A stretch of DNA of 58,062 nt. Source: a virus. The position numbers and the translations under genes are program-made. The stretch lies in the IMG/VR virus record IMGVR_UViG_3300045988_053840; one strand, written 5' to 3'. The notes beneath the pieces were generated by a model that worked only from the letters and a program-made list of their open reading frames with translations, had not been told where the DNA came from and searched no databases. Positions 1-58,062 of the stretch are shown one piece after another. Numbering within the stretch: position 1 is the stretch's first letter; the number at the start of each line of letters is the position of its first letter.

Positions 1-59
1 AGGCTATTGTTGAAGAAGCACCTAAAACAGAAGATGTTGTTGAAGAAGCACCTAAAACA
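1..59. repeat. Terminal direct repeat copy 1 (identical to 58004..58062); probable circular-assembly overlap
   Basis: Direct read: nt 1-59 and nt 58004-58062 are the same 59-mer. The ORF opened at 57901 continues in frame across the junction. Confidence 0.9.
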
Positions 60-89
60 ACGAAAACAAGAAAGAAAGCGATTAAGTAG
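3..89 (+). CDS. 3' end of the junction-spanning small ORF that starts at 57901 (hypothetical, VEEAPKT repeat, Lys-rich tail)
   Basis: Carrying the 57901 frame through the overlap gives ...AIVEEAPKTEDVVEEAPKTTKTRKKAIK, with stop TAG at 87-89. Confidence 0.55.
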   Translation, partial: AIVEEAPKTEDVVEEAPKTTKTRKKAIK

Positions 90-105
90 TTAGGAGGTGG
101 GTTCC

Positions 106-492
106 ATGTATCTTTCTTATAGTGAATATAAAGAGCTTGGTGGTACAATGGACGAAGCCACTTTCAATAAGAATGAATTCGAGATTGAAAGTAAAATTGA
201 CTATCTAACTAATGGCAGAATTAAGAATCTATCTCAAGTACCACAAGCAGTCAAGATGTTATGTTTCAGGCTTGGAACGAGCTTTTGGGAAAAGGTAGAT
301 ATAGATGCACCTAATAACTTATCCAGTTATTCTAATGGGATTGAGAGTTTTGGCTATGCCAGCACGACTACATCACAATCATCTGGTACATCTGTTATAG
401 ATAAGCAGGTTAGCAACCTTGTAGCTGAGTATCTATGGGAATACCCCGAGTTATTATACAGAGGGAGGAAACAATGGAAGCAAAAGTTATAA
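106..492 (+). CDS. Head-tail connector/adaptor protein (putative, by position)
   Basis: ORF track 97..492. ATG 106 lies 8 nt after GGAGG. It is the first of four small genes between the capsid gene and the major tail gene. Confidence 0.4.
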   Translation: MYLSYSEYKELGGTMDEATFNKNEFEIESKIDYLTNGRIKNLSQVPQAVKMLCFRLGTSFWEKVDIDAPNNLSSYSNGIESFGYASTTTSQSSGTSVIDKQVSNLVAEYLWEYPELLYRGRKQWKQKL

Positions 493-884
493 CAATTGCA
501 AACAGGCTTAATCGAACAGATAGTGTGACTGGATTAGATGTATGGTATAAGGCAGAATTACATGACATCATCTATTCTAAGGAGCGTGTTACAGATGTAA
601 ATGGAACACAAGTAAGCGTAGGTGAAGTATTTACAATCTTGATACCATTTAATAAGTACTATAAGCCATATATTGAATGGAAGAAGTTAGCTGATAAAGA
701 TAGCTTCTATACATTATCACAAGGCGATTATATTTTCTTGACACAGGTTGAGGAAGATATACAACCTAATAATATAATGACTTTGAAGAACAGCTATAAG
801 CCGTTAGTATGTGAGGTGCGAAGCATTATAGAAGTACCACAGAAGCATGGTGCTACTATAAGATTGAAAGTGAGTGGTGTATAA
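474..884 (+). CDS. Head-tail joining protein (putative, by position)
   Basis: ORF track 435..884. ATG 474 is preceded by GAGGGAGG and overlaps the end of the upstream gene. Confidence 0.4.
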   Translation: MEAKVITIANRLNRTDSVTGLDVWYKAELHDIIYSKERVTDVNGTQVSVGEVFTILIPFNKYYKPYIEWKKLADKDSFYTLSQGDYIFLTQVEEDIQPNNIMTLKNSYKPLVCEVRSIIEVPQKHGATIRLKVSGV

Positions 885-1318
885 TGAGTACAGCTAAGGT
901 CACAACAACAATTTATGACCCAAAAGGTACTATTAGCAGGATTTTAGATGATGATGTGGGAAGATTCGTAGCCAGTGAATGGTCAAGATATTTTGCCAAG
1001 TATGTTCCAATGCGAGAAGGAACACTTGCACAGAATATTTCAATCGAACCATATCAAGTCACATATAATTCACCTTATGCTCATTATCAATGGGAAGGAA
1101 AATTATATGTTGACCCTATCACAGGAAAAGGAGCTTTCTATACCCCAGATTATGGATTTTGGAGCCGTCCTGGAGTAACTAAGATTCCAACTGATACACC
1201 ATTAAATTATAGCAAGGAGCAAAATCCATTAGCTACAAGCCATTGGGAAGTTCCTGCTTATAATGCTTTTAAAGATACTGTAGCAAAGGCAGTAACCAAT
1301 TACTTGAAAAGGAAGTGA
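884..1318 (+). CDS. Head-tail joining / minor-capsid-family protein (putative)
   Basis: ATGA start-stop overlap with the upstream gene. Gene order matches Sfi11/Dp-1-type head-tail modules. Confidence 0.4.
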   Translation: MSTAKVTTTIYDPKGTISRILDDDVGRFVASEWSRYFAKYVPMREGTLAQNISIEPYQVTYNSPYAHYQWEGKLYVDPITGKGAFYTPDYGFWSRPGVTKIPTDTPLNYSKEQNPLATSHWEVPAYNAFKDTVAKAVTNYLKRK

Positions 1319-1324
1319 TGAAAT

Positions 1325-1771
1325 ATGAATCTGTATAACAATATCAATCAATGGTTATCTGAAAACTATCTCCCCCTTATGAATAATAGCTGGTTATATT
1401 TCAACGCAACCCCGACAGTTATTGGAACCACTGCCATGAACAGTGTCGCTGGTAATCGAGTAACGAAAAGATTTATAGATGGAACGAAACAGCATGAATT
1501 GTTGTTTGGAATTGATATGATTACTCAATATGATAATCAAGGTACAAGTGATATTAATATGCAGGCTATGGATGAAGTTAATAAGTTTGCTGAATGGCTT
1601 GATACATTGAGTGTTGATAACTACCCAGATTTTGGTGAGAACAATACTATATTAAGAATAGAAGTATTGACTAATGTACCTAATTTATTGATTGATTCTA
1701 CACAACAGTTAGCAAAGTACCAGTTTCAGACAAGAATAACATATAATGAAGAAAGGAGTTTAAAATCATGA
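1325..1771 (+). CDS. Head-tail joining / tail completion protein (putative)
   Basis: 148-aa ORF directly upstream of, and overlapping, the putative major tail gene. Confidence 0.4.
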   Translation: MNLYNNINQWLSENYLPLMNNSWLYFNATPTVIGTTAMNSVAGNRVTKRFIDGTKQHELLFGIDMITQYDNQGTSDINMQAMDEVNKFAEWLDTLSVDNYPDFGENNTILRIEVLTNVPNLLIDSTQQLAKYQFQTRITYNEERSLKS

Positions 1772-2259
1772 AATTAGAGAGAGAAGCCTTAATGCATTAT
1801 CTTGATTCAACATTTAGTACATCTTCAGCATCCCCTAGTTGGTTTTTGATTGGTAAGGATATTGAGGATATGAGTGTTGAGCTTAATCCTGATACAGAAA
1901 CAACTAAGAATATCTTAGGGGAGACAACTGTTAAAGATAATGGTTATGAGCCTAGCATGTCAGCCGACCCATACTACGCTAATCCAGACGATAGCATATA
2001 TGAGAAGTTGAGAGACATTGCTATGAACAGGCTCAAGGGTGACAAGTGTAAAACAAGATTACTTGAAGTGCTTATTGATGATACATCATCAACATCATAT
2101 AAAGCATGGATGGAAGATGTTATTGTTAAACCTCAGTCATATGGTGGTGATACATCAGGAGTATCAATTCCATTTGATGTGCTTTTTGATGGCAACAGAA
2201 AAGAGGGTACAGTAACCATCACAGGTGGTGTACCAACATTCACACCCAAAGAAAGCTAG
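1768..2259 (+). CDS. Major tail protein (putative)
   Basis: 163-aa ORF immediately before the chaperone/Gp15/tape-measure genes. It is followed by a strong hairpin terminator, as is common after highly expressed tail tube genes. Confidence 0.5.
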   Translation: MKLEREALMHYLDSTFSTSSASPSWFLIGKDIEDMSVELNPDTETTKNILGETTVKDNGYEPSMSADPYYANPDDSIYEKLRDIAMNRLKGDKCKTRLLEVLIDDTSSTSYKAWMEDVIVKPQSYGGDTSGVSIPFDVLFDGNRKEGTVTITGGVPTFTPKES

Positions 2260-2327
2260 TCAAGACACTAGCATAACAGAAACACAATCATTGTTAGATG
2301 ATTATAAATCAATTATTGATTAATCAT

Positions 2328-2368
2328 AAGGATAAGGGTATTTGATTATCCTTATCCTTAATTTTTTA
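2328..2368 (+). terminator. Rho-independent terminator after major tail gene
   Basis: aaggataagg (2328-2337) pairs with ccttatcctt (2350-2359), followed by aatttttta. Confidence 0.7.
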
Positions 2369-2387
2369 TTTTAGGAGGATTTCACAA

Positions 2388-2816
2388 ATGGCAAGTATTA
2401 AGATTGAAACAGGTTTAAAAACATACGATATTGAAGATGAGCATGGCAATGTAAGAGGACAGATTACCATTAATCCTAAGGATATGGGGTTTTTTGGCAG
2501 AGCAATGAAAATGAAAGAAACTATCTTACATTACATGGATGACTTAGATGTAAATGATTCTACTAAGACAGAACAGCAGATTATTGAGATATTTGATAAC
2601 ACAGATAAACTTATCAAGGAAGAGATTGATAAGCTGTTCGGTGAAGGAACAAGTATTACAATATTTGGACATCAAAGTTCTTTATCTACTATTAATGGAA
2701 TAACATTTGTTGAGCGTTTCTTATCTGCATTTATGCCTATCATACAGGAAGAGTTCAAGCAGGAAATGCAGAACAGTTCTGCTAGAATTGATAAATATGT
2801 GAGTCAGGTGAAGTAA
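2388..2816 (+). CDS. Tail assembly chaperone (putative)
   Basis: Acidic 142-aa ORF after AGGAGG, sitting between the tail tube and tape measure genes. Confidence 0.4.
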   Translation: MASIKIETGLKTYDIEDEHGNVRGQITINPKDMGFFGRAMKMKETILHYMDDLDVNDSTKTEQQIIEIFDNTDKLIKEEIDKLFGEGTSITIFGHQSSLSTINGITFVERFLSAFMPIIQEEFKQEMQNSSARIDKYVSQVK

Positions 2817-2817
2817 T

Positions 2818-3369
2818 ATGATAGGGCGACTTCCTACAACATTGACAGTAGATGGAAAAGACTATGATATCCGTACTGATTATCGAGATTGTCTTACTGT
2901 TATAACAGCCTTTAATGACCCAGAATTATCTAAACTGGAGAAAATAATTATAACAGTCAAGATTATCTATATAAATCCTCCTGAAAACATCCAAGAAGCA
3001 TATGAGAAGGCAATGTGGTTCTTGGATTGTGGGAAGGATTTAACTCAAGATGATAAACCTAAACCTCAACTATATGACTGGGTACAGGACGAACAGATGA
3101 TGTTTTCGGCTATTAATAAAGTGGCAGGAAAAGAGGTTCGTGCAGAAAAATATATGCACTGGTGGACATTTATGGGCTTATTTAATGAAATAGGCGAGGG
3201 AATGTTTGCTAGTGTTGTTAATATAAGAAATAAGAAAGCTAGACATAAGAAGCTGGAAAAGTACGAACAGGAAATGTATAGAGAATATAAAGATATTATT
3301 GATTTACACACAAAGAAAAAACAGCGGAGCGATGAGGAAAAAGCCGCATTGGAAAAACTGCTTTCATAA
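2818..3369 (+). CDS. Gp15-family tail assembly protein (putative)
   Basis: N-terminus MIGRLPTTLTVDGKDYDIRTDYRDCL resembles the phage Gp15 family found directly upstream of tape measure genes in Firmicutes siphoviruses. Confidence 0.45.
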   Translation: MIGRLPTTLTVDGKDYDIRTDYRDCLTVITAFNDPELSKLEKIIITVKIIYINPPENIQEAYEKAMWFLDCGKDLTQDDKPKPQLYDWVQDEQMMFSAINKVAGKEVRAEKYMHWWTFMGLFNEIGEGMFASVVNIRNKKARHKKLEKYEQEMYREYKDIIDLHTKKKQRSDEEKAALEKLLS

Positions 3370-3387
3370 ATATAGAAAGGAGGTAGT

Positions 3388-6003
3388 ATGGCAGACGGAA
3401 AAGTTATAATTGAAACTGGCTTGGATATGACTGGTGCAACTAAAGATTTGAATAATCTTGGTAAGACTATAGATAATAAAAGTCAAAAAGCTACAAAAAA
3501 ATTAAATAAAGAAACTACATCACTAGAAAAAAATCTAAAGAAAACAGGTACCACTGGAGCTAAATCTATGCAACAGATATCCAGTGGAGCAAATAAGTCA
3601 TCTAAGTCTGTTAGTGGATTAAAAGCATCTTTAGGAAAAATAGCTGGTATCTTAGCGGCAGGTTTTTCTATAGGGGCTATTGTTAATATAGGAAAAGAAG
3701 CTGTAAATCTTGCTTCGGATTTGACAGAAGTACAAAATGTCGTGGATACTGCATTTGGTTCTATGTCACAGAAGATGGAAGATTTCGCTGATACTGCTAT
3801 TGACACATATGGTATATCTAAACTGACCGCCAAGAATATAGGTTCCACTTACACAGCTATGGCAAGAGGTATGGGTCAGTCATTAGATGAAGCCACAGAC
3901 AAAGCACTTGAAATGACTGGAAGAGTGGCGGATATAGCTTCCTTCTACAATTTGACTATAGATAGAGCCAATACAATAGGAAGAGCTGTATATTCAGGTG
4001 AAACAGAACCTTTGAAACAGATTGGTGTTATAATGACAGAAAACCAATTAGCGGCATTCGCTCTAGCTAATGGCTATGCTACATTATATAAGAATATGAA
4101 TGCCGCTCAGAAATTGGAAGTGCGACAGGCTTACTTCTTATCACAGACTAATCTTGCCGCTGGAGACTTTGTTAAAACTCAAAATTCTTGGTCTAATCAG
4201 ACTAAGATTTTATCTGAGAGATGGAAAGAATTTCTTTCTGTTTTAGGTACTGGATTGATACAGATTCTTGCTCCGGTCTTGAAATTCTTGAATCAGTTTG
4301 TTTCTGCAATGACTTCCGCCTTGACAGCTTTCAATAAGTTTTTAGGTATTAATACAGAAGTATCTGCTACAGGTGCGGCAGGAATAGCTGATATTGCGGA
4401 TAGCATGGATGATGTAACAAGTAGTACAGAAGACGCTACGGAGGCACAGAAAGATTTACTAGGGAGCTATGATAAACTTAATGTAATATCTAAAGATACA
4501 AGCTCTGGCGCATCCGGAGCAGGTAGCGGAGCTGGTGCAGGTGGATTAGATATAACAGAAACAGTTGATGAGGATAAGACTAAGTTCCTTGATTCTCAAG
4601 TTGGAAAAATGAAAAAGATATTAGATGGTTTTTCCAATTATGTAAAAACTAATTTTGGAGACACATTTAAAAATATCGGTACTGGTATGAAGAATAATAT
4701 GTCTAATACCAAGACAATCTTTTCTAATATACTTGAGGATATTAAGGCATTAATTCCTCCTTTTATAAATTACTTAAATACAGATTTTCCAGCTTTAATA
4801 AATACAGCCCTTACTACTGTGGGAAATGTAATAAATGGTACATGGGATTCTCTTAATCTTGTATTAAGTACTTCTTGGGATGCTTATTTCTATCCCATTT
4901 TAGCTAAATTCATAACAGTAGGTCTTCCAGTACTCACACAATTCAAGACAGAAGCCATTGACACATTTAATACACTTTTTAATGTAGTTAAAAATATTTT
5001 TGACACATTATGGACAGAAGGCATTGTTCCTTTTTTAACATTGCTTTCTACAGTGTGGACGGGTGTCATGGACATAGTGGCTAATCTATGGGAAGAACAT
5101 GGACAGCCAATATTTGAAAGCATTAAAACAGCCATACAAGGGATTGGTGACACAATTCTTAATATATGGGATACAATCTTAAAGCCTATATGGAATACAC
5201 TTATTTCAGCTTTAACTGAATTATGGACAGAACATATTGCTCCATTACTTGAAAAGTTTGGTGGATTTGTTGCTAAGTTAATTGAACTTGGATTATTGAT
5301 TTATAATAAATTTATACTTCCAATAATCAATTGGTTTGTTGATATGTTCGGACCAGCAATAGGTTCAGCTATTTCGACCGCAATAGAAGTAATATCTAAC
5401 ATAATAGGTCCAATTATGGATGTTGTGGCTGACATATTCTCTATATTCGGTGGAGTTATAGATTTCATAACAGGTATTCTTACGGGTGACTGGGAAAAAG
5501 CATGGCAAGGAATTGTTGATATATTCGGCGGAATATGGGATACAATTGTAGACATTATCAAAGCACCCCTCAATCTTGTTATTGGCTTGATTAATGGACT
5601 TCTTACTGCTATAGAGACAGGGGTTAATTTCGTTATAAAAGCCGTTAATAAATTGAGCTTTGATGTGCCTGACTGGGTTCCCGGAATTGGTGGTGAAACA
5701 TTTGGATTTGATTTAGATGAAGCATCATTTACTAAGATTCCTTATCTTGCCAGTGGTGCAGTAATTCCACCTAATAAAGAATTTATGGCTGTTTTAGGTG
5801 ACCAGTCTTCAGGTACTAATATTGAAACTCCACTTAAAACAATGATTGAAGCATTCAATGCCGCATTAGATGCAAGAGGAGGTTCTAGCCATGAACCTAT
5901 AATCTTACAACTTCCTAATGGAAAAGTTATTGCTGAGCTTGTATGGAGTGAAGAAGAGAAACGATATAAACAGACAGGTTCATACAGACCTAAATATTCA
6001 TAG
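3388..6003 (+). CDS. Tail tape measure protein
   Basis: 871 aa. It has a Lys-rich coiled N-terminus, a Gly/Ala/Ser linker (GASGAGSGAGAGG) and long hydrophobic W/I/L-rich repeats, and sits after the chaperone genes. Confidence 0.85.
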   Translation: MADGKVIIETGLDMTGATKDLNNLGKTIDNKSQKATKKLNKETTSLEKNLKKTGTTGAKSMQQISSGANKSSKSVSGLKASLGKIAGILAAGFSIGAIVNIGKEAVNLASDLTEVQNVVDTAFGSMSQKMEDFADTAIDTYGISKLTAKNIGSTYTAMARGMGQSLDEATDKALEMTGRVADIASFYNLTIDRANTIGRAVYSGETEPLKQIGVIMTENQLAAFALANGYATLYKNMNAAQKLEVRQAYFLSQTNLAAGDFVKTQNSWSNQTKILSERWKEFLSVLGTGLIQILAPVLKFLNQFVSAMTSALTAFNKFLGINTEVSATGAAGIADIADSMDDVTSSTEDATEAQKDLLGSYDKLNVISKDTSSGASGAGSGAGAGGLDITETVDEDKTKFLDSQVGKMKKILDGFSNYVKTNFGDTFKNIGTGMKNNMSNTKTIFSNILEDIKALIPPFINYLNTDFPALINTALTTVGNVINGTWDSLNLVLSTSWDAYFYPILAKFITVGLPVLTQFKTEAIDTFNTLFNVVKNIFDTLWTEGIVPFLTLLSTVWTGVMDIVANLWEEHGQPIFESIKTAIQGIGDTILNIWDTILKPIWNTLISALTELWTEHIAPLLEKFGGFVAKLIELGLLIYNKFILPIINWFVDMFGPAIGSAISTAIEVISNIIGPIMDVVADIFSIFGGVIDFITGILTGDWEKAWQGIVDIFGGIWDTIVDIIKAPLNLVIGLINGLLTAIETGVNFVIKAVNKLSFDVPDWVPGIGGETFGFDLDEASFTKIPYLASGAVIPPNKEFMAVLGDQSSGTNIETPLKTMIEAFNAALDARGGSSHEPIILQLPNGKVIAELVWSEEEKRYKQTGSYRPKYS

Positions 6004-6019
6004 ACTGGAGGTGATATAA

Positions 6020-6445
6020 ATGGTCAATAGTCCATTTAAAGGCTATCTAATAAGAGCCATTGATACAGATACTATATTAGATGGAACCTATATAGTATCT
6101 TCTTCTTGGAAAGCTACACCTAATCAGCGTGAGGAGATTAAGGCATGGCGAGATGAAAATTCACGAGACTTATTTAGAATTACAGCAGAGGGTGAAAAGA
6201 GTACTTTTCAATTTGACACTATAGACGGAATGAACCTTGAACAGAAGATGGATTTCCAAAAGTTTTTCACAGATGCAGAAACTAATGCAAAGGAAAGAAA
6301 GATACATCTTGAATATTGGAATGATGAAGATAATGCCTATGCGACAGGTTATTTCTACCGACCTAATATGGAGTTTACAATACAGGACTATACAGCAGAT
6401 GATATAACATATTCAAGCATGAGTTTTGAATTTGTTGAGTATTAA
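6020..6445 (+). CDS. Tail component, possible distal tail protein
   Basis: 141-aa ORF immediately after the tape measure gene. Function assigned by position only. Confidence 0.3.
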   Translation: MVNSPFKGYLIRAIDTDTILDGTYIVSSSWKATPNQREEIKAWRDENSRDLFRITAEGEKSTFQFDTIDGMNLEQKMDFQKFFTDAETNAKERKIHLEYWNDEDNAYATGYFYRPNMEFTIQDYTADDITYSSMSFEFVEY

Positions 6446-6463
6446 AAGTAAAGGAGAACTAAT

Positions 6464-8413
6464 ATGGAATTTAATCGCCAGACAATTATAACATTTCCAG
6501 ATGATACTGACATACCTGATATAACAACAGGTATTGTCAGTGGTTCTCTTAATTTAGAAGAAATACTTTGTTCATCAGATTTGAATTTTGGTGAATTTAA
6601 TGCTTCCAGCTTCTCAGCTCAATTATATTATGACAATAATATTAAGGGTAAAAAAATACAAGTATATCAGCTTGTTAATAATGAAAAGATTGCTATATTT
6701 ACAGGAATTGTTGATAGTTGTATTCGTGACGACCATAGTTATTTTAGAGACTTAGTGGCATATGATGAAGCGTACGAAAAAAGAGATACTAATGTATCCG
6801 AATGGTGGTCTTCGTTTTGGGGTACACATACTTCAGCCACAATCAAATTAATTAGAAATGATTTACTTTCATATATGAATATAACATATATTGAAAAAGA
6901 GCTTCCTAATGATGATTTAGAAATAACTTCTGATGTAAGTTATGACAGCTTACCTTTTGGGGATATGCTACAATATATATGTCAATTACAGTGTTGTTTT
7001 CCCCACATGAACCGCATAGGAACACTTGAGTTCATTACACTTGATACAGATACAACTAATGCAGTAGAAATCAAAGATGATGAATACGAAAACAACAACA
7101 CTACATTTGAAACATATTCAACCGCTAGAATAACTCAAGTACAGATTGACGGTGGTAGTAATAGTATAGCCGCAACAATAGGTCAAGAAGGAAACACTTA
7201 TACTATTAGTAACAACATGCTATTATCTGGCTTAGATTCAGAAATACTTGGACAAGCGGCTACTAATGTATTAGAAGCTAGTAAGAATATAACATTTACA
7301 CCTTGCACAATCAAGATGCTATATAATCACCTTGATTTACATTTAGGTCAAATGATTACAATAAGCGGTGGTGAACATACTTATATCATGAATAATAGTA
7401 TGTCTGGAACACAGCTTGTTGAACAAGAGATACAAATACAAGCAGATGAGTATTTTAACAAGACAGCTGGATTTAGTAGTAATATTGGACAGATTGAAGA
7501 TATTAAAACAACATATAAGAATAACTTCTATGCTTATACTTATACTAATGCAAAAGCAATAGAAGTAAAAGATACCCCACAGTCCGTTATTAAATTTAAT
7601 TTATCTGCAACAGCTAAAACAGATGTAATATTTATGGCTATGATTCCAATAACACTTGATTTAGATGGTTATGTAACCGCAACATACTCAATCAATAAAG
7701 TGGCTGTGCCTGAAGATACTGTTAGAGCTTATTACAATAAGGGTGATAATATACTTACATTAGTTAATTATCTCACTATGGACGAAAATGGTAGATTGAC
7801 TTTTTATGTATCTTTGAATACTGAATATATAGAAAGTGTTGAAAGACAACATACTGCCAAAATTATATCATTCGAGAATTATATTAAGACATCTAAATAT
7901 ACTGAGCAGGCAGTTGATACTACTATTCCAAAACTTAATATTAAAGAGTTATCTATTAAAGCAGTTTGCTTTGCTAAAGCACTTGCAGGTGAACAGAAAT
8001 GGGATGGAACTATTGATATTGCTGAAACATTTGCAGGAGTTACTCTTGGTGGTTTATCAATCGCAAATATGAGAGATTCTGTTAATGTTAAAACACAGAT
8101 TCCTACTGGTGTATCATTTACAGAAGTATTTGCAGGAATCAAGTTAGGTGGATTAAGTGTAGCTTCAATGACAGATAGTGTATCAACATCTGATATAGAT
8201 TTTGTTATTCATTATTATACTATTGATATTTCTAAGAAATCAAAGTATACTTATGATAACAATTATGTTCTTACTGATACTAAGTATGAACTTAGAACAG
8301 ATTATACTTATGTAGGAACGGAAGAAATTATTGACGCAGGTACAATGGAATCTGTATCACTTGACTTCACTAAGTTTACAGAAGTTCAGGAGGTGACTAT
8401 AACATGTGGTTAA
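6464..8413 (+). CDS. Tail-associated / baseplate protein (Tal-like, putative)
   Basis: 649 aa, second gene after the tape measure. It contains an internal repeat (FAGVTLGGLSIANMRDSV / FAGIKLGGLSVASMTDSV). Confidence 0.4.
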   Translation: MEFNRQTIITFPDDTDIPDITTGIVSGSLNLEEILCSSDLNFGEFNASSFSAQLYYDNNIKGKKIQVYQLVNNEKIAIFTGIVDSCIRDDHSYFRDLVAYDEAYEKRDTNVSEWWSSFWGTHTSATIKLIRNDLLSYMNITYIEKELPNDDLEITSDVSYDSLPFGDMLQYICQLQCCFPHMNRIGTLEFITLDTDTTNAVEIKDDEYENNNTTFETYSTARITQVQIDGGSNSIAATIGQEGNTYTISNNMLLSGLDSEILGQAATNVLEASKNITFTPCTIKMLYNHLDLHLGQMITISGGEHTYIMNNSMSGTQLVEQEIQIQADEYFNKTAGFSSNIGQIEDIKTTYKNNFYAYTYTNAKAIEVKDTPQSVIKFNLSATAKTDVIFMAMIPITLDLDGYVTATYSINKVAVPEDTVRAYYNKGDNILTLVNYLTMDENGRLTFYVSLNTEYIESVERQHTAKIISFENYIKTSKYTEQAVDTTIPKLNIKELSIKAVCFAKALAGEQKWDGTIDIAETFAGVTLGGLSIANMRDSVNVKTQIPTGVSFTEVFAGIKLGGLSVASMTDSVSTSDIDFVIHYYTIDISKKSKYTYDNNYVLTDTKYELRTDYTYVGTEEIIDAGTMESVSLDFTKFTEVQEVTITCG

Positions 8414-9771
8414 GATGGACAATTACTAAGCTAAAAGGTTCTACTAATATTTGTCAAATGGCAGAATTATATTTATATGATAAAGACAGCAATAAGCTAG
8501 GTTGGATATCTGGAACCACTGTTAATGCACCAAGTCAGGCTTCCTATTCAAGTGGTGAAGGTCCAGAGAAAATCATTGACGGAAATGTAAATACTAAGTT
8601 CTGTTTGTTAAATTTTAATATTTATACTACAAGTGGTATGTCTATAGTAATTGAAATACCTGAAACCATAGATTTTACTTCTTATTCATATGTAACAGCT
8701 AACGATGGTTCAGAAAGAGACCCTATAAGCTGGACATTAGAATTAAGTTATGATAATGAAACGTGGTTCACAGTATCAGAAATATCTGGTGCTACTATTA
8801 CAGATAATAGATTAACAGAAACTCAAAAATGGGGGGTTTTATCATCCACATGGAGTGCAGATGCTAATTATATGATGATAACCACAGGCGATATATGTAC
8901 AGTAGCAGGGAGAACCTATAGTAAGATTAATTCTGATAGAGCGATTGTAGGAGCTTTTTATAACATAGGAGGGTATACTGAACCTATATTAGTGTCTGAT
9001 ATTCCACAAGCTGTATCCTATTATGCTTATGGAAGCACATTCACTTATATAGATACCATAGAATATCTTGGTATAACATGGTATATTAGTAGTACTAAAT
9101 ATTTTATGGAAGGCAATTATTTAGTTTCTGGATATGCTCAAAAATTATCTGATGAACCAATGACATATAAGCAAGCGGCTGAATTGTTATTACAAAAAGC
9201 CAATGTAAGTATACCAACAACAATATCAATTAAATACTTAATTCAATCAGACAATATACTATATACGATTGAAAACAATGAACTTAAAGCGTTAGAAGTC
9301 ACTGAATTAACTTCAGAAACATTTAAAACATATGGTTCAGATATAGCACCAACATTTGATATTTTAAATGTGTTTACAAAACCAAAAATATATTGTTGGA
9401 CAGATGATACACAAATGCACACTTTAACTGCTTCTGTTAAAAGTACACCAAAACCACAAACTGTCATAACTAATGATATAGATATATCAGATAAAACTAT
9501 TACAGGTATTGAAAAAGTTACAGCTACTTATACTGGAAATCCTTTGATTGCTTGTAGTTTTGATGGCGGTACAACTTGGAAATTATACAATGGTGTGACT
9601 TGGGTTGTACTGAGTGAGACTGAAACAGGTATGACAATGGAAACATTGTTGGCAATAACTACTGAAAGTTGGACAGAGGTAATTAAAGGATTAGATTCTT
9701 TTAAAATGAGATTTACATTATCCACAACAGATGATACAGTTACTAATATAGTTATTAACTTTACTAATTAA
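8404..9771 (+). CDS. Baseplate protein with N-terminal discoidin (F5/8 type C)-like sugar-binding domain; candidate receptor-binding protein
   Basis: ELYLYDKD...GEGPEKIIDGNVNTKFC...SWTLELSYDNETWFTV resembles galactose-binding-like domains. It lies in the tail tip gene block. Confidence 0.4.
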   Translation: MWLRWTITKLKGSTNICQMAELYLYDKDSNKLGWISGTTVNAPSQASYSSGEGPEKIIDGNVNTKFCLLNFNIYTTSGMSIVIEIPETIDFTSYSYVTANDGSERDPISWTLELSYDNETWFTVSEISGATITDNRLTETQKWGVLSSTWSADANYMMITTGDICTVAGRTYSKINSDRAIVGAFYNIGGYTEPILVSDIPQAVSYYAYGSTFTYIDTIEYLGITWYISSTKYFMEGNYLVSGYAQKLSDEPMTYKQAAELLLQKANVSIPTTISIKYLIQSDNILYTIENNELKALEVTELTSETFKTYGSDIAPTFDILNVFTKPKIYCWTDDTQMHTLTASVKSTPKPQTVITNDIDISDKTITGIEKVTATYTGNPLIACSFDGGTTWKLYNGVTWVVLSETETGMTMETLLAITTESWTEVIKGLDSFKMRFTLSTTDDTVTNIVINFTN

Positions 9772-9782
9772 GGAGGTTATAT

Positions 9783-11081
9783 ATGTTAAAAGGACATGCA
9801 AAAATTGAATTAAAGAATGAAAAGACTGGAAAATTAGATGTTATTGAACATGATAACATGATTACTAATGGTTTGAATAATATACTTGCTATAGCCACTT
9901 CAATGTTTTCTACAGAAGATTTGAACTCACAATATTTTCCACTTAATAATAAAGGGATGGGTGGTTTATTGCTATTTCAAAATACTTTAGATGAAAGTGC
10001 TGATAACACTTTAATACCTTTAGAAGAAACTAACCCTCTTATAGGATACGCATCTAATGATGTTAATTCAGGAACAGATACAAAAAGAGGTTCTCGTAAT
10101 TTAACTGAAAGTATAAAACTTGATAATGGATATAAGTTTGTATGGGATTTCACAACTGCTCAAGCAAATGGACAAATATCAGCACTTGCACTGACACATG
10201 CTAATACTGCTAAAGGTGTTTCAAGTTCTAACATTCTAGGCTCATATAACCTTTTAAACATGACGAACAATGTATCTCAAGATTTAATAAGTAATGCTAT
10301 AAAAACAGCAGTTGATTTTGATTGGAATAGTAATGTTCTTACCTGCATTAAAACAATTGATACTAGCACTATTGTAGTTTATAAAATAAAAGTATGTGTT
10401 GGTAATATATCTATTGGTATAAATGATGCTATACGCTATGTTACTCTTATATCTCAAACAAATGTCACACTTTCTCAAAGTGTACTCGCTAATACAACTT
10501 GGCATAATAGTGATGATGAATATTATTATGGATTTGGTGGTGGCGATTATTACCAAAATAAACCTTACTCTGTGTATAGAATTAAGAAATCTGATTACAC
10601 TCTAGATGAAAGTTTTACATTTTCAGGTTCTACACAATATGGGGAAACAGATTACAGTGGTAACTGGTTTAAATGGAATAATAGTTTTTACATGACAAAA
10701 TATGATAGAGTTCTTGCATTAGACCTAAATACAAAAACATTTTCACGTCTAAACGGAGCTAGTTATAGTATCGTATTAGACCCTCGTAATTATTTACATG
10801 CCGGAACCGTATTTATTAAATCGAATAATACTACAGTTTCAAGACATTCTAATAAATGGTTCTTTGAAGAAATATCGAATACCAATTCAGAAAAAGCTTT
10901 TATCTCTCCTGATGGCATTGTACTTGTCATTGGATATAATTATACCTATGGTAGCTATTCAATATGGGTTCAAATGGGAGTTGTAAACGAATATTTAGCA
11001 ACTATTAATAACTTAGATAGTCCTGTAATTAAAACATCTGAACAAAGTATGAAAGTTACTTATACAATAACAGAAGAATAA
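9783..11081 (+). CDS. Tail fibre / baseplate protein (putative)
   Basis: 432-aa Asn/Ser/Thr-rich ORF, last gene before the lysis module. Confidence 0.3.
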   Translation: MLKGHAKIELKNEKTGKLDVIEHDNMITNGLNNILAIATSMFSTEDLNSQYFPLNNKGMGGLLLFQNTLDESADNTLIPLEETNPLIGYASNDVNSGTDTKRGSRNLTESIKLDNGYKFVWDFTTAQANGQISALALTHANTAKGVSSSNILGSYNLLNMTNNVSQDLISNAIKTAVDFDWNSNVLTCIKTIDTSTIVVYKIKVCVGNISIGINDAIRYVTLISQTNVTLSQSVLANTTWHNSDDEYYYGFGGGDYYQNKPYSVYRIKKSDYTLDESFTFSGSTQYGETDYSGNWFKWNNSFYMTKYDRVLALDLNTKTFSRLNGASYSIVLDPRNYLHAGTVFIKSNNTTVSRHSNKWFFEEISNTNSEKAFISPDGIVLVIGYNYTYGSYSIWVQMGVVNEYLATINNLDSPVIKTSEQSMKVTYTITEE

Positions 11082-11092
11082 TTAAAAAGTAC

Positions 11093-11121
11093 TTGTAAAA
11101 TATAATATAAATGTATATAAT
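11093..11121 (+). promoter_or_regulatory. Sigma-A-type promoter upstream of lysis genes (TTGTAA-17-TATAAT)
   Basis: TTGTAA at 11093-11098, 17-nt spacer, TATAAT at 11116-11121. Confidence 0.4.
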
Positions 11122-11156
11122 TTAATTGAATAAATATTATGAAAGGAGATATTATT

Positions 11157-12080
11157 ATGGAATTTCCAATGATTTCAGGACAGCATTCAGATTTCTTTAA
11201 TGCTTTAGCCCCGATTGTATGTAATGAATGGGTTAAAAGAAGACACAATAGTGAAAGAACAATTTCACCTGCTGTTGCAATGGCACAGGCGGCTCTGGAG
11301 AGTGGCTATAATATCAATGCTTCTTCACTTTTTGGAATTAAGGGTGAAGGTTTTACATCACCAACAGAAGAATATATTGATGGTATTAAGCAGAATATTG
11401 TTGATAGCTTTGTTAAGTATCCTAGCATTACAGCTTCTATTGTTGGTTATTATGACCTTATGCAGGATGATAATTATGCAGATGCAACAGCGGCAAACAC
11501 AGTTGAGGGTGAACTGTATGGATTAACTAATGCAGTGGACGAAGGCTATGATGCTAACGGAAACTGGGTTGGATATAACTACGCAACAGACCCTGAGTAT
11601 TATTCTAAGTGCTTATGGATTGTTAATGAATATGGTCTTAGAGCTTACAATGATTATGTCTGGGATGTTGTTAATGATGATAATACATCATCAGAACCAG
11701 TTGAACAGCCATCAACAGAGATTGATGAAAATGTCGTAGATGCTATATATCGTGGAGAATATGGCGATGGTGATGAGCGTAAAGAAAGACTTGAAGCTGA
11801 AGGATATAATTATGCTGATTATCAAGCAAGGGTTGAGGAAAAGTACTACTCTAATAGTGATGATACAGATTCTACTCCTACAGAATCTGAACCAGTAACA
11901 CTTACAGAGGGTACGAAGGTTAGATTCACAGGTGCATGTGATACTAATGGAACACCACTTGCATATACAGACCGTACTTATGTTATTAATAGTTTTTCAG
12001 ATGATAGAGAGAAAGTACTTCTCGATATTTATGGAGAACATTATGCATGGGTATGGGCTTCGGAAGTAGTACCTGCTTAA
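11157..12080 (+). CDS. Endolysin: N-acetylglucosaminidase (FlgJ/LytD-type) with C-terminal SH3-like wall-binding region
   Basis: ORF track 11139..12080; ATG 11157 follows AAAGGAGA. The motif AMAQAALESGYNINASSLFGIKGEG is typical of the glucosaminidase family. Confidence 0.75.
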   Translation: MEFPMISGQHSDFFNALAPIVCNEWVKRRHNSERTISPAVAMAQAALESGYNINASSLFGIKGEGFTSPTEEYIDGIKQNIVDSFVKYPSITASIVGYYDLMQDDNYADATAANTVEGELYGLTNAVDEGYDANGNWVGYNYATDPEYYSKCLWIVNEYGLRAYNDYVWDVVNDDNTSSEPVEQPSTEIDENVVDAIYRGEYGDGDERKERLEAEGYNYADYQARVEEKYYSNSDDTDSTPTESEPVTLTEGTKVRFTGACDTNGTPLAYTDRTYVINSFSDDREKVLLDIYGEHYAWVWASEVVPA

Positions 12081-12259
12081 TGACTACTAATGCTATGGGA
12101 GACATCATCTCAGGAACTTTAATTAAGTTACCTGAAGATGATGCTACATACATGGTAGGAGAGATATATTCTAATGGTCTATGCAAGCTCTACAATGAGC
12201 AGACAATGAAGTTTAAAGGCTTATATAATCTTTTAGATATTAAGCCGTATGTGAGGTGA
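12080..12259 (+). CDS. Hypothetical small protein, translationally coupled to endolysin
   Basis: ORF track 12047..12259. An in-frame ATG at 12080 overlaps the endolysin stop (TAATG). Confidence 0.35.
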   Translation: MTTNAMGDIISGTLIKLPEDDATYMVGEIYSNGLCKLYNEQTMKFKGLYNLLDIKPYVR

Positions 12260-12263
12260 TTAT

Positions 12264-12554
12264 ATGGAAATATGGATTAGTTTATTAGGTTCATTATTCA
12301 CTGGTGGACTAGCTCTTGTTGGTGTTATATATACCTCACGAAAACAGCATGATGTAACTATTCAAGAAGTTAAAACAGAAATTGCTCTTGTTAAAAAAGA
12401 TATAACAACATTAGAAGCTAGTGTTTCTAAGCATAATGGTGTTGTAGAAAGAATGTTTGCGGCAGAAAAAGCAATAGGACTTCTAGATGAACGACTTAAA
12501 ACTGCTAATCACCGCATATCAGATTTAGAGGAGGTGAATAAGCATGAAGATTAG
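12264..12554 (+). CDS. Membrane protein (N-terminal TM helix plus coiled coil), lysis-associated
   Basis: MEIWISLLGSLFTGGLALVGVIY forms a TM segment followed by a heptad-like region. It sits in the lysis block. Confidence 0.4.
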   Translation: MEIWISLLGSLFTGGLALVGVIYTSRKQHDVTIQEVKTEIALVKKDITTLEASVSKHNGVVERMFAAEKAIGLLDERLKTANHRISDLEEVNKHED

Positions 12555-12759
12555 TAATCGGGTTTATGATGTTCTTAAATGGATTGCACTTATTGCATTA
12601 CCAGCCATAATCACTTTCTATGGTGTTGTAGGTACAGCTTGCAATATTCCTTATACTGAAACAGTTCTTACAATAGCCAGTGCATTTGATGTGATGCTTG
12701 GTACTATGCTAGGTGTAAGTAACCGTAATTATAATAAGGATGAGAGTGAGGGTAAGTAG
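12544..12759 (+). CDS. Holin, Dp-1 family-like
   Basis: 71 aa. VYDVLKWIALIALPAIITFYGVVG...PYTETVLTIASAFDVMLGTMLGVS resembles the Dp-1 holin family. Confidence 0.6.
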   Translation: MKISNRVYDVLKWIALIALPAIITFYGVVGTACNIPYTETVLTIASAFDVMLGTMLGVSNRNYNKDESEGK

Positions 12760-12760
12760 T

Positions 12761-13012
12761 ATGGAGGGAGATAATTTAGCTACTGAATTATTACATGAAA
12801 TCAAGCGGACAAGTAAAAGAAATTTTATTCTTTTCATCATTACGCTTGTAATGTTGTTTGTAACTAACGCATTGTGGTTATATGCTTGGACACTACCAGT
12901 TGAAGAAACATCTGTAACCACTACCACAGTAGACCAAGATTCACAGGATAATGGTTCAAACACATACATTGATAGTGAAGGAGATGTAGATTATGGCGAG
13001 ACAGACAATTAA
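12761..13012 (+). CDS. Membrane protein (single TM), lysis-associated hypothetical
   Basis: ORF track 12740..13012; ATG 12761 follows GAGGG. TM segment FILFIITLVMLFVTNALWLYAW. Confidence 0.4.
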   Translation: MEGDNLATELLHEIKRTSKRNFILFIITLVMLFVTNALWLYAWTLPVEETSVTTTTVDQDSQDNGSNTYIDSEGDVDYGETDN

Positions 13013-13070
13013 AAAGACCACAACTACGACAAAGCGTAGAAGAGGTGGAGGTCGGAAAGGTCGTAGATAA
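12993..13070 (+). CDS. Possible 25-aa Arg/Thr-rich peptide (MARQTIKKTTTTTKRRRGGGRKGRR)
   Basis: Not in the ORF track because it is under 60 aa. ATG 12993 lies 8 nt after GAAGGAG, and its stop overlaps the next ATG (TAATG at 13068-13072). Confidence 0.3.
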   Translation: MARQTIKKTTTTTKRRRGGGRKGRR

Positions 13071-13270
13071 TGACTATTTCTAATTTCACCAAGCCCGAAC
13101 TTGATTATTTTAGAGATAACTGTAATTTTGTTAATTTTGAATCTAATGTGTTTGAAATGAGCGCAAGTGGTTACACGCTTGAATACATTGCAGAACAGCT
13201 TCATATTTCAGTTGACTACGTTAGGAAACTAAGTCAAAGGGTTAATCGTAAGATAATCAAAGTTATATAA
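13070..13270 (+). CDS. Small HTH protein (sigma-70 region-4 / LuxR-like)
   Basis: SGYTLEYIAEQLHISVDYVRKLSQRVNRKI looks like a region-4-type helix-turn-helix. Confidence 0.45.
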   Translation: MTISNFTKPELDYFRDNCNFVNFESNVFEMSASGYTLEYIAEQLHISVDYVRKLSQRVNRKIIKVI

Positions 13271-13294
13271 TTTAATACATTTTATGTGCATTTT

Positions 13295-13332
13295 AAGAAC
13301 ACATTCACTACATTGTGGATGTGTTCTTTTTT
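13295..13332 (+). terminator. Rho-independent terminator closing the lysis unit
   Basis: aagaacacat (13295-13304) pairs with atgtgttctt (13319-13328), followed by a T tract. Confidence 0.7.
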
Positions 13333-13369
13333 ATTTACAATAAAATCATAAACAAAGGAGGTATATATT

Positions 13370-13657
13370 ATGAAAGATTTAATCTCTAAATTATTAGTTG
13401 ATGAAAGTATACAAGATATACCAGTACTTTATATATGTAGAATCGCAGTAGAGTTAGTCAAATTATCGGAGGAAACTATGATAAGTCCATCAATCGAAGA
13501 CCCAGTTAATTTAATCAGATATCGAAACAGCTTATTAGATACCTTAAGAAAGGAGTGTGCTTGTGATGTACGGTTATCCAGCAATGAACCAACAAATCAA
13601 TTATCCCAGCATGATGAACAATCTTGCGAATCCAATGGGAATGAACATGCAGAGTAA
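13370..13657 (+). CDS. Hypothetical protein (accessory cassette gene 1)
   Basis: Strong RBS AAAGGAGG. Its 3' end overlaps the next ORF by about 90 nt in another frame. Confidence 0.4.
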   Translation: MKDLISKLLVDESIQDIPVLYICRIAVELVKLSEETMISPSIEDPVNLIRYRNSLLDTLRKECACDVRLSSNEPTNQLSQHDEQSCESNGNEHAE

Positions 13658-13988
13658 TATTCCAGTAAATAATTCTCTTATGCTTACAAGAGTTACAGGA
13701 TTAGAAGGTGCAAAGGCGTATCAAATGCCTCCTAATAGTACTGTAGCACTATTCGATAATAATGATGATTTAATGTACATTAAAACAACAGATGGAGCAG
13801 GATTTCCTACTATAAGAACATTCGCTTTTAATGAAGTTGTTGCTAATAATAACACTGTTCCAGAAAATGTCGATTATGTAACAAGAGACGAATTTAATAA
13901 ATTAAAGGAGGAATTATTAAATGGCAAGCAGTCTATTTCAAGGTCAAAATCAAACCTCAACACAGCAGATAAATCCGCAGATAATTAG
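13566..13988 (+). CDS. Hypothetical protein with Gln/Asn/Met-rich N-terminus
   Basis: ORF track 13557..13988; GTG 13563 or ATG 13566 follows GGAG. MYGYPAMNQQINYPSMMNNLANPMGMNMQSN low-complexity region, then a globular domain. Confidence 0.45.
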   Translation: MYGYPAMNQQINYPSMMNNLANPMGMNMQSNIPVNNSLMLTRVTGLEGAKAYQMPPNSTVALFDNNDDLMYIKTTDGAGFPTIRTFAFNEVVANNNTVPENVDYVTRDEFNKLKEELLNGKQSISRSKSNLNTADKSADN

Positions 13989-14139
13989 TCAGGCAAAAGC
14001 CATGATGAACAATGCAGGACAAATACAACAGTTATTAGGAATGCTTGGTGGTAAGGGATTAAACCCAGAACAAGCAGTAAGAAATATCTGTAAACAGAAA
14101 GGCATAAATGTAGATGAATTTATGTCACAGCTTAAATAA
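13921..14139 (+). CDS. Hypothetical Gln-rich small protein
   Basis: ATG 13921 follows AAAGGAGG. It overlaps the upstream ORF by 68 nt. Confidence 0.45.
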   Translation: MASSLFQGQNQTSTQQINPQIISQAKAMMNNAGQIQQLLGMLGGKGLNPEQAVRNICKQKGINVDEFMSQLK

Positions 14140-14188
14140 GGATTTTGCAAAATCAATATAAATATTAAAATGAAAGGAGACTATCACT

Positions 14189-14800
14189 ATGACAGATGGA
14201 GTATCTTTAGCAGACATTGCCGCTGTTACCGACAACAAAGACGGTATGTTCGGTGGTGCAGGTGGTGGCGGAATGTGGATTTTCGCACTTTTAATTCTCT
14301 TACTTATTGGAGGAGGAAGTTTCTTCGGTGGAAACAGAGCAGTCAATGGTGAACCAGTTACAGAAGCAGGTCTTTGTAATGCCATGAATTTCAATAATCT
14401 TGAAAATTCAGTTGGCAGACTGAATGATAATGTTCAGCACAACTATCAGGGATTACAGAATGGACTTTGCAATTTAGGTTATGAAACACTTCGTAACTTC
14501 AATACAGTTCAGCAACAGGTTGCTGATTGTTGCTGTACAACACAGAGAGCTATTGATGGTGTGAACTATAATGGAGCTATTAATACAGCCGCTATTAACG
14601 CTAATACAACAGCTCAGACACAGAAGATTCTTGATGCTATGGCACAGAATAAGATTGAAAGCCTTCAGGCTCAGGTCAACCAGCTTCAGCTTCAGTCCGC
14701 TATGTGTGGTGTAGTTAGATATCCTAATGCAACAACATACACAGCAGGTATGAACCCTTACTGGAATAACTCATGTTGCAATAATGGAGTTAATATTTAG
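14189..14800 (+). CDS. Cys-rich membrane protein (Gly-rich/TM N-terminus, Q/N-rich coiled segment)
   Basis: GGAGGGGMWIFALLILLLIGGGSFFGG TM motif. The ectodomain has nine Cys, including CCC and a C-terminal CC. Good RBS. Confidence 0.5.
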   Translation: MTDGVSLADIAAVTDNKDGMFGGAGGGGMWIFALLILLLIGGGSFFGGNRAVNGEPVTEAGLCNAMNFNNLENSVGRLNDNVQHNYQGLQNGLCNLGYETLRNFNTVQQQVADCCCTTQRAIDGVNYNGAINTAAINANTTAQTQKILDAMAQNKIESLQAQVNQLQLQSAMCGVVRYPNATTYTAGMNPYWNNSCCNNGVNI

Positions 14801-14825
14801 TCATTTAGACAAGGTTTGATATTAT

Positions 14826-14856
14826 GAGGAATGCCTTGTCGGTATTCCTCTTTTTT
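14826..14856 (+). terminator. Internal hairpin terminator/attenuator in accessory cassette
   Basis: gaggaat (14826-14832) pairs with attcctc (14844-14850), followed by tttttt. Confidence 0.55.
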
Positions 14857-14875
14857 AATGAAAGGAGATAACATT

Positions 14876-15295
14876 ATGAGTTGTAAATCAGGAATTTATG
14901 TTGTAAATACTACAACAGGAACATCTATTGGTATTGGTGGTACTTATGTACCATCTACAATAATTAGACGATATGGTAAGTATTGCCAGTTAGGTGGAAA
15001 TGGTGTTTCTATAGGAAACGCTTGTGGAGGTGCTGGTTACTATGATGTAAATGCAAGTGTAGCAGTAGTCGCTACTGCCATAGGAAATGTGACAGCAACA
15101 TTATACAAAGATGGAGCACCAGTACAAGGAGCTACAGCTATTGCAACAGCAACAGCGATAGGTGATATTGTAACTCTTCCTATATCTGCACTTGTAAGAT
15201 TAAACTGTGATTGTGACACAGCTAATCTTACAATAGTAATTGGTGGACAGGCAGTAACTGCTCAGAATCTTGCGTTTGTGGTTGAGAAAATCTAA
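14876..15295 (+). CDS. Hypothetical beta-rich protein, possibly TNF/C1q-like jelly roll (BclA C-terminal-domain-like)
   Basis: ORF track 14831..15295; ATG 14876 follows AAAGGAGA. The Gly/Ala/Thr/Val-rich pattern YYDVNASVAVVATAIGNVTATLYKDGAPVQG resembles C1q/BclA-CTD strands. No search was done. Confidence 0.3.
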   Translation: MSCKSGIYVVNTTTGTSIGIGGTYVPSTIIRRYGKYCQLGGNGVSIGNACGGAGYYDVNASVAVVATAIGNVTATLYKDGAPVQGATAIATATAIGDIVTLPISALVRLNCDCDTANLTIVIGGQAVTAQNLAFVVEKI

Positions 15296-15519
15296 TGGAT
15301 GATAGACAATTTGATATATTAGACATATTAAATATATTGTCTTTTATCATAGGGGTTAAGAATCTAAATGATAACTTATCTCAAAATACTGCCGGAGATT
15401 TATTATCTGCGGCAGTAAAAGAGATACATGAGCATTTATCCGAACAGGACAAAAAGATTGATTTAATTCTAAAAAAGTTAGGAGTTGATTATAATGACGA
15501 AAATAAAAAAGTTAGCTGA
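15295..15519 (+). CDS. Hypothetical protein
   Basis: 74-aa ORF with ATG overlapping the upstream stop (TAATG). Confidence 0.45.
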   Translation: MDDRQFDILDILNILSFIIGVKNLNDNLSQNTAGDLLSAAVKEIHEHLSEQDKKIDLILKKLGVDYNDENKKVS

Positions 15520-15793
15520 ACACATTGAAGAAGAGCTTTTGGGTGCTAAAGAATATGCTGAAAAGTATGTTGAGTGTAAAGCAAAAGGAGATATGCAATG
15601 GGCTAATCGTTATAAGGAAATGGCTAATGATGAACTAAAGCACGCAAGCTATCTGCATGATAAAGCTGTGCAGGATATAGAAGAAATAGGGAAAGTATTT
15701 AAACCTACAGAAGAGATGGAAGAAAAGTGGGAAAAATGCCATAAGAAATATGTTGAGCAAACCGCTTGGATTAAGCAGATGCTGACTATGTAA
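15494..15793 (+). CDS. Hypothetical helical protein (possible half-ferritin-like, E...ExxH)
   Basis: ORF track 15485..15793; ATG 15494 follows AGGAG. Helical Glu/Lys-rich sequence containing NDELKHASYLH. Confidence 0.35.
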   Translation: MTKIKKLAEHIEEELLGAKEYAEKYVECKAKGDMQWANRYKEMANDELKHASYLHDKAVQDIEEIGKVFKPTEEMEEKWEKCHKKYVEQTAWIKQMLTM

Positions 15794-15804
15794 AGGGTGA
15801 TTGT

Positions 15805-16140
15805 ATGACATTTAATGAGAGTATTCCTATCGCTAAAGAGCTAGCAGAAAATGAATTAAAAAGACATTTTGACGCAGATGCTTTTATAATTCTTGCATTA
15901 ATCGACAAGATGAATATTGATTTAGTCCCTGATAGTAATGTTGATGAAACTATTACAGACATTCAAGGCTTGTTTATTAATTATATGCACAATAGAAGTA
16001 TCAGTAATCTTGAAGCATTAATGTCTACTATTAGGAAAATGTTAAGTGAATTATATCATACCTGTACAACAGAAGAAAAAGAAGTATTCACTAAGTATCT
16101 ATCTAATTTAGAAGATATAGTGCATACAACATCAATATAA
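15805..16140 (+). CDS. Hypothetical acidic protein
   Basis: 111-aa ORF, last gene of the cassette before the terminator. Confidence 0.45.
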   Translation: MTFNESIPIAKELAENELKRHFDADAFIILALIDKMNIDLVPDSNVDETITDIQGLFINYMHNRSISNLEALMSTIRKMLSELYHTCTTEEKEVFTKYLSNLEDIVHTTSI

Positions 16141-16153
16141 TATGTTTTCATAT

Positions 16154-16186
16154 AGGCTGGGATTAAATTCCCAGCCTTATTTTTAT
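16154..16186 (+). terminator. Rho-independent terminator closing accessory cassette
   Basis: aggctggga (16154-16162) pairs with tcccagcct (16169-16177), followed by tatttttat. Confidence 0.75.
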
Positions 16187-16205
16187 AATTTTTCCAGTTA
16201 ATCAC

Positions 16206-16234
16206 TTGACATTTCTATTTATATGTATTACAAT
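16206..16234 (+). promoter_or_regulatory. Early promoter P1 (TTGACA-17-TACAAT), member of the 8-copy family
   Basis: TTGACA at 16206-16211, TACAAT at 16229-16234. The spacer atttctatttatatgtat is conserved in the other copies. Confidence 0.7.
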
Positions 16235-16265
16235 ACAATTACATTAAGGAAAGGAGATACTTAAT

Positions 16266-16448
16266 ATGAAAGTTAGATACATAGTTAATAATTATCAGAA
16301 AGGTGCAAAATTAAAAACTTGTCCAACACATAAAATCATTGCTATGGAAAATATAGATAATAAACATACATCAGTTATATTTGATGTGAATGAAAGAGAG
16401 ATGGAATTTATAAACAAGGTTTTAGCTAAGAAAGGAGAAATTATATAA
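16266..16448 (+). CDS. Hypothetical protein
   Basis: 60-aa ORF after AAGGAGA, ATGA-coupled to the SNF2 helicase gene. Confidence 0.5.
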   Translation: MKVRYIVNNYQKGAKLKTCPTHKIIAMENIDNKHTSVIFDVNEREMEFINKVLAKKGEII

Positions 16449-18163
16449 TGATTAAAATACATATTGGAGAACCAAATAAGCTGGCTAATAACATTTTAGT
16501 AAAAAAAAGTGCTTTTGTATCGTTTGACTATAATCCGGATATTGTGAATTATATCAAGCAGATGGGAACAAGGATTTATAATCCGGATAACCATACTTGG
16601 GAAATGCCTATAAACAATATAATAGGTTTATGTAATAAGTTTGAAAATGAAGAAATTCAAATTGAAGGTATTTATGAAGATTTACATAAACAAGAATTTG
16701 AGATTGATATTCCGAAAGATTTTCAATTTAAAACAAAACCCTTTGCACATCAGATTGATGGTGTAAGATTTGGATTAAATAAAAAGAGATTCTTACTTGG
16801 TGATGACCAGGGATTAGGAAAAACAAAACAGATTATAGACTTTGTTGGATGTCTTGAAAAAACAGATAAGATAAATAAGGTGCTTATAATATGTGGGGTT
16901 AATTCCTTAAAATATAACTGGCAATATGAAATTGGTGTACATTCAGATGAAAAAGGATGGGTTCTCGGTACAAGATTTAGAAAGACAACAGGAAAAGCTT
17001 ATGAAGGAAGTACAAAGGATAAGCTTGAAGATTTAGATAATCTTCCAGATTGCAGATATATTATAACAAATATTGAGTCACTTAGAGCAGGAGCTGAAAA
17101 GATAACCAAGACCAAATATCATTTTCCAATTGCGGAAAAATTACAAGAACTTTGCAAAAATGGAACAATATCAGTAATTGCTTTTGACGAGTGCCACAAA
17201 TCAAAAGACCCTACATCTTTCCAGAGTAGAGCAATGTTATTATTATCTGCCCCATATATGTCAGCTATGAGCGGAACTCCTTTGATGAACAATCCTCTTG
17301 ATTTATATTTCCCTATTCACTGGTTAGGATATGAACCACACAGCTTCTATCAGTTTAAACAGCATTATTGCACATATGGTGGATGGGGTGGTTCACAGGT
17401 TGTAGGTTATAAAAATTTGGAAGAAATAAGAGCAATGATGGATAACATTATGCTTAGAAGATTAAAGTCAGAAGTTCTTGATTTACCAGAAAAGATAAGA
17501 AAGATTGAATATGTTGATATGACATCTAAACAGAACCAGATATATAAAGAAGTATATAATGGTGTTATGTCAGATTTACAGAAAATCAAGTTTTCAAATA
17601 ATCCACTTTCTATGATGATTAGATTAAGACAGGCTACAGGCTGGACAGGTATATTATCACAAACAGTTCAGGAATCAGCTAAAATGGATAGAATGGTTGA
17701 GCTTATAGAAGAAATAAGTGCAAGTGGACAAAAAGCTATTGTTTTCAGCAACTGGGAATCAATGACGGAAATAGCAAGAGAAAAGTTGAAAGCATATAAT
17801 CCAGCTTATATTACAGGTAATACTAAGGCAGATGATAGAATGAATGAAGTTACTAGATTCCAAAATGATAAGAATTGTAAGGTTATAATCGGAACTATTG
17901 GAGCAATGGGAACAGGACTTACATTAACAGCGGCACAGAATGTTATATTTTTAGACAGCCCTTGGAATATGGCATTAAAAGCACAAGCAGAAGATAGAGC
18001 CCACAGAATAGGTACACAGGGAACAGTCAATGTTATAACTCTTGTATGCAAGAATACGATAGATGAAAGAATAGAGGAACTTGTTGAAAAGAAAGGACAG
18101 ATTGCAGATGCACTTGTAGATGGCAAAGTAAGTATAGAAGATATTAATTATCTTCTTTCATAA
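16448..18163 (+). CDS. SNF2-family DNA helicase/translocase
   Basis: LGDDQGLGKTKQ (motif I), AFDECHKSK (DExH box) and C-terminal helicase motifs (TGLTLTAAQNVIFLDSPWN...QAEDRAHRIGQ-like). Confidence 0.85.
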   Translation: MIKIHIGEPNKLANNILVKKSAFVSFDYNPDIVNYIKQMGTRIYNPDNHTWEMPINNIIGLCNKFENEEIQIEGIYEDLHKQEFEIDIPKDFQFKTKPFAHQIDGVRFGLNKKRFLLGDDQGLGKTKQIIDFVGCLEKTDKINKVLIICGVNSLKYNWQYEIGVHSDEKGWVLGTRFRKTTGKAYEGSTKDKLEDLDNLPDCRYIITNIESLRAGAEKITKTKYHFPIAEKLQELCKNGTISVIAFDECHKSKDPTSFQSRAMLLLSAPYMSAMSGTPLMNNPLDLYFPIHWLGYEPHSFYQFKQHYCTYGGWGGSQVVGYKNLEEIRAMMDNIMLRRLKSEVLDLPEKIRKIEYVDMTSKQNQIYKEVYNGVMSDLQKIKFSNNPLSMMIRLRQATGWTGILSQTVQESAKMDRMVELIEEISASGQKAIVFSNWESMTEIAREKLKAYNPAYITGNTKADDRMNEVTRFQNDKNCKVIIGTIGAMGTGLTLTAAQNVIFLDSPWNMALKAQAEDRAHRIGTQGTVNVITLVCKNTIDERIEELVEKKGQIADALVDGKVSIEDINYLLS

Positions 18164-18169
18164 ACAAGA

Positions 18170-18202
18170 AATCCCACATGATAAAAAGTGTGGGATTTTT
18201 TA
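18170..18202 (+). terminator. Rho-independent terminator
   Basis: aatcccaca (18170-18178) pairs with tgtgggatt (18189-18197), followed by a T tract. Confidence 0.75.
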
Positions 18203-18211
18203 ATTTTAGAC

Positions 18212-18240
18212 TTGACATTTATGTTCATATGTATTACAAT
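18212..18240 (+). promoter_or_regulatory. Early promoter P2 (TTGACA-17-TACAAT)
   Basis: TTGACA at 18212-18217, TACAAT at 18235-18240. Confidence 0.7.
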
Positions 18241-18270
18241 ATACATAATCTAAGACAGGAGGTGATATGA

Positions 18271-18579
18271 GTGGAACTATTTTCAACGGCGAGAGCCGCA
18301 CAGATACTTGATGTATCTACGATAACATTGAAGCGTTGGTATAAGTGGTATGAAGATGATAATTATAATAAGCCGAAAGGCTTAAAACTACCCGAATATA
18401 CCACAGATAATCGAGGAACAAGATTCTTCACAATGCTGGCTATACAACAGCTCGAAGATTTTAAAAACAAGCTGAAAACAGAATACCGAGGTTGTATGGC
18501 AGATTTCAATGCTGTTAATCAGTGGGGACAGCGTGGAACTAAAATCATGGAAAATAAGGAGAAGAAAGCCAATGAGTAG
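18271..18579 (+). CDS. MerR/excisionase-type HTH protein
   Basis: GTG start 8 nt after AGGAGG. ARAAQILDVSTITLKRWYKW is a typical N-terminal HTH. Confidence 0.5.
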   Translation: MELFSTARAAQILDVSTITLKRWYKWYEDDNYNKPKGLKLPEYTTDNRGTRFFTMLAIQQLEDFKNKLKTEYRGCMADFNAVNQWGQRGTKIMENKEKKANE

Positions 18580-18976
18580 AAGAGATGTTTTTGATTTAAG
18601 CAAGGCTATTGACTTATACAAGGAAAATAAAGACCTTGAGAATAAGTTGAAGAAATCTAATACTGAAGCTGGTAATGTCATTAAGAGTTATTTTCTTGAA
18701 AAAGGAATAACCAGTGCAAGCAGTGAAAAATATACTGCTACAGTTACCACAACAACTAAGTCAACTCTTAATGAGGAGCTGGCTATTGAGATTATTAAAG
18801 AGAATCTTGGTGGAGCTTTGCTCCGTTCAGTTATAAAGAAGAAAGAGTATATAGACGAGGATGCTCTGGAAAAACTTGTATACAATGGTGATTTTGATAT
18901 TACTAAGCTGGAAAAAGCCAAGATTGACACTACTACTCAGACATTGAGAATAGCAAAGAAAAAGGAGGATAAGTAA
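18572..18976 (+). CDS. Hypothetical coiled-coil protein
   Basis: ORF track 18509..18976; in-frame ATG 18572 (MSRRDVFDL...) overlaps the upstream stop. Confidence 0.45.
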   Translation: MSRRDVFDLSKAIDLYKENKDLENKLKKSNTEAGNVIKSYFLEKGITSASSEKYTATVTTTTKSTLNEELAIEIIKENLGGALLRSVIKKKEYIDEDALEKLVYNGDFDITKLEKAKIDTTTQTLRIAKKKEDK

Positions 18977-19575
18977 TGAGAGTATGTAAGTATGCAGGAG
19001 ACCCAGAAGACGAGTATTGCAAGAATTGTAACGGCTGTACAATGGAAGTTGAAGGAAAATCAATATCATGTGCAGAGTGTGCAGGATATGAAGAAGGTGA
19101 TACAGATGTTGACACAGAGACAGGAGTTGTTACAGATGAAGAACCTATGAATCCACCAGTTGAAAAGGCTGTTGAAGAAGAGCCAGTTGCTAAACCTGTT
19201 CAGAAAGCCAATACAGCGACTAAAAAGACCAAAGCAACAAATACTACACCTAAAAAAGAAAAAGCCGAGAAAATCAAAAATACACAGCCTAACGAGGGTG
19301 GTAAGGTTACAATCGAAACTCCTATAAAGGTCAGTGAAGAAAAACATAAGGAAGAAGAATCTGAATGTACTCCTGCTGGTATTCAGGTAACATCATTGAG
19401 ATATACTTCAAGTGCTACTGTGAAGAAAGGTGATAATTACTTTAAGTTCACAGCAGAAGAAGAATGGTCAACAGCCTTATATTATGGGGATATCCAGGAT
19501 GTAAGGGAACAGTTATGGGCTAAACTCAATGCAGAAGTAGATGCTCAGATTGAAGAATTAAATTCAATGAATTGA
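18976..19575 (+). CDS. Hypothetical protein: Cys-rich N-terminus, Glu/Lys/Pro/Thr low-complexity linker, C-terminal domain
   Basis: CKYAGDPEDEYCKNCNGC...CAEC motif, then a KPVQKANTATKKTKATNTTPKKEKAEK linker. Confidence 0.5.
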   Translation: MRVCKYAGDPEDEYCKNCNGCTMEVEGKSISCAECAGYEEGDTDVDTETGVVTDEEPMNPPVEKAVEEEPVAKPVQKANTATKKTKATNTTPKKEKAEKIKNTQPNEGGKVTIETPIKVSEEKHKEEESECTPAGIQVTSLRYTSSATVKKGDNYFKFTAEEEWSTALYYGDIQDVREQLWAKLNAEVDAQIEELNSMN

Positions 19576-19578
19576 GTG

Positions 19579-19607
19579 TTGTAAAATAATTGTGTGTATG
19601 TTATAAT
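19579..19607 (+). promoter_or_regulatory. Promoter with extended -10 (TTGTAA-17-TGtTATAAT) upstream of replication genes
   Basis: TTGTAA at 19579-19584, TG at 19599-19600, TATAAT at 19602-19607. Confidence 0.55.
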
Positions 19608-19760
19608 ATATTTGCGAGGTAGAATAAAACAAAAAATTTAATAATACAAGATTTATCCTTGTTATATGTGGGTGTACCTTAGTACACACAGTTATTTTAA
19701 TTTCTATCTCGCAAATATAAATTAAAATAAGGTACACCGACATATAACAAGGATTTTTTA
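19607..19760 (+). promoter_or_regulatory. Structured leader / possible origin element with two interleaved long inverted repeats
   Basis: Helix A is 19607-19624 with 19702-19719 (18 bp, one G-U). Helix B is 19655-19678 with 19731-19754 (24 bp, one mismatch), followed by TTTTTT. Confidence 0.5.
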
Positions 19761-19777
19761 ATGCTATGGAGGTTTTT

Positions 19778-20566
19778 ATGTCTGTTATAAGAGTAGAAAA
19801 AACAAAGAATTATACAGTGATAAGCAATTATCATTTTAAGGAAAAGGAAATGTCCTTGAAAGCTAAAGGGTTGCTATCCTTAATGCTTTCACTTCCTGAT
19901 AACTGGGATTACTCAATAGCTGGGTTAGTTGCAATATGCAAAGAGAATGAAACAGCTATTAAATCAGCTTTAAAAGAATTACAGCAATTCGGTTATGTTA
20001 AAGTTGATAAGATAATGCCAGATAAAACTGATTCGGGTAGGATTGAATATATCTATAACATTTATGAACAACCAAAACAAGACGATAAAAAACAAGGTGT
20101 AGAAAATCTACCCCTAGAAATTCAACATGTAGAAAATCACACACAATTAAATACTAAAGAACAAAATACTTATAAATTAAATACTAAAGATAATATTAAA
20201 AAAATTTCAAAAAAAGCTGATACTTCTAAAATCATTATAGATACTTGTTTAAAAAATGATATAGAAGATGATGCAAGTATAGAGATTATAGAACAGTTTT
20301 TGATGGATAATCGAATTAAGATTAAAGGAGCTATAGAAGCTAATATTGCTAAGATTGCAGGCAAGTCTTATAACATCATTAAAAGATGTATAGACCTTGC
20401 CTATGCAAGAAATTATAAATACATACCTGACCCGAGCTGGCTTGATAATAACAGCAATACAGTATCTAAAGGATTGAGGCTTGAAGATAGTACAACAACA
20501 GAAGCTGGACGAGAGCAGTTCAGACAGATGATACAGAATAATGACCCAAGATTACAGCATTTTTAA
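19778..20566 (+). CDS. Replisome organiser / replication initiator (DnaD-like, N-terminal winged helix)
   Basis: ORF track 19766..20566; ATG 19778 follows GGAGG. VIRVEKTKNYTVISNYHFKEKEMSLKAKGLLSLMLSLPDNWDYSI is typical of phage replication-initiator N-terminal domains. Confidence 0.6.
   Translation: MSVIRVEKTKNYTVISNYHFKEKEMSLKAKGLLSLMLSLPDNWDYSIAGLVAICKENETAIKSALKELQQFGYVKVDKIMPDKTDSGRIEYIYNIYEQPKQDDKKQGVENLPLEIQHVENHTQLNTKEQNTYKLNTKDNIKKISKKADTSKIIIDTCLKNDIEDDASIEIIEQFLMDNRIKIKGAIEANIAKIAGKSYNIIKRCIDLAYARNYKYIPDPSWLDNNSNTVSKGLRLEDSTTTEAGREQFRQMIQNNDPRLQHF
20098..20190. repeat. Two pairs of 30-bp-phased direct repeats inside the organiser gene (candidate origin iterons)
   Basis: tgtagaaaatc occurs at 20098 and 20128. 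aattaaatactaaaga occurs at 20145 and 20175. Confidence 0.45.
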
Positions 20567-20581
20567 AAAGGAGGATTATAT

Positions 20582-20941
20582 ATGCCATATACAGGAACTT
20601 ACAAGCATAAGGATGAAGAACGCTTGAAAGAAGTAATATTAAGCCTTATACCTAATGAGCCTTATAACATTGGTTCAAAGCAGTTAGCCAGTTATACAGG
20701 CTTAAAATCAAGAGATGTTCGATTATTAATACAGAAGCTAAGAGATGATGGAAATCCTATATGTGCCACACCACAGGACGGATATTGGATAGCAAGAACA
20801 AGTGATGATATGAAAGAGACTCTTGCTAAAATGAAATCACATATATCCAACTGTAAGGATACATATAATGCTCTTATTACATGTCAAAATCAGTTGAAAC
20901 AGCAGGAGGGCAATAATGAATATTCAGAACTGTTGGTATAA
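20582..20941 (+). CDS. Winged-helix DNA-binding protein (HTH_11/DeoR-like)
   Basis: GSKQLASYTGLKSRDVRLLIQKLRDDGNPICATPQDGYWIA. Confidence 0.45.
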   Translation: MPYTGTYKHKDEERLKEVILSLIPNEPYNIGSKQLASYTGLKSRDVRLLIQKLRDDGNPICATPQDGYWIARTSDDMKETLAKMKSHISNCKDTYNALITCQNQLKQQEGNNEYSELLV

Positions 20942-21581
20942 GAGAATATGTCAAGAGAAATGTTCGGAAAATTGTATCCGTTACAAAATGATATATGCGT
21001 TATTTAGACAATCACAGCTTCCTGAAGCCTTATGGGAATATAAAGACCTTGTAGCAAAGCCTGAAGGTGATGTGAATGCCTTTATACAGCTAAAAAATAT
21101 ATCTAATAAAATTGATATGTTTGTGGAACAGGGGCAGAATTTATATATCTATTCTAATAATGCAGGCAATGGAAAGACTACATGGGCTATTCGTTTGATG
21201 TATTCATACTTTGATAAAATATGGCATAAGAGCTGTTTAGATTGCAAAGCCTTGTTCGTGAGTGTACCTAAGTTTTTATATAATTGCAAAAGGTCAATAT
21301 CACAGGAAGTCAAAGGGTTTGAAGAACTTTGTAAGCTGATAAGTGAAGTAGACTTGGTTATATGGGATGATATAGGTATTGCTAAGGTAACAGACTATGA
21401 ACATCAGATATTATTTCAATACATTGATGATAGACTTAATGCAGGTAAAAGCAATATATATACAAGCAATAAGAATAGAGAACAGCTTGAAGAGCTTATA
21501 GGTGATAGATTAGCAAGCAGAGTATATAATTGCTCAACTGCAATTAAATTTATAGAAGAAGATAAGAGAGGTATGTATTAA
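20916..21581 (+). CDS. DnaC/IstB-like helicase loader ATPase
   Basis: Walker A NAGNGKTTWAIRL and Walker B LVIWDDIG. It lies directly upstream of the DnaB-like helicase gene. Confidence 0.7.
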   Translation: MNIQNCWYKRICQEKCSENCIRYKMIYALFRQSQLPEALWEYKDLVAKPEGDVNAFIQLKNISNKIDMFVEQGQNLYIYSNNAGNGKTTWAIRLMYSYFDKIWHKSCLDCKALFVSVPKFLYNCKRSISQEVKGFEELCKLISEVDLVIWDDIGIAKVTDYEHQILFQYIDDRLNAGKSNIYTSNKNREQLEELIGDRLASRVYNCSTAIKFIEEDKRGMY

Positions 21582-22849
21582 TGGTAGAATTGCAGATAAT
21601 TAATAAAGTGTTGAAAGACAAAGATACATCGCTCTTAGATATGAATGATATAACAAGAGATTATTTCAATCAGTATCAGGAAGAATATGACTACATAATG
21701 GAACATAAACAGAGATATGGAAATGTGCCAGACCTTGAAACATTTGTAGCAAAGTTCCAAGATTTTGATGTGGTCAATGTATCTGAAAGCACTGAATATC
21801 TTGTTAATACATTCCGTGAAGAATATCTGTACTCCCAGTCGGTTCCAGTTCTTACAAAGATGGCTGAACTGCTACAGACAGACGCATATTCCGCAGTTGA
21901 TTATCTTAAAAGAGAACTGCCTAACTTAAAGATATCTGGTGTGTCTAAGGGTGTTGACATTATAGCTAATGCACAGGAGAGATTAGAAGAATGGCAGAAT
22001 ACCAAGAATAGTAGTGATACACATTTCATTCCCACTGGATTTCAAGAGATTGATGAAGATTTAGGGGGTTGGCATAAAGGAGAAGAGCTTGTTGTTTTAT
22101 TTGCTAGAACAGGACAAGGTAAATCCTGGGTATTAATTAAAATGTTAGAACATGCTTGGAAAATGAATTTAACTCCAGGATTATTAGAGCCTGAAATGTC
22201 TGCAAATAAAACAGGATATAGATTTGATACATTACATCAACATATTAGCTCAACCGCTTTATATCGAGGAGAAGATATAAGAGGCTATGAAAAGTATATT
22301 GATAAGTTATCAGCAAGCAAGATTCCATTCTATGTAGCACACCCAAAAGACTTCAATAGAAAAGTGACTGTCAGTAAGTTAAAAAGCTGGGTAGAAGCTA
22401 ATCACATTGATATATTAGCTGTAGATGGTATATCTTATATGCAAGATGAACGAAAAGAGAGAGGGGATAATACAACAACACAGCTCACACATATATCGGA
22501 AGATTTAATGCAGTTAAGTATTGATTTAGAAATCCCAGTTCTTGTTGTGGTACAGTCCAATAGAGAAGGACAAATGAATGAAGATTTGGATTTAACTAAT
22601 ATTCGTGATTCTGATGGAATAGCTTATAATGCTTCTATTGTGTTATCAATACAACAAAAAGAAACAGGTTTACAAATACAGAATATTAAAGCAAGAAATA
22701 GTAGGGTAGGTATCAAATGGGTGTATATGTGGGATACAGATAAGGGAACATTTGATTATATACCACAATCAGAAAAAGGTGAAGAGGATGAAGAAAAGGC
22801 AGAGAATTTAAGAAGAAGATATCATGATAAAGAAGAGGAGGAATATTAG
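21581..22849 (+). CDS. DnaB-like replicative DNA helicase
   Basis: 422 aa. It has a RecA-like core (FARTGQGKSWVLIK, ILAVDGISYM, VVVQSNREG) and an acidic tail. Confidence 0.8.
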   Translation: MVELQIINKVLKDKDTSLLDMNDITRDYFNQYQEEYDYIMEHKQRYGNVPDLETFVAKFQDFDVVNVSESTEYLVNTFREEYLYSQSVPVLTKMAELLQTDAYSAVDYLKRELPNLKISGVSKGVDIIANAQERLEEWQNTKNSSDTHFIPTGFQEIDEDLGGWHKGEELVVLFARTGQGKSWVLIKMLEHAWKMNLTPGLLEPEMSANKTGYRFDTLHQHISSTALYRGEDIRGYEKYIDKLSASKIPFYVAHPKDFNRKVTVSKLKSWVEANHIDILAVDGISYMQDERKERGDNTTTQLTHISEDLMQLSIDLEIPVLVVVQSNREGQMNEDLDLTNIRDSDGIAYNASIVLSIQQKETGLQIQNIKARNSRVGIKWVYMWDTDKGTFDYIPQSEKGEEDEEKAENLRRRYHDKEEEEY

Positions 22850-23059
22850 ATGAAAGTATATTATATCAAAGATGAATATGGCGATTATATTTGTGCTGGT
22901 TCATTCGTATGTCAAGGAACATCTTATAAAGTGATTGGAAGTAAAGGTTATGCACGAAAATTTAAAAGCAGAAAGAGTGCAGAAAAAGAATTGGAAAAAA
23001 TGAAATTAAGGTATGAAAATATAGATGATACTTGTCATATATTTGAGGAGGAATATTAA
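22850..23059 (+). CDS. Hypothetical protein
   Basis: 69-aa ORF, tightly packed (TAGATG). Confidence 0.45.
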   Translation: MKVYYIKDEYGDYICAGSFVCQGTSYKVIGSKGYARKFKSRKSAEKELEKMKLRYENIDDTCHIFEEEY

Positions 23060-23350
23060 ATGGTATTTGTAATTGATAATTTAAAATATGATACAGATAA
23101 AATGGAATTGATTTCTGAAAAATGCGAATATACTTACAGCTGGACATTTTTATTAACAGATACAGAAATGGGAAGTTATGGAAAAGATGTTAAGTTGTGG
23201 AAAAGCAAAAAAGGAAATTGGCTATTAACATACTCTACAGGTTCTCATTCAAAAGGAGTTAAACTACTTGAAGAAGATGTTAAAAAGTTATTGCTGAAAT
23301 ATGATTTACAAAAATATGAAGAATTATTTGGAGAGCTTGAGGAGGCATAA
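23060..23350 (+). CDS. Hypothetical protein
   Basis: 96-aa ORF after GAGGAGG. Confidence 0.45.
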   Translation: MVFVIDNLKYDTDKMELISEKCEYTYSWTFLLTDTEMGSYGKDVKLWKSKKGNWLLTYSTGSHSKGVKLLEEDVKKLLLKYDLQKYEELFGELEEA

Positions 23351-23353
23351 ATC

Positions 23354-24400
23354 TTGATAAAACTACAAGATACAATCATACAATCTGATACCCAATCAGT
23401 TTTAGATATGCTCAAATTTGACCTTGCTCAACATGGAGTAGATAGATTTCATATTTTCAGAAACAATGGCGAAAACATCCAGACAAATTGTCCTTTTCAC
23501 AAAGGAGGGCAGGAGAGAAAACCTTCTTTCGGTGTAAATGGAGAGATTGATAAATGTCACTGCTTTGCTTGTGGCTGGAGCGGAACGATTGAGGAAATGA
23601 TATCCGAATTATATGGGTATCAAGATGAAGGAAAGTTTGGAAAAAGATGGCTAATAAAAAGATTCAATACAGTAGAAATTGAAACAAGACCAAATATAAT
23701 GGAGGGATTTAATGCAAGGAAAATCAATTTATCCAGAGGAATTTATAAAGGCATTGAAACAGCACCAAAAGGAAAATCCGGAGAAATGGGAAAAGCTGGA
23801 CAAGGAAATGAATATGAAAAGAATAGAGACTTGGAAGAAGGAGGTAAAACAGTTATTACAGAAGAAGAACTAGACAAATATAGATATATTCACCCTTATA
23901 TGTATCAAAGAGGATTAACAGATGAAATTATAGAAAGGTTTGATATAGGATATGACGATGAACGAGATGAACTTACTTTCCCGGTTAGAGACATTGAAGG
24001 AAGATGTGTATTTGTTGCTGGAAGAAGTGTCGAACGAAAGTTCTTCCGACTTCCCAAAGGCATCGATAAGCCTATCTATTGCTCAAATGAATTTAGAGCT
24101 GGAGCGTATAGAACGGCTTATATCACAGAATCATTCTTGAATTGTTTAACTTGCTGGAAATATGATAAGCCTGCTATGGCTATGATAGGCACCGGAAATA
24201 AAAAGCAATATGAAATATTGGATAAATTGCCAGTGCGTGAATATATTCTTGCATTTGACCCGGACGAAGCTGGAAGAAAAGCAACAGAAAGATTTAGAAA
24301 GAATGTACATGGAAAAATTATAAAAGAACTTGTATATACAGATAATCGAGATATAAATGATTTGCAGGAAGAATTTTTAAATTGCAAAATTATTTTTTAA
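23354..24400 (+). CDS. DNA primase (CHC2 zinc finger plus TOPRIM)
   Basis: TTG start 8 nt after GAGGAGG. CPFHKGGQERKPSFGVN...CHCFACGWSG zinc finger; TOPRIM-like YITESFLN...ILAFDPDEAGRKA. Confidence 0.8.
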   Translation: MIKLQDTIIQSDTQSVLDMLKFDLAQHGVDRFHIFRNNGENIQTNCPFHKGGQERKPSFGVNGEIDKCHCFACGWSGTIEEMISELYGYQDEGKFGKRWLIKRFNTVEIETRPNIMEGFNARKINLSRGIYKGIETAPKGKSGEMGKAGQGNEYEKNRDLEEGGKTVITEEELDKYRYIHPYMYQRGLTDEIIERFDIGYDDERDELTFPVRDIEGRCVFVAGRSVERKFFRLPKGIDKPIYCSNEFRAGAYRTAYITESFLNCLTCWKYDKPAMAMIGTGNKKQYEILDKLPVREYILAFDPDEAGRKATERFRKNVHGKIIKELVYTDNRDINDLQEEFLNCKIIF

Positions 24401-24406
24401 AAACTG

Positions 24407-24435
24407 TTGACAAATACTTTTTTATGTATTACAAT
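24407..24435 (+). promoter_or_regulatory. Early promoter P3 (TTGACA-17-TACAAT)
   Basis: TTGACA at 24407-24412, TACAAT at 24430-24435. Confidence 0.65.
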
Positions 24436-24484
24436 ATAATTGTAAATAAGAAATACATAAATGAAAGGTTAAAAGGTGATTGAT

Positions 24485-24670
24485 ATGAAAGAATATATGG
24501 AATATTTCAAGGAAGAAATTTTAAGAGGTTTGAGACTTTTTGGAGAGGCTAATGGTAATAGTATGTGTATTACTCAATGGACTAAAGAATATAATCTTAA
24601 TGAAAATGAGGTTAATGAACTTAGAGAATATAATAAAGCTATGTCAAGATTGCCTGAATATCAGTTTTAA
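24485..24670 (+). CDS. Hypothetical protein
   Basis: ORF track 24476..24670. Its leader aaggttaaaaggtgattgatATG is nearly identical to the leader of the gene at 34168. Confidence 0.5.
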   Translation: MKEYMEYFKEEILRGLRLFGEANGNSMCITQWTKEYNLNENEVNELREYNKAMSRLPEYQF

Positions 24671-24672
24671 TA

Positions 24673-24702
24673 ACAATGTGAAGCGATAACACATAAAACA
24701 CT
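24673..24702 (+). promoter_or_regulatory. Conserved 30-nt motif copy 1 (acaatgtgaagcgataacacataaaacact)
   Basis: 27/30 identical to 47363-47392. Both copies start 2 nt after the stop codon of the first gene behind a family promoter. Confidence 0.5.
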
Positions 24703-24707
24703 AATAT

Positions 24708-24779
24708 AGCCCTTTCGCCAAGTGGTAAGGCACGAGATTTTGCTTCTCGCATCCGTTGGTTCGAATCCAACAAGGGCTG
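24708..24779 (+). tRNA. tRNA-Gln (anticodon TTG), no encoded CCA
   Basis: Manual fold: acceptor agccctt/aagggct, D arm gcc-aagtggtaa-ggc, anticodon arm cgaga-ttTTGct-tctcg, T arm gttgg-ttcgaat-ccaac. The D loop matches bacterial tRNA-Gln. Confidence 0.8.
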
Positions 24780-24845
24780 TTTATAAGATATTAAATCTTA
24801 TAAGAAACTAAAAACACTAAAAACATTTAAGAAAGGAATTAAAAC

Positions 24846-25529
24846 ATGGGAAGAATTAACTATGATGATGTAGACAAGTATGGTGGTTCAGACAGTGAGT
24901 TTTTAAAACTTGAGAATGATGGTGACATGGTAACAGCACAGCTTCTTGTATCTGATATGGAAGATGTTGATATTTATGCTTGTCATCAGGCTGTTGTCGG
25001 TAAGTGGGATGATGGAAATGATAAGACAAGATTTGTAAATTGTCTTAGAAACTATGATGACCCTATTGATGTATGCCCTATGTGTGCCGCAGGATTAAAG
25101 ACACAGGTGGTAATGATGTTGGCTATGGTTGACCAGCAGGATGCAAAGGTTAAGATATGGAACAGAGGAAAGACTTTCATTCCTAAGATTAAGAATCTTG
25201 TAAACCGCTGGGGAGATATGCGTATGCAACCAGTAGATATTATTCGTAATGGTAAGAAAGGTGATAAGAAAACCAAGTATGATATACAGGTATCTCCAGC
25301 AAAGCCTATTGATATCAGTAATTTTGAAAAGCCAGAATTTTTAGGTGGTTATATTATGGATAAGTCAGCTGATGAAATGCAGGAATATCTTGATACAGGT
25401 TCATTTCCTGATACAGATAATACAGATACTAATCAGGAAGATAATACACAGGTAAGACGCAGAAACACTGAACCACTTCCATCAAGAAGAGGAGCAAGCA
25501 GAGCAACAAGCAGAAGGGCAGGTATGTAA
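24846..25529 (+). CDS. Single-stranded DNA-binding protein, T4 gp32-like (putative)
   Basis: Zn-finger-like C...H...CPMC, OB-like central region and a charged C-terminal tail. It sits among replication genes. Confidence 0.4.
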   Translation: MGRINYDDVDKYGGSDSEFLKLENDGDMVTAQLLVSDMEDVDIYACHQAVVGKWDDGNDKTRFVNCLRNYDDPIDVCPMCAAGLKTQVVMMLAMVDQQDAKVKIWNRGKTFIPKIKNLVNRWGDMRMQPVDIIRNGKKGDKKTKYDIQVSPAKPIDISNFEKPEFLGGYIMDKSADEMQEYLDTGSFPDTDNTDTNQEDNTQVRRRNTEPLPSRRGASRATSRRAGM

Positions 25530-25530
25530 T

Positions 25531-25842
25531 ATGAAAAAATTATTTATTAGTCAGCCAATGAGAGATAAGACAGATGAGGAAATTAAGTCAGAAAGAAATA
25601 AAATTATACAGAGAGTAAAAGAAGGATATCCAAACGAGGATATAGAAGTGATTGACTCTTTCTTTGAAAATGCACCACATGATGCAAAGCCATTGTGGTT
25701 TTTGGGTAAGTCTTTGGAATTACTTTCAACTGCCGACATCGCATACTTTGCTAATGGTTGGGAAAATTATAGAGGTTGTAAGATTGAAAATCAGTGTGCC
25801 ATTGCATACGGAATAGATGTAGTTGAAGATTATCATAAGTAG
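25531..25842 (+). CDS. DUF4406 / nucleoside 2-deoxyribosyltransferase-like protein
   Basis: KLFISQPM...ADIAYFANGWENYRGCKIENQCAIAYGIDVV matches the DUF4406 pattern as remembered. Confidence 0.5.
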   Translation: MKKLFISQPMRDKTDEEIKSERNKIIQRVKEGYPNEDIEVIDSFFENAPHDAKPLWFLGKSLELLSTADIAYFANGWENYRGCKIENQCAIAYGIDVVEDYHK

Positions 25843-25851
25843 GAGGATTAT

Positions 25852-28116
25852 ATGGCTTTATCATTTGCAAGACCAAAAAACAATGATAAGAGTATAGTTC
25901 AGAAGTCTAAAACAATAACTAATAGAACAAGTATAAGGGGCGGCGGTGGTAATAACATTGCCGCTCAAATACAGTCTATAGTGGCTATTGCTAACCAAAA
26001 ATTGGCAATACATAATGATGACTATATTCTTATTAGAGAACCTGACCAGTTATATGAGTATATGAAAGAAATGAAACAGGTCGGGGAGGGTGCGTTAGAT
26101 ACAGAAGCAACAGGATTAAATCCGTTACTTGTAGATATAGTAGGTGGTTGTATCTATACTCCAGGACAGAAAGCGGCTTATATTCCGATTAATCATAAAT
26201 CTTATATAACAGGTGTAAGAACTAAAGACCAGTTAGATGAACAGACAGTTTCTAAGATTATGAAAGATTTCTATAAGGATATCAGATGGATTTTTCATAA
26301 TGCTAAGTATGATATTCGTGTATGTAGAAAAACATTAGGAATTGATATTCCACCTTACTGGGATACAATGTTAGCGGCTTATTGTATAGATGAAGAAGAA
26401 AGTCACAGATTGAAAGACTTACATCTTAAATACTGCAATAGCAAAGATACTGAATCACTCACATTTGATTCTTTATTCAAAGGAGTTACATTTGACATTA
26501 TTCCAATATCAACTGGATATTTATATGCCGCAGGTGATGCTATAAAGACATATGAGTTATATGAGTATCAAAAAACAATATTAAATAGAAGAGTATTATC
26601 TGGTCCTTATAATGTATTTTGGAATATAGAAATGCCACTTATACCAGTTGTAGCGGATATGGAAGATAGAGGGGTATGTTTGGATTTTGATGTATGTAAA
26701 AATCTACATGAAAAATATCATAAGATAAGAGAAGAAAGACAAAAGCAAGCTGATGAAGCAATAGCAATGTATCAGAATGAAATTGATACTTATAAAATGA
26801 AAAATCCTAATAATAAGCTATCAGACCCCATATCATTATCAAGCCCCACTCAGCTTGCAATATTGTTCTATGATATTTTAGGATTAGAAAGTCCAGATAA
26901 GAAAGCACCAAGAGGAACAGGTGAAGATATTTTAAAACATTTTGCACAGGGCAAACATAAAGATTTATGTGAAGCTATCTTAGGAATGAGAAATGTTGAT
27001 AAGCTGTTAAGTACTTATATTGATAAGATGCCTGAAATTGCTCTTGAAGATGGACGAGTACATGCAAGTTATAATCAGTATGGTGCTAAGACAGGACGAT
27101 TCAGTTCACAAGACCCTAACCTACAGAATATTCCTTCACATAATAAGGAGATTAGACAGATGTTTAAGGCTCAAGACGGCTATGTGCTTATAGGTTCAGA
27201 TTTTAGTCAGCAAGAGCCAATGGTTACAGCTCATTTATCAGCCGATAAGAAGATGCAGGAAGCCTTTATAAATGGAAAAGATATCTATGCTACAATAGCG
27301 GCACTTGCTTTCCATAAGCCTTATGAAGAATGTAAAGAGTTCAGACCTGATGGAACAGTCAATCCAGCAGGTAAGGAAAGAAGAAGTCAAGCTAAAAGCA
27401 TTGTATTAGGTATCTTATATGGACGACAGATTCCTTCAATCGCAGAACAGCTTGGGGTATCTACCAAGGAAGCTCAAGCCATATATGATAAGGTTATAGC
27501 TTCATTTCCAGCCCTTGGAAAGTTCATTGAAGATTCACAGAACATGGCAAGAACTGAAGGCTATGTGACTACAGCTTGGGGCAGGAGAAGACATTTAAAG
27601 GATATGCAGTTAGAACCTTATGAATTTAGTTATAGCGGAAAAGTTACTAACTTTGACCCTCTAGCGTTTGGAAGTGAAGTATCTACAGAAGTTCCAAAAA
27701 AAGTAAAGGATAACTATACTAAACAGCTTCAAAAGGCTTTTGGTTGGAAAAAGAAAAATGATATAATTCAAAGTGCTTTAGCTCAAGGAATTAAGATTAA
27801 GGATAATGGTGGATATATAGCACAGGCAGAAAGACAATGTGTTAATGCAAGAGTACAAGGTTCTGCCGCAGATATAACGAAGCTGGTAATGATTGCAATA
27901 AACAATGATGAGAGAATGAAAGAGCTTGATTTTCATTTACTCATTCAGGTGCATGATGAGGTTATAGGTGAATGTCCTATTGAAAATGCAAAGGAAGCAG
28001 GAGAAAGACTTTCTTACTTAATGAGAACAGCCCCAACTCATTTGATTAGACTTCCATTTAAGTGTGATGTAGATTTTACAAATAATTGGTATGGTGAAGA
28101 AGTGGAGATTGAATAA
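25852..28116 (+). CDS. polA: Family A DNA polymerase with 3'-5' exonuclease domain
   Basis: Exo motif ALDTEATGL. Pol motifs DFSQQEP, RRSQAKSIVLGILYG and QVHDEV. Confidence 0.9.
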   Translation: MALSFARPKNNDKSIVQKSKTITNRTSIRGGGGNNIAAQIQSIVAIANQKLAIHNDDYILIREPDQLYEYMKEMKQVGEGALDTEATGLNPLLVDIVGGCIYTPGQKAAYIPINHKSYITGVRTKDQLDEQTVSKIMKDFYKDIRWIFHNAKYDIRVCRKTLGIDIPPYWDTMLAAYCIDEEESHRLKDLHLKYCNSKDTESLTFDSLFKGVTFDIIPISTGYLYAAGDAIKTYELYEYQKTILNRRVLSGPYNVFWNIEMPLIPVVADMEDRGVCLDFDVCKNLHEKYHKIREERQKQADEAIAMYQNEIDTYKMKNPNNKLSDPISLSSPTQLAILFYDILGLESPDKKAPRGTGEDILKHFAQGKHKDLCEAILGMRNVDKLLSTYIDKMPEIALEDGRVHASYNQYGAKTGRFSSQDPNLQNIPSHNKEIRQMFKAQDGYVLIGSDFSQQEPMVTAHLSADKKMQEAFINGKDIYATIAALAFHKPYEECKEFRPDGTVNPAGKERRSQAKSIVLGILYGRQIPSIAEQLGVSTKEAQAIYDKVIASFPALGKFIEDSQNMARTEGYVTTAWGRRRHLKDMQLEPYEFSYSGKVTNFDPLAFGSEVSTEVPKKVKDNYTKQLQKAFGWKKKNDIIQSALAQGIKIKDNGGYIAQAERQCVNARVQGSAADITKLVMIAINNDERMKELDFHLLIQVHDEVIGECPIENAKEAGERLSYLMRTAPTHLIRLPFKCDVDFTNNWYGEEVEIE

Positions 28117-29273
28117 TGGAATTGTATTTAGCTGGTGTGGATAGAAAACATCTAATTAACTCTAAAAATGAAAGATTGGATGATACATTATATTCCAATG
28201 CTTTATTTAGCTATCTTCAAAAGAATGATATAAATTCCTATATATATAATAGGAATAACTTATATGATATTACGACTGATTTATTGAATAATAAAGGATA
28301 TTTTTATAAAGCTATGAGATTATATTTAGTAGGAGCTGATAAATTTGGAAAGGAAGAAGTGAAACAGTATATGAAACTTTATTTAGCTGGGATGGAAGAA
28401 TCTTGTGTAGATAAGATTGATTGTAATGCTTTATTTAGTTATATTGACCAAGGCAAATTACAATTTGATAAACTTAAAGATTTTATTAAACCTGGAAAAT
28501 TATTTATTGATTCAGGAGCTTTTAGTGCATGGACAAAAGGAGCAAAAATAAATGTTAAGGAATATATCAACTGGTTGAATGAAAGGTCTGAAGATATTCA
28601 TTTATGTGGACAGGTAGATGTGATTCCAGGAGATAGAGTATTTGGAGCTACTCCTAAACAGGTTAGAGAAGCGGCAGAAGCTACATGGGATAATTACCTT
28701 TTTATGAGGAAACGATTGAAAAATCCAAAAGCTCTTCTATATACTTATCATGTAGGTGAACCTATTGAATTTTTAAAGCGTGCTTTAGAGTGGACAGATG
28801 AATCAGAGGAATATATTCCTTATATTGCTTTAGGTGGTATGGTTGGAAAACCGGCTAAAATAAGGGATGTGTTCCTTGAAAAATGTTTTAGGACAATTCG
28901 TGAATCTAATAATCCTAATATTAAAGTTCATGCATTTGGCATGACAGATTTTGAATTATTAGAAAAATATCCTATTTATTCCGCAGATAGCACCAGCTGG
29001 ATTATGGTTGGTGCTATGGGTAATGTTATGAGTGATTTTGGAAATATAGCAGTATCTAATAATCAAATCCATGATAAGAATCATTATAGCCATCTTCCTA
29101 AAAAGGCTATCGAAGATTTTAATAAGATAATTGATGAATTTGGATTCACTTTAGATGAATTAGCTGAACATAGGGATAATCGTATATTATTTAATGCATT
29201 ATATATGCAGAAAAAGATTCGAGAATTAAATACAAAAGACAGAAAATTTTCTTATAGAAAAAAACTTTTCTAA
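28116..29273 (+). CDS. dpdA: DpdA-like DNA guanine transglycosylase (TGT superfamily)
   Basis: The LFIDSGAFSAW motif and a TIM-barrel-like pattern, adjacent to queC/D/E and folE. The N-terminus carries three in-frame M-x-LYL-A/V-G starts (28116, 28314, 28371). Confidence 0.6.
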   Translation: MELYLAGVDRKHLINSKNERLDDTLYSNALFSYLQKNDINSYIYNRNNLYDITTDLLNNKGYFYKAMRLYLVGADKFGKEEVKQYMKLYLAGMEESCVDKIDCNALFSYIDQGKLQFDKLKDFIKPGKLFIDSGAFSAWTKGAKINVKEYINWLNERSEDIHLCGQVDVIPGDRVFGATPKQVREAAEATWDNYLFMRKRLKNPKALLYTYHVGEPIEFLKRALEWTDESEEYIPYIALGGMVGKPAKIRDVFLEKCFRTIRESNNPNIKVHAFGMTDFELLEKYPIYSADSTSWIMVGAMGNVMSDFGNIAVSNNQIHDKNHYSHLPKKAIEDFNKIIDEFGFTLDELAEHRDNRILFNALYMQKKIRELNTKDRKFSYRKKLF

Positions 29274-29279
29274 AATCAC

Positions 29280-29308
29280 TTGACATTTTTATTTGTATGT
29301 ATTACAAT
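29280..29308 (+). promoter_or_regulatory. Early promoter P4 (TTGACA-17-TACAAT)
   Basis: TTGACA at 29280-29285, TACAAT at 29303-29308. The downstream leader is identical to P1 (acaattacattaaggaaagga). Confidence 0.7.
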
Positions 29309-29340
29309 ACAATTACATTAAGGAAAGGAAGTTGATAAAT

Positions 29341-29859
29341 ATGTATGAATCAAAACGAGACAAGACTGTTCATGCCAGAATAATAAAAGAGGATACTGAA
29401 AGAAAAACAGTTATTATTGAATATCTCTCTGGAAATAAAAAAGGTAAAAATACTTGTATCACAACTTCTACTTTGAAGAGGTGGTGGAACAAGGTAGATG
29501 AAAAGATATTCTCAACATCAAAGAATTTAGAAAATAATCCTGAGAAGGAAATACACAAAAAGAAAACTACAAAAATTGACAGAACAAAAGATATAAAAAA
29601 GATAGTTGAAATGCTTGTTAATGACTATGAGTATAAATACTATGATTCTGTTAAATGTTATACAATTTATAGTCAGGGAACAGTTATTGCGGAGGTTTAT
29701 CCTCGTATAAAAAATATTGAAGTTCGTGTAAAAAAAGTAAAAGAAGATTTTGATTCGGATGTTTTTTATAAAGATGGATATAAGTATTATCTTCCCGTTC
29801 ATTATTATGTTTCTTATGAAACAGATTATATTAAAATTATTAAGGACCTTTTATCTTAA
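29341..29859 (+). CDS. Hypothetical Lys-rich protein between dpdA and the deaminase
   Basis: ORF track 29293..29859; ATG 29341 follows AAGGAAAGGAAG. Confidence 0.5.
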   Translation: MYESKRDKTVHARIIKEDTERKTVIIEYLSGNKKGKNTCITTSTLKRWWNKVDEKIFSTSKNLENNPEKEIHKKKTTKIDRTKDIKKIVEMLVNDYEYKYYDSVKCYTIYSQGTVIAEVYPRIKNIEVRVKKVKEDFDSDVFYKDGYKYYLPVHYYVSYETDYIKIIKDLLS

Positions 29860-29995
29860 TCTTTTAATGGCTGTGATACCTGACAGCTGAGGTCAATATT
29901 ATGGAAAGTGAGGAAACCACAATGAAAAAACCAAGAGCTCCTTCTTAATTATATAGTTATATTATGATTATATAATTGAGAAAGGAAAGTTGAAT

Positions 29996-30460
29996 ATGAA
30001 TAATAAAGAATATATGGATTTAGGCGTTGCAGAGGCTACTGTAACTATGCATCAGAATATAGGAGGTCCATTTGGAGCAGTTATTGTGAAGGATGGAGAG
30101 ATTATTTCTATTGCTAGCAATACAGTTCTTCAGGATAATGACCCAACAGCTCATGCAGAAATGAATGCTATTAGAAAAGCTTGTAAAAAATTAGGAACAT
30201 ATGATTTAACAGGATGTGAATTATATGCTACTGGATATCCTTGTCCTATGTGTTTATCTGCTATCATATGGGCTAATATCAAAAAAGTGTATTATTGTAA
30301 TAATGTGGAACAGGCCGAGGAGATAGGTTTTCGTGATGATTTTATCTATGATTATATAAGGAATGGAAATCCGAAAGTATTAGATTTAGAATCTTGTACA
30401 ACAGGAAAGGGTTTAGATTTATATAATCAGTATGTAGCAATGAATAAGGTTATTTATTAG
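29996..30460 (+). CDS. CDA-fold deaminase, guanine deaminase (GuaD)-type
   Basis: GGPFGAVIVKDGEII...NDPTAHAEMNAIRKACKKLG...PCPMCLSAIIWANIKKVYY...GFRDDFIY tracks B. subtilis GuaD closely, as remembered. Confidence 0.7.
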   Translation: MNNKEYMDLGVAEATVTMHQNIGGPFGAVIVKDGEIISIASNTVLQDNDPTAHAEMNAIRKACKKLGTYDLTGCELYATGYPCPMCLSAIIWANIKKVYYCNNVEQAEEIGFRDDFIYDYIRNGNPKVLDLESCTTGKGLDLYNQYVAMNKVIY

Positions 30461-30471
30461 GAGGATTATTA

Positions 30472-31176
30472 ATGAAAGCCTTGGTATTAAATTCAGGTGG
30501 TGTAGATTCAACAACATGTGTTGCAATAGCTGTAGATAAATATGGCAAGGATAATGTTATAACAGCTTCTTTATATTATGGTCAGAAGCACGATAAAGAA
30601 TTACAGTGTGCTAAGAAGATAGCAGAATATTATGGTGTTAGACATATTGAAGAAGATATATCTAATGTAATGAAATATGCTGGACAGGTATGCTCACTTG
30701 TTAAGGGTTCTAAGGATGAAATCTTAGATATGAGTTATGCAGACCAGATTAAGCAGAATGGAGAAGGAAGAGTTGGTACTTATGTACCTTTCAGAAATGG
30801 ATTATTACTCTCCATTGCAACTGCTTTTGCAGATAGTTTATTTCCAGGTGAAGAAGTAGAAGTTTTCTATGGGGCTCATGCAGATGATGCCGCAGGAGAA
30901 GCTTACGCAGATTGTTCCCCAGAATTTGCAGATGCTATGGATAAAGCAATCAATATTGGAACTTATGGAAAAATCCATATCAACAGACCTCTCATTCACA
31001 TGAATAAAGCAGGTGTTGTAAAAACTGGATTAGATTTGAATGTTCCATATGAATTAACATGGAGTTGTTATCATGGAGGAGAAAAAGCTTGTGGTAAATG
31101 TGGTACATGTATAGATAGAAGACATGCTTTTGAAGCTAATGGTGTCAAAGACCCTATTGAATATGAGGAGCATTAA
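30472..31176 (+). CDS. queC: 7-cyano-7-deazaguanine (preQ0) synthase
   Basis: ALVLNSGGVDSTT PP-loop and C-terminal zinc site CGKCGTCIDR. Confidence 0.9.
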   Translation: MKALVLNSGGVDSTTCVAIAVDKYGKDNVITASLYYGQKHDKELQCAKKIAEYYGVRHIEEDISNVMKYAGQVCSLVKGSKDEILDMSYADQIKQNGEGRVGTYVPFRNGLLLSIATAFADSLFPGEEVEVFYGAHADDAAGEAYADCSPEFADAMDKAINIGTYGKIHINRPLIHMNKAGVVKTGLDLNVPYELTWSCYHGGEKACGKCGTCIDRRHAFEANGVKDPIEYEEH

Positions 31177-31286
31177 TGAGCTGTAAATTTGAGAATAAAA
31201 AAGATAAATTATTATATTGGGGCAGTTTGATTTTAAGAATACTTGCTCTTACATTATCAATGTATTTATATAGGAGGTTTGCTTAA
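31176..31286 (+). CDS. Possible 36-aa hydrophobic peptide between queC and queD
   Basis: ATG overlaps the queC stop (TAATG). MSCKFENKKDKLLYWGSLILRILALTLSMYLYRRFA; its stop lies 1 nt before the queD ATG. Under 60 aa, so absent from the track. Confidence 0.3.
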   Translation: MSCKFENKKDKLLYWGSLILRILALTLSMYLYRRFA

Positions 31287-31287
31287 T

Positions 31288-31638
31288 ATGTATTATGTAT
31301 CAAAAAGAATGGAAATAGCTGGGGCTCATCAGTTAAAATTACCTTATGAAAGTAAGTGTTCTAATCTTCATGGGCATAACTGGATAATAACTGTTCATTG
31401 CAAAGGTAAGGTTCTCACGGATTATGGAATGTTGGTAGATTTCAAACATATCAAAGAGGCAGTTCAAGAGAAATTAGACCACAAGTATATCAATGAGGTC
31501 ATAGACTTTAATCCTACAGCTGAAAACATGGCTAAATGGATATGTGATGAGGTTGATAAGATGTGTCCTATCCCTACCATTTGTTATAAGGTTGAAGTGC
31601 AGGAAAGTGAAGGAAACATAGCTGTATATGAAATTTGA
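31288..31638 (+). CDS. queD: 6-carboxy-5,6,7,8-tetrahydropterin synthase
   Basis: ORF track 31243..31638; ATG 31288 follows AGGAGG. EIAGAHQL...CSNLHGHNW motif. Confidence 0.85.
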   Translation: MYYVSKRMEIAGAHQLKLPYESKCSNLHGHNWIITVHCKGKVLTDYGMLVDFKHIKEAVQEKLDHKYINEVIDFNPTAENMAKWICDEVDKMCPIPTICYKVEVQESEGNIAVYEI

Positions 31639-31649
31639 GGAGGATTAAA

Positions 31650-32294
31650 ATGAAAGTAGTAGAAATATTTAAAAGCATTGATGGTGAAGGTAAGCGAGCT
31701 GGCTTACCTACCACCTTTATAAGATTATTTGGTTGTAATTTGAATTGTTCATACTGTGATACAAGATATGGATGTGAAGGAGAAGGATATTCAATCTTAA
31801 GCATTCCAGATATTGTTGCAACAGTAGAAAGATTCGGTATTCATTCAGTAACAATAACTGGTGGAGAACCTCTTGTACACCCAGGCATTAATAAACTTGT
31901 TGATATACTATTAGAAAAAGGTTACTGGGTTAATATTGAAACTAATGGTTCACAGTATATTGGAAAATTTCCAATAAATCCACTTCTATTCTTTACAATG
32001 GATTATAAATGTCCTTCAAGCGGTATGGAGAGTCATATGGATGTTCATAACTTTAGATTACTATCCAAAAATGATGTGCTTAAATTCGTTGTAGGCAGTC
32101 AGGAGGATTTGAATAAAGCACTACAAGTTATTGAAAAATATAATCCACAGGCACAGATATATTTCAGCCCAGTATTCGGTGAAATTGAACCTAAAGAAAT
32201 AGTACATTATCTATTAGAGCATAGGATGTATAATTGTAAAGTTCAGATTCAGTTACACAAGATTATATGGAATCCAAATGAAAGGGGTGTTTAA
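31650..32294 (+). CDS. queE: 7-carboxy-7-deazaguanine synthase (radical SAM)
   Basis: ORF track 31635..32294; ATG 31650 follows [41 protein letters not shown]. Confidence 0.85.
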
Positions 32295-32296
32295 TA

Positions 32297-32869
32297 ATGA
32301 TTGATAAGAATAGAATAGAGAAAGCAATCAAGGAAATATTAATTGCGTTAGGTGATGACCCAGATAGACCAGGACTTGTAGATACACCAAAAAGAGTGGC
32401 AAAGATGTATGAAGAAGTATTTGAAGGTATGAATTATACCAATGCAGAAATCGCAGATAAATTCTGCAAATGCTTTGATACAGATAATAATGATTTAGTT
32501 GTTGTACAGGATATTCCAATATTTAGTTATTGTGAACATCATTTAGCCCTTATGTATAACATGACGGTTTCTATTGCTTATATACCTAATGGCAAAGTAT
32601 TAGGATTAAGCAAGTTTGCTCGTATTGCTGATATGGTTGGAAAGCGATTACAGCTTCAGGAAAGAATAGGTTCAGATATTGCTGAGATTGTACAGATGGC
32701 AACTGGTTCAAACGATGTATTAGTAGTTGTACAAGGAGAACATAGCTGTATGACTGCAAGAGGTATTAAGAGTCGAGGAGCTAAAACCCGTACAGCTACA
32801 ATAAGAGGACAGTTTGAGAATAATGTGGATTTAAGAAAAGAAGCGTATTCTTTAATGAGTTTAAATTAA
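32297..32869 (+). CDS. folE: GTP cyclohydrolase I
   Basis: [16 protein letters not shown]...[11 protein letters not shown]...[23 protein letters not shown]. Confidence 0.9.
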
Positions 32870-32886
32870 TAAGGAGGATTTAATTA

Positions 32887-33975
32887 ATGAAAGTAGTATC
32901 AAGCAGAATGAAAGACGCAGTAAACAAGGCAATCAAGGGTGCAGGTTTTAATAATTTAATACCTATAACATCTATGATAGGTATTAAGCTGGAAGGCGGA
33001 AAACTGAGATTATTCACAACAGATATGACTAATACATTATGTATCATCATTGATAAGGTGTCAGGTGTGGATATGGATATCACAGTTGATGCTGACAAGT
33101 TCGGGAAGTTGATTGCAAAGACAACTTCGGAGGATATTGAATTAATAGTTATTGATGATGTATTATCTGTTAAAGCTAATGGAACATATAAGATTCCACT
33201 TATATCTGATGAAGAAGGACTTGTCACATTTCCAGCTCTTTCAGAAACAAAGGGAAAGACAACTAATGTAAAGCTCACAAGTATTATGCAGGCATATAAT
33301 ATTAATAAGTCCGCACTTGCTAAGACACTTGAGAACCCAGCTCTAACAGGTTACTATTGCGGAGATATGGTAATATCTACGGATGCGAATGTTATTACAT
33401 TTAATGATTTCAAGATGTTTGAGCAGGATGAACCATTGCTTATTTCACCACAGTTAATGCAGTTATTAACACTCAATAAGCAGGAAGATATTAAGTTGAT
33501 TGTTGATAGGACATTACTCACATTTGTTGCAGATGATATGGTTGTTCAGGGTGCTGTTATGGAAGGTATTGAGGACTTCCCAGCTGATGATGTTAAAGCA
33601 TATCTTGATGAAGCATTCACATCATCTTGTAAAGTACCTAAAGATTTATTACTTGCAACTCTTGATAGACTTGCATTGTTTATTGAGCCTTATGATAAGA
33701 ATGGAGCATACTTCACATTCGGAAGAAAGGGTATTAACATTCACAGTAAAAAGGACGCTTCTACAGAGATTATCAACTATGTGGAAAGCAAGAACTTTGA
33801 ACCATTCATGTGTTGTGTTGATATTCCAATGTTAAAGGAACAGTTGCAGGCTAACCCGGACGATACTGTTAAGATTTGCTATGGAAATGAAAATGCTTTA
33901 AAGATTGAGAGCGGAAAAGTAACACAGGTTATAGCACTTCTTGAAGATGAAGACCTTGACAATATGACTGAATAA
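32887..33975 (+). CDS. dnaN: DNA polymerase sliding clamp (beta-clamp-like)
   Basis: 362 aa with a three-domain-sized beta-rich pattern. The genome also encodes clamp-loader subunits. Confidence 0.6.
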   Translation: MKVVSSRMKDAVNKAIKGAGFNNLIPITSMIGIKLEGGKLRLFTTDMTNTLCIIIDKVSGVDMDITVDADKFGKLIAKTTSEDIELIVIDDVLSVKANGTYKIPLISDEEGLVTFPALSETKGKTTNVKLTSIMQAYNINKSALAKTLENPALTGYYCGDMVISTDANVITFNDFKMFEQDEPLLISPQLMQLLTLNKQEDIKLIVDRTLLTFVADDMVVQGAVMEGIEDFPADDVKAYLDEAFTSSCKVPKDLLLATLDRLALFIEPYDKNGAYFTFGRKGINIHSKKDASTEIINYVESKNFEPFMCCVDIPMLKEQLQANPDDTVKICYGNENALKIESGKVTQVIALLEDEDLDNMTE

Positions 33976-34031
33976 GTATATACTTTATATTGTAAACCAC
34001 AAATCACTGTTTTGCCTCTTTCTTAATGAAT

Positions 34032-34067
34032 GCACCCTTATAGAAATATAGGGGTGTATTTTTTTTT
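34032..34067 (+). terminator. Rho-independent terminator
   Basis: gcacccttata (34032-34042) pairs with tataggggtgt (34047-34057), followed by a run of nine T. Confidence 0.75.
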
Positions 34068-34088
34068 ATATAAATTTTAAAAATATGC

Positions 34089-34117
34089 TTGACATTTTAT
34101 GTTATATGTATTACAAT
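34089..34117 (+). promoter_or_regulatory. Early promoter P5 (TTGACA-17-TACAAT)
   Basis: TTGACA at 34089-34094, TACAAT at 34112-34117. The UP region tatataaattttaaaaat and the leader ataatcaagttaagaaa are shared with P8. Confidence 0.7.
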
Positions 34118-34167
34118 ATAATCAAGTTAAGAAAACAAATACATATAAAGGTTAAAGGGTGATTGAT

Positions 34168-34437
34168 ATGAATAATAGAAGTGAAGGGTATAGTTTAGAA
34201 CTTAAAATAGTAGGAGCATTAAAAAGAAAATTTGAGACCACTAAAACTAATACCATTTTATTACAAATGAAATGTGGTAAGAATATAGAAGTTACAAGGA
34301 TACCTGGATATGGTTTGTCTGATATAAGGTCTTATGAAGTATGTTCATTAGGTTATCATCATATCCCTACTGGAAGATATTATGGAGAGGCTGAAGGTTT
34401 AGATGGTGTAGCTCGTATTTTAATGAATATTAAATAA
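34168..34437 (+). CDS. Hypothetical protein
   Basis: ORF track 34159..34437; ATG 34168 follows aaagggtga. Confidence 0.5.
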   Translation: MNNRSEGYSLELKIVGALKRKFETTKTNTILLQMKCGKNIEVTRIPGYGLSDIRSYEVCSLGYHHIPTGRYYGEAEGLDGVARILMNIK

Positions 34438-34450
34438 GGAGGAAAATCAA

Positions 34451-34624
34451 ATGACAAAAAGAGCAACCAAGGCTATACAAATATTAGAATCTAATCATTG
34501 TATGATTAATAGTTTATGCACAAAAGAAGAATTAAAGAGTTATAAGGATTTTGATTTTGTGGAATATTTGAAGAAAGCTGTTAAAAGTTATGGAAATGAT
34601 AATAATGTGGAGGTGACTAAATGA
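34451..34624 (+). CDS. Hypothetical 57-aa protein (below ORF-track cut-off)
   Basis: ATG 34451 follows AAGGAGG. Its stop overlaps the next ATG (ATGA at 34621-34624). Confidence 0.45.
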   Translation: MTKRATKAIQILESNHCMINSLCTKEELKSYKDFDFVEYLKKAVKSYGNDNNVEVTK

Positions 34625-34806
34625 AGGTATATGAACTACTGGATAAAATACCTACTCATTATCAAGCAATAATAAAATCTAGTAATAACAAATTTCTTAC
34701 AGCAGGAAGAATATTTGAGTTAGAAAGAGCAAAAATTTATTTGGATTCAGAGGTTAAAGAAATAAATATATATGATAACAAATTAATAATAAAAATAGAA
34801 AGGTGA
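34621..34806 (+). CDS. Hypothetical protein
   Basis: 61-aa ORF after GGAGGTGA. Confidence 0.45.
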   Translation: MKVYELLDKIPTHYQAIIKSSNNKFLTAGRIFELERAKIYLDSEVKEINIYDNKLIIKIER

Positions 34807-35612
34807 TTGATAAGGTGAGTAGAAGATTATTAAATCTAATCAATAACAATAAACCACAGCTCCCCGCAAATAAGAAATTTTTATCTGATGTTATGAGCTG
34901 TATTGAAAGAATGGAACAAGAAGGGAGAAGAACTGGAAGTAATTATTATAAGCCTTCTTCCTTGCATTGTATGAGAAATATGTATTTCACAAGAACAAAA
35001 GCACCACAAGACCCAGAAGTGGTAGAATATAATTCAACAGGAATGGCAGATACAGGAACTGCAAGGCATGAAGCATTACAAAATGCATTGTTGAATTTAC
35101 AGAAAATGGGATACGATTGGAAATATCTTGATGTAGCTGAGTATGTTAAACAGAAGCAGAAGTTCGGAAAATGTAAGTCTTTGATTGTAAAAGGCACACA
35201 GGGAGCAGAAACACACCTTATAGATACTGCATTGAATCTATCTTTTAGATGTGACGGCATTATAAGGAGGATATCTACAAATGAAGATTATTTATGGGAG
35301 TTCAAGAATGTAGTATCATTCAAGTATAATCAGTTGAATGACCATTGTTTAGAACAGCATCATAATCAAGTAATCTGCTATTGTACTGTACTTGATTTAG
35401 ATAAGGCTTTCGTGACATATGAGAATAGAGATATATGCACACTTGAAGTTCCTGAAGTATTTGAAGTCACACAGGATATGAAAAACTGGCTTGTAAACTA
35501 TATAAGTGAATGTGAAGGTTATGTGGAAAGAATGATAGCACCGCCACGAACAGAAGATACAAAGAATTGTAAATATTGTCCTTATAAAGGAATATGCAGA
35601 AAGGTAGGTTAA
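34803..35612 (+). CDS. PD-(D/E)XK exonuclease with Cas4-like Fe-S cysteine cluster
   Basis: N-terminal Cys (SSLHCMRN), a D...EFK nuclease core and C-terminal CKYCPYKGIC (C-x2-C-x5-C). Confidence 0.6.
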   Translation: MIDKVSRRLLNLINNNKPQLPANKKFLSDVMSCIERMEQEGRRTGSNYYKPSSLHCMRNMYFTRTKAPQDPEVVEYNSTGMADTGTARHEALQNALLNLQKMGYDWKYLDVAEYVKQKQKFGKCKSLIVKGTQGAETHLIDTALNLSFRCDGIIRRISTNEDYLWEFKNVVSFKYNQLNDHCLEQHHNQVICYCTVLDLDKAFVTYENRDICTLEVPEVFEVTQDMKNWLVNYISECEGYVERMIAPPRTEDTKNCKYCPYKGICRKVG

Positions 35613-35617
35613 TAATT

Positions 35618-35932
35618 ATGATATTTGGTATTAAAACAAAGAAAGATAAAAAGATAGAAGAACTACAAAGAGAACTTAATAATCTAAAATTACAGCCATC
35701 TAAAATTATTGAAAAACCTATTCAGTGTACTACTATAGGTGCTTCTTATATTTTAGATAAGTATGATAAGGCTTTTATACAGGAATCATGGATTAAAGGT
35801 ACTTTAGCAAATATGTTAGCCAAAGAACTTATAGAAAGAAGATTACCTGTAGAAAAAGTCAAAATGGATAATGGGGATGTAGAGTACAGAGTAAGATTGA
35901 AGGTGATATTGAATGATTTATATAGGAATTGA
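35618..35932 (+). CDS. Hypothetical protein
   Basis: ORF track 35594..35932; in-frame ATG 35618 lies just after the upstream stop. Confidence 0.45.
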   Translation: MIFGIKTKKDKKIEELQRELNNLKLQPSKIIEKPIQCTTIGASYILDKYDKAFIQESWIKGTLANMLAKELIERRLPVEKVKMDNGDVEYRVRLKVILNDLYRN

Positions 35933-36374
35933 CCCAGGAAAGAATGGGGGAATTGCATTATTATCAAATGTAAGTGATTTTATTGATACTTTTGTATATT
36001 CCGAAGATGCTATATTGGAAGTATTAAAGCAAGCAAGCAAATATGTAGATAAAATATGTTACTTAGAACAAGTTCACGCAATGCCAAAACAAGGTGTAAC
36101 TAGCACTTTTAATTTTGGAATGAATTTTGGTTTTATTCAAGGTGTATTAAAAGCATACGGCATTCCTTATGAACTTGTTACGCCGCAGAAATGGAAGAAA
36201 GAATTTTCCTGCACATCAGATAAAAACACATCAATAGAAGTATGCAAAAGATTATTTCCAACTGTAAATCTAAAAGCAACCGACAGGTGCAAGAAAGACC
36301 ACGATGGAATGGCAGAAGCATTACTAATAGCAGAATATGGAAGGAGGCATTATAATGGAAAATGTTCCTTATAG
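35913..36374 (+). CDS. RuvC-like Holliday junction resolvase
   Basis: MIYIGIDPGKNGGIALL... and a C-terminal DHDGMAEALLIAEYG acidic catalytic pattern. Confidence 0.65.
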   Translation: MIYIGIDPGKNGGIALLSNVSDFIDTFVYSEDAILEVLKQASKYVDKICYLEQVHAMPKQGVTSTFNFGMNFGFIQGVLKAYGIPYELVTPQKWKKEFSCTSDKNTSIEVCKRLFPTVNLKATDRCKKDHDGMAEALLIAEYGRRHYNGKCSL

Positions 36375-36546
36375 ATGTGAAGATTGTTGTAAGAAAGAAG
36401 TGTGTAAATATGCAGATGATATGGGTAAACTAACACACACAATCAATGAACAATTAAGATATGTCAGTACTACAAGACCTTGGAGTATTGCAGGAATTAA
36501 TTGTGATTATTTTGAGGCATCAAAACCCACTACAAAAGGATGGTGA
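36355..36546 (+). CDS. Small Cys-rich protein
   Basis: ORF track 36337..36546; ATG 36355 follows AAGGAGG. YRCEDCCKKEVCKY. Confidence 0.45.
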   Translation: MENVPYRCEDCCKKEVCKYADDMGKLTHTINEQLRYVSTTRPWSIAGINCDYFEASKPTTKGW

Positions 36547-36550
36547 TATA

Positions 36551-37075
36551 ATGACAAGTCGTAGATGTTTAAAAAGTCCTGAACTTATAATGGAAAATGT
36601 TGATAAGTCAAGTGATATCATACGAGAATTATCAAGCAATCTTGTAGATAAGTATTGTGTAGAACTTGATAACTTGATGTATAACATATCACAGGTTTTG
36701 AATGCTGATTGTGTTTCAGATAAATTTCTGGAAGATAGTATCTTAAGCCTTGCTAATACTTTATATTTCACAGGTTCAGCACAAGAAGATTTAGGAATTA
36801 AAGAAGATACTTGTAAAATGATAAGACAGGAAGTATATTCAAAAGCAAGAGAAAATGCAAGGGGAACAGTAGCAGATAAGACAGCACAGGCAGAATTATT
36901 ATCACAGCAGGAAACAATAACACTTGCTATATATTCAAGAGCTTACAAGAAAGTAAAGCTAAGAATGGATGCAGGCTATGAGATGTTGAACAGCTTGAAA
37001 AAAGTAATGAATAAGCGTATTACAGAAATGGAACTGTCTAATAGCAGATATATAAATCATAGTGAAGGAGAATGA
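36551..37075 (+). CDS. Hypothetical protein
   Basis: ORF track 36461..37075; ATG 36551 follows aaggatggtga. Confidence 0.45.
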   Translation: MTSRRCLKSPELIMENVDKSSDIIRELSSNLVDKYCVELDNLMYNISQVLNADCVSDKFLEDSILSLANTLYFTGSAQEDLGIKEDTCKMIRQEVYSKARENARGTVADKTAQAELLSQQETITLAIYSRAYKKVKLRMDAGYEMLNSLKKVMNKRITEMELSNSRYINHSEGE

Positions 37076-37077
37076 AT

Positions 37078-37437
37078 ATGGGTACATGTAATCATGATTG
37101 CTTTAATTGTTCTTATGATGATTGTATTTGTGAAGACTATACGGATGATTTAGCATTGGACATGTATCTTGATAGAATGGCTACAAGGTCATACGATTCT
37201 CTTAGAGTGTCCCAGAGAAAATATCGTGCAACAGAGAAGGGCAAGCAGGCAGTACGCAGATGGAATCATAGCGAAAAGCATAAGAAAATTATGAATAATT
37301 ATAATAAATCTGCTAAAGGGAAGGAGAGGTCAAAGAGATTTGAACAAACAGAAAAGAGAAAAGCATATCGCAGAGAGTGGCAAAAGAGAAAATACTGGGA
37401 AAATAAGGCAAAAAAGGAGGATGTGTATGTTAAATGA
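37078..37437 (+). CDS. Cys-rich, highly basic protein
   Basis: ORF track 37072..37437; the second ATG (37078) is better spaced from GAAGGAGA. CNHDCFNCSYDDCIC, then a Lys/Arg-rich tail. Confidence 0.45.
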   Translation: MGTCNHDCFNCSYDDCICEDYTDDLALDMYLDRMATRSYDSLRVSQRKYRATEKGKQAVRRWNHSEKHKKIMNNYNKSAKGKERSKRFEQTEKRKAYRREWQKRKYWENKAKKEDVYVK

Positions 37438-37762
37438 AAATGCTGATAGAACAACAGATATAATTAATGGGAATATATATAAATTTCAAATGATAGTTGC
37501 AGAAAATCAAGAGGAATTTATATTCAGCACACTATCTAATTGGGTACATGATAATTTTCAAATAAGAGTAAACAAACAGGAACTTATTCAGGCAATAGAA
37601 ATTGTGAGAGCTTGTAAACATATGGGTAATTATTCTTTGCGTGATGCTTGTGTTAATGCTAAAAGTCACACATCTTTTTATAATGATGGGTTTAAAGCAG
37701 GTTATAAGCAAGGAAGAGAATCTATAAGAGATTTAATCGATGAGGAATTAGATAATGAGTAG
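37427..37762 (+). CDS. Hypothetical protein
   Basis: ORF track 37340..37762; ATG 37427 lies 6 nt after AAGGAGG. Confidence 0.45.
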   Translation: MLNENADRTTDIINGNIYKFQMIVAENQEEFIFSTLSNWVHDNFQIRVNKQELIQAIEIVRACKHMGNYSLRDACVNAKSHTSFYNDGFKAGYKQGRESIRDLIDEELDNE

Positions 37763-38075
37763 AAGAATGTTTGCTACAATGAATAATCATGAAGAAGTGC
37801 TTAATAAATGTCCTCTATGTGGTGCTGAACTAGAGTATGTCGTACTCAATCAATATTCTAATGTTTATAGAATATTGAAAAACGGAAAAGTTTCTAAAAC
37901 TCGAAAACTTAGGAGGGATGAAGGTCCTATGGAATGTGCATTTATAGCTTGTTCTAATCCGAATTGTGAATTTCATACAGATTGTGATTATGATACTGAT
38001 ACCACAGGTTCATACGAAGCTATATATATTCATCAAGCAGATGAAGGACAGTTTATGATTGACATAGATAAGTAA
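37755..38075 (+). CDS. Zinc-ribbon protein
   Basis: CPLCGA...CSNPNC. Confidence 0.45.
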   Translation: MSRRMFATMNNHEEVLNKCPLCGAELEYVVLNQYSNVYRILKNGKVSKTRKLRRDEGPMECAFIACSNPNCEFHTDCDYDTDTTGSYEAIYIHQADEGQFMIDIDK

Positions 38076-38093
38076 TTATAGAAAGGAATAAAA

Positions 38094-39113
38094 ATGAGTA
38101 ATCTTGATTTAATTATAAAAGACTTAAATAAGAAAATGAAAGTAGGAAATATTCAACTAGGAGTAGATTTCCAGGAAGTACAGAAGATTCCTTTTTCATC
38201 ATGCAGATTAAATTATATGACATATGGAGGTATTCCAGTTGGAAGAATAGCCGAGTTTTACGGAGCAGATGGAAGTGGGAAGACAACTACCGCTATTGAT
38301 GTAGCTGGAAATGCTCAAAGAATGTTTCCAGATAAGAAGGTGTTGTTTGTAGATATTGAACACACTTTTGATTCTTGCTGGGCAACCAAGTTAGGATTGA
38401 ACTGTGATGATATAATCTATCTTGACCCAGATAGCATGGGAGCAGAAGAAGTCTTTAACATGATGATTGAGCTAATAGATAGTGGAGAAATAAGTCTATG
38501 CATATTAGATTCAATTGGTGCTATGGTGTCAATGCAAGCAAATGAAAAACAGATAGGGGAAAGAACATATGGTGGAGTGAGTATGGCACTCACTGAATTT
38601 ACTAAAAAGATAACCCCAGTTCTTTCAAGAACACAAACAACCTTCATTGGCATAAATCAGGCGAGAGATGATATGAATAGTCCTTATGGTGGAACTACTA
38701 CTACAGGTGGAAAATGCTGGAGGCATGGTTGTAGCACTCGTCTTGAATTTAGAAAAGGTAATTATATTGATGATAAAGGTAATAATCTTTCAAGAGCTTG
38801 TGAGAATCCTGCTGGAAATATAGTTAATGTAGCACTTATTAAATCTAAAGTATGTAGACCTGACAGAAAAGTAGGATTTTACACGCTTAAATATCTAGAA
38901 GGAATTGATTATATTTCTGATGCTGTTGATGTTGCGATTAAGTTAGGTCTTGTTAATCAAGCAGGAGCATGGTTCACATTAGTAGAACCAGAAACTGGAG
39001 AAGTTAAAGAGAAATTTCAAGGCAAGCCTAAACTGGTTGAATATTTAAGAGATAATACAGATGCTTATATGCAGTTATCTAATGATATTCAGACATTGTT
39101 AGAAACAGAATAG
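38094..39113 (+). CDS. recA: RecA-family recombinase
   Basis: GGIPVGRIAEFYGADGSGKTTTAID Walker A, ILDSIGAM Walker B, 339 aa. Confidence 0.75.
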   Translation: MSNLDLIIKDLNKKMKVGNIQLGVDFQEVQKIPFSSCRLNYMTYGGIPVGRIAEFYGADGSGKTTTAIDVAGNAQRMFPDKKVLFVDIEHTFDSCWATKLGLNCDDIIYLDPDSMGAEEVFNMMIELIDSGEISLCILDSIGAMVSMQANEKQIGERTYGGVSMALTEFTKKITPVLSRTQTTFIGINQARDDMNSPYGGTTTTGGKCWRHGCSTRLEFRKGNYIDDKGNNLSRACENPAGNIVNVALIKSKVCRPDRKVGFYTLKYLEGIDYISDAVDVAIKLGLVNQAGAWFTLVEPETGEVKEKFQGKPKLVEYLRDNTDAYMQLSNDIQTLLETE

Positions 39114-39160
39114 TTATCAACAATTTATTAAAGTTATCCACATTAAATTGTGGATAACTT
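39112..39160. repeat. Three DnaA-box-like 11-mers (AGTTATCAACA, AGTTATCCACA, TGTGGATAACT)
   Basis: Cores ttatcaaca 39114-39122, ttatccaca 39134-39142 and tgtggataa 39149-39157. The last two form the terminator stem. Confidence 0.7.
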
Positions 39161-39170
39161 TTTTATTTAT
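39131..39170 (+). terminator. Rho-independent terminator whose 12-bp stem is an inverted pair of perfect DnaA boxes
   Basis: aagttatccaca (39131-39142) pairs with tgtggataactt (39149-39160), followed by ttttatttat. Confidence 0.7.
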
Positions 39171-39185
39171 TTTAAATAAAATCAC

Positions 39186-39214
39186 TCGACATTTCTACTT
39201 ATATGTATTACAAT
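39186..39214 (+). promoter_or_regulatory. Early promoter P6 (TCGACA-17-TACAAT)
   Basis: TCGACA at 39186-39191, TACAAT at 39209-39214. Confidence 0.6.
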
Positions 39215-39257
39215 ATAATCAAGTTAAGAGATAACATATCAAAGGAGGATAAAAAAC

Positions 39258-39431
39258 ATGAAAGCATCAGCAAAAATAAGAGCATACAAACTTCCACAGG
39301 GAACTACATATTTTATAACTGGAGAAAGGGTTTATGAAGATGGAACAGTTGATGAAATAAGAAATCGTAAAGCTTCATTAAGAGAAGCAATAGCATATTG
39401 CAGAGAGAATGAGATATCTTATACATTTTAA
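39258..39431 (+). CDS. Hypothetical 57-aa protein (below ORF-track cut-off)
   Basis: ATG 39258 follows AAAGGAGG. MKASAKIRAYKLPQGTTYFITGERVYEDG... Confidence 0.45.
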   Translation: MKASAKIRAYKLPQGTTYFITGERVYEDGTVDEIRNRKASLREAIAYCRENEISYTF

Positions 39432-39457
39432 ATACATAGAAAGGTTTGGTGGAAAAT

Positions 39458-39688
39458 ATGAAATTAAAGGAATTACTTACAAAACTTGAGAAAGCAGAAC
39501 ACATCACAGAGAGTATAGACATGGAAACAAATGAGAATGCTTGGGATAAAGCATATGAGCTTGAATATGAAGCATTTTGCGAACTTGCTACAGAAATTAT
39601 GAATCTTATAAAATGTGATAGACCTACTGCTAATGCAATGATAACTAAAAAGAGAACTAATTTAAAAGCATTAGTAGCTAATATATAG
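39458..39688 (+). CDS. Hypothetical protein
   Basis: ORF track 39446..39688; in-frame ATG 39458. Confidence 0.45.
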   Translation: MKLKELLTKLEKAEHITESIDMETNENAWDKAYELEYEAFCELATEIMNLIKCDRPTANAMITKKRTNLKALVANI

Positions 39689-39698
39689 GAGGTTCAGT

Positions 39699-40244
39699 AT
39701 GAAAGAAATATTTAAACAGATACATAGATTTCAGGATATGAATTTTGAAGAGGGTAAACCATTTGAGTTTACCCTTGAAGGAAAAAGAAAAGAAATAAAT
39801 ACAGAAGATTATATATGTCCACCAGTTCAGAAAATGGAAGTAGGAAAGTCGTATAAAATCACTGTTAAAAAATATATGACAGAACCAGCGACAGCCAATT
39901 TTGATTTTCAGGATAAATGGAACAATGGAAAGCCTATGCCACTTTGCATTATGCAAGGCGAAGTTATAAAAGAAACTCGTGGAATGTATTACATGAGTTT
40001 ACAAGGCAAAGCAGAACCTATATCAAGATGTCTTGTATGTGGAAAACCATTAACTAATCCAGTATCTAAATTATATGGTATAGGTCCAGAATGTTCTGAA
40101 AAGGTTGGTATTATAAGAGTAGAAAGTGAAGAAGAAGCTAGAGAAAAGTGGAATGAGCTTGTTCAACAGATTGGAAATATCAAATGGGAAGGCTGGGTAA
40201 TCAAATCAGCAATAAAAGAATGGGAGATGATAGATAATGAATGA
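39699..40244 (+). CDS. Hypothetical protein with DUF6011-like Cys motif
   Basis: CLVCGKPLTNPVSKLYGIGPEC. Confidence 0.45.
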   Translation: MKEIFKQIHRFQDMNFEEGKPFEFTLEGKRKEINTEDYICPPVQKMEVGKSYKITVKKYMTEPATANFDFQDKWNNGKPMPLCIMQGEVIKETRGMYYMSLQGKAEPISRCLVCGKPLTNPVSKLYGIGPECSEKVGIIRVESEEEAREKWNELVQQIGNIKWEGWVIKSAIKEWEMIDNE

Positions 40245-40404
40245 TTTAGTTAGTAAATATGATGTGTTGCATTTATTATATACTATTTTTGAAAAGCACA
40301 GTATGGCGACAGATAAAACGAATATTTCAGGAGGTTTTGGAAAAGAAGTGTTTGATACTATAAAAGCTATGCCTATTATTAATGATATGAATAAAGAGGA
40401 ATAA
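40237..40404 (+). CDS. Hypothetical 55-aa protein (below ORF-track cut-off)
   Basis: ATG 40237 overlaps the end of the upstream gene. MNDLVSKYDVLHLLYTIFEKH... Confidence 0.35.
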   Translation: MNDLVSKYDVLHLLYTIFEKHSMATDKTNISGGFGKEVFDTIKAMPIINDMNKEE

Positions 40405-40495
40405 AAAAAATGATTCAATTGTGTATTTGGACTGTATTAGTGTTTATTGCAGGCTGTCTTGTTGGAAAATATAAGTAGATGAAAGGAGGAAATTA

Positions 40496-40621
40496 ATGCC
40501 AATAATAAGAACAAAGAAAGGTTATAAATGGGGAACAACAGGAAAAGTATATCCCACTAAGAAAGAAGCCTTAAAACAAGGAAGAGCCATAGAAGCTAAT
40601 AAAAGGAGAAAAAATAAATAA
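40496..40621 (+). CDS. Hypothetical 41-aa basic protein
   Basis: ATG 40496 follows AAAGGAGG. MPIIRTKKGYKWGTTGKVYPTKKEALKQGRAIEANKRRKNK; TAATG overlap with the next gene. Confidence 0.4.
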   Translation: MPIIRTKKGYKWGTTGKVYPTKKEALKQGRAIEANKRRKNK

Positions 40622-40953
40622 TGGCAACTAGAGATTATTCAGATAGACAGGAACAGCATATTGCAAGAGTAACAGGTGGTAAAGTACAGAGCAATTCCGG
40701 TGGAACAAAGTTCGGAGGTGGTGATGTTCATACAGATATGTTCTTTATAGAAGCTAAAACACCAACAAAGGAACAAACCTCATTTACTATTAAAAAAGAA
40801 TGGATAACTAAGATGAGAGAACAAGCATATGAACAAGGAAAGGAAGAATCTGTATTAGCTTTTAGATTTGACCCAAACACAGATAATGACTTGTATGTAT
40901 TAAGTCAAAGACAGTTTTTGGAATATTTAAGATTTAAGGAGCAGGAGGTATGA
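40621..40953 (+). CDS. PD-(D/E)XK-like nuclease (Hjc/RecU-like, putative)
   Basis: GGDVHTDMFFIEAKT looks like a D...E-x-K core. Confidence 0.35.
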   Translation: MATRDYSDRQEQHIARVTGGKVQSNSGGTKFGGGDVHTDMFFIEAKTPTKEQTSFTIKKEWITKMREQAYEQGKEESVLAFRFDPNTDNDLYVLSQRQFLEYLRFKEQEV

Positions 40954-41147
40954 TATGTCCATTATGTAATGGAAAATTAAAAGTAGTAGATACAAGGAAT
41001 ATCAAAAAAGATAATTCTATAATAAGGCGAAAACGGTGTTTAAACTGTGGAGCTTTATATTACACTAAAGAAACAGAGATTGATTATGCAAGTATTCAAA
41101 AAGAATGGCTTAAAGCCGTAAATGAAGGGAGATTAAAGAATGATTAA
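40950..41147 (+). CDS. NrdR-like zinc-ribbon protein lacking the ATP-cone
   Basis: MICPLCNGKLKVVDTRNIKKDNSIIRRKRCLNCGALYYTKE parallels the NrdR N-terminus. The whole protein is only 65 aa. Confidence 0.55.
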   Translation: MICPLCNGKLKVVDTRNIKKDNSIIRRKRCLNCGALYYTKETEIDYASIQKEWLKAVNEGRLKND

Positions 41148-41820
41148 ATTAGAACATGCAGTTTTACCTTCCCCAGAGCAAATGCAATTTGTTATTGAAG
41201 GTATGCGTAATCCAATGAATAGCTGGGATAACAGTGATAGTTATGTTACTTATAACATTAATTCTGATGAAATATTTGCATTAGGTAATAATGACCATGA
41301 CCTTATGCAGAGATTAGCTAAAGCAGGTACAGACCATAGAAAGTATATGCGGATGATGACAGTGTATGTGAGAATCACAGCACCTCTATATTGGTGGAAA
41401 GAATTCGATACTTACAAGGTTGGAACTGTTGCTAATAGCTGTTCAACTATGCACAAGATTCAGGAAAAAGAATTTACACTTGACGATTTTAGTTTTGAAC
41501 ATATATTAGATGATTCTGCATGGTTAGCAGATGATGGAAATTTAATAGGGGAGCTGTTATTGATAATATTGAATGGGGCTAGAGAAGATTTCTTGGAAAC
41601 TAAAGATAAAAAATATTGGTGGCAGATGATACAGTTACTTCCTTCATCATATAATCAGACAAGAAATGTTATGTTGAATTATGAAGTATTATCTAATATG
41701 TATCATTCAAGAAAAAATCATAAGTTAGATGAATGGAGAGAATTTTGTAAATGGATTGAAGGGTTACCATATTCAGAATTAATTATTGACAGTGAGAAAT
41801 TAGAGATTGTGGAGGGATAA
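41140..41820 (+). CDS. ThyX-fold protein with altered active-site motif
   Basis: DHDLMQRLAKAGTDHRKYMRMMTVYVRITAPLYWWKEFDTYKVGTVANSCS aligns by eye with the ThyX segment ...[21 protein letters not shown]. RHR is replaced by DTY. Confidence 0.45.
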   Translation: MIKLEHAVLPSPEQMQFVIEGMRNPMNSWDNSDSYVTYNINSDEIFALGNNDHDLMQRLAKAGTDHRKYMRMMTVYVRITAPLYWWKEFDTYKVGTVANSCSTMHKIQEKEFTLDDFSFEHILDDSAWLADDGNLIGELLLIILNGAREDFLETKDKKYWWQMIQLLPSSYNQTRNVMLNYEVLSNMYHSRKNHKLDEWREFCKWIEGLPYSELIIDSEKLEIVEG

Positions 41821-41826
41821 TATAAT

Positions 41827-42030
41827 ATGAAATGTGAAGACGCATATGTATTTAAAGTAAGTAATGAAGAAGCAGAAGTTATCAAGCAGTTTGTATCAGC
41901 AATGGAGAGTATTTCTATTGGCATAGATAATGATGATATTTGGGAAATTATGGAAGCTATTGCAAACAAACAGACTTCTAGTAATATAACAGGAATAATG
42001 ATTATGTATGAAGAAGGCGAGGATTTGTAA
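41827..42030 (+). CDS. Hypothetical acidic protein
   Basis: 67-aa ORF. Confidence 0.45.
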   Translation: MKCEDAYVFKVSNEEAEVIKQFVSAMESISIGIDNDDIWEIMEAIANKQTSSNITGIMIMYEEGEDL

Positions 42031-42066
42031 AATCCTAATGAGTGTTCGTTTTAGAAAGGAGATTAT

Positions 42067-42300
42067 ATGAATAATAGTGAGGTATTAGAGAAGTTAAGAG
42101 CATATCTTAAATGCCGAGGAAGACAAGTTAAAGGTATTTATTATGCCTGTAATAATAAAAAGTGTGACGATTGCGATTTATGTTATATGCAAGGAACTAC
42201 AGGTGAACATATTGAAGCTATTGAAGTTGCAATACAAGCTCTTGAAAAACTCAAAGATAATGAGCCTTGTTGTAGATGTGATAGTAGAAAGGAGAATTGA
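42067..42300 (+). CDS. Cys-rich small protein
   Basis: CNNKKCDDCDLC...CCRC; RBS AAGGAGA. Confidence 0.45.
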   Translation: MNNSEVLEKLRAYLKCRGRQVKGIYYACNNKKCDDCDLCYMQGTTGEHIEAIEVAIQALEKLKDNEPCCRCDSRKEN

Positions 42301-42303
42301 GAA

Positions 42304-42642
42304 GTGAAAATTGTAACAGTTAGTGATTTAATAAAAATTCTTGATACAAAAGAAAATAGATATGGTGCTACAGGAAAACCAAGAATATTGAATTTATCTT
42401 TAAATGGCAATTTTGCTGGCAGTATTGAATCTGTAAAGTTAGATGGTTATGGCGATGGACTTATTACAGACGTGACGATGGAGATTACTTCATCTAAATT
42501 CACAACAACCAATGCCGACAGGATAAGAAATATGTCTGATGAAGAGTTAGTGGAATTTCTTGTCGGATTTAAAAACACATTTGGCGAAGAATACGAGGGA
42601 GAAACTAGTTGTATGGAATGGCTTCAATCAGAAGCAGAATAG
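42304..42642 (+). CDS. Hypothetical protein
   Basis: GTG start after GGAGAATTGAGA. 112 aa. Confidence 0.4.
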   Translation: MKIVTVSDLIKILDTKENRYGATGKPRILNLSLNGNFAGSIESVKLDGYGDGLITDVTMEITSSKFTTTNADRIRNMSDEELVEFLVGFKNTFGEEYEGETSCMEWLQSEAE

Positions 42643-42655
42643 GAGAGAAAGAAGA

Positions 42656-42928
42656 ATGAGGTTGATTGATGCAGATGTATTTGAGAAGTTTATAAGAAAA
42701 AATTGTACAGATTCACTTGTAGATTTGTGGTGTGAATTAGTGCGAAGACAACCGACCGCCTATGATGTAGACAAGGTTGTGGAACAGTTGGAAGAATTAA
42801 AAAGTGAAGTTCCTGTAAACAGAATCCTTGATGACATTATAAAAGATAAACCGAAAGAATTAGGTCAGCTAATTGCTTATAATAAAGCAATCGAGATTGT
42901 GAAAGGCGGTGGGGTAGATGAAAGATAG
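42656..42928 (+). CDS. Hypothetical protein
   Basis: ORF track 42560..42928; in-frame ATG 42656 (MRLIDADVFEK) follows GGAGAGAAAGAAGA. Confidence 0.4.
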   Translation: MRLIDADVFEKFIRKNCTDSLVDLWCELVRRQPTAYDVDKVVEQLEELKSEVPVNRILDDIIKDKPKELGQLIAYNKAIEIVKGGGVDER

Positions 42929-42951
42929 ATATTTATTTTAGATAAAATCAC

Positions 42952-42980
42952 TTGACATTTCTATCTATATGTATTACAAT
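42952..42980 (+). promoter_or_regulatory. Early promoter P7 (TTGACA-17-TACAAT)
   Basis: TTGACA at 42952-42957, TACAAT at 42975-42980. Confidence 0.7.
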
Positions 42981-43023
42981 ATAATCAAGTTAAGAAATTG
43001 ATTATTTAAGGAGAATACATATT

Positions 43024-43242
43024 ATGAGAACATGTTTAGGAGATTTTAAAAATTACGAAGAAATGAGAAAGGTTCTTAAAGAAGCTAAAATTTCTGAATA
43101 TAAAAAATTAGTTGCTATGTCAATGAATAGCTTATCAATGGAGCTTTCTGATAAGCTATTTGACTTAGCTGATATTCTTGTTAATCAGTTTGGATTAACA
43201 AGAAATGATATTGAAGCCTTAGAAATGGAGGTGATAGCTTAA
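43024..43242 (+). CDS. Hypothetical protein
   Basis: 72-aa ORF after AAGGAGA. Confidence 0.45.
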   Translation: MRTCLGDFKNYEEMRKVLKEAKISEYKKLVAMSMNSLSMELSDKLFDLADILVNQFGLTRNDIEALEMEVIA

Positions 43243-43484
43243 TGAGAAATACTACATATTATGTGACAATTAATATCAAGGATAAAGAAGAAGGCAAGAT
43301 TAAGAGAATTAAATGTGGCTCAAGGAATGAGATAAATAAGCGTCTTACTCAGTTACATTTAAAAGGTATCATATCATATACTTTTACACTCATGAAGAAT
43401 GGAATAAGATATAAGGATTTTAATCTTGAAGATTCTTTGATGAAATTTATAAAATATTTACCACTTATAAAGGAGGAAAATTAA
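43242..43484 (+). CDS. Hypothetical protein
   Basis: 80-aa ORF, TAATG-coupled on both sides. Confidence 0.45.
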   Translation: MRNTTYYVTINIKDKEEGKIKRIKCGSRNEINKRLTQLHLKGIISYTFTLMKNGIRYKDFNLEDSLMKFIKYLPLIKEEN

Positions 43485-44527
43485 TGGCAAAGGAATCATT
43501 AGCAGTAAAATATCGACCAAAAGTATTCGAGGACATGACTGAGCAGAGTGCAATCAAAGACATATTAATGAATCAGTTAGAGACAAAGACTTTTCAGCAT
43601 GGATATCTTTTTACTGGACCGGCAGGAACAGGTAAAACTACAAGTGCTAGAATATTTGCAAATATGATAAATGCAGGAAAAGGAAATCCTATCGAAGTGG
43701 ATGCCGCAAGCAATAGTGGTGTGGATAATATACGACAGATTATAGAAGACGCAAAGAGAAAACCACTTGACGCAGAATATAAAATATTTATAGTGGATGA
43801 GTGCCATTCATTATCAAATGGTGCTTGGCAGGCATTATTAAAGACACTTGAAGAACCACCAAAATTTACTATTTTCATTTTCTGCACTACTGACCCACAG
43901 AAAGTGCCTGCAACAATTCTTTCAAGAGTACAACGATACAATTTTCAGAAAATAAGTAATGAGGGAATTGCAGATAGATTATCTGCTATACTTATTATGG
44001 AAAGTGAGGAAGCTAATGAATGTGGCTGTGATGGAGCTTATAACTGGAATGCAGAAGCTTTGGAATATATAGCGAAAGTTTCATCTGGAGGTATGAGAGA
44101 TGCTATCACACTTCTTGATAAATGCCTTTCATTATCTCCTGATGTAACATTGGAAAATGTGTTAAAGACTATTGGTGCAGAAGATTATAATACATTTATA
44201 TTATTCTTAACAGCCCTACAGAATAAAGAAAAAGGAACTGCTATTACTACAATAGAAAATGTATATAATGCCGGAAAAGATGTAAAGCAGTTTATGAAAG
44301 ATTTTGCAAAGTTTGTTCTTGAAGTGGAAAAGTATGCCTTATATAAGAATTTTGATTATATTAGCTTGCCTAATACACTTGAGAATGAGTTGGAACAGCT
44401 TATTGATGATACATTATTTAATGTTATGGACTTTGTAGTTTCTTTGAATAATCAGATTAAATGGGATAGTGACCCTAAGACATTAATAGAATTATCTATC
44501 TTGATTTATTGTGGAAAAGGAGAATAA
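43484..44527 (+). CDS. dnaX: Clamp-loader ATPase (DNA polymerase III gamma/tau-like)
   Basis: LAVKYRPKVFEDM...HGYLFTGPAGTGKTTSARIFA...IVDECHSLS...ATILSRVQRY. Confidence 0.85.
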   Translation: MAKESLAVKYRPKVFEDMTEQSAIKDILMNQLETKTFQHGYLFTGPAGTGKTTSARIFANMINAGKGNPIEVDAASNSGVDNIRQIIEDAKRKPLDAEYKIFIVDECHSLSNGAWQALLKTLEEPPKFTIFIFCTTDPQKVPATILSRVQRYNFQKISNEGIADRLSAILIMESEEANECGCDGAYNWNAEALEYIAKVSSGGMRDAITLLDKCLSLSPDVTLENVLKTIGAEDYNTFILFLTALQNKEKGTAITTIENVYNAGKDVKQFMKDFAKFVLEVEKYALYKNFDYISLPNTLENELEQLIDDTLFNVMDFVVSLNNQIKWDSDPKTLIELSILIYCGKGE

Positions 44528-44528
44528 T

Positions 44529-44753
44529 ATGGCAGAACATAATAATAAATTAAAAGTGACTCAATTAACTATATCAGAAGTTAAGAAAAAAATATATGAT
44601 AATGATATTCAGGATGTGTATGTGTTGTCAAATGATACTTTAGACTTGCATGCAATAAAGGATTGTAGGTTGGAAAGTATTAGAAGTTATATGTTAAGAG
44701 GTTCAGCCTTTTTAACATTGGAGGTAGAAAATAATGATAGGACAGCAGAATAA
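44529..44753 (+). CDS. Hypothetical protein
   Basis: ORF track 44511..44753; ATG 44529 follows AAGGAGA. Confidence 0.4.
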   Translation: MAEHNNKLKVTQLTISEVKKKIYDNDIQDVYVLSNDTLDLHAIKDCRLESIRSYMLRGSAFLTLEVENNDRTAE

Positions 44754-45525
44754 TATTAAAACCCTCATTAAATGGAGATGTAATAGGTCTGTTCCTAGAT
44801 TCATCATTATAGCTGGGGATGAAGGAAGTGGCAGATTAACATTTGCAAAAGCAATTTTAAAAACAATAAATGCTAAAGGTATAATTATGGGAAATAGTAT
44901 CTCAGATGTAAGAGATACTATAGAACAGGCTTATTATATTACACAGCCCACATGCTATATATTCAGAGATGCTGATGATATGAAAAATGAAGCAAAAAAC
45001 GCACTATTAAAGGTGGTTGAAGAACCACCTAATAATGCTTACTTCATAATGACAGTACACAATATTGATAATATGCTAGGCACTATTAGAAGTCGAGGAA
45101 CAGTCATTAAGATGGAACCTTATACAATGCAGGAATTGCGTTCTGTTAGTGAAGATGAGTTAAGTTTGGAATATTGTAATAATATAGGTGAATTACAGAT
45201 TCCACACGAAGAAATACAGAGGGCAGAAGATTGTGTTGAGGGTGTATTAAAGGCTCTAAAGGAAAAGAGTGGTACTAGACTATTAAAAGCCTGTACACAG
45301 TTAAAAGCTAAACAGACAGAGACAGATAAGATTGATTGCTTATTATTTTTTAGAGTATTTCAGAAAAGATTATACAGAATGTTTGAGAATTTTGAATTAT
45401 CTTTTGAATGTATACAACCTTTATTTATTTGCAAGCAGGAATTAAACAGAAACACTATAAATAAAAGAGCTAGTATAGAATCTATGCTTATTAAGATATT
45501 GGAGGAAATTAAAGAGAATGATTAG
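44734..45525 (+). CDS. Clamp-loader delta-prime-like subunit
   Basis: FIIIAGDEGSGRLTFAKAI...LLKVVEEPPNNAYFIMT...TIRSRG. Confidence 0.6.
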   Translation: MIGQQNNIKTLIKWRCNRSVPRFIIIAGDEGSGRLTFAKAILKTINAKGIIMGNSISDVRDTIEQAYYITQPTCYIFRDADDMKNEAKNALLKVVEEPPNNAYFIMTVHNIDNMLGTIRSRGTVIKMEPYTMQELRSVSEDELSLEYCNNIGELQIPHEEIQRAEDCVEGVLKALKEKSGTRLLKACTQLKAKQTETDKIDCLLFFRVFQKRLYRMFENFELSFECIQPLFICKQELNRNTINKRASIESMLIKILEEIKEND

Positions 45526-45883
45526 ATTTCCAAGAAGATGGAATGCTATTACTTGCATTAATTATCTACAGCGTAAGATTATCTTAAATTCTATAGCTTA
45601 TTATAAATACGATAAATCTTTTGTATCTGATAGTTATTTTGATGAAATGTCACATCAGCTTGTTCAGATGCAAAAGGATTTTGCTGGGAATCTTGAAGCC
45701 GATACAGAATATGGATATATGATGTATGATTTTGATGGTTCGACAGGCTTTGATTTGCCGGATAGATTATTTCCACATGATAAAGATTATCTTACACAGA
45801 TGACAGAATATTATATATGCAGACAGGAGAAATCTAAACCAGTCAAGAAAATCACTAAAACAGTAAGGAGGAAATTGTTTTAA
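45518..45883 (+). CDS. Hypothetical protein with a motif resembling NAD-ligase domain Ia
   Basis: NSIAYYKYDKSFVSDSYFDEMSHQLVQMQ compared with the LigA N-terminal pattern YY..D.P.ISD.EYD.L...L. Confidence 0.3.
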   Translation: MIRFPRRWNAITCINYLQRKIILNSIAYYKYDKSFVSDSYFDEMSHQLVQMQKDFAGNLEADTEYGYMMYDFDGSTGFDLPDRLFPHDKDYLTQMTEYYICRQEKSKPVKKITKTVRRKLF

Positions 45884-46827
45884 TGGAACTTGTAGATTTA
45901 ATGAAAGCTATATCTGAAAACAGTGTACCGCATTATTTAATTCTTTTTGGTGAAGAGCAGGCAATTCTTGACATTTATATTCAGCATATAGCACAGAATT
46001 ATAAGATTGTATATTGTGATACTGTAGCTTATGCTCTTTCACAGGTTGGAAAAAAGAGTATTGATAAGTCCAACAAAGTTTACATTGTGAATGAAGATAA
46101 TGCTTATACTAAGGCAGAGGAAAACTGGAAGAATGTAAAACAGACTTTCAATAAAAGCAAGCATATTTTACTACTTAAATATCATAGTATAGATAAGAGA
46201 GGGAAATTCTATACACAGAATAAAGGAAATGCGGTAGAATTTACACATTTATCAGAAGATGTACTAATTAACTATATTCAGCAGAAACTGCCAGCTTTAA
46301 GCGAGAAAAACGCTTCCAAGCTAATAACATGGTGTAATTACGATTATGGCAGAATCTTAATGGAAGTAGATAAGATAGACCATTATCATTCAGTCATGGA
46401 CGCTTTAACAACAGACAGTTGCTTTACTCAATTAAATGAACAAGGCTTGTTCTATAAGGAAATAGGAGATATAACATTTGAATTAACTAATGCAGTATTA
46501 GGTGGATATTCAGAAACAGCTATACAGAAACTTGATGAAGCTAAAAGAAAAGGAGAACCAGCTATGATGATATCCAGCATATTATATAATGGTTTTAGAA
46601 ATCTATTAGCTTATCAAGGTCTTGGCAGTAATAAGCAGAACGCAATGGAGAGAACAGGGATGAGTAAAGGGGAATTATATGGATGTAGTAAGAATGTCGG
46701 CGGTTATAATATAACAGAAGTTAAAAGAAACATGCTTAAATGCCAAGAAGTAGAAGCTGGAATTAAAATGGGTACAATAGATGAAGAAATAGCACTTGAA
46801 TATATTGTTTTATCCTGTCTGAAATAG
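45883..46827 (+). CDS. Clamp-loader delta-like subunit
   Basis: 314 aa. HYLILFGEEQAILDIY N-terminus typical of HolA-like proteins; it follows the other loader genes. Confidence 0.5.
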   Translation: MELVDLMKAISENSVPHYLILFGEEQAILDIYIQHIAQNYKIVYCDTVAYALSQVGKKSIDKSNKVYIVNEDNAYTKAEENWKNVKQTFNKSKHILLLKYHSIDKRGKFYTQNKGNAVEFTHLSEDVLINYIQQKLPALSEKNASKLITWCNYDYGRILMEVDKIDHYHSVMDALTTDSCFTQLNEQGLFYKEIGDITFELTNAVLGGYSETAIQKLDEAKRKGEPAMMISSILYNGFRNLLAYQGLGSNKQNAMERTGMSKGELYGCSKNVGGYNITEVKRNMLKCQEVEAGIKMGTIDEEIALEYIVLSCLK

Positions 46828-46840
46828 ACAGGATTTTTTA
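46812..46840 (+). terminator. Rho-independent terminator (stop codon inside stem-loop)
   Basis: atcctgtct (46812-46820) pairs with agacaggat (46826-46834), followed by ttttt. Confidence 0.75.
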
Positions 46841-46860
46841 TATAAATTTTAAAAATTTGC

Positions 46861-46889
46861 TTGACATTTCTATATATATGTATTACAAT
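46861..46889 (+). promoter_or_regulatory. Early promoter P8 (TTGACA-17-TACAAT)
   Basis: TTGACA at 46861-46866, TACAAT at 46884-46889. Confidence 0.7.
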
Positions 46890-46895
46890 ATAATC

Positions 46896-47063
46896 AAGTT
46901 AAGAAAGACAGGAAAATAAGCAAGTAACATTGAAAGATGACCTCTACTTTACAGAAAGCGAAAGTTCATACATAAATAGTCAGAAGATATGAACCATAAC
47001 AGCCGACACTGAATAATTCAATTCTTTCTTAACTTACTATTATAAAACAAAGAGGAAAATAAT
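46896..47063 (+). promoter_or_regulatory. Long (about 165 nt) structured 5' leader or small RNA in front of the sigma-factor operon
   Basis: A 13-bp perfect helix, aagttaagaaaga (46896-46908) with tctttcttaactt (47023-47035), encloses about 114 nt with an inner hairpin (46964-46970 with 46988-46994). There is no plausible ORF inside. Confidence 0.45.
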
Positions 47064-47360
47064 ATGAATGCTGTTAGATTAACAAATAGTATTATAGGGA
47101 AGGTATTGATTGAATCAGCTAATGAATCTTATGAAAAAAGAATTGATAAAATGTTATCAAATTCATTTGATAATGTAATAAAAGCCATAAAAACATATAA
47201 AGCAACAAGATATAATGAATCAGATGGATTTTTTGCAACTGATGCTATTAAGTATTTTGATTCTAAGTTAGAAAAAGAACATGAAAAAGAATGGTCTGAA
47301 ATTGAAGACATCTGTGATGATAACTGGTATAAAGTAGTAGAAAAGTTTTATAAGTGGTAA
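47064..47360 (+). CDS. Hypothetical protein
   Basis: 98-aa ORF after AGAGGAAAA. Confidence 0.5.
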   Translation: MNAVRLTNSIIGKVLIESANESYEKRIDKMLSNSFDNVIKAIKTYKATRYNESDGFFATDAIKYFDSKLEKEHEKEWSEIEDICDDNWYKVVEKFYKW

Positions 47361-47362
47361 AA

Positions 47363-47392
47363 ACAAAGTGAAGTGATAACACTTAAAACACT
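47363..47392 (+). promoter_or_regulatory. Conserved 30-nt motif copy 2 (acaaagtgaagtgataacacttaaaacact)
   Basis: 27/30 identical to 24673-24702. It starts 2 nt after the upstream stop and lies directly before the sigma-factor RBS. Confidence 0.5.
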
Positions 47393-47413
47393 TTATAAAG
47401 GAGGATAATCTAA

Positions 47414-47923
47414 ATGACAAAAGAACAGGAACAGCTTGTAACAGATAATCATAATTTAATATATTATATTATAAATAATAAATATGGATTATCTACTGAA
47501 GAATATTATGATGTGTGTGCTATAGGTTTATGCAAGGCGACAATTACATATGACAGTTCAAAAGATGTAAAGTTTGCTACATATGCAGGAATATGTATAG
47601 AAAATGAAATCAAGCTAGAATTAAAAAAACAGAAAAAATATTCTGCTTCTGTGTATTCACTAGATAGGACATTCAATAATACATCAGATGGAACTGGGGA
47701 GATTTCATATATGGAAAATATAACAACAGGTTTATCTGCTTATGATGAGATACTTCCATATCAGTTAGATAAAGTATTAAATGCTAAGGAATATAAGCTC
47801 GTAGCTTTGACATTACAAGGTTATACACAGGTAGAAATCGGAAATATTATAGGAATATCACAGACTATGGTGAGCATGATGCTTTCTAAAATTAAACAGA
47901 AATTATTAAAAGGAGGAAAGTAA
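47414..47923 (+). CDS. Sigma-70-family RNA polymerase sigma factor (group 3 / sporulation-sigma-like)
   Basis: Region 2 YDVCAIGLCKATITYDSSKDVKFATYAGICIENEIK. Region 4 HTH LQGYTQVEIGNIIGISQTMVSMMLSKIKQKL. Confidence 0.8.
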   Translation: MTKEQEQLVTDNHNLIYYIINNKYGLSTEEYYDVCAIGLCKATITYDSSKDVKFATYAGICIENEIKLELKKQKKYSASVYSLDRTFNNTSDGTGEISYMENITTGLSAYDEILPYQLDKVLNAKEYKLVALTLQGYTQVEIGNIIGISQTMVSMMLSKIKQKLLKGGK

Positions 47924-48285
47924 TGTTAATATCAAAAGGAGATGTATATTGGGTGGATATGTCTAAGGTGTGGTCAGAATCGGACATACATGCACAGAAA
48001 GGCATGAGACCCTGTGTTATTATTAGCAATAACAAGAATAATGATAACAATTCAAGAGTTATTATAGTACCTTTGACAACTAAGGAGGATGATTTGCCAC
48101 AGCACACAATGATATGGATACACAATATTAAAAACTATGTTGTTCCAGAATGTATAACATCTATACCTAAAAACCTTTTAGGTAAAAAATATGGCTGGAT
48201 TAGTAGGAGAGCCTTTAAGTATGTTATTAAGGCGGTCAAGATTCAGTTGGGATTATGGGAAGGAGATAAGAATGAACGATATTAA
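47923..48285 (+). CDS. mazF: MazF/PemK-family endoribonuclease toxin-like protein
   Basis: KGDVYWVDMS...KGMRPCVIISNN...SRVIIVPLTTKEDDLPQHT matches the PemK/MazF signature. Its ATG overlaps the sigma stop (TAATG). Confidence 0.7.
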   Translation: MLISKGDVYWVDMSKVWSESDIHAQKGMRPCVIISNNKNNDNNSRVIIVPLTTKEDDLPQHTMIWIHNIKNYVVPECITSIPKNLLGKKYGWISRRAFKYVIKAVKIQLGLWEGDKNERY

Positions 48286-48421
48286 ACAGACAACTTGCAA
48301 AAGATGTGGTAGAAAGCTAAGAACAGAAGAAGCTATTAATAGAGGTATGGGAATAACATGCTGGAGAAAATGGCAAAAAGAAAACAATCATAAAAAATTA
48401 TGGGAGGATAAAGATGAGTAA
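48272..48421 (+). CDS. 49-aa basic Cys4 peptide with DUF6011-like motif
   Basis: ORF track 48191..48421; ATG 48272 follows AAGGAGATAAGA. CKRCGRKLRTEEAINRGMGITCWRK. It overlaps the mazF-like 3' end by 14 nt. Confidence 0.45.
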   Translation: MNDIKQTTCKRCGRKLRTEEAINRGMGITCWRKWQKENNHKKLWEDKDE

Positions 48422-49112
48422 TAAACAGCTTGATTTAACATTTGTTAAAATGGTTAATGAAACATATGACAGGCAGAAACAGATATACAAGAAAGAGTGC
48501 CGGGAGTATGCAAAAATGTGCATATTAACAATAATAACATTATTAGCTTGTCTGTATTTAATAACAAGAATATTATATAATCCCACAACAGATTACACAG
48601 TTGAATCACAAGAAAGTCAGCAGGCAGAATATACATACAATCCATATATAGAGAATCTTACACATGAAGAGATTAATATAGATTCTAATTATACAGACAA
48701 TATGGAATATTTTGTGCGATGTGTAACGGCAGAAGCTGGCAATCAGGATGATTATGGGAAGAGACTTGTTATAGATGTTATATTAAATAGTTGTGATAAG
48801 TATAATATGACTACAACAGATGTTATTAATGCAGATGGGCGATTTGAAGTAGTAAGTAATAATAGCATTAATACAGTCGAACCTGATTTACATGTTTATG
48901 ATTTAATTACAGAGGAGATAACTACAAGAACCAACAGTGATATATTATATTTTAGAACAAATAAATATCATTCTTTTGGAACACCTGTTATGAAACATCA
49001 GGCACATTATTTCAGTATGAGTGTATTTAATTTAGATGAGCAACAGACGGATACTTTAGTTATAATATTAATAATATTTTGTTTTATATTAGCTTTTGCA
49101 AGTGCATTATAA
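48414..49112 (+). CDS. SleB-like cell-wall hydrolase flanked by N- and C-terminal TM helices
   Basis: VRCVTAEAGNQDDYGKRLVIDVILNSCDKYNMTTTDVINADGRFEVV resembles Hydrolase_2 (SleB). TM segments ILTIITLLACLYLITRIL and LVIILIIFCFILAFASAL. Confidence 0.5.
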   Translation: MSNKQLDLTFVKMVNETYDRQKQIYKKECREYAKMCILTIITLLACLYLITRILYNPTTDYTVESQESQQAEYTYNPYIENLTHEEINIDSNYTDNMEYFVRCVTAEAGNQDDYGKRLVIDVILNSCDKYNMTTTDVINADGRFEVVSNNSINTVEPDLHVYDLITEEITTRTNSDILYFRTNKYHSFGTPVMKHQAHYFSMSVFNLDEQQTDTLVIILIIFCFILAFASAL

Positions 49113-49131
49113 CATGAAAGGAGATAATTAT

Positions 49132-49305
49132 ATGAAAAGTGAAGATGAAATATTAACAGATTTTATTCATAAGCACTTTATAGAAGAGGCTTTATATGAT
49201 AATTATATGAGAAAGCTAATGGCAGACACAGTTGAATTTAAGATATATTTATTTAAGTGTAGACTTATAGAAGCCGCTAAAACAATGTTAAAAAGGAGGA
49301 ATTAG
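49132..49305 (+). CDS. Hypothetical protein
   Basis: ORF track 49096..49305; ATG 49132 follows AAAGGAGA. Confidence 0.45.
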   Translation: MKSEDEILTDFIHKHFIEEALYDNYMRKLMADTVEFKIYLFKCRLIEAAKTMLKRRN

Positions 49306-49307
49306 TT

Positions 49308-49736
49308 ATGTTAAATAAAGAGTATTATAGAGATTTGCTTGTGGAATTTGCTATTTCTAATGATAAAGTGGCTTTGAATGCTGAAGGAGTACCTATTGCT
49401 TGTAATGATACATGCTGTGCTAAATGTGGGTTTAATGATATAAATGTAGACTGTGATGAAATGAGAAAAAGATGGGCGAATAAGGAATATACTGAACCAA
49501 GAATACATTGGGAAGATGTACCAGTAGATACTCCAGTATATATATATAAACCAAATATGCCCGGACATTTTGCAAGTTATGATGCTCAATCAAATTTGAT
49601 AAAAGTCTTTGATTATGGACGAACATCCTTCACAATTAGCAATAAACACGATATAGAACGTGAGGTATCAGGATATCTTCCATCATATGTATCATTAGCA
49701 AGAGAAGAAGATATAAAGAAGTATTATCATAGATAA
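49308..49736 (+). CDS. Hypothetical protein
   Basis: 142-aa ORF after AAAGGAGG. Confidence 0.5.
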   Translation: MLNKEYYRDLLVEFAISNDKVALNAEGVPIACNDTCCAKCGFNDINVDCDEMRKRWANKEYTEPRIHWEDVPVDTPVYIYKPNMPGHFASYDAQSNLIKVFDYGRTSFTISNKHDIEREVSGYLPSYVSLAREEDIKKYYHR

Positions 49737-49764
49737 TATAATAAGCATAATATATTAATCAATA

Positions 49765-49801
49765 AACACACTATTCAGAAATGGATAGTGTGTTGTTTTT
49801 A
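49765..49801 (+). terminator. Rho-independent terminator ending the early/middle region
   Basis: aacacactat (49765-49774) pairs with atagtgtgtt (49785-49794), followed by gttttt. Confidence 0.7.
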
Positions 49802-49838
49802 TATTAATAATATGTTAATATAACATTAATAAAAAACT

Positions 49839-50078
49839 ATGAAAGGCGGGATAAATATAGACACTAAATCATTAATGTTTAAATTACAAAAAGCATTAAA
49901 AACAAAAGGAATAATACTATGTATTAATACAAATCAATTCTATTCTACAGAGCAAGATAGATATATAACAATGTATACTGTAGTAAGAAACAAGAAACAA
50001 TTAATAAGAACAGCTAGTCAGATACAAGTGATAAATAAATTACAGGAAATATGGGAAGAGGTGAAGAATAATGACTAA
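49839..50078 (+). CDS. Hypothetical protein
   Basis: 79-aa ORF with a weak RBS, first gene of the packaging unit. Confidence 0.35.
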   Translation: MKGGINIDTKSLMFKLQKALKTKGIILCINTNQFYSTEQDRYITMYTVVRNKKQLIRTASQIQVINKLQEIWEEVKNND

Positions 50079-50517
50079 AGAAACAGATAGAGAGAAAGAA
50101 GCTAAAAAACATCTAAATCAAAAACAAATAGCTTTTGCATTAAATTATACAGAGAATCATAACATAACTCAATCAGCTATTAGTGCAGGATATAGTAAGA
50201 AGACAGCAAGTGTACAAGGTTGCAATCTGTTAAAGAACACTAAGGTGCGAGAATATATAGATTCCATATTGGAAAGAATACAATCCGACAAGATAGCTAA
50301 TATTGAGGAAGTAATGGAATACCTCACGAGAGTAATGAGAGGTGAAGAGAAGGACAGCTTTGACATGGAACCATCATTACAGGAGAGAACCAAGGCGGCT
50401 AATGCTTTAGCTGATAGATTAGATAATAGAGCTAAGAAGCTGGAAATTAAAACAGCAGTTACTATTATAGATGATATTCCAGATGATGCTGAGGTAGAAG
50501 ATGATGAAGAAGATTAA
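50071..50517 (+). CDS. terS: Terminase small subunit
   Basis: LNQKQIAFALNYTENHNITQSAISAGYSKKTASVQGCNLLKNTKVREYI is a typical TerS HTH. Acidic tail. Confidence 0.8.
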   Translation: MTKETDREKEAKKHLNQKQIAFALNYTENHNITQSAISAGYSKKTASVQGCNLLKNTKVREYIDSILERIQSDKIANIEEVMEYLTRVMRGEEKDSFDMEPSLQERTKAANALADRLDNRAKKLEIKTAVTIIDDIPDDAEVEDDEED

Positions 50518-51766
50518 AGGTAAATCTTTAACTAACTGTATAGGTCCAGCTTTTTATTCTATTCATAATGATATTAAAAATGGTAAGCATACATATTATG
50601 ACTTAGAAGGTGGAAGAGGTTCCTTGAAGTCCTCTTTTGTCTCTGTAGAGATTGTGCATAATATGATGAAGCCAGAGAACAAGAAACAACATGCTGTTGT
50701 ATATAGAAAAGTAGGAGATACATTAGAGACCTCTGTATATGCTCAGATTGAATGGGCTATTGATAAATTGGGTGTATCACATTTATGGAAAATGACTAAA
50801 TCACCTATGAGAGCAGAATATCTTCCTACAGGACAAAGAATCATATTTAAAGGCTTAGACAAGGCTCAGAAATCTAAATCTATAAAAGTACCTTTTGGAT
50901 ATATAGCTTATCTGTGGTTCGAGGAGTTTGATGAGTTTGCTGGAGAGGAAGAAATAAGAAAAGTTCAACAGTCTGTTATCCGAGGCGGAAATAAGTTCAT
51001 TGTTTTTAAATCTATGAACCCACCTAAATCAAGAAATAACTGGGCTAATGACTTTATAGAAAAGGAGAAGCTAAGACCTGATACATTAGTATCTCATACA
51101 ACATACTTACAAGCTCCTAAAGAATGGCTAGGAAAGCAGTTTATAGATGATGCTGAATGGCTCAAGCTGGTTAATCCAAGAGCATACGAACATGAATACA
51201 TGGGTATACCTGTAGGCAATGGTACAGAAGTATTTGATAACCTTGAGATTAGAGAGATTACAGATAAAGAGATTGCTAAGTGGGATAAGTTGTATCGAGG
51301 AGTTGACTGGGGTTGGTATCCAGACCCGTTCCATTATGGTTGTATGTATTATGATAAGGCTAGAATGACATTATACATCTTTGAGGAATTTAGAACTAAT
51401 AAGATGAGTAATAGTGATACAGCACAGGTACTTAAAGATGATTTCAATGTAAGTCGTTATGATATAGTCACTTGTGATAGTGCAGAGGAAAAGTCTGTCA
51501 GTGATTATAGAGCATATGGCATTAATGCACGACCAGCGGAAAAAGGTCCAGGAAGTGTAAGATATGGAATGAAGTGGCTACAATCATTATTGAAGATTGT
51601 TATAGACCCAAGAAGATGCCCTGCGACCTCAGATGAGTTCAAAAAATATGAGTATGAGCTGGACAAGGAAGGAAACCCAACATCAGCATATCCAGACGCT
51701 AATAACCACAGCATTGATATGACACGATATGCAATGGAACCAGTATGGAGAAGGAAAGGAGCTTAA
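50501..51766 (+). CDS. terL: Terminase large subunit (PBSX-type, headful)
   Basis: LEGGRGSLKSSF Walker A-like motif, WFEEFDEF Walker B, C-terminal nuclease region. 421 aa. Confidence 0.85.
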   Translation: MMKKIKGKSLTNCIGPAFYSIHNDIKNGKHTYYDLEGGRGSLKSSFVSVEIVHNMMKPENKKQHAVVYRKVGDTLETSVYAQIEWAIDKLGVSHLWKMTKSPMRAEYLPTGQRIIFKGLDKAQKSKSIKVPFGYIAYLWFEEFDEFAGEEEIRKVQQSVIRGGNKFIVFKSMNPPKSRNNWANDFIEKEKLRPDTLVSHTTYLQAPKEWLGKQFIDDAEWLKLVNPRAYEHEYMGIPVGNGTEVFDNLEIREITDKEIAKWDKLYRGVDWGWYPDPFHYGCMYYDKARMTLYIFEEFRTNKMSNSDTAQVLKDDFNVSRYDIVTCDSAEEKSVSDYRAYGINARPAEKGPGSVRYGMKWLQSLLKIVIDPRRCPATSDEFKKYEYELDKEGNPTSAYPDANNHSIDMTRYAMEPVWRRKGA

Positions 51767-51770
51767 TGTG

Positions 51771-52112
51771 ATGAGTAATAAAGTATCTGTATTAGGTACA
51801 GATTATATAATTCTGCAAGATTGTAATACTACAGAGAATTTAAACAATAAAGGGCTTGATGGAGAGACTAATGTCTATTCTAAAATAATAAACATACGCA
51901 ACATGTCTAATATGTTAGATGCTGATAATCCTAATTATGAAAAAGAAGCTAGATTTAAGGAAACAATGAGACATGAGATAATACATGCATTCTTCCACGA
52001 ATCTGGCTTAGAGGATTACTGCAATGATGAAGTATTAGTTGATTGGTTAGCTAAACAGTGGAACAAGATGTCTATAGCATTTCAGGAAGCATTGGAGGAT
52101 TGTAATGAGTAA
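51771..52112 (+). CDS. Putative zinc metallopeptidase (HExxH)
   Basis: ORF track 51729..52112; ATG 51771. MRHEIIHAFFHESGL. Confidence 0.4.
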   Translation: MSNKVSVLGTDYIILQDCNTTENLNNKGLDGETNVYSKIINIRNMSNMLDADNPNYEKEARFKETMRHEIIHAFFHESGLEDYCNDEVLVDWLAKQWNKMSIAFQEALEDCNE

Positions 52113-52491
52113 AAGAGTTGTAAAGATAGATAGAGAAAATCATATATTATGGTTTAACGATGGAAGTAATGAGTATTATACAACAGAAGAAGATAATAAC
52201 ATCATCATTGATAAGGAATATCAGAATGGTAATCATGCCAGCTACTATGGAGGCAAAGATAATCCTTATGAATGTGATAAGGTTATTAATGCTTGGGGAG
52301 CACAAAATAACTGGAGTTTTCAAGATGGCTGGTATTTAGGAACAGTTCTTAGATATCTATGTCGTAATGGCAATAAGGAAGGCAATTCTAAAGAGCAGGA
52401 TTTGCAAAAATGTATAAACTATTTACAAATGTATTTAGATAAACTAAAATCTAAAAGGGAACAAACAGAACCCTTAGATTATACAGAATAG
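52105..52491 (+). CDS. DUF3310-family protein
   Basis: NHASYYGGKDNPYECDKVINAWG...GTVLRYLCRNGNKEGNSKEQDLQKCINYLQMYL. Confidence 0.5.
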   Translation: MSKRVVKIDRENHILWFNDGSNEYYTTEEDNNIIIDKEYQNGNHASYYGGKDNPYECDKVINAWGAQNNWSFQDGWYLGTVLRYLCRNGNKEGNSKEQDLQKCINYLQMYLDKLKSKREQTEPLDYTE

Positions 52492-52503
52492 GAGTAGGAT
52501 AAT

Positions 52504-54093
52504 ATGATTAAAAGATTATTAAGACTTATTCAGGAAGCACTGAATAAAATGTTTGCTACTAAAGATGTAAAAGCGACATTGAGTATATCTATAGATACAA
52601 TATCGCAGGATATGCAGAATGCGATTGATTTATGGCGACAGATGTACAAGGACAACTCACCTTGGCTTGATGATGATGCTGGTATATATTCTTTAGGGCT
52701 TGCCAAGCAGATATGCAAGGAACTACAACAGCAAGTCTTGAGTGAACTTGAAACACATATAAGTGAGCCGGGAGTTAGTGATGATGTAGCTGATGAAGAT
52801 AAGCAAGTTGAGGAAGTAATAGATACAAGAGCTAAATACTTGAATGAAATATATACTAAGAGATTCTTAAAACAGCTTCCACAGGCAATGGAAAAGGCTT
52901 TAGCATTAGGTGGTATGATTATCAAGCCTTATTTTAGCAATAATGATGTATATTATGATTATTGTTATCAAGGTGAGTTCTATCCTATAGCATTTGATGA
53001 TGATGGAAATATTATAGATATAGCTTTCTATGATTCTTTCACCACTGCTGATTATGTGTATACCAAGATTGAGAGACAAGAGTTTATTGCATCTGAACAT
53101 AAGATTATTGTAACCAATACAGCTTATAGGGCAAAGGTTGTTGATAAAGATGATGATACAGTTGAGCAGGATTTAGGAAATGAGATTCCATTAACAGAAG
53201 TGGCTAAGTGGGCTAATTTAGAGCCATATGTGCCTATTGAGAATGTAGAGAAGCCTATGTATGGATATTTCAAGGTTCCAACAGCTAATAACATTGACCT
53301 TAATAGTCCACTTGGAATATCTATATTCAGCCCTGCCACTAAGCTAATAAGAAAAGCAGATGAACAGTTCTCAAGATTGGATTGGGAATACAATGGGGGA
53401 CAGCTTGCGATTGATATAGACCCTAATGCAGTACAATATTCAACCGAATATTATGGCACACAGATGAAGCTGGATAAATGCCAAGATAGACTGTATAGAA
53501 AAGTAGATTTAGGACAGGATGATACCTATAATGCATGGGCTCCAGCTCTTAGAGATGCTAATTATATCAATGGGCTTAATGCTTACCTTTGCAAGATTGA
53601 GGATATCATAGGACTTGCAAGAGGTACATTAGCACAGGTGGACAGTGAAGCAAGAACAGCTACAGAATTAAAGTTGTTAAAACAAAGGACATATATAACA
53701 GTATCAGCCATTCAGGAATCTATGGAAAAGGCTATTAAAGATATAGTATATGCTACTAATGTATTAGTATCTTTGTATAATCTTGCTCCGGAAGGTGACT
53801 ATGATACTATTATTGAGTGGCAGGATAGTATATTAACGGATACAGATACAGAGCTTGAGCAACAGCTTAATCTCAAGCGTGAAGGTATTATAAGCAAAGC
53901 AGAAATAAGAGCTTGGTATAAGGGAGAACCATTGGAAAAGGCACAGGAAGAGATAGCGGCTATGGAAAAAGAGGCACAGCAACAGCGATTAAATGATATA
54001 TTCTCAGGTATGCCTTCTACAACACTTGAGAACAATGGTGTAGATGATGAGACAAGCAAGGAAAAACAGACTAAGCAAGAAGAAGAGGAGTGA
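52504..54093 (+). CDS. Portal protein (SPP1 gp6-like)
   Basis: 529 aa, directly after the terminase block, with an acidic C-terminus. Confidence 0.75.
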   Translation: MIKRLLRLIQEALNKMFATKDVKATLSISIDTISQDMQNAIDLWRQMYKDNSPWLDDDAGIYSLGLAKQICKELQQQVLSELETHISEPGVSDDVADEDKQVEEVIDTRAKYLNEIYTKRFLKQLPQAMEKALALGGMIIKPYFSNNDVYYDYCYQGEFYPIAFDDDGNIIDIAFYDSFTTADYVYTKIERQEFIASEHKIIVTNTAYRAKVVDKDDDTVEQDLGNEIPLTEVAKWANLEPYVPIENVEKPMYGYFKVPTANNIDLNSPLGISIFSPATKLIRKADEQFSRLDWEYNGGQLAIDIDPNAVQYSTEYYGTQMKLDKCQDRLYRKVDLGQDDTYNAWAPALRDANYINGLNAYLCKIEDIIGLARGTLAQVDSEARTATELKLLKQRTYITVSAIQESMEKAIKDIVYATNVLVSLYNLAPEGDYDTIIEWQDSILTDTDTELEQQLNLKREGIISKAEIRAWYKGEPLEKAQEEIAAMEKEAQQQRLNDIFSGMPSTTLENNGVDDETSKEKQTKQEEEE

Positions 54094-54097
54094 TTAA

Positions 54098-55264
54098 ATG
54101 CTTTCTGATTCTAAATTAACAGATTATTCCTACATTGTAGCGGCTAGATTTGAAGCCATTAACACGCATTATATAAAACTAATGGCTAAACAGATAAAGG
54201 AGATAGGACAACTATCTCCTTCTAATATCTACCGACTGCAACAGATGACTAAAATGCAACAGAATATTGATACTATTAATTATTTACTGGCACAGGAAAC
54301 AGGAAGAACACTTGAAGAATTATATCAAATCTATGATATGAGTGGAATGTCTTTATACGGAGATACTTATAAGCTCTATACTGCAAGAGGTATATCACAA
54401 GTGCCATTTGAACAGAATACAGCAATACAACAGTATTTAGAAAGCATGAAACAGCTTACATCTAATACATTTGTTAATCTATCAAATACAACAGCATTGT
54501 ATGAGCCTTATAGACATTTGGTTGATACAGCTATAGATGCTATAGTAAGCGGAACAGGTTCCTATGATGCACTTATAAGAACACAGCTTACAGATACATC
54601 TCTTTCTCCACTTGTAAGAAATGCTGATGAGGGATTAAGAATCACATATGCAAGCGGACAGACAAGGCGATTAGATAGTGCTATTCGTATGAATGTATTA
54701 GATGGTGTTCGAGAAGTTAATAATGGTATTAGAGAGCAAGTCGGAAAAGAGTTTGGTGCAGATGGTGTAGAGGTAACTGTTCATGCTTTATGTGCCGCTG
54801 ACCATATAGATATTCAAGGACGACAGTTCAGTAAAGAAGAGTTTGCTAGAGTTAATGGTGCATTAAGAAGAAAGATATCTACATGTAATTGTAAACATGC
54901 AACATTCCCGATTATCTTAGGTGTATCTGAACCAGCTTATACAGATGAAGAACTTGCTAACTATAAGGCTAACAGTGAGCAGAAAGTGACTATAGATGGC
55001 AGAGAAATGACTAAATATGAAGCTACACAGGTTCAAAGAAAGGTTGAAACAGAAATACGGAAGGCAAAAGATAAAACTATCTTTGCAGAAAACTCTGGAG
55101 ATACAGAATTAGCAAAGCAAGCTAAAGCAAGGGTTGAAACACTAAAAAAGCATTATAACAATGTTTCTAGACAAGCTGGATTAACTCCTAAAATGGATAG
55201 AACTTATGTACAAGGTTATACAGGAAAGCAGGTAAAACCTAAGTCAATTAAATTAAGTGTATAA
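54098..55264 (+). CDS. Minor capsid / head morphogenesis protein (SPP1 gp7-like, minor capsid protein 2 family)
   Basis: 388 aa after the portal gene. VTVHALCAADHIDIQGRQFSKEEF region. Confidence 0.6.
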   Translation: MLSDSKLTDYSYIVAARFEAINTHYIKLMAKQIKEIGQLSPSNIYRLQQMTKMQQNIDTINYLLAQETGRTLEELYQIYDMSGMSLYGDTYKLYTARGISQVPFEQNTAIQQYLESMKQLTSNTFVNLSNTTALYEPYRHLVDTAIDAIVSGTGSYDALIRTQLTDTSLSPLVRNADEGLRITYASGQTRRLDSAIRMNVLDGVREVNNGIREQVGKEFGADGVEVTVHALCAADHIDIQGRQFSKEEFARVNGALRRKISTCNCKHATFPIILGVSEPAYTDEELANYKANSEQKVTIDGREMTKYEATQVQRKVETEIRKAKDKTIFAENSGDTELAKQAKARVETLKKHYNNVSRQAGLTPKMDRTYVQGYTGKQVKPKSIKLSV

Positions 55265-55303
55265 AAAAATAAGACCTACTCGATTATGAGTAGGTCTTTA
55301 TTA
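55263..55303. terminator. Bidirectional terminator between convergent genes
   Basis: aagacctactc (55271-55281) pairs with gagtaggtctt (55288-55298). An A tract lies upstream and a T-rich tract downstream. Confidence 0.75.
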
Positions 55304-55708
55304 TTACCAAGCTCTATCACCATTAAGAGCCACTCCAATAGATTCTGCATGTTTATCCGGAGCTGTTACAACATTATGATTATCACACACTCTTCTTCCT
55401 ATGTATCTTTCTGTAACACAAGCTATGGAAGTTAAATGCCTGCCGTCAGTAGTTTCAAATTCCAACTCAAATTTATAAAGATACTGTTTTTCTGGTGACA
55501 TATTTATTATCTTAATTAGTTTCGCTTTCTTATTTTCCAATGGTACTCCATATATTCTATGCCCTATATCAGTTATTATGTAATAATTACCTATTTCATA
55601 TTTAGGCTTTGAAGTATTCAACCATATGAACTGGTCAAGTAATTTCTTTCCTTTAGTATCCTCCTTTTCCATTAATTTCTGCAAAGTGTTTAATTCTGAT
55701 TTTGTCAT
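55304..55708 (-). CDS. Hypothetical protein: the only minus-strand gene, inserted in the head operon
   Basis: ORF track 55304..55744. ATG at 55708 (MTKSELNTLQKL...) lies 7 nt after AGGAGG on the minus strand. The gene has its own promoter and terminator. Confidence 0.6.
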   Translation of the reverse strand: MTKSELNTLQKLMEKEDTKGKKLLDQFIWLNTSKPKYEIGNYYIITDIGHRIYGVPLENKKAKLIKIINMSPEKQYLYKFELEFETTDGRHLTSIACVTERYIGRRVCDNHNVVTAPDKHAESIGVALNGDRAW

Positions 55709-55756
55709 ATAAAGACCTCCTATAATATGTATTAGATTACTCATATCCTATAATTT

Positions 55757-55785
55757 ATTATAACATATTGTAATACATAAATCAA
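55757..55785 (-). promoter_or_regulatory. Leftward promoter (TTGATT-17-TGtTATAAT) for the minus-strand gene
   Basis: On the minus strand: TTGATT (55785-55780), 17-nt spacer containing tatgtattacaata, TATAAT (55762-55757). Confidence 0.55.
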
Positions 55786-55789
55786 TAGA

Positions 55790-56034
55790 AGTTATCCACA
55801 ACTTCCAAAAAAGTTATCAACAAAAATAAAAGTTATTCACATAGTTATCAACATATTAACATAGTTATTAACATAAAATTGTTGATAACTTTTATTTTTG
55901 ATATAATTGTGGATAACTATGTTAGTAACTTGTTGATAACTATGTGGATAAGTCAAAAATGTGTATAACTTTTAAAAAATTGTTAATAACTTTGTTGATA
56001 ACTATTTACATTGTTGATAACTTTGTGTATAATA
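55790..56034. repeat. Array of 15 DnaA-box-like 11-mers (consensus AGTTATCMACA; 5 rightward, 10 leftward)
   Basis: Rightward cores at 55792, 55814, 55833, 55845, 55865. Leftward cores at 55880, 55908, 55920, 55931, 55943, 55960, 55981, 55993, 56012, 56024. Three are perfect TTATCCACA. Confidence 0.8.
56005..56033 (+). promoter_or_regulatory. Rightward promoter (TTTACA-17-TATAAT) for scaffold/capsid genes, overlapped by DnaA-box-like repeats
   Basis: TTTACA at 56005-56010, TATAAT at 56028-56033. Boxes at 56012-56020 and 56024-56032 lie in the spacer and -10. Confidence 0.5.
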
Positions 56035-56104
56035 CAAAATGTAAATAATCCATATTCCAGAAAGTGGAATTAAAAAAATATTTTAGATTAAAGGAGACAA
56101 CGAT

Positions 56105-56737
56105 ATGAAAAACATTTATGAAATCTTGAAGTCTTTTGGGCTTGAAGTTCCAGAGGACAAGAAAGCGGATTTTGACAAGATGCTTAATGAAAACTATAAG
56201 ACACAGGCAGAAGTCAATAATCTTAATGGTAAGCTAACTAAGGCAGAAAGTGAAAGGGATGCTTTACAAGTCAAGTATAATGATGATATTAAACAGCGTG
56301 ATACTGACCTTGCAGATTTAAAGCAGAAACTTGCTGATGCAGGAACTGATGCAGAAACATTAAAGAATCTTCAGACAGATTTTGATACCCTGAAGACCAA
56401 TTATGCTAATGCTCAGGCTGATTATCAGAAACAGCTTAATAAGCAGGCTTATGAGTTTGCTATTAAGGAAAAGACTAATGGCTTACAGTTTACAAGTAAC
56501 TCTGCTAAGAAAGCATTTTTAAGCGATGCTTTAGCAAAGAATCTTACTATGGACAATGGCAATATATTAGGCTTTGATGATTTTGTAAATGCTTATAAGG
56601 AGCAGGATGCAGGTGCATTTGTAGTAGAAACCACTACAGAAGAACCTAAGCCGCCCATGTTTGGTTCTAAGTCTACTAAGAAGGATGAACCTAGTCCTAA
56701 GGCAGATGAACCTAAAGAAAGACCATTAATTTGGTAA
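56105..56737 (+). CDS. Scaffolding protein (GP20-family-like)
   Basis: Coiled-coil Ala/Lys/Asp/Gln-rich 210-aa protein immediately before the capsid gene. Confidence 0.7.
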   Translation: MKNIYEILKSFGLEVPEDKKADFDKMLNENYKTQAEVNNLNGKLTKAESERDALQVKYNDDIKQRDTDLADLKQKLADAGTDAETLKNLQTDFDTLKTNYANAQADYQKQLNKQAYEFAIKEKTNGLQFTSNSAKKAFLSDALAKNLTMDNGNILGFDDFVNAYKEQDAGAFVVETTTEEPKPPMFGSKSTKKDEPSPKADEPKERPLIW

Positions 56738-56757
56738 TTTAGAAAGGAGATTAAAAA

Positions 56758-57885
56758 ATGCCAAGAATTACATCATTAGAAGTATTACTTGACCCACAGG
56801 GTAAGATGCTTTTATCAGAAGCATACGATGGAGTTATTGAGAATGTGCAGAAAGCTACAATCTCAGGACAGTTAAAGAACACAGATTTATCTGGAGACCC
56901 AACAGCAGGCACAGTAGAAGCGAAGAGATTCGTTAATGCTAAGTCTAACGCCTATGGTACAGCCAGAGGAAAGGGTAAGGGTGAGCTTGTAAAAGGTAAG
57001 CCAGTAACAATTCCTATTGATACAGACCGAGAGTTTATTGAAGAAGTTGAACAGAAGGATGTATCCCTTTTAGGTGTTGATGGACTTATTACAAGAAGAA
57101 GTGCTAACCATGCAATGCAGATGGCTAATGAGCTTGATAGAGCTTTCTTTGCAGAGTGTGTTGCTAGTGGTACACAGTTTACACCATCTACAGAAGCAAC
57201 AGCAATCCAGGATATTATTGAGGAAGCTATTGTAACACTTGAAACACTCAAGAATGATTATATTGATGGTATTCCAAGAAATATGTTATCTGTAGAAGTT
57301 ACACCAGCAGTATATAGCAAGATGAGAAAGTACCTTGATGAGGTTGTTCATAACGCTAATGTTGACACAGCGGCTGAAACATTTGACAGATTTCATGGTG
57401 TTAGATTTATTTCAACAATCAACATGCCAGCAGGTTGTGACTTTATCGTTCAGGTTGATGGTTCTGTAGCACAGCCAGTAAGAAGTCAGGCATATTCAGC
57501 AGAAAAGATTCCAATGTCTGAGGCTTATGCTATTGAGTTATTCTTCTACTATGGTACTAAGGCAGTCACACCAGAAACAATCCTCTTCTACTCTGCTACA
57601 GGTACAATGACTGTTATTTCTAAGGCAGGCACAGAAACAGGTAAGACAGCTCTTACAGTTTCTCCAACTAAGACAGGCACTAACACATATTCTTATAAGA
57701 CAGCAGAATCCGTTGATGTTCCTAAGTTAGGGGCAACAGTAGAAGGATATACAGCTTGGAATGGTACAGATGAAATCACAGCCACAACAAACAATGATAT
57801 TGTTGTAGTTGAGCTTACAGCAACAGATTCTAAGGTTGTAAGAGCTGGTAAGACTAAAGTAACATCCAATGCGGATAGTGAATAA
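56758..57885 (+). CDS. Major capsid protein with C-terminal Ig-like domain
   Basis: 375 aa after the scaffold gene, with a strong RBS. The C-terminal about 90 aa is Thr/Val/Gly-rich and beta-like (TMTVISKAGTETGKTALTVSPTKTG...). Confidence 0.75.
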   Translation: MPRITSLEVLLDPQGKMLLSEAYDGVIENVQKATISGQLKNTDLSGDPTAGTVEAKRFVNAKSNAYGTARGKGKGELVKGKPVTIPIDTDREFIEEVEQKDVSLLGVDGLITRRSANHAMQMANELDRAFFAECVASGTQFTPSTEATAIQDIIEEAIVTLETLKNDYIDGIPRNMLSVEVTPAVYSKMRKYLDEVVHNANVDTAAETFDRFHGVRFISTINMPAGCDFIVQVDGSVAQPVRSQAYSAEKIPMSEAYAIELFFYYGTKAVTPETILFYSATGTMTVISKAGTETGKTALTVSPTKTGTNTYSYKTAESVDVPKLGATVEGYTAWNGTDEITATTNNDIVVVELTATDSKVVRAGKTKVTSNADSE

Positions 57886-57900
57886 TCAAGGAGGTAGCAT

Positions 57901-58062
57901 ATGAGATTACAGCTAAATAGTGGTGTAATCTTGAATACCGACAATGAATCTTTAATTCAGCAGTACCTGAAATATGGTGCTGTTGAATATAAAGAGCCAG
58001 TGGAGGCTATTGTTGAAGAAGCACCTAAAACAGAAGATGTTGTTGAAGAAGCACCTAAAACA
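57901..58062 (+). CDS. 5' part of small ORF that runs off the window end and resumes at nt 60 after removing the overlap (63 aa in the circular genome)
   Basis: ATG 57901 follows AAGGAGG. There is no stop before 58062; the frame continues to TAG at 87-89. Confidence 0.55.
   Translation, partial: MRLQLNSGVILNTDNESLIQQYLKYGAVEYKEPVEAIVEEAPKTEDVVEEAPKT
58004..58062. repeat. Terminal direct repeat copy 2 (identical to 1..59)
   Basis: Direct read. Confidence 0.9.

Follow-up and report, generated by a model that had tools for sequence, protein, structure and literature searches.

A guanine deaminase gene recurs with the preQ0/DpdA DNA-modification module of phages

Gene content of the module

[quoted passage not shown] The phage is a gut phage and comes from Clostridia-type hosts; a database search found no close relative in GenBank. 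An ORF check of the window placed all the cluster genes on the + strand, where they had originally been predicted. The features of the region are as follows.

25531..25842, +: nucleoside 2-deoxyribosyltransferase-like (NDT-like) gene, 103 aa (phrog_355, 1.6e-15)
25852..28116, +: PolA, family A DNA polymerase with 3'-5' exonuclease (PF00476, 4.1e-89; PF01612, 1.9e-20)
28116..29273, +: DpdA1-type DNA guanine transglycosylase, 385 aa (phrog_887, 3.9e-49)
29280..29308, +: promoter-like site, TTGACA-17-TACAAT (11/12 consensus match only)
29341..29859, +: unk172, 172-aa two-domain protein (no family match)
29922..29948, +: leader mini-ORF, 8 codons (MKKPRAPS), SD of its own, within the most conserved block of the unk172-guaD spacer
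29996..30460, +: CDA-fold guanine deaminase (bGD/GuaD type), 154 aa (PDB 1WKQ, 4.9e-36)
30472..31176, +: QueC, 7-cyano-7-deazaguanine (preQ0) synthase (TIGR00364, 163.5 bits, cut-off 150.3; PF06508, 9.7e-55)
31176..31286, +: 36-aa ORF, one hydrophobic helix (called by independent gene callers)
31288..31638, +: QueD, 6-carboxytetrahydropterin synthase (TIGR03367, 93.1 bits, cut-off 89.25)
31650..32294, +: QueE, radical-SAM 7-carboxy-7-deazaguanine synthase, clostridial type (TIGR03963, 273.7 bits, cut-off 260.1)
32297..32869, +: FolE, GTP cyclohydrolase I (NF006826, 243.4 bits, cut-off 162)
32887..33975, +: DnaN, DNA polymerase sliding clamp (phrog_947, 2.2e-29), last gene of the probable unit
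34028..34061, +: intrinsic-terminator-like hairpin and T run (15-pair stem, then TTTTTTT)

The four pathway genes were judged against curated NCBIfam cut-offs and all of them scored above, in agreement with the preQ0 route that had been read from folE, queD, queE and queC. QueE (CNLNCSYC) conforms to the Cx3Cx2C motif, its gene having an alternative TTG start at 31635, and QueC is without a fused amidotransferase domain. QueD (CSNLHGH) conforms to the CxxxHGH motif, which ruled it out as a DpdL variant of the kind described in PMC10516641. When the non-structural ORFs 75 aa or longer were scanned with Pfam and PHROG, no QueF, ArcS or Gat (amidotransferase) turned up; QueF was not found by tblastn either, ArcS and Gat being covered by the family scans alone. 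With none of these among the ORFs scanned, the module is predicted to yield dPreQ0, which would be the modified base in the phage DNA; within that scope, the original prediction of a module with no further tailoring gene held.

The gene assigned to the TGT superfamily could be confirmed as a dpdA. By tblastn, its product is 37-41% identical to the enzymes of Streptococcus phages Dp-1 and MS1 and Bacillus phage Flasso, which among isolates come closest to it, and 33% identical to the homologous DpdA of phage Iggy (E 1e-25); the Dp-1 and Iggy homologues have been characterised by experiment (PMC6884629, PMC10484667). The best 50 Foldseek PDB matches were all TGTs (E 2e-6), and the catalytic residues D132, D168, H212 and D291 do not vary among DpdAs, whether or not GuaD is linked to them. 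The NCBIfam bacterial DpdA model, whose cut-off is 200 bits, gave only 26.5. The N-terminal ~90 aa arose when the first strand motif (LYLAG...NALFSY) was duplicated internally, and direct repeats lie in the gene at 28116, 28314 and 28371.

The polA stop codon overlaps the dpdA start, and the order PolA then DpdA is kept in 65 of 77 related regions. The promoter-like site lies 7 nt past the dpdA stop and upstream of the 172-aa gene, with identical hexamers also at 24407 and 34089. It is the likely start of a unit unk172-guaD-queC-queD-queE-folE-dnaN, of which the hairpin is the likely end; DnaN follows FolE in relatives as well. The deaminase gene had been taken for the first of the que unit, a claim we withdraw, as the promoter-like site precedes the 172-aa gene.

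Four small ORFs accompany these genes. The NDT-like gene, presented beforehand as a DUF4406 addition to the cluster, gave no match in Pfam (DUF4406 at E ≤ 0.01), NCBIfam or PDB sequences and was absent by tblastn from every related locus; it is accessory, peculiar to this genome, and no part of the conserved module. The predicted Lys-rich 172-aa protein does lie, with a promoter-like site, between dpdA and the deaminase gene but is confined to one lineage. A Lys-rich linker joins its two domains, an N-terminal beta domain in which T[LI]KRWW is invariant and a C-terminal domain of alpha/beta type, and its 60 homologues are all unnamed or phage proteins; its AF2 model (pLDDT 81) gave no significant PDB match, the best being a YdhG/YjbR-like fold (E 0.1). 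Fusions of the N-domain to different C-domains occur in loci L117 and L156. Aligned mini-ORFs differ by synonymous third positions in 8 of 9 relatives; the mini-ORF pattern occurs only upstream of clade-A guaD (17/197 loci), and no Rfam family was found at the unk172-guaD leader. Lastly, the hydrophobic peptide suggested between queC and queD is present as an ORF whose C-terminal YRRF overlaps the queD SD. The same length and position are found in L009 (89% aa identity) and L008 (14/36 residues identical, manual count), and the ORF is missing in L005, L007 and L021, being sporadic among relatives but conserved where present.

Comparison with known deazaguanine systems

The same logic of DpdA plus FolE, QueD, QueE and QueC, without a tailoring enzyme, is found in the dPreQ0 phages CAjan (Escherichia), Rosebush (Mycobacterium) and Iggy (Pseudomonas) (PMC6884629, PMC7544227, PMC10484667), in which, as in the window phage, the cluster lies within the replication module beside DnaN and PolA. 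Four features of the window phage, the guanine deaminase, unk172, the leader mini-ORF and the 36-aa ORF, are missing from the Iggy cluster annotation. Dp-1, MS1 and Flasso share with it a backbone of PolA, que genes, DnaN, Cas4-like nuclease, RecA/UvsX and clamp loader, but they carry QueF without GuaD (Dp-1 also QueT), while the window phage has GuaD and no QueF was found in it. Dp-1 DNA contains dPreQ1 at about 1.7% of G (PMC6884629).

The bacterial Dpd restriction-modification system (DpdA/DpdB/DpdC; PMC10164549) relies on the same transglycosylation chemistry, D132, D168, H212 and D291 of the window DpdA being set against Asp95, Asp130, His181 and Asp256 (spacing 36/44/79 versus 35/51/75). 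The bacterial system, which belongs to a host defence island, has the ATPase DpdB and DpdC; the window module, in a phage self-protection context, is without both, and without DpdC no dADG step is expected. The word "deaminase" is absent from the two survey papers on phage deazaguanine modification, and a literature search found no paper linking guanine deaminase to preQ0. The new part of the cluster is the recurrent guanine deaminase, the preQ0/DpdA gene set being already known.

The deaminase and its linkage to dpdA and que genes

The 154-aa protein had been said to track B. subtilis GuaD (bGD; PDB 1WKQ/1TIY), a CDA-fold domain-swapped dimer of 156 aa, and all four motifs quoted for it are present. 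Identity extends to 70 of the 154 residues (45%), with a gap-free alignment to residue 120 in which F26, N42, H53, E55, C83, C86 and D114, together with the terminal Tyr beyond it, align; the two enzymes thus share the zinc site (HAE and PCPMC), Asn42, Asp114 and the terminal Tyr. What sets the phage enzyme apart is that a virus encodes it, in an operon for DNA modification and downstream of the conserved leader mini-ORF. All 7 que-linked phage lineages retain the C-terminal Tyr and all the residues for zinc, catalysis and substrate, and none of the columns conserved in bacteria is systematically changed in the phage enzymes (against 77 bacterial homologues). Judged by these residues, the phage deaminase is an orthodox GuaD-type enzyme with a full catalytic set, and its substrate is presumably guanine. 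Sequence alone does not part guanine from (deoxy)guanosine specificity in the GuaD family.

Two IMG/VR surveys, GuaD-anchored and DpdA-anchored, together gave 77 distinct viral regions; the counts are not independent, since many loci come from the single sample 3300045988. GuaD was present in 37 of the 77 regions and linked to dpdA or que in 31 of these. The first survey had que or dpdA within 8 kb in 17 of 23 strong GuaD loci. The co-occurrence with phage dpdA clusters raised by the original prediction was borne out by the second, in which GuaD lay within 10 kb in 29 of 80 loci, in 22 of 44 complete clusters; 12 of 32 DpdA sequence clusters contain it, and it occupies at least six gene orders near dpdA/que. 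Among bacterial GuaD homologues, a que neighbour was absent in 79 of 80 loci. This distribution strongly suggests an enrichment of GuaD near dpdA across viral contigs, and we conclude that the guanine deaminase truly belongs with the preQ0/DpdA module. In five loci (L010, L016, L128, L134 and L173) GuaD stands beside DpdA and a preQ transporter of the Vut_1/YhhQ type without QueD, QueE or FolE, so that what the deaminase follows is the exchange step.

None of 200 bootstraps recovered the phage copies as monophyletic, and the L010 enzyme is 75% identical to a Lachnospiraceae GuaD versus 66% to that of the window; because deep branches are poorly supported, the tree does not fix how many times the gene was acquired independently. 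Between dpdA and queC lies a variable slot, holding GuaD, QueF or DUF6884. A close relative, L117, is without GuaD. In the near-isogenic L156, QueF sits exactly in the guaD slot and QueF plus a Dp-1-like DpdA replace GuaD plus the window-type DpdA, the remaining backbone being 88-97% identical.

Possible roles of the deaminase

Starting from the observed gene identities, catalytic-residue conservation and recurrent linkage, we propose, with a probability of roughly 0.55, that the module swaps some G for dPreQ0 and that the deaminase disposes of the guanine that DpdA sets free. FolE, QueD, QueE and QueC would make preQ0, as a free base, out of GTP; DpdA, whose gene shares a transcript with that of the DNA polymerase, would remove guanine from duplex DNA via a covalent Asp intermediate and insert preQ0, setting loose one free guanine per exchange. 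As bacterial DpdA exchanges [14C]guanine into DNA (PMC10164549), this guanine may also serve the second half-reaction, competing with preQ0 in a futile G-for-G exchange. The co-transcribed deaminase, an ordinary enzyme probably taken from a Firmicute host, would convert it to xanthine, which the Asp/His pocket of DpdA should refuse. Guanine and preQ0 differ at atom N7, and 7-deaza bases such as preQ0 should be spared through the contact of the terminal Tyr with N7. In the guanine deaminase family, this Tyr caps the site and its OH makes a hydrogen bond to purine N7 (PMC9739398). The net outcome, an effect on exchange that we infer along with the substrate and the modified base, would be modification that proceeds faster or further toward completion; an adjoining purine phosphoribosyltransferase, present in some relatives, would send the purine back to the nucleotide pool. 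Such by-product disposal would differ from the nitrogen/purine catabolism served by B. subtilis GuaD. Against it, GuaD is dispensable, about half of the complete clusters, L117 included, being without it, and CAjan, Rosebush and Iggy reach 16-32% modification without a guanine deaminase. Hosts of the same type own a GuaD, which makes it hard to see what a phage copy would add.

The deaminase could instead be a purine-salvage auxiliary, taking guanine, whether set free by exchange or by breakdown of host nucleic acid, through xanthine, XMP and GMP to GTP and feeding preQ0 synthesis and replication, in which case que linkage would reflect a shared GTP economy. FolE consumes GTP, the phage enzyme is indistinguishable from a housekeeping bacterial GuaD, and purine-PRT-like genes occur in 10 of the 77 regions, 7 of them with GuaD (adjoining it in L012 and L187). 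We nevertheless hold salvage to be unlikely: HGPRT or XGPRT can salvage guanine directly, making deamination an extra step, GuaD is kept in base-importing modules that spend no GTP on preQ0 (L128, L173, L134), and strong GuaD contigs with no dpdA/que in the fetched flank are few (6/23, GuaD-anchored survey). An enzyme acting on deoxyguanosine or dGMP, lowering dGTP or clearing guanine nucleosides as plant guanosine deaminase does, appears improbable. AtGSDA (7DBF) does match at 1.2e-29 and an NDT-like gene is in the genome, and GD and GSDA are close paralogues whose strict specificity is cryptic in sequence (PMC9739398). Yet the bacterial guanine deaminase matches more closely, the nearest relatives (60-75% identity) are single-copy bacterial GuaD-type genes, GSDA is almost confined to plants (PMC9739398), the NDT-like gene is missing from all relatives and, base exchange being post-replicative, dGTP depletion would harm the phage's own replication.

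The original prediction had also offered action on a deazapurine. Deamination of preQ0, CDG or DNA-bound dPreQ0 would give a 2-oxo base (7-cyano-7-deazaxanthine) in DNA, and it is in keeping with this that L156 has a genuine preQ0-tailoring enzyme, QueF, in the guaD slot, with its DpdA swapped too, and that GuaD and QueF occur together in 0 of 44 complete clusters of the DpdA-anchored survey. However, L012, L015 and L018 carry both, which breaks the exclusivity. The C7-cyano group would abolish the Tyr-N7 hydrogen bond and probably clash with the C-terminal cap, and the pocket of 1WKQ-type enzymes is closed and dimeric, presumably with no room for polymeric DNA. Tailoring is very improbable, and the comparative data favour removal of guanine, whose role in exchange stays a proposal, because the phage active sites show no systematic change from bacterial guanine deaminases, the N7-bonding Tyr is kept and the associated DpdAs retain the Asp/His that read the Watson-Crick edge of guanine (2-amino/N1). 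Least probable of all is a hitch-hiking host gene with no functional link, lodged at a slot where the replication module is prone to recombination. That the slot is variable and half of the complete clusters do without GuaD would fit, but the copies sit in 12 DpdA clusters and several positions, are non-monophyletic, intact and conserved in all catalytic residues, have a dedicated conserved leader in clade A, and show a linkage lacking in bacteria.

Phage T4 dCTPase gp56 and the cyanophage S-2L dATPase DatZ exclude a canonical building block by removing dNTPs before polymerisation. Guanine disposal by GuaD would follow the same logic, a canonical competitor being removed so that the non-canonical base wins; no case of competitor removal for a base-exchange modification was found in the literature searched. 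Whereas gp56 and DatZ act on dNTPs ahead of the polymerase, the competitor for GuaD would be a free base released by the transglycosylase after replication.

A preQ0 module within the replication genes

The window is a ~58-kb phage genome with 33% G+C and nearly all genes on the plus strand, encoding structural genes, a lysin, a replication module, terminase, portal and capsid. The deazaguanine genes are part of the replication module and are arranged as listed here.

Features of the modification region (window coordinates, strand, feature)
24846-25529, SSB-like protein
25531-25842, +, NDT-like gene, 103 aa
25852-28116, +, PolA
28116-29273, +, DpdA-like gene, 385 aa
29341-29859, +, unk172, a 172-aa protein
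29996-30460, +, GuaD (deaminase), 154 aa
30472-31176, +, QueC
31176-31286, +, 36-aa ORF
31288-31638, +, QueD
31650-32294, +, QueE
32297-32869, +, FolE
32887-33975, +, DnaN
34803-35612, Cas4-like nuclease

A promoter consensus scan found a TTGACA-17-TACAAT match at 29280-29308, 7 nt past the dpdA stop; promoter calls are consensus matches alone, and the total of such matches was not above that in shuffled sequence. A strong terminator-like hairpin lies at 34028-34061, 3' of dnaN. From these two elements we propose as likely units SSB, NDT-like gene, polA and dpdA on the one hand, and unk172, guaD, queC, queD, queE, folE and dnaN on the other. The original prediction had placed the deaminase first in the que unit; this needs revision, the likely unit opening with unk172 behind the consensus promoter. 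The identical deaminase protein was found with the same neighbours on eight contigs from at least four sequencing samples, and hence represents a lineage in circulation, not an artefact of assembly. When the region was compared with GenBank phages by megablast, no close relative was found. The order PolA, que genes, DnaN and Cas4 is common to the window, Bacillus phage Flasso, Streptococcus phage Dp-1 and Pseudomonas phage Iggy, with a thymidylate synthase further along in the Flasso module.

Other genes of the window were recorded in passing. Its sole tRNA gene, tRNA-Gln(TTG), lies at 24707-24780, just 5' of the SSB-like gene; this tRNA is not known to be among the queuosine-bearing ones. A 226-aa protein (41140-41820) matched PHROG 6721, of unknown function, at 3e-77 and had no Pfam match. 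At 47414-48285, a MazF-like growth-inhibitor gene (phrog_1936, 9.4e-19) comes directly after a gene for a sigma-factor-like protein (phrog_351, 2.7e-20); no antitoxin was recognised beside the MazF-like gene.

FolE, QueD, QueE and QueC each scored over their curated NCBIfam cut-offs and form a complete preQ0 pathway. The catalytic CxxxHGH motif is present in QueD, which is no DpdL variant; QueE carries Cx3Cx2C, and QueC is not fused to an amidotransferase domain. When the window's non-structural ORFs (>=75 aa) were scanned with Pfam and PHROG, no QueF, ArcS, Gat-QueC, DpdC, DpdL/M/N or other tailoring gene was found, several ORFs being left without assignment, and tblastn of the window with QueF and QueT queries found neither. 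The earlier statement that no queF, amidotransferase or ArcS-like gene was seen was thus upheld for these ORFs, and dPreQ0 (7-cyano-7-deazaguanine in DNA) still stands as the predicted end product, as far as homology detection reaches.

The window DpdA matched PHROG 887 at 3.9e-49. Its identity is 37-41% with the transglycosylases of Flasso and of Streptococcus phages MS1 and Dp-1, and 33% with the Iggy DpdA, with tblastn E-values of 3e-51 (MS1), 2e-46 (Dp-1) and 1e-25 (Iggy). Dp-1 DNA was shown to contain dPreQ1 (PMC6884629) and Iggy DNA dPreQ0 (PMC10484667). Residues D132, D168, H212 and D291 were invariant in both alignments made. In the Salmonella DpdA, Asp95 is the acid/base, Asp130 and His181 read the Watson-Crick edge and Asp256 is the nucleophile (PMC10164549); the four invariant window residues are spaced alike, at 36/44/79 against 35/51/75 in that enzyme. 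The bacterial DpdA model NF041059 scored 26.5 bits against a cut-off of 200 and aligned residues 236-301 alone, to model positions 201-265, an alignment consistent with D291 as the nucleophile. As judged from these comparisons, the window protein is a relative of phage DpdAs and not an orthologue of the bacterial ones. Single-sequence and profile searches of PDB sequences recovered no TGT or DpdA, and fold comparison alone found them: with the AlphaFold model (pLDDT 72, low in the N-terminal extension alone), all of the best 50 Foldseek matches in the PDB were tRNA-guanine transglycosylases (E 2e-6). The proposal that folE, queD, queE, queC and the dpdA-like gene form a phage preQ0 DNA-modification set was therefore borne out by family cut-offs, DpdA homology and TGT fold. 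The preQ0/DpdA module itself is of an already known kind.

The 5' end of dpdA (28116-28445) contains three direct copies of ATG-x-LYLAG codons, at 28116, 28314 and 28371, and two copies of NALFSY codons, at 28192 and 28420, an internal duplication of the barrel's first strand. The dpdA genes of relatives carry 0 to 4 copies, and for the N-terminal extension the prediction is disorder or helix (pLDDT <50). In one group of viral loci (L148:10001-11776, L149-L155, L161 and L162), two tandem dpdA paralogues stand side by side 3' of folE; their products are 37-40% identical to the window DpdA, and GuaD lies ~3.4 kb downstream.

The deaminase and its linkage to dpdA

The 154-aa protein matched B. 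subtilis guanine deaminase (1WKQ/1TIY) at 4.9e-36, the plant guanosine deaminase GSDA at 1.2e-29 and TadA at 1e-16 to 1e-22. Its score against the TadA NCBIfam was 65.6 bits, under the cut-off of 150, and the protein has a C-terminal extension of the B. subtilis GuaD type, which TadA is not known to carry. PF00383 was matched at 3.7e-27, with the zinc/catalytic motifs HAE (53-55) and PCPMC (82-86) present. Compared with B. subtilis GuaD, 70 of the 154 residues are identical and the alignment is ungapped to residue 120. F26, N42, H53, E55, C83, C86 and D114 are retained, together with a Tyr as the very last residue; N42, D114 and Y154 align to B. subtilis N42, D114 and Y156. In the guanine deaminase family, the terminal Tyr contacts purine N7 through a hydrogen bond of its hydroxyl, and the pocket is closed off by the C-terminal tail (PMC9739398). 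With the guanine-specific residues kept, the assignment to a CDA-fold, GuaD-type enzyme holds, its activity being predicted.

A survey of phage dpdA clusters for GuaD-like genes, suggested along with the original prediction, revealed a recurrent association. Anchored on DpdA in IMG/VR, it found GuaD within 10 kb in 29 of 80 loci and in 22 of 44 complete clusters, spread over 12 of the 32 DpdA sequence clusters; GuaD is thus dispensable, half of the complete clusters being without it. Conversely, with GuaD as the anchor in IMG/VR, que or dpdA genes lay within 8 kb of 17 of 23 strong GuaD matches (42-97% identity). With the surveys pooled, 77 distinct viral regions were obtained, 37 of them with GuaD, and most of these loci come from one IMG/VR sample. 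The GuaD query was also run against 185,579 bacterial and archaeal species genomes, where its bacterial relatives belonged to gut and rumen Firmicutes. The best 80 loci (54-66% identity; Lachnospiraceae, gut Bacilli, Izemoplasmatales and gut Alphaproteobacteria) were examined, and 79 had no que or dpdA neighbour; the sole que-linked locus, L034, was a copy of the window phage binned into a Clostridia MAG. The best GenBank "phage" GuaD matches were set aside: judging by its genes for MurA, GNAT and phosphoglycerate mutase, L001 resembles a fragment of bacterial DNA, and H4 and H5 are without que genes.

The position of the gene varies. GuaD precedes QueC in the window and L132, follows QueC in L010, L014, L134, L176 and L187, follows QueD in L012 and FolE in L136, and lies a few kb beyond Cas4 in the L148 group and L172. 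In L128, L134, L010, L016 and L173 it stands beside DpdA with a Vut_1/YhhQ-type transporter and without QueD, QueE or FolE, an arrangement that links GuaD with base exchange and not with biosynthesis. In none of 200 NJ bootstraps did the GuaDs of que-linked phage loci form a single clade, the window's own clade having 100% support, and several phage lineages are as close or closer to bacterial GuaDs than to other phage GuaDs. The L010 enzyme, for example, is 75% identical to a Lachnospiraceae GuaD versus 66% to the window enzyme, and the best matches of the L016 enzyme are 67% (bacterial) and 61% (phage). Since the deep nodes are weak, we claim repeated recruitment and not a number of events.

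Proposed guanine removal and alternative functions

DpdA catalyses guanine exchange (PMC10164549). Free guanine is thereby expected to rival preQ0 at the covalent enzyme-DNA intermediate. As established in TGT enzymology, 7-deazapurines are poor leaving groups, so that insertion runs in practice in one direction; guanine would matter as a competitor and not by reversing the reaction. A deaminase that discriminates at N7 would remove guanine and spare preQ0. Our preferred reading, to which we give a probability of roughly 0.55, is that GuaD acts as a sink for the guanine released by DpdA. The amount released was estimated from ~19,000 G:C pairs per genome, ~100 genome copies and replacement of 10-30%, taken from the upper portion of the DpdA1 modification range of 0.1-30% of G (PMC10516641). 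As a rough estimate, each cell would release some 10^5-10^6 guanines, a sub-millimolar to millimolar level. This would be well over guanine solubility and above typical micromolar Km values.

Alternative functions were weighed against the active sites of both enzymes. Seven que-linked phage GuaD lineages were compared column by column with 77 bacterial homologues: no position conserved in bacteria was systematically altered, and all phage enzymes end in Tyr. No phage-specific active-site substitution was found, the only columns at which at least four of the seven lineages differ from bacteria being 72 (S/T) and 145 (E/Q/A). The GuaD-linked DpdAs keep the Asp/His pair that reads the 2-amino/N1 edge, as do the GuaD-free DpdAs of Dp-1 and Iggy. 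Neither enzyme thus shows a sign of a shifted substrate, and the simplest reading of these sequences is that the phage enzyme would still deaminate guanine; action at the nucleoside or nucleotide level we consider improbable. It is more doubtful still that GuaD tailors preQ0, free or in DNA, to 7-cyano-7-deazaxanthine, a base not yet described, in concert with a matched DpdA; if true, this would add a fourth kind of preQ0-tailoring enzyme beside QueF, ArcS/Gat-QueC and DpdC. Such a function would agree with the presence of QueF in the guaD slot of L156 and with the absence of GuaD and QueF together from all 44 complete clusters of the DpdA survey. However, L012/13, L015 and L018/19 carry both genes, and the idea that the two are mutually exclusive alternatives was dropped.

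A purely salvage function, which overlaps partly with guanine removal as we propose it, is unlikely.

Purine phosphoribosyltransferase (PRT)-like genes were found inside que clusters in 10 of 77 regions, and in two unrelated lineages small genes of this kind directly adjoin guaD (L012:8492-8875 and L187:12714-13277), with 1VDM (4.5e-13) and E. coli XGPRT as best PDB matches. They fit a disposal-and-salvage function for free purine.

Post-replicative base exchange frees one canonical base for each modified base inserted. The presence of GuaD in 22/44 complete clusters and 37/77 regions, often with a PRT or preQ transporter nearby, suggests that modification is limited by how the free base is supplied and disposed of. 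Should guanine removal be confirmed, it would explain part of the wide DpdA1 modification range (0.1-30% of G), make GuaD co-expression a simple means of raising the deazaguanine content of engineered phage or plasmid DNA, and extend the principle of destroying the canonical competitor from dNTP pools to free bases. The word "deaminase" is absent from PMC6884629 and PMC10516641, and the literature searched gave no link of guanine deaminase with preQ0 or with queuosine and phage, the one paper that names it together with 7-deazaguanine and phage being irrelevant. No GenBank phage record has the GuaD-dpdA/que arrangement, which is why isolate-based surveys missed the association. To our knowledge, how phages handle the guanine by-product of base exchange has not been considered so far.

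Transporter genes of the Vut_1/YhhQ type (Pfam name "putative vitamin uptake transporter") accompany dpdA in 25 of 77 regions, including L128:7070-7825, L010:8578-9270 and L187:11674-12354. They often occur in modules without QueD, QueE and FolE, implying that these phages import the base instead of making it.

Exchanged and accessory genes

The content of the guaD slot differs among relatives. In L117, a close relative, a DUF6884 gene (L117:10897-11313) sits exactly in this slot, and 12 of 77 regions have such a gene next to phage dpdA (also L010:6576-7280 and L128:5986-6486). DUF6884 has a YaaA-like "cantaloupe" fold and is a putative DNA binder proposed to flip a base (PMC11701544); the deazaguanine papers examined do not mention it. 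In the near-isogenic L156 (L156:3868-6336), whose backbone is 88-97% identical to the window (PolA 88%, QueC 97%, FolE 97%), a GNAT acetyltransferase, a Dp-1-like DpdA (38% identity) and QueF replace the window-type DpdA and GuaD. Transglycosylase and accessory enzyme are here swapped together as a cassette.

The 103-aa gene had been taken for a DUF4406 member; that label was not sustained, no Pfam DUF4406 or Nuc_deoxyrib_tr match at E <= 0.01 and no PDB match being obtained. Its sole match was PHROG 355, annotated NDT (1.6e-15). The gene was absent from every related locus surveyed and is an accessory of the window genome, outside the module.

The unk172 family comprises ~60 sequences, all unnamed or from phages. 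In the model, a variable, Lys-rich linker joins an N-terminal beta domain, in which T[LI]KRWW is invariant, to an alpha/beta domain at the C-terminus. A search with this confident model (pLDDT 81) gave no significant match in the PDB and, in BFVD, only uncharacterised or DUF5655 proteins. In L117 and L156, the N-domain is joined to different C-domains.

The possible hydrophobic 36-aa peptide between queC and queD gained support: the ORF was called by independent gene callers, and in L008 (L008:5913-6023) it has the same length, with 14/36 residues identical by our own count and the frame intact despite many substitutions. It was found in the window, L009 and L008, and is absent or truncated in other relatives. 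We consider it probably a real small membrane peptide and no core component. The codons of its C-terminal YRRF double as the queD ribosome-binding site (AGGAGG).

The spacer between unk172 and guaD contains a block (29905-29950) better conserved than its flanks, in which an SD precedes an eight-codon ORF, MKKPRAPS (29922-29948). Synonymous third positions are the sole differences of this ORF in 8 of 9 relatives, and the pattern was seen solely upstream of clade-A guaD, in 17 of 197 loci. Rfam gave no preQ1 or purine riboswitch upstream of guaD/queC at gathering score or E <= 1. RNA structure in the leader was rejected as too weak, RNAalifold giving only invariant pairs and one small compensated hairpin. 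That hairpin (29878-29893, one compensatory change) lies 5' of the ORF, and the CTCCTTCTT further downstream could pair with either SD. The MKKPRAPS element may act as a leader peptide, or it may control translation of the guaD-que unit.

Follow-up and report, generated by a model that had tools for sequence, protein, structure and literature searches.

What does a phage gain from a MazF/PemK-type toxin gene that overlaps a sigma factor gene and is not accompanied by a recognizable antitoxin? The toxins of toxin-antitoxin (TA) systems are mostly treated as genes of bacterial defence or addiction. The window examined here (58,062 nucleotides, the whole stretch of DNA analysed) is a complete, circularly assembled gut phage genome of about 58 kb. 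All genes of the window are on one strand, the phage encodes its own replisome, and neither an integrase nor a repressor was found in the genome; the phage thus looks virulent. No match to the window was obtained in a DNA search of GenBank phages, and no relative of >35% identity was detected when 185,579 species genomes were searched for prophage copies or for a cellular ancestor that has an antitoxin.

Organization of the transcription unit

The mazF-like gene was found to be the third of seven genes in a 2.9-kb transcription unit (46861→49794), which is preceded by a terminator, opens with a promoter and closes with a second terminator (Table 1). The promoter is the eighth and last copy of a repeated early promoter, TTGACA-N11-ATGTATTACAAT, which occurs eight times compared with 0.06 expected by chance, with all copies confined to 16.2-46.9 kb. 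The eight early promoters are of host type and nearly identical, and the one that drives this unit stands ahead of a variable gene slot and is conserved there in relatives. The element located ahead of the late operon occurs once in the window and is common to the window and four related loci (L005, L011, L035, and L037); all five carry the sigma gene, and the phage sigma may act at this element.

Table 1. Features of the sigma-MazF transcription unit and its borders
Feature	Position	Strand	Evidence or remark
Terminator-like hairpin and T-run	46812..46834	+	Begins within last codons of clamp-loader gene (45883..46827); closes preceding early unit
Host sigma-A/sigma-70-type promoter, TTGACA-N17-TACAAT	46861..46889	+	11/12 match
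98-aa ORF, first gene of variable cassette	47064..47360	+	No family match
Phage sigma-70-family factor, regions 2 and 4 only, 169 aa	47414..47923	+	Profile matches, alignment
Solitary MazF/PemK-type endoribonuclease gene, 120 aa	47923..48285	+	Pfam, PHROG, alignment, predicted fold
DUF6011 basic zinc-ribbon-like peptide, 49 aa, backbone gene	48272..48421	+	Pfam
Membrane-anchored SleB-like cell-wall hydrolase	48414..49112	+	Hydrolase_2, sub-threshold; backbone gene, same operon as MazF
Operon gene, no assigned function, 69 aa	49096..49305	+	
Operon gene, no assigned function, 142 aa	49308..49736	+	
Strong terminator-like hairpin (13 bp stem) and T-run	49765..49794	+	Ends sigma-MazF unit; conserved in relatives
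Conserved element TTAATAATATGTTAATATAACATTAAT	49804..49830	+	Ahead of late (packaging) operon; not sigma-A-like

Identity and integrity of the sigma, MazF and DUF6011 genes

The original prediction of a sigma-70-family protein followed by a MazF/PemK-type protein was confirmed for both genes. For the sigma factor, profile searches agreed on a two-domain protein: the match to Sigma70_r2 was above its 24-bit cutoff (E 4.6e-6, 26.8 bits), that to Sigma70_r4 was below its cutoff (E 4.3e-4, 20.2 bits vs 24.1), and the full-length model TIGR02937 matched residues 5-166 at a score of 52.2 against a cutoff of 42.9; phrog_351 also matched (3.9e-23). With the sub-cutoff region 4 match read together with the full-length model, the protein was counted as having both regions and as group 3/4-like. 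Its nearest matches were the sporulation sigmas SigK/E/F/G, all sub-threshold (best equivalog score 63 bits vs cutoffs of 252-457), and this likeness is treated as resemblance only.

The 120-aa protein matched PemK_toxin (PF02452; E 2.5e-15, 57 bits vs cutoff 23.1) over residues 5-108, corresponding to model positions 2-108 of 109, and phrog_1936, annotated as 'MazF-like growth inhibitor', over residues 3-118 (E 3.2e-19); the three signature motifs originally noted (KGDVYWVDMS, GMRPCVIISNN, and VIIVPLTTK) were all present in the translation. An AlphaFold2 model (pLDDT 82.4) displayed the SH3-like barrel of the MazF fold, and the best Foldseek matches were MoxT, B. subtilis MazF, and S. aureus MazF at TM scores of 0.76-0.79 (0.79 for the Bacillus MazF), with structures 4hke, 1ne8, and 4mdx top-ranked at TM 0.77-0.79 and probability 1.00. 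The catalytic residues of MazF are an Arg (R25 in B. subtilis, R29 in E. coli) and a Thr (T48 and T52, respectively). Loss of these residues would have spoken against a functional toxin; however, in the alignment with S. aureus MazF, Arg29 and Thr52 of the phage protein fall opposite the catalytic Arg and Thr, and we take their roles to be catalytic from established MazF structures. Within the MazF clade Arg29 is invariant and Thr52 nearly so (at least 90% conserved). The ratio dN/dS was 0.11 against the closest relative, synonymous sites were saturated while protein identity was still 63-72%, and the ORF was full length in 12 of the 12 homologue clusters found. These sequence comparisons suggest that the gene encodes an apparently intact, selectively maintained MazF-type endoribonuclease.

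The sigma and MazF genes had been proposed to be translationally coupled, and this was upheld in part. The TAA stop of the sigma gene shares one base with the ATG of MazF (TAATG at 47921-47925), such that coupling is possible; however, it is not required, because MazF has a strong Shine-Dalgarno sequence of its own, AAAGGAGGAAAG. This sequence falls within the 3′-terminal part of the sigma gene; it ends 4 nt, and its GGAGG core 7 nt, upstream of the ATG. At the other end of MazF, the 49-aa ORF overlaps by 14 nt, with its ribosome-binding site and ATG placed inside the last MazF codons. The peptide encoded by this ORF was assigned to DUF6011 (PF19474; 9.8e-10, 38.2 bits vs cutoff 26.6) and, rather than the four cysteines first ascribed to it, was found to have three (C9, C12, and C30) and an invariant His40.

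Search for an antitoxin

Consistent with the expectation that a canonical antitoxin would be missing, no match to MazE, PemI, AbrB, ChpS, or RHH families was detected by Pfam or NCBIfam among the 40 small plus-strand ORFs of the whole genome, and none to antitoxin families in the ORFs adjoining the toxin. Since Pfam missed an obvious AbrB-type MazE that served as a control (the ORF upstream of MazF in locus L028), the scan was repeated with NCBIfam, which detected the control antitoxins of the distant viral mazEF loci L028 and L023, and the window was still negative; these distant loci keep a canonical antitoxin, unlike the window. In addition, (i) no overlapping or antisense ORF at MazF was conserved across relatives; (ii) no type III-style tandem repeats were found at 46000-49799, the only arrays being at 49800-49832 and 49985-50000; and (iii) Rfam gave no match in the MazF region. 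The locus also departs from a type II module in its architecture: no cognate AbrB/MazE, RHH, or PemI antitoxin was found next to the toxin, and the operon is not a self-contained autoregulated bicistron because MazF is the third of seven genes under a repeated phage early promoter.

Two further candidates were considered and rejected. The 98-aa upstream ORF encodes an acidic, Trp-containing C-terminus, but the ORFs upstream of MazF are not conserved among relatives, and unrelated ORFs replace the 98-aa gene even in the closest relative (L011). The conserved C-terminal tail of MazF was examined as a cis-inhibitor, but its conservation and that of the junction are explained by dual coding for the DUF6011 ribosome-binding site and ATG. 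A non-canonical protein inhibitor or a host-encoded inhibitor of MazF may exist.

A proposed role as an early RNase

The reading we still consider best, and to which we give an even chance, is that of an unguarded, antitoxin-free, intact MazF that is carried as accessory cargo by a virulent phage and would act as an early RNase beside the sigma factor. The slot lies in the last early/middle unit, between the conserved host-type promoter and the backbone DUF6011 gene, and in this phage it also houses the sigma gene. Host RNA polymerase would transcribe the unit early, after which the sigma factor would probably redirect the polymerase to the late (packaging/structural) operon located just downstream. 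We infer that, at the same time, MazF would be active in cutting cellular RNA, either host messages or one defined site in a tRNA or rRNA, with a presumed benefit of aiding host shut-down or sharpening the early-to-late switch. An antitoxin would be superfluous, since infection is meant to end in the death of the cell. A conserved, catalytically intact MazF that lacks an antidote in a lytic phage points to the reverse of the usual use of such toxins, that is, to a phage weapon.

A precedent is provided by RegB of phage T4, a sequence-specific RNase of a virulent phage that has a TA-toxin fold. Its gene is under an early promoter, no antitoxin to it is known, and it hastens the passage from early to later expression (PMC3014915, PMC1702504). 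The window protein likewise has a toxin fold, an early promoter, and no known antitoxin, and by analogy its predicted RNase activity may work in the early lytic cycle as RegB does. The two differ in that (i) RegB has a RelE/YoeB-like fold, compared with the MazF fold here; and (ii) RegB targets GGAG in early ribosome-binding sites, whereas no motif was found to distinguish the early and late translation-initiation regions of the window. We give less weight to a broader version of this reading: virulent Firmicute phages would have domesticated a TA toxin as an antitoxin-free, RegB-like RNase for host takeover, expressed early alongside the phage's own sigma factor from an early promoter, such that host and early messages are destroyed as transcription turns late; in a variant, the zinc-binding DUF6011 peptide would moonlight as an inhibitor.

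Depletion of the cleavage motif in phage transcripts, for which a test had been proposed, was not supported, as no signal was detected in silico. Known MazF motifs (ACA, UAC, UACAU, and others) occurred in the sense strand of the phage as often as expected, with late genes, if anything, the richer in them. Among non-palindromic 4-6-mers none was purged (Markov-corrected, sense strand), the strong k-mer depletions being palindromic restriction sites. Neither the comparison of late with early regions of the window nor that of late genes in MazF-carrying and MazF-less relatives revealed a MazF-like motif signal or a motif loss. With no visible protection of the phage's own transcripts, one must assume either a narrow target, such as a site in a tRNA or rRNA, or self-damage that the phage tolerates. 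Close relatives do without MazF, so any benefit of it is conditional.

Alternative explanations and the evidence from relatives

The first alternative, which we regard as unlikely, is that MazF is a weapon or shield in conflicts between phages or with host defence, through superinfection exclusion, the cutting of competitor or defence transcripts, or interference with host MazEF abortive infection, rather than an agent of general host shut-off. MazF occupies a hypervariable accessory slot, and backbones that are nearly identical carry it only patchily, a pattern typical of conflict genes. Defence evasion is strongly developed in the genome, with restriction sites purged and DpdA/QueD encoded, and host MazF has been documented to act against phages, which counteract it (PMC10769878). 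However, PADLOC defence models gave no match for MazF, the kept catalytic residues argue against a pure decoy, and exclusion is less useful to a virulent phage than to a prophage.

More improbable is that DUF6011 represents a non-canonical antitoxin, encoded after the toxin gene, that binds MazF and restrains it until needed, as the original prediction had entertained for the downstream peptide. Every locus of the clade has the peptide gene a short way downstream of MazF (about 12 distinct contigs, in which MazF identity falls as low as 35%). In the window the two genes overlap, and the peptide ends in an acidic, Trp-containing tail, KKLWEDKDE, which we take to resemble MazE C-termini loosely. 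Counter to this, DUF6011 proved to be a backbone gene, 84-86% identical in at least 15 related loci that do not carry MazF, and directly follows the sigma gene where MazF is absent (L035-L037). Across the same loci it is far more conserved (65-88%) than MazF (35-72%) and does not co-vary with it. DUF6011 immediately follows MazF in most clade loci, the exception being L008, where a 131-aa gene parts the two. The dual coding described above accounts for the conserved junction.

We consider it very improbable that sigma and MazF form a functional pair, with sigma as the antitoxin or with MazF needed for sigma-dependent late expression and coupling setting the ratio of the two. Beyond the stop/start overlap, MazF comes straight after sigma in seven distinct contigs, in which sigma identity goes as low as 36%, and an Agathobacter phage (L001) has a weakly sigma-like 161-aa protein (E 0.0035) upstream of an unrelated MazF-like gene. 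However, MazF has its own strong Shine-Dalgarno sequence, and among about 30 related contigs, most compared over about 4 kb on each side of the locus, every combination was found between the promoter and DUF6011: sigma with MazF, sigma alone, MazF alone, and neither. MazF occurs with no sigma gene within 4 kb upstream in L012, L013, and L014, although these relatives may have a sigma gene elsewhere, beyond the region compared. MazF phages of this sigma-less kind are IMGVR_UViG_3300045988_087341, _080971, and _105453. L035-L037 and about 65 loci of more distant relationship have sigma but no MazF. The MazF proteins of L014 and L015 are one residue apart, yet the loci differ by the sigma gene alone, and in L015 a 59-aa membrane peptide lies between sigma and MazF. 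MazF-like genes of GenBank phages likewise adjoin polymerases, methylases, and similar genes, not sigma factors. Because every sigma/MazF combination occurs, neither sigma nor DUF6011 behaves like a dedicated antitoxin, and the suggestion that either neutralizes the toxin was not sustained. These comparisons show sigma and MazF to be independently swappable cargo of a variable slot, and the locus is thus one more phage-borne "orphan MazF" rather than a new sigma-toxin system.

That MazF is left over from a captured mazEF module, decaying or neutral and with no present function, is hardly credible, for although close relatives lack it with no obvious replacement, its low dN/dS, full-length ORF in all homologue clusters, and conserved Arg29 and Thr52 all speak against decay.

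Relationship to known systems

Solitary phage 'MazF-like growth inhibitor' genes are catalogued (PHROG 1936; 45 GenBank records), and literature searches returned no functional study of a phage orphan MazF. The known members (PHROG 1936/35650; for example, Lactobacillus phages ATCCB and Lpa804, Clostridium phage c-st, Faecalibacterium phage Lagaffe, and Lachnospiraceae NatCom phages) similarly encode a MazF/PemK domain among early/replication genes, usually with no annotated antitoxin adjoining; however, protein identity to them is <35%, and their neighbours are polymerase, methyltransferase, and deoxyribosyltransferase genes compared with sigma and DUF6011 here. The window locus is an additional, better-dissected example of this functionally unstudied class, not a new system. 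With the type II mazEF and pemIK (kis-kid) modules it shares the toxin fold, catalytic Arg/Thr pair, and size; it differs in having no upstream MazE, PemI, AbrB, or RHH gene and in belonging to a seven-gene early operon of a virulent phage instead of a two-gene autoregulated one.

The view that no sigma-MazF operon had been described needs qualification, since cellular mazEF-rsbUVW-sigB operons are known from Staphylococcus and Listeria (PMC4885055, PMC5308263); these contain the antitoxin. In such operons (Staphylococcus, Listeria, and Bacillus) MazF is likewise co-transcribed with an alternative sigma, but MazE is present, MazF is upstream of sigma with rsb genes between them, and the setting is a chromosomal stress regulon. 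Sporulation-like sigmas have been reported from Bacillus and gut Firmicute phages (PMC9429907, PMC10294663), with no linked toxin mentioned in either paper. The window sigma is likewise a small phage sigma with best matches to SigF/G/E/K, but its equivalog scores are all far below the cutoffs. The phage family supplies naturally occurring, near-isogenic variants in which MazF is present or absent and sigma is present or absent; with a host in hand, these would make the question simple to test.

Identity and layout of the three overlapping genes

The predicted layout of a sigma factor gene, a MazF/PemK-like gene and a gene for a 49-aa peptide, each overlapping the next, was borne out by the ORF map and the sequence. 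In the 169-aa ORF, Sigma70_r2 scored over its Pfam cutoff and region 4 slightly under its own, while the full-length NCBIfam model TIGR02937 was passed (52.2 bits versus a cutoff of 42.9) and phrog_351 ('RNA polymerase sigma factor') matched at 3.9e-23, all in agreement with the sigma-70-family call. The MazF/PemK call likewise held for the 120-aa ORF, with matches to PF02452 (2.5e-15) and phrog_1936 'MazF-like growth inhibitor' (3.2e-19); its AlphaFold2 model (pLDDT 82) was superposed with TM scores of 0.76-0.79 on B. anthracis MoxT, B. subtilis MazF and S. aureus MazF. Loss of the catalytic residues had been named as a ground against this call; instead, the catalytic Arg/Thr of S. aureus MazF were found by alignment to be kept as Arg29 and Thr52, the former invariant and the latter nearly so in ten members of the clade. 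The 49-aa peptide was confirmed to overlap MazF and matched DUF6011 (9.8e-10), but its description as a Cys4 peptide did not stand, as it has three cysteines and one invariant histidine. Translational coupling of sigma and MazF is permitted but not proved by their stop/start overlap, since MazF has a strong Shine-Dalgarno of its own. The codons for the conserved C-terminal tail of MazF (LWEGDKNERY) also serve as the DUF6011 gene's ribosome-binding site and start codon, a case of dual coding.

Coordinates of features in the window
Feature	Position	Strand	Remarks
Terminal direct overlap, 59 bp	1-59 and 58004-58062
Early promoter copies	16206, 18212, 24407, 29280, 34089, 39186, 42952, 46861	+	TTGACA-N11-ATGTATTACAAT
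tRNA-Gln (UUG)	24707-24780
DpdA-like transglycosylase	28116..29273
QueD-like enzyme	31243..31638
Cas4-domain exonuclease homologue	34803..35612
NrdR-like zinc-ribbon peptide	40950..41147
Terminator-like hairpin	46812-46834		closes clamp-loader unit
Near-consensus host-type promoter	46861-46889		after clamp-loader terminator
Variable slot	roughly 46.92-48.27 kb
Sigma ORF, 169 aa	47414..47923	+
MazF ORF, 120 aa	47923..48285	+	ATG shares one base with sigma TAA (TAATG at 47921-47925)
DUF6011 ORF, 49 aa	48272..48421	+	14-nt overlap with MazF ORF
Next strong terminator	49765-49794		ends sigma-MazF unit
11-nt repeat	49800-49832		at late-operon element
Late-operon element, 27 nt	49804-49830
146-aa ORF	55304..55744	-
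669-nt gap	55436-56104
DnaA-box-like cluster	55792-56032	both
Junction-crossing gene	probably near 57885 to 434		split by linearisation

Early promoters and a late-operon element

Seven genes lie between the promoter and the terminator of the sigma-MazF unit, namely a 98-aa ORF, sigma, MazF, DUF6011, a SleB-like hydrolase, a 69-aa ORF and a 142-aa ORF. Their promoter closes a series of eight near-identical early copies, all on the plus strand within 16.2-46.9 kb (0.06 expected by chance), and sigma and MazF thus fall in the early/middle class read by host polymerase. Most copies examined come after a terminator hairpin, and the copies split the 16-50 kb replication region into units. The same promoter is kept in related phages; the late block (49.8 kb, across the junction, to ~13 kb) has zero copies.

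A 27-nt element with no second copy in the window lies just before the late operon; among the relatives examined, five share it in conserved form, and all five carry sigma. It is not sigma-A-like and was confined to one subgroup, in relatives that all have sigma, whereas other relatives have at this position a sigma-A-like TTTACA-17-TATAAT, with or without sigma. The phage sigma may use this element as a promoter, and the co-occurrence, among phylogenetically non-independent relatives, faintly hints that sigma may be the late-operon factor in this subgroup.

Antitoxin search

Scans of 40 small ORFs drawn from the whole genome with Pfam and NCBIfam upheld the original prediction that a canonical antitoxin is absent. 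No MazE, PemI, AbrB or RHH family was detected by Pfam; however, a textbook AbrB-type antitoxin serving as control (the ORF with the RKIGNSKGVIIP motif upstream of a distant viral MazF, locus L028) was also missed even at E <= 0.05, although the library includes the MazE_antitoxin model PF04014. The scan was therefore redone with NCBIfam, which detected both the L028 control, through its MazE/ChpS/PemI models (1e-4 to 2e-3), and a control in a second distant viral locus, L023 (3e-5), and had no match in the window. Antitoxin screens of phage loci by Pfam alone can yield false negatives. Overlapping or antisense ORFs at MazF showed no conservation in relatives, and neither type III-like repeats nor an Rfam match was found near MazF. 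Two readings were rejected: (i) the 98-aa ORF upstream of sigma as antitoxin, as unrelated ORFs take its place even in the closest relative; and (ii) the locus as a type II TA module, as an antitoxin is missing and the operon is not an autoregulated pair of genes.

Motif avoidance and restriction sites

Depletion of the cleavage motif in phage transcripts, proposed as a check, was not observed: sense-strand frequencies of ACA, UAC, UACAU and further MazF motifs from the literature match expectation, and no non-palindromic 4-6-mer is purged. Late genes did not differ from early ones in motif content, nor did MazF+ relatives from MazF− relatives, nor translation-initiation regions of early genes from those of late genes. 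This result argues against wide-ranging mRNA degradation; the MazF target may instead be narrow (e.g., a tRNA or rRNA site), or self-damage may be tolerated. Every strong depletion in the window is of a palindrome, as restriction avoidance would produce. Site counts versus expected were 0 versus 161 for GATC, 0 versus 43+21 for GCAGC/GCTGC, 1 versus 35 for GGCC, 2 versus 24 for GCGC, 5 versus 28 for ACGT and 8 versus 33 for AAGCTT; CTGCAG and GTTAAC both number 0. The DpdA-like and QueD-like genes suggest that the DNA may carry 7-deazaguanine modification.

Proposed function and comparison of relatives

In the reading that we favor, at about an even chance, MazF would be a solitary, active endoribonuclease made early in lytic infection from the host-type promoter, alongside a sigma that probably switches on the late operon; acting on cellular RNA, it would aid takeover or the early-to-late switch, with an antitoxin unnecessary because the infected cell is doomed. 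T4 RegB is an RNase that works in this mode: its fold is that of a TA toxin, its gene is read from an early promoter, and no antitoxin is known for it (PMC3014915, PMC1702504). A role for MazF in conflict, through exclusion or interference with defence, is possible but unlikely.

For sigma, MazF and DUF6011, HMMs were built locally and run against ~140 fetched loci (L handles). A backbone of 72-95% DNA identity is shared: clamp loader, terminator, early promoter, a variable slot, DUF6011, hydrolase, terS and terL. The slot holds (i) sigma and MazF in the window, its IMG/VR relative UViG_076013, L005/L006, L007, L016, L046 and L055; (ii) sigma, a 59-aa membrane peptide and MazF in L015; (iii) sigma alone, followed directly by DUF6011, in L035, L036 and L037; (iv) MazF in L012, L013 and L014, where the 4 kb upstream lack sigma; (v) MazF in L008, whose contig ends 0.76 kb upstream so that sigma is not assessable; and (vi) neither gene in L115-L128, L132, L135 and L139.

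That the downstream peptide neutralizes MazF, as had been suggested, is improbable: DUF6011 accompanies MazF in every MazF locus here only because it belongs to the backbone, its identity reaches 84-86% in loci that lack MazF, it is more conserved than MazF (65-88% versus 35-72%), and in L008 a 131-aa gene parts the two. A functional sigma-MazF pair is more doubtful still, as MazF is found with no sigma in the 4 kb upstream (L012-L014) and sigma is found without MazF (L035-L037); the former loci also speak against the suggestion that sigma neutralizes MazF. The MazF proteins of L014 and L015 are one residue apart, with the sigma gene as the difference; together with the slot combinations, this comparison of sequences argues that gain and loss of sigma are independent of those of MazF and that sigma is not MazF's keeper. 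Least probable of all is a decaying remnant; MazF dN/dS versus the closest relative is 0.11. The main value of the locus is that members of this phage family differ naturally in MazF and in sigma while sharing one backbone, which would allow a clean experiment.

In the IMG/VR contig L037 (4001-4657), sigma and DUF6011 are fused in frame (218 aa), whereas near-identical L036 (4001-4653) has separate overlapping ORFs; the fusion is either real, which would hint that the two are functionally linked, or due to a 1-nt error in the assembly. Hydrophobic peptides of 58-79 aa with single or double transmembrane segments lie directly upstream of MazF in L008 (573-749), L012 (3731-3970), L014 (3772-3990) and L015 (3811-3990), and a different 62-aa membrane peptide is present in the slot of MazF-less relatives (L115:3708-3896).

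Relationship to known systems

Solitary phage MazF-like genes already have a family name of their own in PHROG (1936/35650). By tblastn, 45 GenBank phage records with MazF-like genes were identified, from Lactobacillus, Clostridium, Faecalibacterium, Thomasclavelia and Lachnospiraceae phages, mostly among replication genes and with no annotated antitoxin; our literature search found no paper testing their function. The locus belongs to the MazF family and is a further case of this catalogued orphan-MazF class. The claim that no sigma-MazF operon had been described must be narrowed, as MazF is co-transcribed with a sigma factor in cellular mazEF-rsbUVW-sigB (PMC4885055, PMC5308263); unlike the window, that operon includes an antitoxin, and its genes run in the opposite order. 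Sigma factors similar to sporulation sigmas have been described in phages as well (PMC9429907, PMC10294663). In Agathobacter phage NatCom_13861 (L001:2509-2994), the gene for a 161-aa protein with weak sigma-like matches (RpoH 0.0035, Sig70 0.012) directly precedes a MazF-like gene that is unrelated (29% protein identity to window MazF); this arrangement may be a second, independent regulator-then-MazF case.

Genome and lifestyle

The 59-bp overlap between its ends identifies the window as a circularly assembled complete phage genome of ~58.0 kb and 33% GC, with all genes on the plus strand; one crosses the junction. The phage has a replisome of its own, made up of DnaB, a DnaC-like loader, primase, PolA, sliding clamp, clamp-loader subunits, SSB and a UvsX-like recombinase. 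Besides this and the DpdA-like and QueD-like enzymes, it has the customary genes for packaging, structure and lysis. The window proteins scanned included neither an integrase nor a repressor, and the phage looks virulent. GenBank phages gave no DNA match; close relatives came from human-gut metagenomes and IMG/VR. Among 185,579 bacterial/archaeal species (one genome each), no MazF relative exceeded 35% identity, and the best matches (33%) were from Lachnospiraceae. The host is probably a spore-forming Firmicute.

The early region also encodes the Cas4-domain exonuclease homologue and the NrdR-like peptide. One further small ORF of the window has weak sigma region 4/GerE matches. Nuclease-sensitive host tRNAs can be replaced by phage tRNAs; the lone tRNA-Gln, between two early units, has no obvious MazF link. 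Within the 669-nt gap, just upstream of late genes for 210-aa and 375-aa proteins, ~12 DnaA-box-like repeats (TGTGGATAA / TGTTGATAA) span ~240 bp and could be an origin or regulatory array; the minus-strand 146-aa ORF adjoins this cluster.

Follow-up and report, generated by a model that had tools for sequence, protein, structure and literature searches.

Gene Context of the Repeat Region

The window, that is, the whole stretch of 58,062 nucleotides analyzed here (IMG/VR record IMGVR_UViG_3300045988_053840), carries the same sequence at both ends (1-59 = 58004-58062), which indicates a complete genome of about 58.0 kb, either circular or circularly permuted. Its G+C content is 33% and all genes except one lie on the plus strand. 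No integrase was found among the ORFs scanned, and the phage looks virulent. It encodes an HTH_36 initiator-like protein (19766-20566), a DnaC/IstB-like loader, a DnaB helicase, a DnaG-type primase, a family A polymerase, a clamp loader and RecA/UvsX. A 7-deazaguanine DNA-modification pathway (DpdA-like, QueC, QueD, QueE, and FolE), a sigma factor, a MazF-like protein and small HTH proteins (13070-13270, 18271-18579, and 20582-20941) are also encoded. The head module is arranged in the order TerS, TerL (together at 50071-51766), portal, minor capsid protein 2, array region, scaffold and major capsid.

The Rfam search returned nothing besides a tRNA, the scan of a genome collection revealed no copy of the phage, and BLAST of the array region against a phage collection gave three short matches only. 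Blautia phage Montmirail is the nearest cultured relative; its 135-bp GC-rich intergenic region at this place is devoid of boxes, so that no cultured model was found. Weak similarity to this Blautia phage, together with the sample names of the IMG/VR contigs, which we take to designate human-associated samples, hints at a host within the Lachnospiraceae or other Clostridia. The following features surround the array.

55271..55298, both strands: bidirectional intrinsic terminator, which separates the portal/minor-capsid unit from the array region
55304..55708, minus strand: ORFan of 134 aa (ATG at 55708), an insertion separating the minor capsid gene from the array
55757..55785, minus strand: leftward promoter-like site of the ORFan, TTGATT-17-TATAAT, with TG
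55790..55873, plus strand: left sub-array of five rightward boxes, with 11-mers AGTTATNNACA at 55790, 55812, 55831, 55843, and 55863
55880..56034, minus strand: right sub-array of ten leftward boxes (TGTNNATAACT on the top strand)
56005..56033, plus strand: sigma-A-type scaffold-capsid promoter, TTTACA-17-TATAAT, matching 11 of 12 consensus positions
56012..56020, minus strand: spacer box (TGTTGATAA) between the -35 and the -10 of the scaffold promoter; no other box of the array is as well conserved
56055..56069, plus strand: 5'UTR hairpin TTCCA-GAAAG-TGGAA, 5' of the scaffold ribosome-binding site, with compensatory changes in relatives
56105..56737 and 56758..57885, plus strand: scaffold gene (Pfam Phage_scaffold) and major capsid gene, the product of the latter having 171 relatives in IMG/VR

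The sequence-only reading from which this work started had placed the array inside the head-gene operon. This location needed correction, since the terminator at 55271-55298 closes the upstream unit and the promoter at 56005-56033 opens the next one; the array thus lies at an operon boundary, at the start of the scaffold-capsid unit. Both promoters described in that reading were indeed present at the positions it gave (56005-56033 and, leftward, 55785-55757). The first array box begins 5 bp upstream of the -35 of the leftward promoter, while the scaffold gene is preceded by the ribosome-binding site AGGAG (56092-56096), its ATG being at 56105.

The minus-strand ORFan had no Pfam or PHROG match, its homologues were confined to close relatives and bore neither names nor domains, and its AlphaFold2 model (mean pLDDT 54) was too poor for a fold search. 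It was found in 3 of 80 capsid-matched IMG/VR loci, and most array-bearing relatives do without it, which indicates that the array is independent of the ORFan and that the ORFan stands outside the conserved system. The possibility that the repeats are sites for the product of this gene was rejected on the same grounds.

Structure and Enrichment of the Array

Fifteen DnaA-box-like 9-mers were located within 55790-56032, five of them rightward followed by ten leftward, and every box was confirmed with the coordinates and orientation initially proposed. The rightward cores start at 55792 (TTATCCACA), 55814 (TTATCAACA), 55833 (TTATTCACA), 55845 (TTATCAACA), and 55865 (TTATTAACA). The leftward cores start at 55880, 55908 (perfect), 55920 (TTACTAACA, a weak box with three mismatches), 55931, 55943 (perfect), 55960 (TTATACACA), 55981 (TTATTAACA), 55993, 56012, and 56024 (TTATACACA, overlapping the -10). 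All ten leftward boxes are oriented toward the rightward promoter. Measured against TTATCCACA, three boxes are perfect, nine have one mismatch, two have two and one has three. The core had been equated with the bacterial DnaA-box consensus; the repeats are indeed DnaA-box-like, but their commonest core is TTATCAACA (7/15), while the perfect consensus accounts for 3/15. An additional, 16th TTATNNACA site is found at 56040-56048 (TTATTTACA), immediately 3' of the -10. With this site included, the start-to-start spacings are 22, 19, 12, 20, 15, 28, 12, 11, 12, 17, 21, 12, 19, 12, and 16 bp.

This clustering clearly exceeded what chance would produce. Forty-two matches with at most one mismatch were counted in the whole 58-kb window, as against 24 ± 4.6 in total in shuffles of the window, and 12 of these 42 fall within the 241 bp of the array. 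In 300 genomes simulated with a first-order Markov model, the densest 245 bp never contained more than 4 such matches. A DnaA-box cluster was defined as at least three matches to TTWTNCACA or TTATCCACA, with at most one mismatch and a mean spacing below 100 bp, and the density of the array, 12 matches in 241 bp, falls within this definition. It is, moreover, the sole clustered short direct repeat of the genome, and it occupies the largest non-coding gap. The A+T content is 65-95% throughout the array region, with no separate AT-rich element distinguishable. The array is real, strongly non-random and conserved.

Nature of the Repeated Motif

The positions at which the repeats vary are informative with respect to their identity. 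Among 444 boxes from non-identical relatives, mismatches to TTATCCACA were found at position 5 in 44% and at position 6 in 56%, the remaining positions (1-4 and 7-9) being mismatched in 0-8%, while background matches in the loci were spread evenly. As variation is almost entirely restricted to positions 5 and 6, the motif can be written TTAT[C/A/T][C/A]ACA. Published DnaA-box consensus sequences include TTATNCACA (PMC7561715) and TTATCNACA (PMC1888806): the E. coli consensus TTWTNCACA has N at position 5 (PMC7561715), and that of Thermoanaerobacter tengcongensis, a member of the Clostridia, which was defined experimentally, has N at position 6 (PMC1888806). Furthermore, T. tengcongensis DnaA bound a probe containing TGTTGATAA in EMSA (PMC1888806). 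The variation in the array thus matches the positions that DnaA tolerates according to the E. coli and T. tengcongensis consensus sequences. In E. coli, TTATCAACA and TTATTAACA are not high-affinity boxes.

The same repeat occurs in bacterial chromosomes. At least 120 bacterial loci, spread over many phyla, contain tandem AGTTATCMACA pairs, where about 4 would be expected by chance according to our own estimate. In one Lachnospiraceae locus (L140), such pairs flank Pfam-confirmed dnaA and dnaN; 13 boxes with AG flanks and a spacing of 11-13 bp lie upstream of dnaA, and TGTGGATAACT boxes run up to a promoter-like site, the putative dnaA promoter. Relative to the promoter, the right sub-array and L140 have the same sense-strand reading, TGTGGATAACT. 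Neighboring boxes were spaced with peaks at 11-12 and 19-22 bp in phage arrays and bacterial clusters alike. The search pattern introduces a bias into the bacterial sample, but these peaks lie inside the range that it permitted. The initial likening of the array to chromosomal DnaA-box clusters was therefore upheld, since the motif, its variable positions, the AG flank, the spacing and the head-to-tail order all agree. On every sequence criterion tested, the repeats qualify as DnaA boxes, an assignment that is, in our opinion, well supported.

Conservation of the Array and of the Promoter Spacer Box

The array is kept in otherwise syntenic relatives: most relatives with a capsid identity of about 60% or more have 6-14 boxes in the slot that separates the minor capsid and scaffold genes. 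It was absent from more distant relatives, from some relatives at 62-64% identity (L051-L058), from L048 (85 kb) and from Montmirail. Close relatives differ from one another by the gain or loss of whole box units, including whole-unit indels that change the number of boxes in the left sub-array, as well as in the nucleotides at box positions 5 and 6.

The scaffold promoter is more widely conserved than the boxes. Its hexamers and its spacer of 16-17 bp are conserved whether or not a relative has the array, and it is retained in array-less relatives at or above about 60% identity (L048, L051-L057); array-less relatives more distant than this gave no simple promoter match. The 5'UTR hairpin likewise exhibits compensatory changes, e.g., TTCCGGAAAGCGGAA in L003, and this co-variation includes array-less relatives, the hairpin being retained in L048, L051, and L057.

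Within this conserved promoter, one box holds a fixed register. Of the 42 non-identical array-bearing upstream regions, 39 have this box within the spacer of 16-17 bp, where it begins 2-3 nt after the -35, as against none of the 6 array-less relatives with the same promoter; these counts are phylogenetically non-independent. Two further array-bearing regions have a degenerate copy. The spacer box is always of the local type: TGTTGATAA, TGTGGATAA, TGTTAATAA, TGTGTATAA, or TGTTTATAA, the types encountered being CC, CA, TA, AC, and AA. A site inside the core promoter with a conserved register (39/42 vs. 0/6) is what characterizes an operator, and a protein seated on the spacer box would exclude RNA polymerase, which is why we read the array as an operator region. 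Of the roles initially considered, DnaA-gated transcription of the capsid genes is accordingly the one that the comparison of relatives favors most. The array probably serves to control the scaffold-capsid promoter, presumably by repression, and not to initiate replication. The fuller reading, in which a cluster of host-DnaA sites would act as operator region for both the scaffold/capsid promoter and the divergent ORFan promoter, is one to which we give an even chance.

A Second Box Site Downstream of recA/uvsX

The same boxes also appear at a second, smaller site.

39112..39214, plus strand: small box site after recA/uvsX, with three perfect 11-mers, a hairpin and a promoter

A single box (39112-39122) is followed by an inverted pair (39132-39142 and 39149-39159), which forms a terminator-like hairpin followed by a T-run; the promoter TCGACA-17-TACAAT (39186-39214) lies downstream of the boxes. 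This site is kept in about 20 relatives, with hairpin arms that co-vary (CC/CC or CA/CA, and G-U wobble variants).

One phage, represented by L006 and L274 (87% capsid identity), is informative regarding both loci. Its scaffold slot contains a different, palindromic repeat, TTGTATATACAA, and its recA-site hairpin is intact while both boxes of that hairpin are broken. The decay of the recA-site boxes in the phage whose array repeat was swapped suggests that the two loci are tied to one trans-acting factor. The persistence of the hairpin in spite of its broken boxes suggests that selection at the recA site acts in part on RNA or DNA pairing.

Candidate Binding Proteins

The observations in L006 bear on the identity of the protein concerned. 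A different repeat combined with decayed recA-site boxes means that at least one member of the clade uses another factor, and such a changeable trans-acting factor is what would be expected if the repeats were operators for a protein of TTATNNACA-like specificity, encoded by the phage or by the host but distinct from DnaA, that represses or activates the scaffold/capsid promoter. In line with this alternative, several small HTH proteins are encoded by the phage, and box variants tend to be uniform within an array and to differ between sub-clades (CC, CA, and TA), as a co-evolving phage protein would impose: arrays of L035-L042 consist entirely of TTATTAACA (TA) and those of L028-L033 entirely of TTATCCACA (CC), with 6-7 perfect or near-perfect TTATCCACA boxes in each of L028-L033 and L059. 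Such uniformity can, however, be explained by local duplication.

None of the phage proteins considered tracks the motif. The N-terminal DNA-binding domain of the initiator exists in three types among the relatives, each paired with several motif types; the type found in the window occurs with CC/CA-mixed, CA/AC/AA, and pure TA arrays, and L043 and L045 have near-identical arrays with different initiator N-domains. The hypothesis of iterons for the phage initiator was rejected, because the repeat does not co-vary with the initiator DNA-binding domain. The MerR-like protein and a 119-aa wHTH protein are present irrespective of a DnaA-type array, and thus follow neither the motif type nor the presence of the array. 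A protein resembling DnaA domain IV was not found either: Pfam detected no Bac_DnaA_C in the scanned ORFs (the minus-strand ORF, the scaffold gene, and the plus-strand ORFs between 12 and 55 kb, beyond the tail-gene ORFs of 1-12 kb), and phmmer with DnaA domain IV against all six frames revealed no similarity (best E-value 0.38). The conserved AG flank had been advanced as a sign of a phage protein with DnaA-like specificity. This rationale is lost, as the AG flank is also common in bacterial chromosomal boxes.

Moreover, the specificity of a protein other than DnaA would have to match the DnaA box exactly, down to its degenerate positions, its AG flank and its spacing grammar, and similar arrays exist in unrelated phages. 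In the C. difficile phage phiCD6356, which is unrelated, four such boxes follow one another every 11-12 bp, and several unrelated IMG/VR contigs have 8-12 mostly perfect boxes with no dnaA or dnaN nearby. Similar arrays in unrelated phages are most simply explained by a factor common to all hosts, namely DnaA. We therefore regard operators for another protein as unlikely and infer that DnaA is the binding protein.

The 7-deazaguanine modification encoded by the phage could alter the guanines that DnaA contacts in its boxes, and this counts against binding by DnaA.

Replication Origin, DnaA Decoy, and Other Functions

A DnaA-dependent phage origin had also been put forward for this locus; it could be primary or secondary, and would be helped by transcriptional activation from the strong adjoining promoter. 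The box density and the two opposed sub-arrays indeed resemble oriC, the largest non-coding gap and the sole clustered short repeat of the genome coincide here, and the dense arrays of DnaA boxes in other viral contigs are reminiscent of early-region origins. The GC skew also drops around 54-57 kb, but nearly all genes lie on one strand, so that the skew profile is confounded and uninformative. An unwinding module was looked for as at least three NAN repeats (3'-GAT-5' type) accompanied by a GC cluster and lying downstream of a box, within 0-16 bp (PMC8287927). Among the 16 boxes, no CTA-type trio run was found, the longest NTN runs corresponding to A/T spacers or to the next box, and no DnaA-trio/GC-cluster module follows any box. 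The phage, moreover, supplies an HTH_36 initiator, a DnaC-like loader, a DnaB helicase and a primase of its own, and the initiator gene, with its iteron-like 30-bp periodic repeats (20088-20204) and the nested inverted repeats upstream of it (19582-19754), is the usual place for an origin. L006, L048, L051-L057, and Montmirail keep homologous structural or replication modules without DnaA-type boxes, and an origin does not require a box in a promoter spacer. The claim of a DnaA-dependent origin is thus disfavored, and we hold it to be quite unlikely.

The repeats might also constitute a pure decoy, titrating host DnaA and thereby stopping chromosome initiation with no cis-regulatory role. Their arrangement is like that of datA-type clusters, their copy number is amplified during infection, and boxes of mixed strength are compatible with such a function. 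Yet a decoy could sit anywhere, whereas the array is fixed in one slot with a box in the promoter spacer (39/42), the recA site adjoins a promoter too, and array-less relatives are evidently viable. The sponge role initially suggested is therefore retained as a possible activity that leaves the fixed position and the in-promoter box unexplained. A decoy without cis-regulation appears very unlikely to us, while DnaA titration as an accompaniment of promoter control is plausible.

Other candidates were set aside. A pac or cos site was rejected, TerS/TerL being located at 50071-51766 and the array being dispensable in relatives. Spo0A boxes (TGTCGAA) were rejected by inspection, with two mismatches per repeat, and intrinsic curvature or an UP-element was rejected given that conservation is specific to positions within the motif.

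A Possible Coupling of Capsid Synthesis to Genome Copy Number

From a mechanistic point of view, control of the scaffold-capsid promoter by DnaA could proceed as follows. DnaA would bind the stronger boxes and spread cooperatively along head-to-tail boxes spaced by 11-12 or about 21 bp, the upstream boxes promoting cooperative loading as at dnaA promoters. It would then fill the spacer box between the -35 and the -10 and exclude RNA polymerase, so that the capsid unit would remain off as long as free DnaA exceeds phage DNA. Model bacteria contain about 1,000 DnaA molecules per cell. Phage replication would raise the number of boxes (about 18 per genome times tens to hundreds of copies) until it approaches or exceeds this value; DnaA would then be titrated and the promoter would open. 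Capsid synthesis would in this way be coupled to genome copy number, with starvation of the host origin for DnaA as a side effect. This complete scheme, with host DnaA as a sensor of genome copy number, an array filament that shuts the capsid promoter early and replication that titrates DnaA to the detriment of the host origin, is a tentative and rather doubtful proposal.

DnaA is known to initiate replication and to act as a transcription factor on a few cellular genes. To our knowledge, reports of its use by phages concern mainly lambda and P1-type plasmid origins, and such a use has been put forward as an idea for T5. No description of a DnaA-box operator array at a capsid promoter was found in the searchable literature. 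Clusters of DnaA boxes are known, as are phage promoters under the control of host regulators; what is new is their combination at a scaffold/capsid promoter. This is a clade of virulent gut Firmicutes phages in which a DnaA-box array is locked to the promoter of the most highly expressed structural genes. If DnaA binds it, the array would offer a simple means, needing no dedicated phage regulator, of tying capsid production to the replication of the genome or to the growth state of the host. It would also give infection a way to shut down replication initiation in the host, and would be a natural test of the initiator-titration idea.

Comparison With Known Systems

The closest parallel is provided by the clusters at dnaA promoters and oriC1. 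In B. subtilis and clostridial oriC1, a DnaA-box cluster lies at the dnaA promoter (PMC7561715), and boxes 9-12 of T. tengcongensis overlap this promoter (PMC1888806). The phage array shares with these clusters a 9-mer with the same degenerate positions, the AG flank, head-to-tail spacing of 11-12 or about 21 bp, 9-19 boxes per cluster, and a sigma-A promoter that is abutted or overlapped, the chromosomal promoter being repressed by DnaA. By contrast, it precedes scaffold and capsid genes, has no dnaA gene, partner oriC2 or DnaA-trio module, is composed mostly of weak variants (position 6 = A) and places one box inside the promoter spacer. E. coli datA and the B. subtilis DnaA-box clusters are similarly non-origin clusters able to sequester the initiator, but they are chromosomal and act on initiation timing, whereas the phage array is tied to a promoter and amplified by phage replication.

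Phage systems offer partial likenesses. Phi29 is controlled through host Spo0A boxes, and lambda pR is stimulated by DnaA. In both, as proposed here, sites for a host master regulator at phage promoters make development follow the host state, but the regulator or the sign differs, and neither has a 15-site array or a capsid operon as target. T5-like phages have 8 conserved DnaA boxes, including TTATCAACA and TTATTAACA variants (bioRxiv 10.1101/866236). Their injection-stop region resembles the array in its conserved putative DnaA boxes, its non-coding nature, its presence in a virulent phage and these very variants; in T5, however, the 8 boxes are paired within inverted repeats of the terminal repeat, and the function proposed is arrest of DNA injection, not promoter control (bioRxiv 10.1101/866236). 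Late transcription is also coupled to replication by the T4 gp45 clamp and by Mu MuC with the beta clamp (PMC12867686). These systems equally tie the expression of late or structural genes to DNA replication, but through sliding-clamp activation, whereas in our proposal repression would be relieved by titration of the initiator. The dense arrays that proved common in unrelated viral contigs indicate that DnaA-box arrays are probably broader than the family of phages with a capsid array, and under-studied.

DnaA-Box Arrays Among Relatives and Other Viruses

In L006, a close relative of the window phage (capsid identity 87%), the slot between the minor capsid and scaffold genes, where most relatives have DnaA-type boxes, was found to contain, in their place, approximately eight copies of a palindromic repeat, TTGTATATACAA (L006 4985-5260), while both the scaffold promoter and the leader hairpin were retained. 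The latter, a small hairpin in the scaffold mRNA leader (TTCCA-GAAAG-TGGAA, window 56055-56069), displayed compensatory changes among relatives, including array-less ones, and may constitute a stability or translational control element.

The array is flanked by the sole minus-strand gene of the window:

55304-55708, minus strand, 134-aa ORFan

Homologues of this ORFan were found in close relatives only, a domain search returned no match and AlphaFold2 modelled the protein poorly (pLDDT 54). The gene resembles a moron that was inserted next to the array and carries a promoter of its own.

Unrelated viral contigs of IMG/VR, sampled in a range of environments, also carried intergenic arrays of 8-12 mostly perfect DnaA boxes, and neither dnaA nor dnaN was found near the following six.

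DnaA-box arrays in unrelated viral contigs
L372, 1467-1800
L363, 1714-2000
L353, 5976-6250
L380, 7889-8100
L402, 1524-1760
L324, 10080-10230

Such arrays seem widespread in viral genomes. In the C. difficile phage phiCD6356, four DnaA-type boxes spaced by 11-12 bp (27389-27436, corresponding to 4001-4048 of locus L001) lie directly after an HTH gene, near a ParA-like gene, and are followed by further direct repeats, AAAAAGTGGTG.

The recA/uvsX Hairpin

Elsewhere in the window, two inverted DnaA boxes make up the terminator-like hairpin of recA/uvsX (39130-39161), the arms of which co-vary among relatives as CC/CC, CA/CA (variants named by the bases at box positions 5 and 6) or with a G-U wobble. 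In the one phage with a non-DnaA scaffold array, these boxes were broken, but hairpin pairing was retained.

Candidate Origin and Genome Ends

Two groups of repeats are associated with the gene of the phage's own HTH_36 initiator: nested inverted repeats with arms of 17-28 nt just upstream of it (window 19582-19754), and four periodic 30-bp repeats within its linker region (window 20088-20204). These repeats are a likelier site of the phage's own replication origin. The primase gene and the gene that follows it in the replication region are separated by a single tRNA-Gln (anticodon TTG, window 24707-24780).

Because the window ends repeat each other (1-59 = 58004-58062, made of 30-nt units, TTGTTGAAGAAGCACCTAAAACA), the window is a complete genome, either circular or circularly permuted, of approximately 58,003 bp.

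DNA Modification and Other Genes

A complete 7-deazaguanine DNA-modification gene set was identified at window 28116-32869.

7-Deazaguanine genes in the window
28116-29273, DpdA-like transglycosylase
30472-31176, QueC
31243-31638, QueD
31635-32294, QueE
32297-32869, FolE

This pathway may modify guanines of the phage DNA, among them those that lie opposite the boxes, and could thereby alter protein binding. Just upstream of the packaging genes, a sigma-70-family phage factor (window 47414-47923) stands directly before a PemK/MazF-like toxin homologue (47923-48285), the pair spanning 47414-48285.
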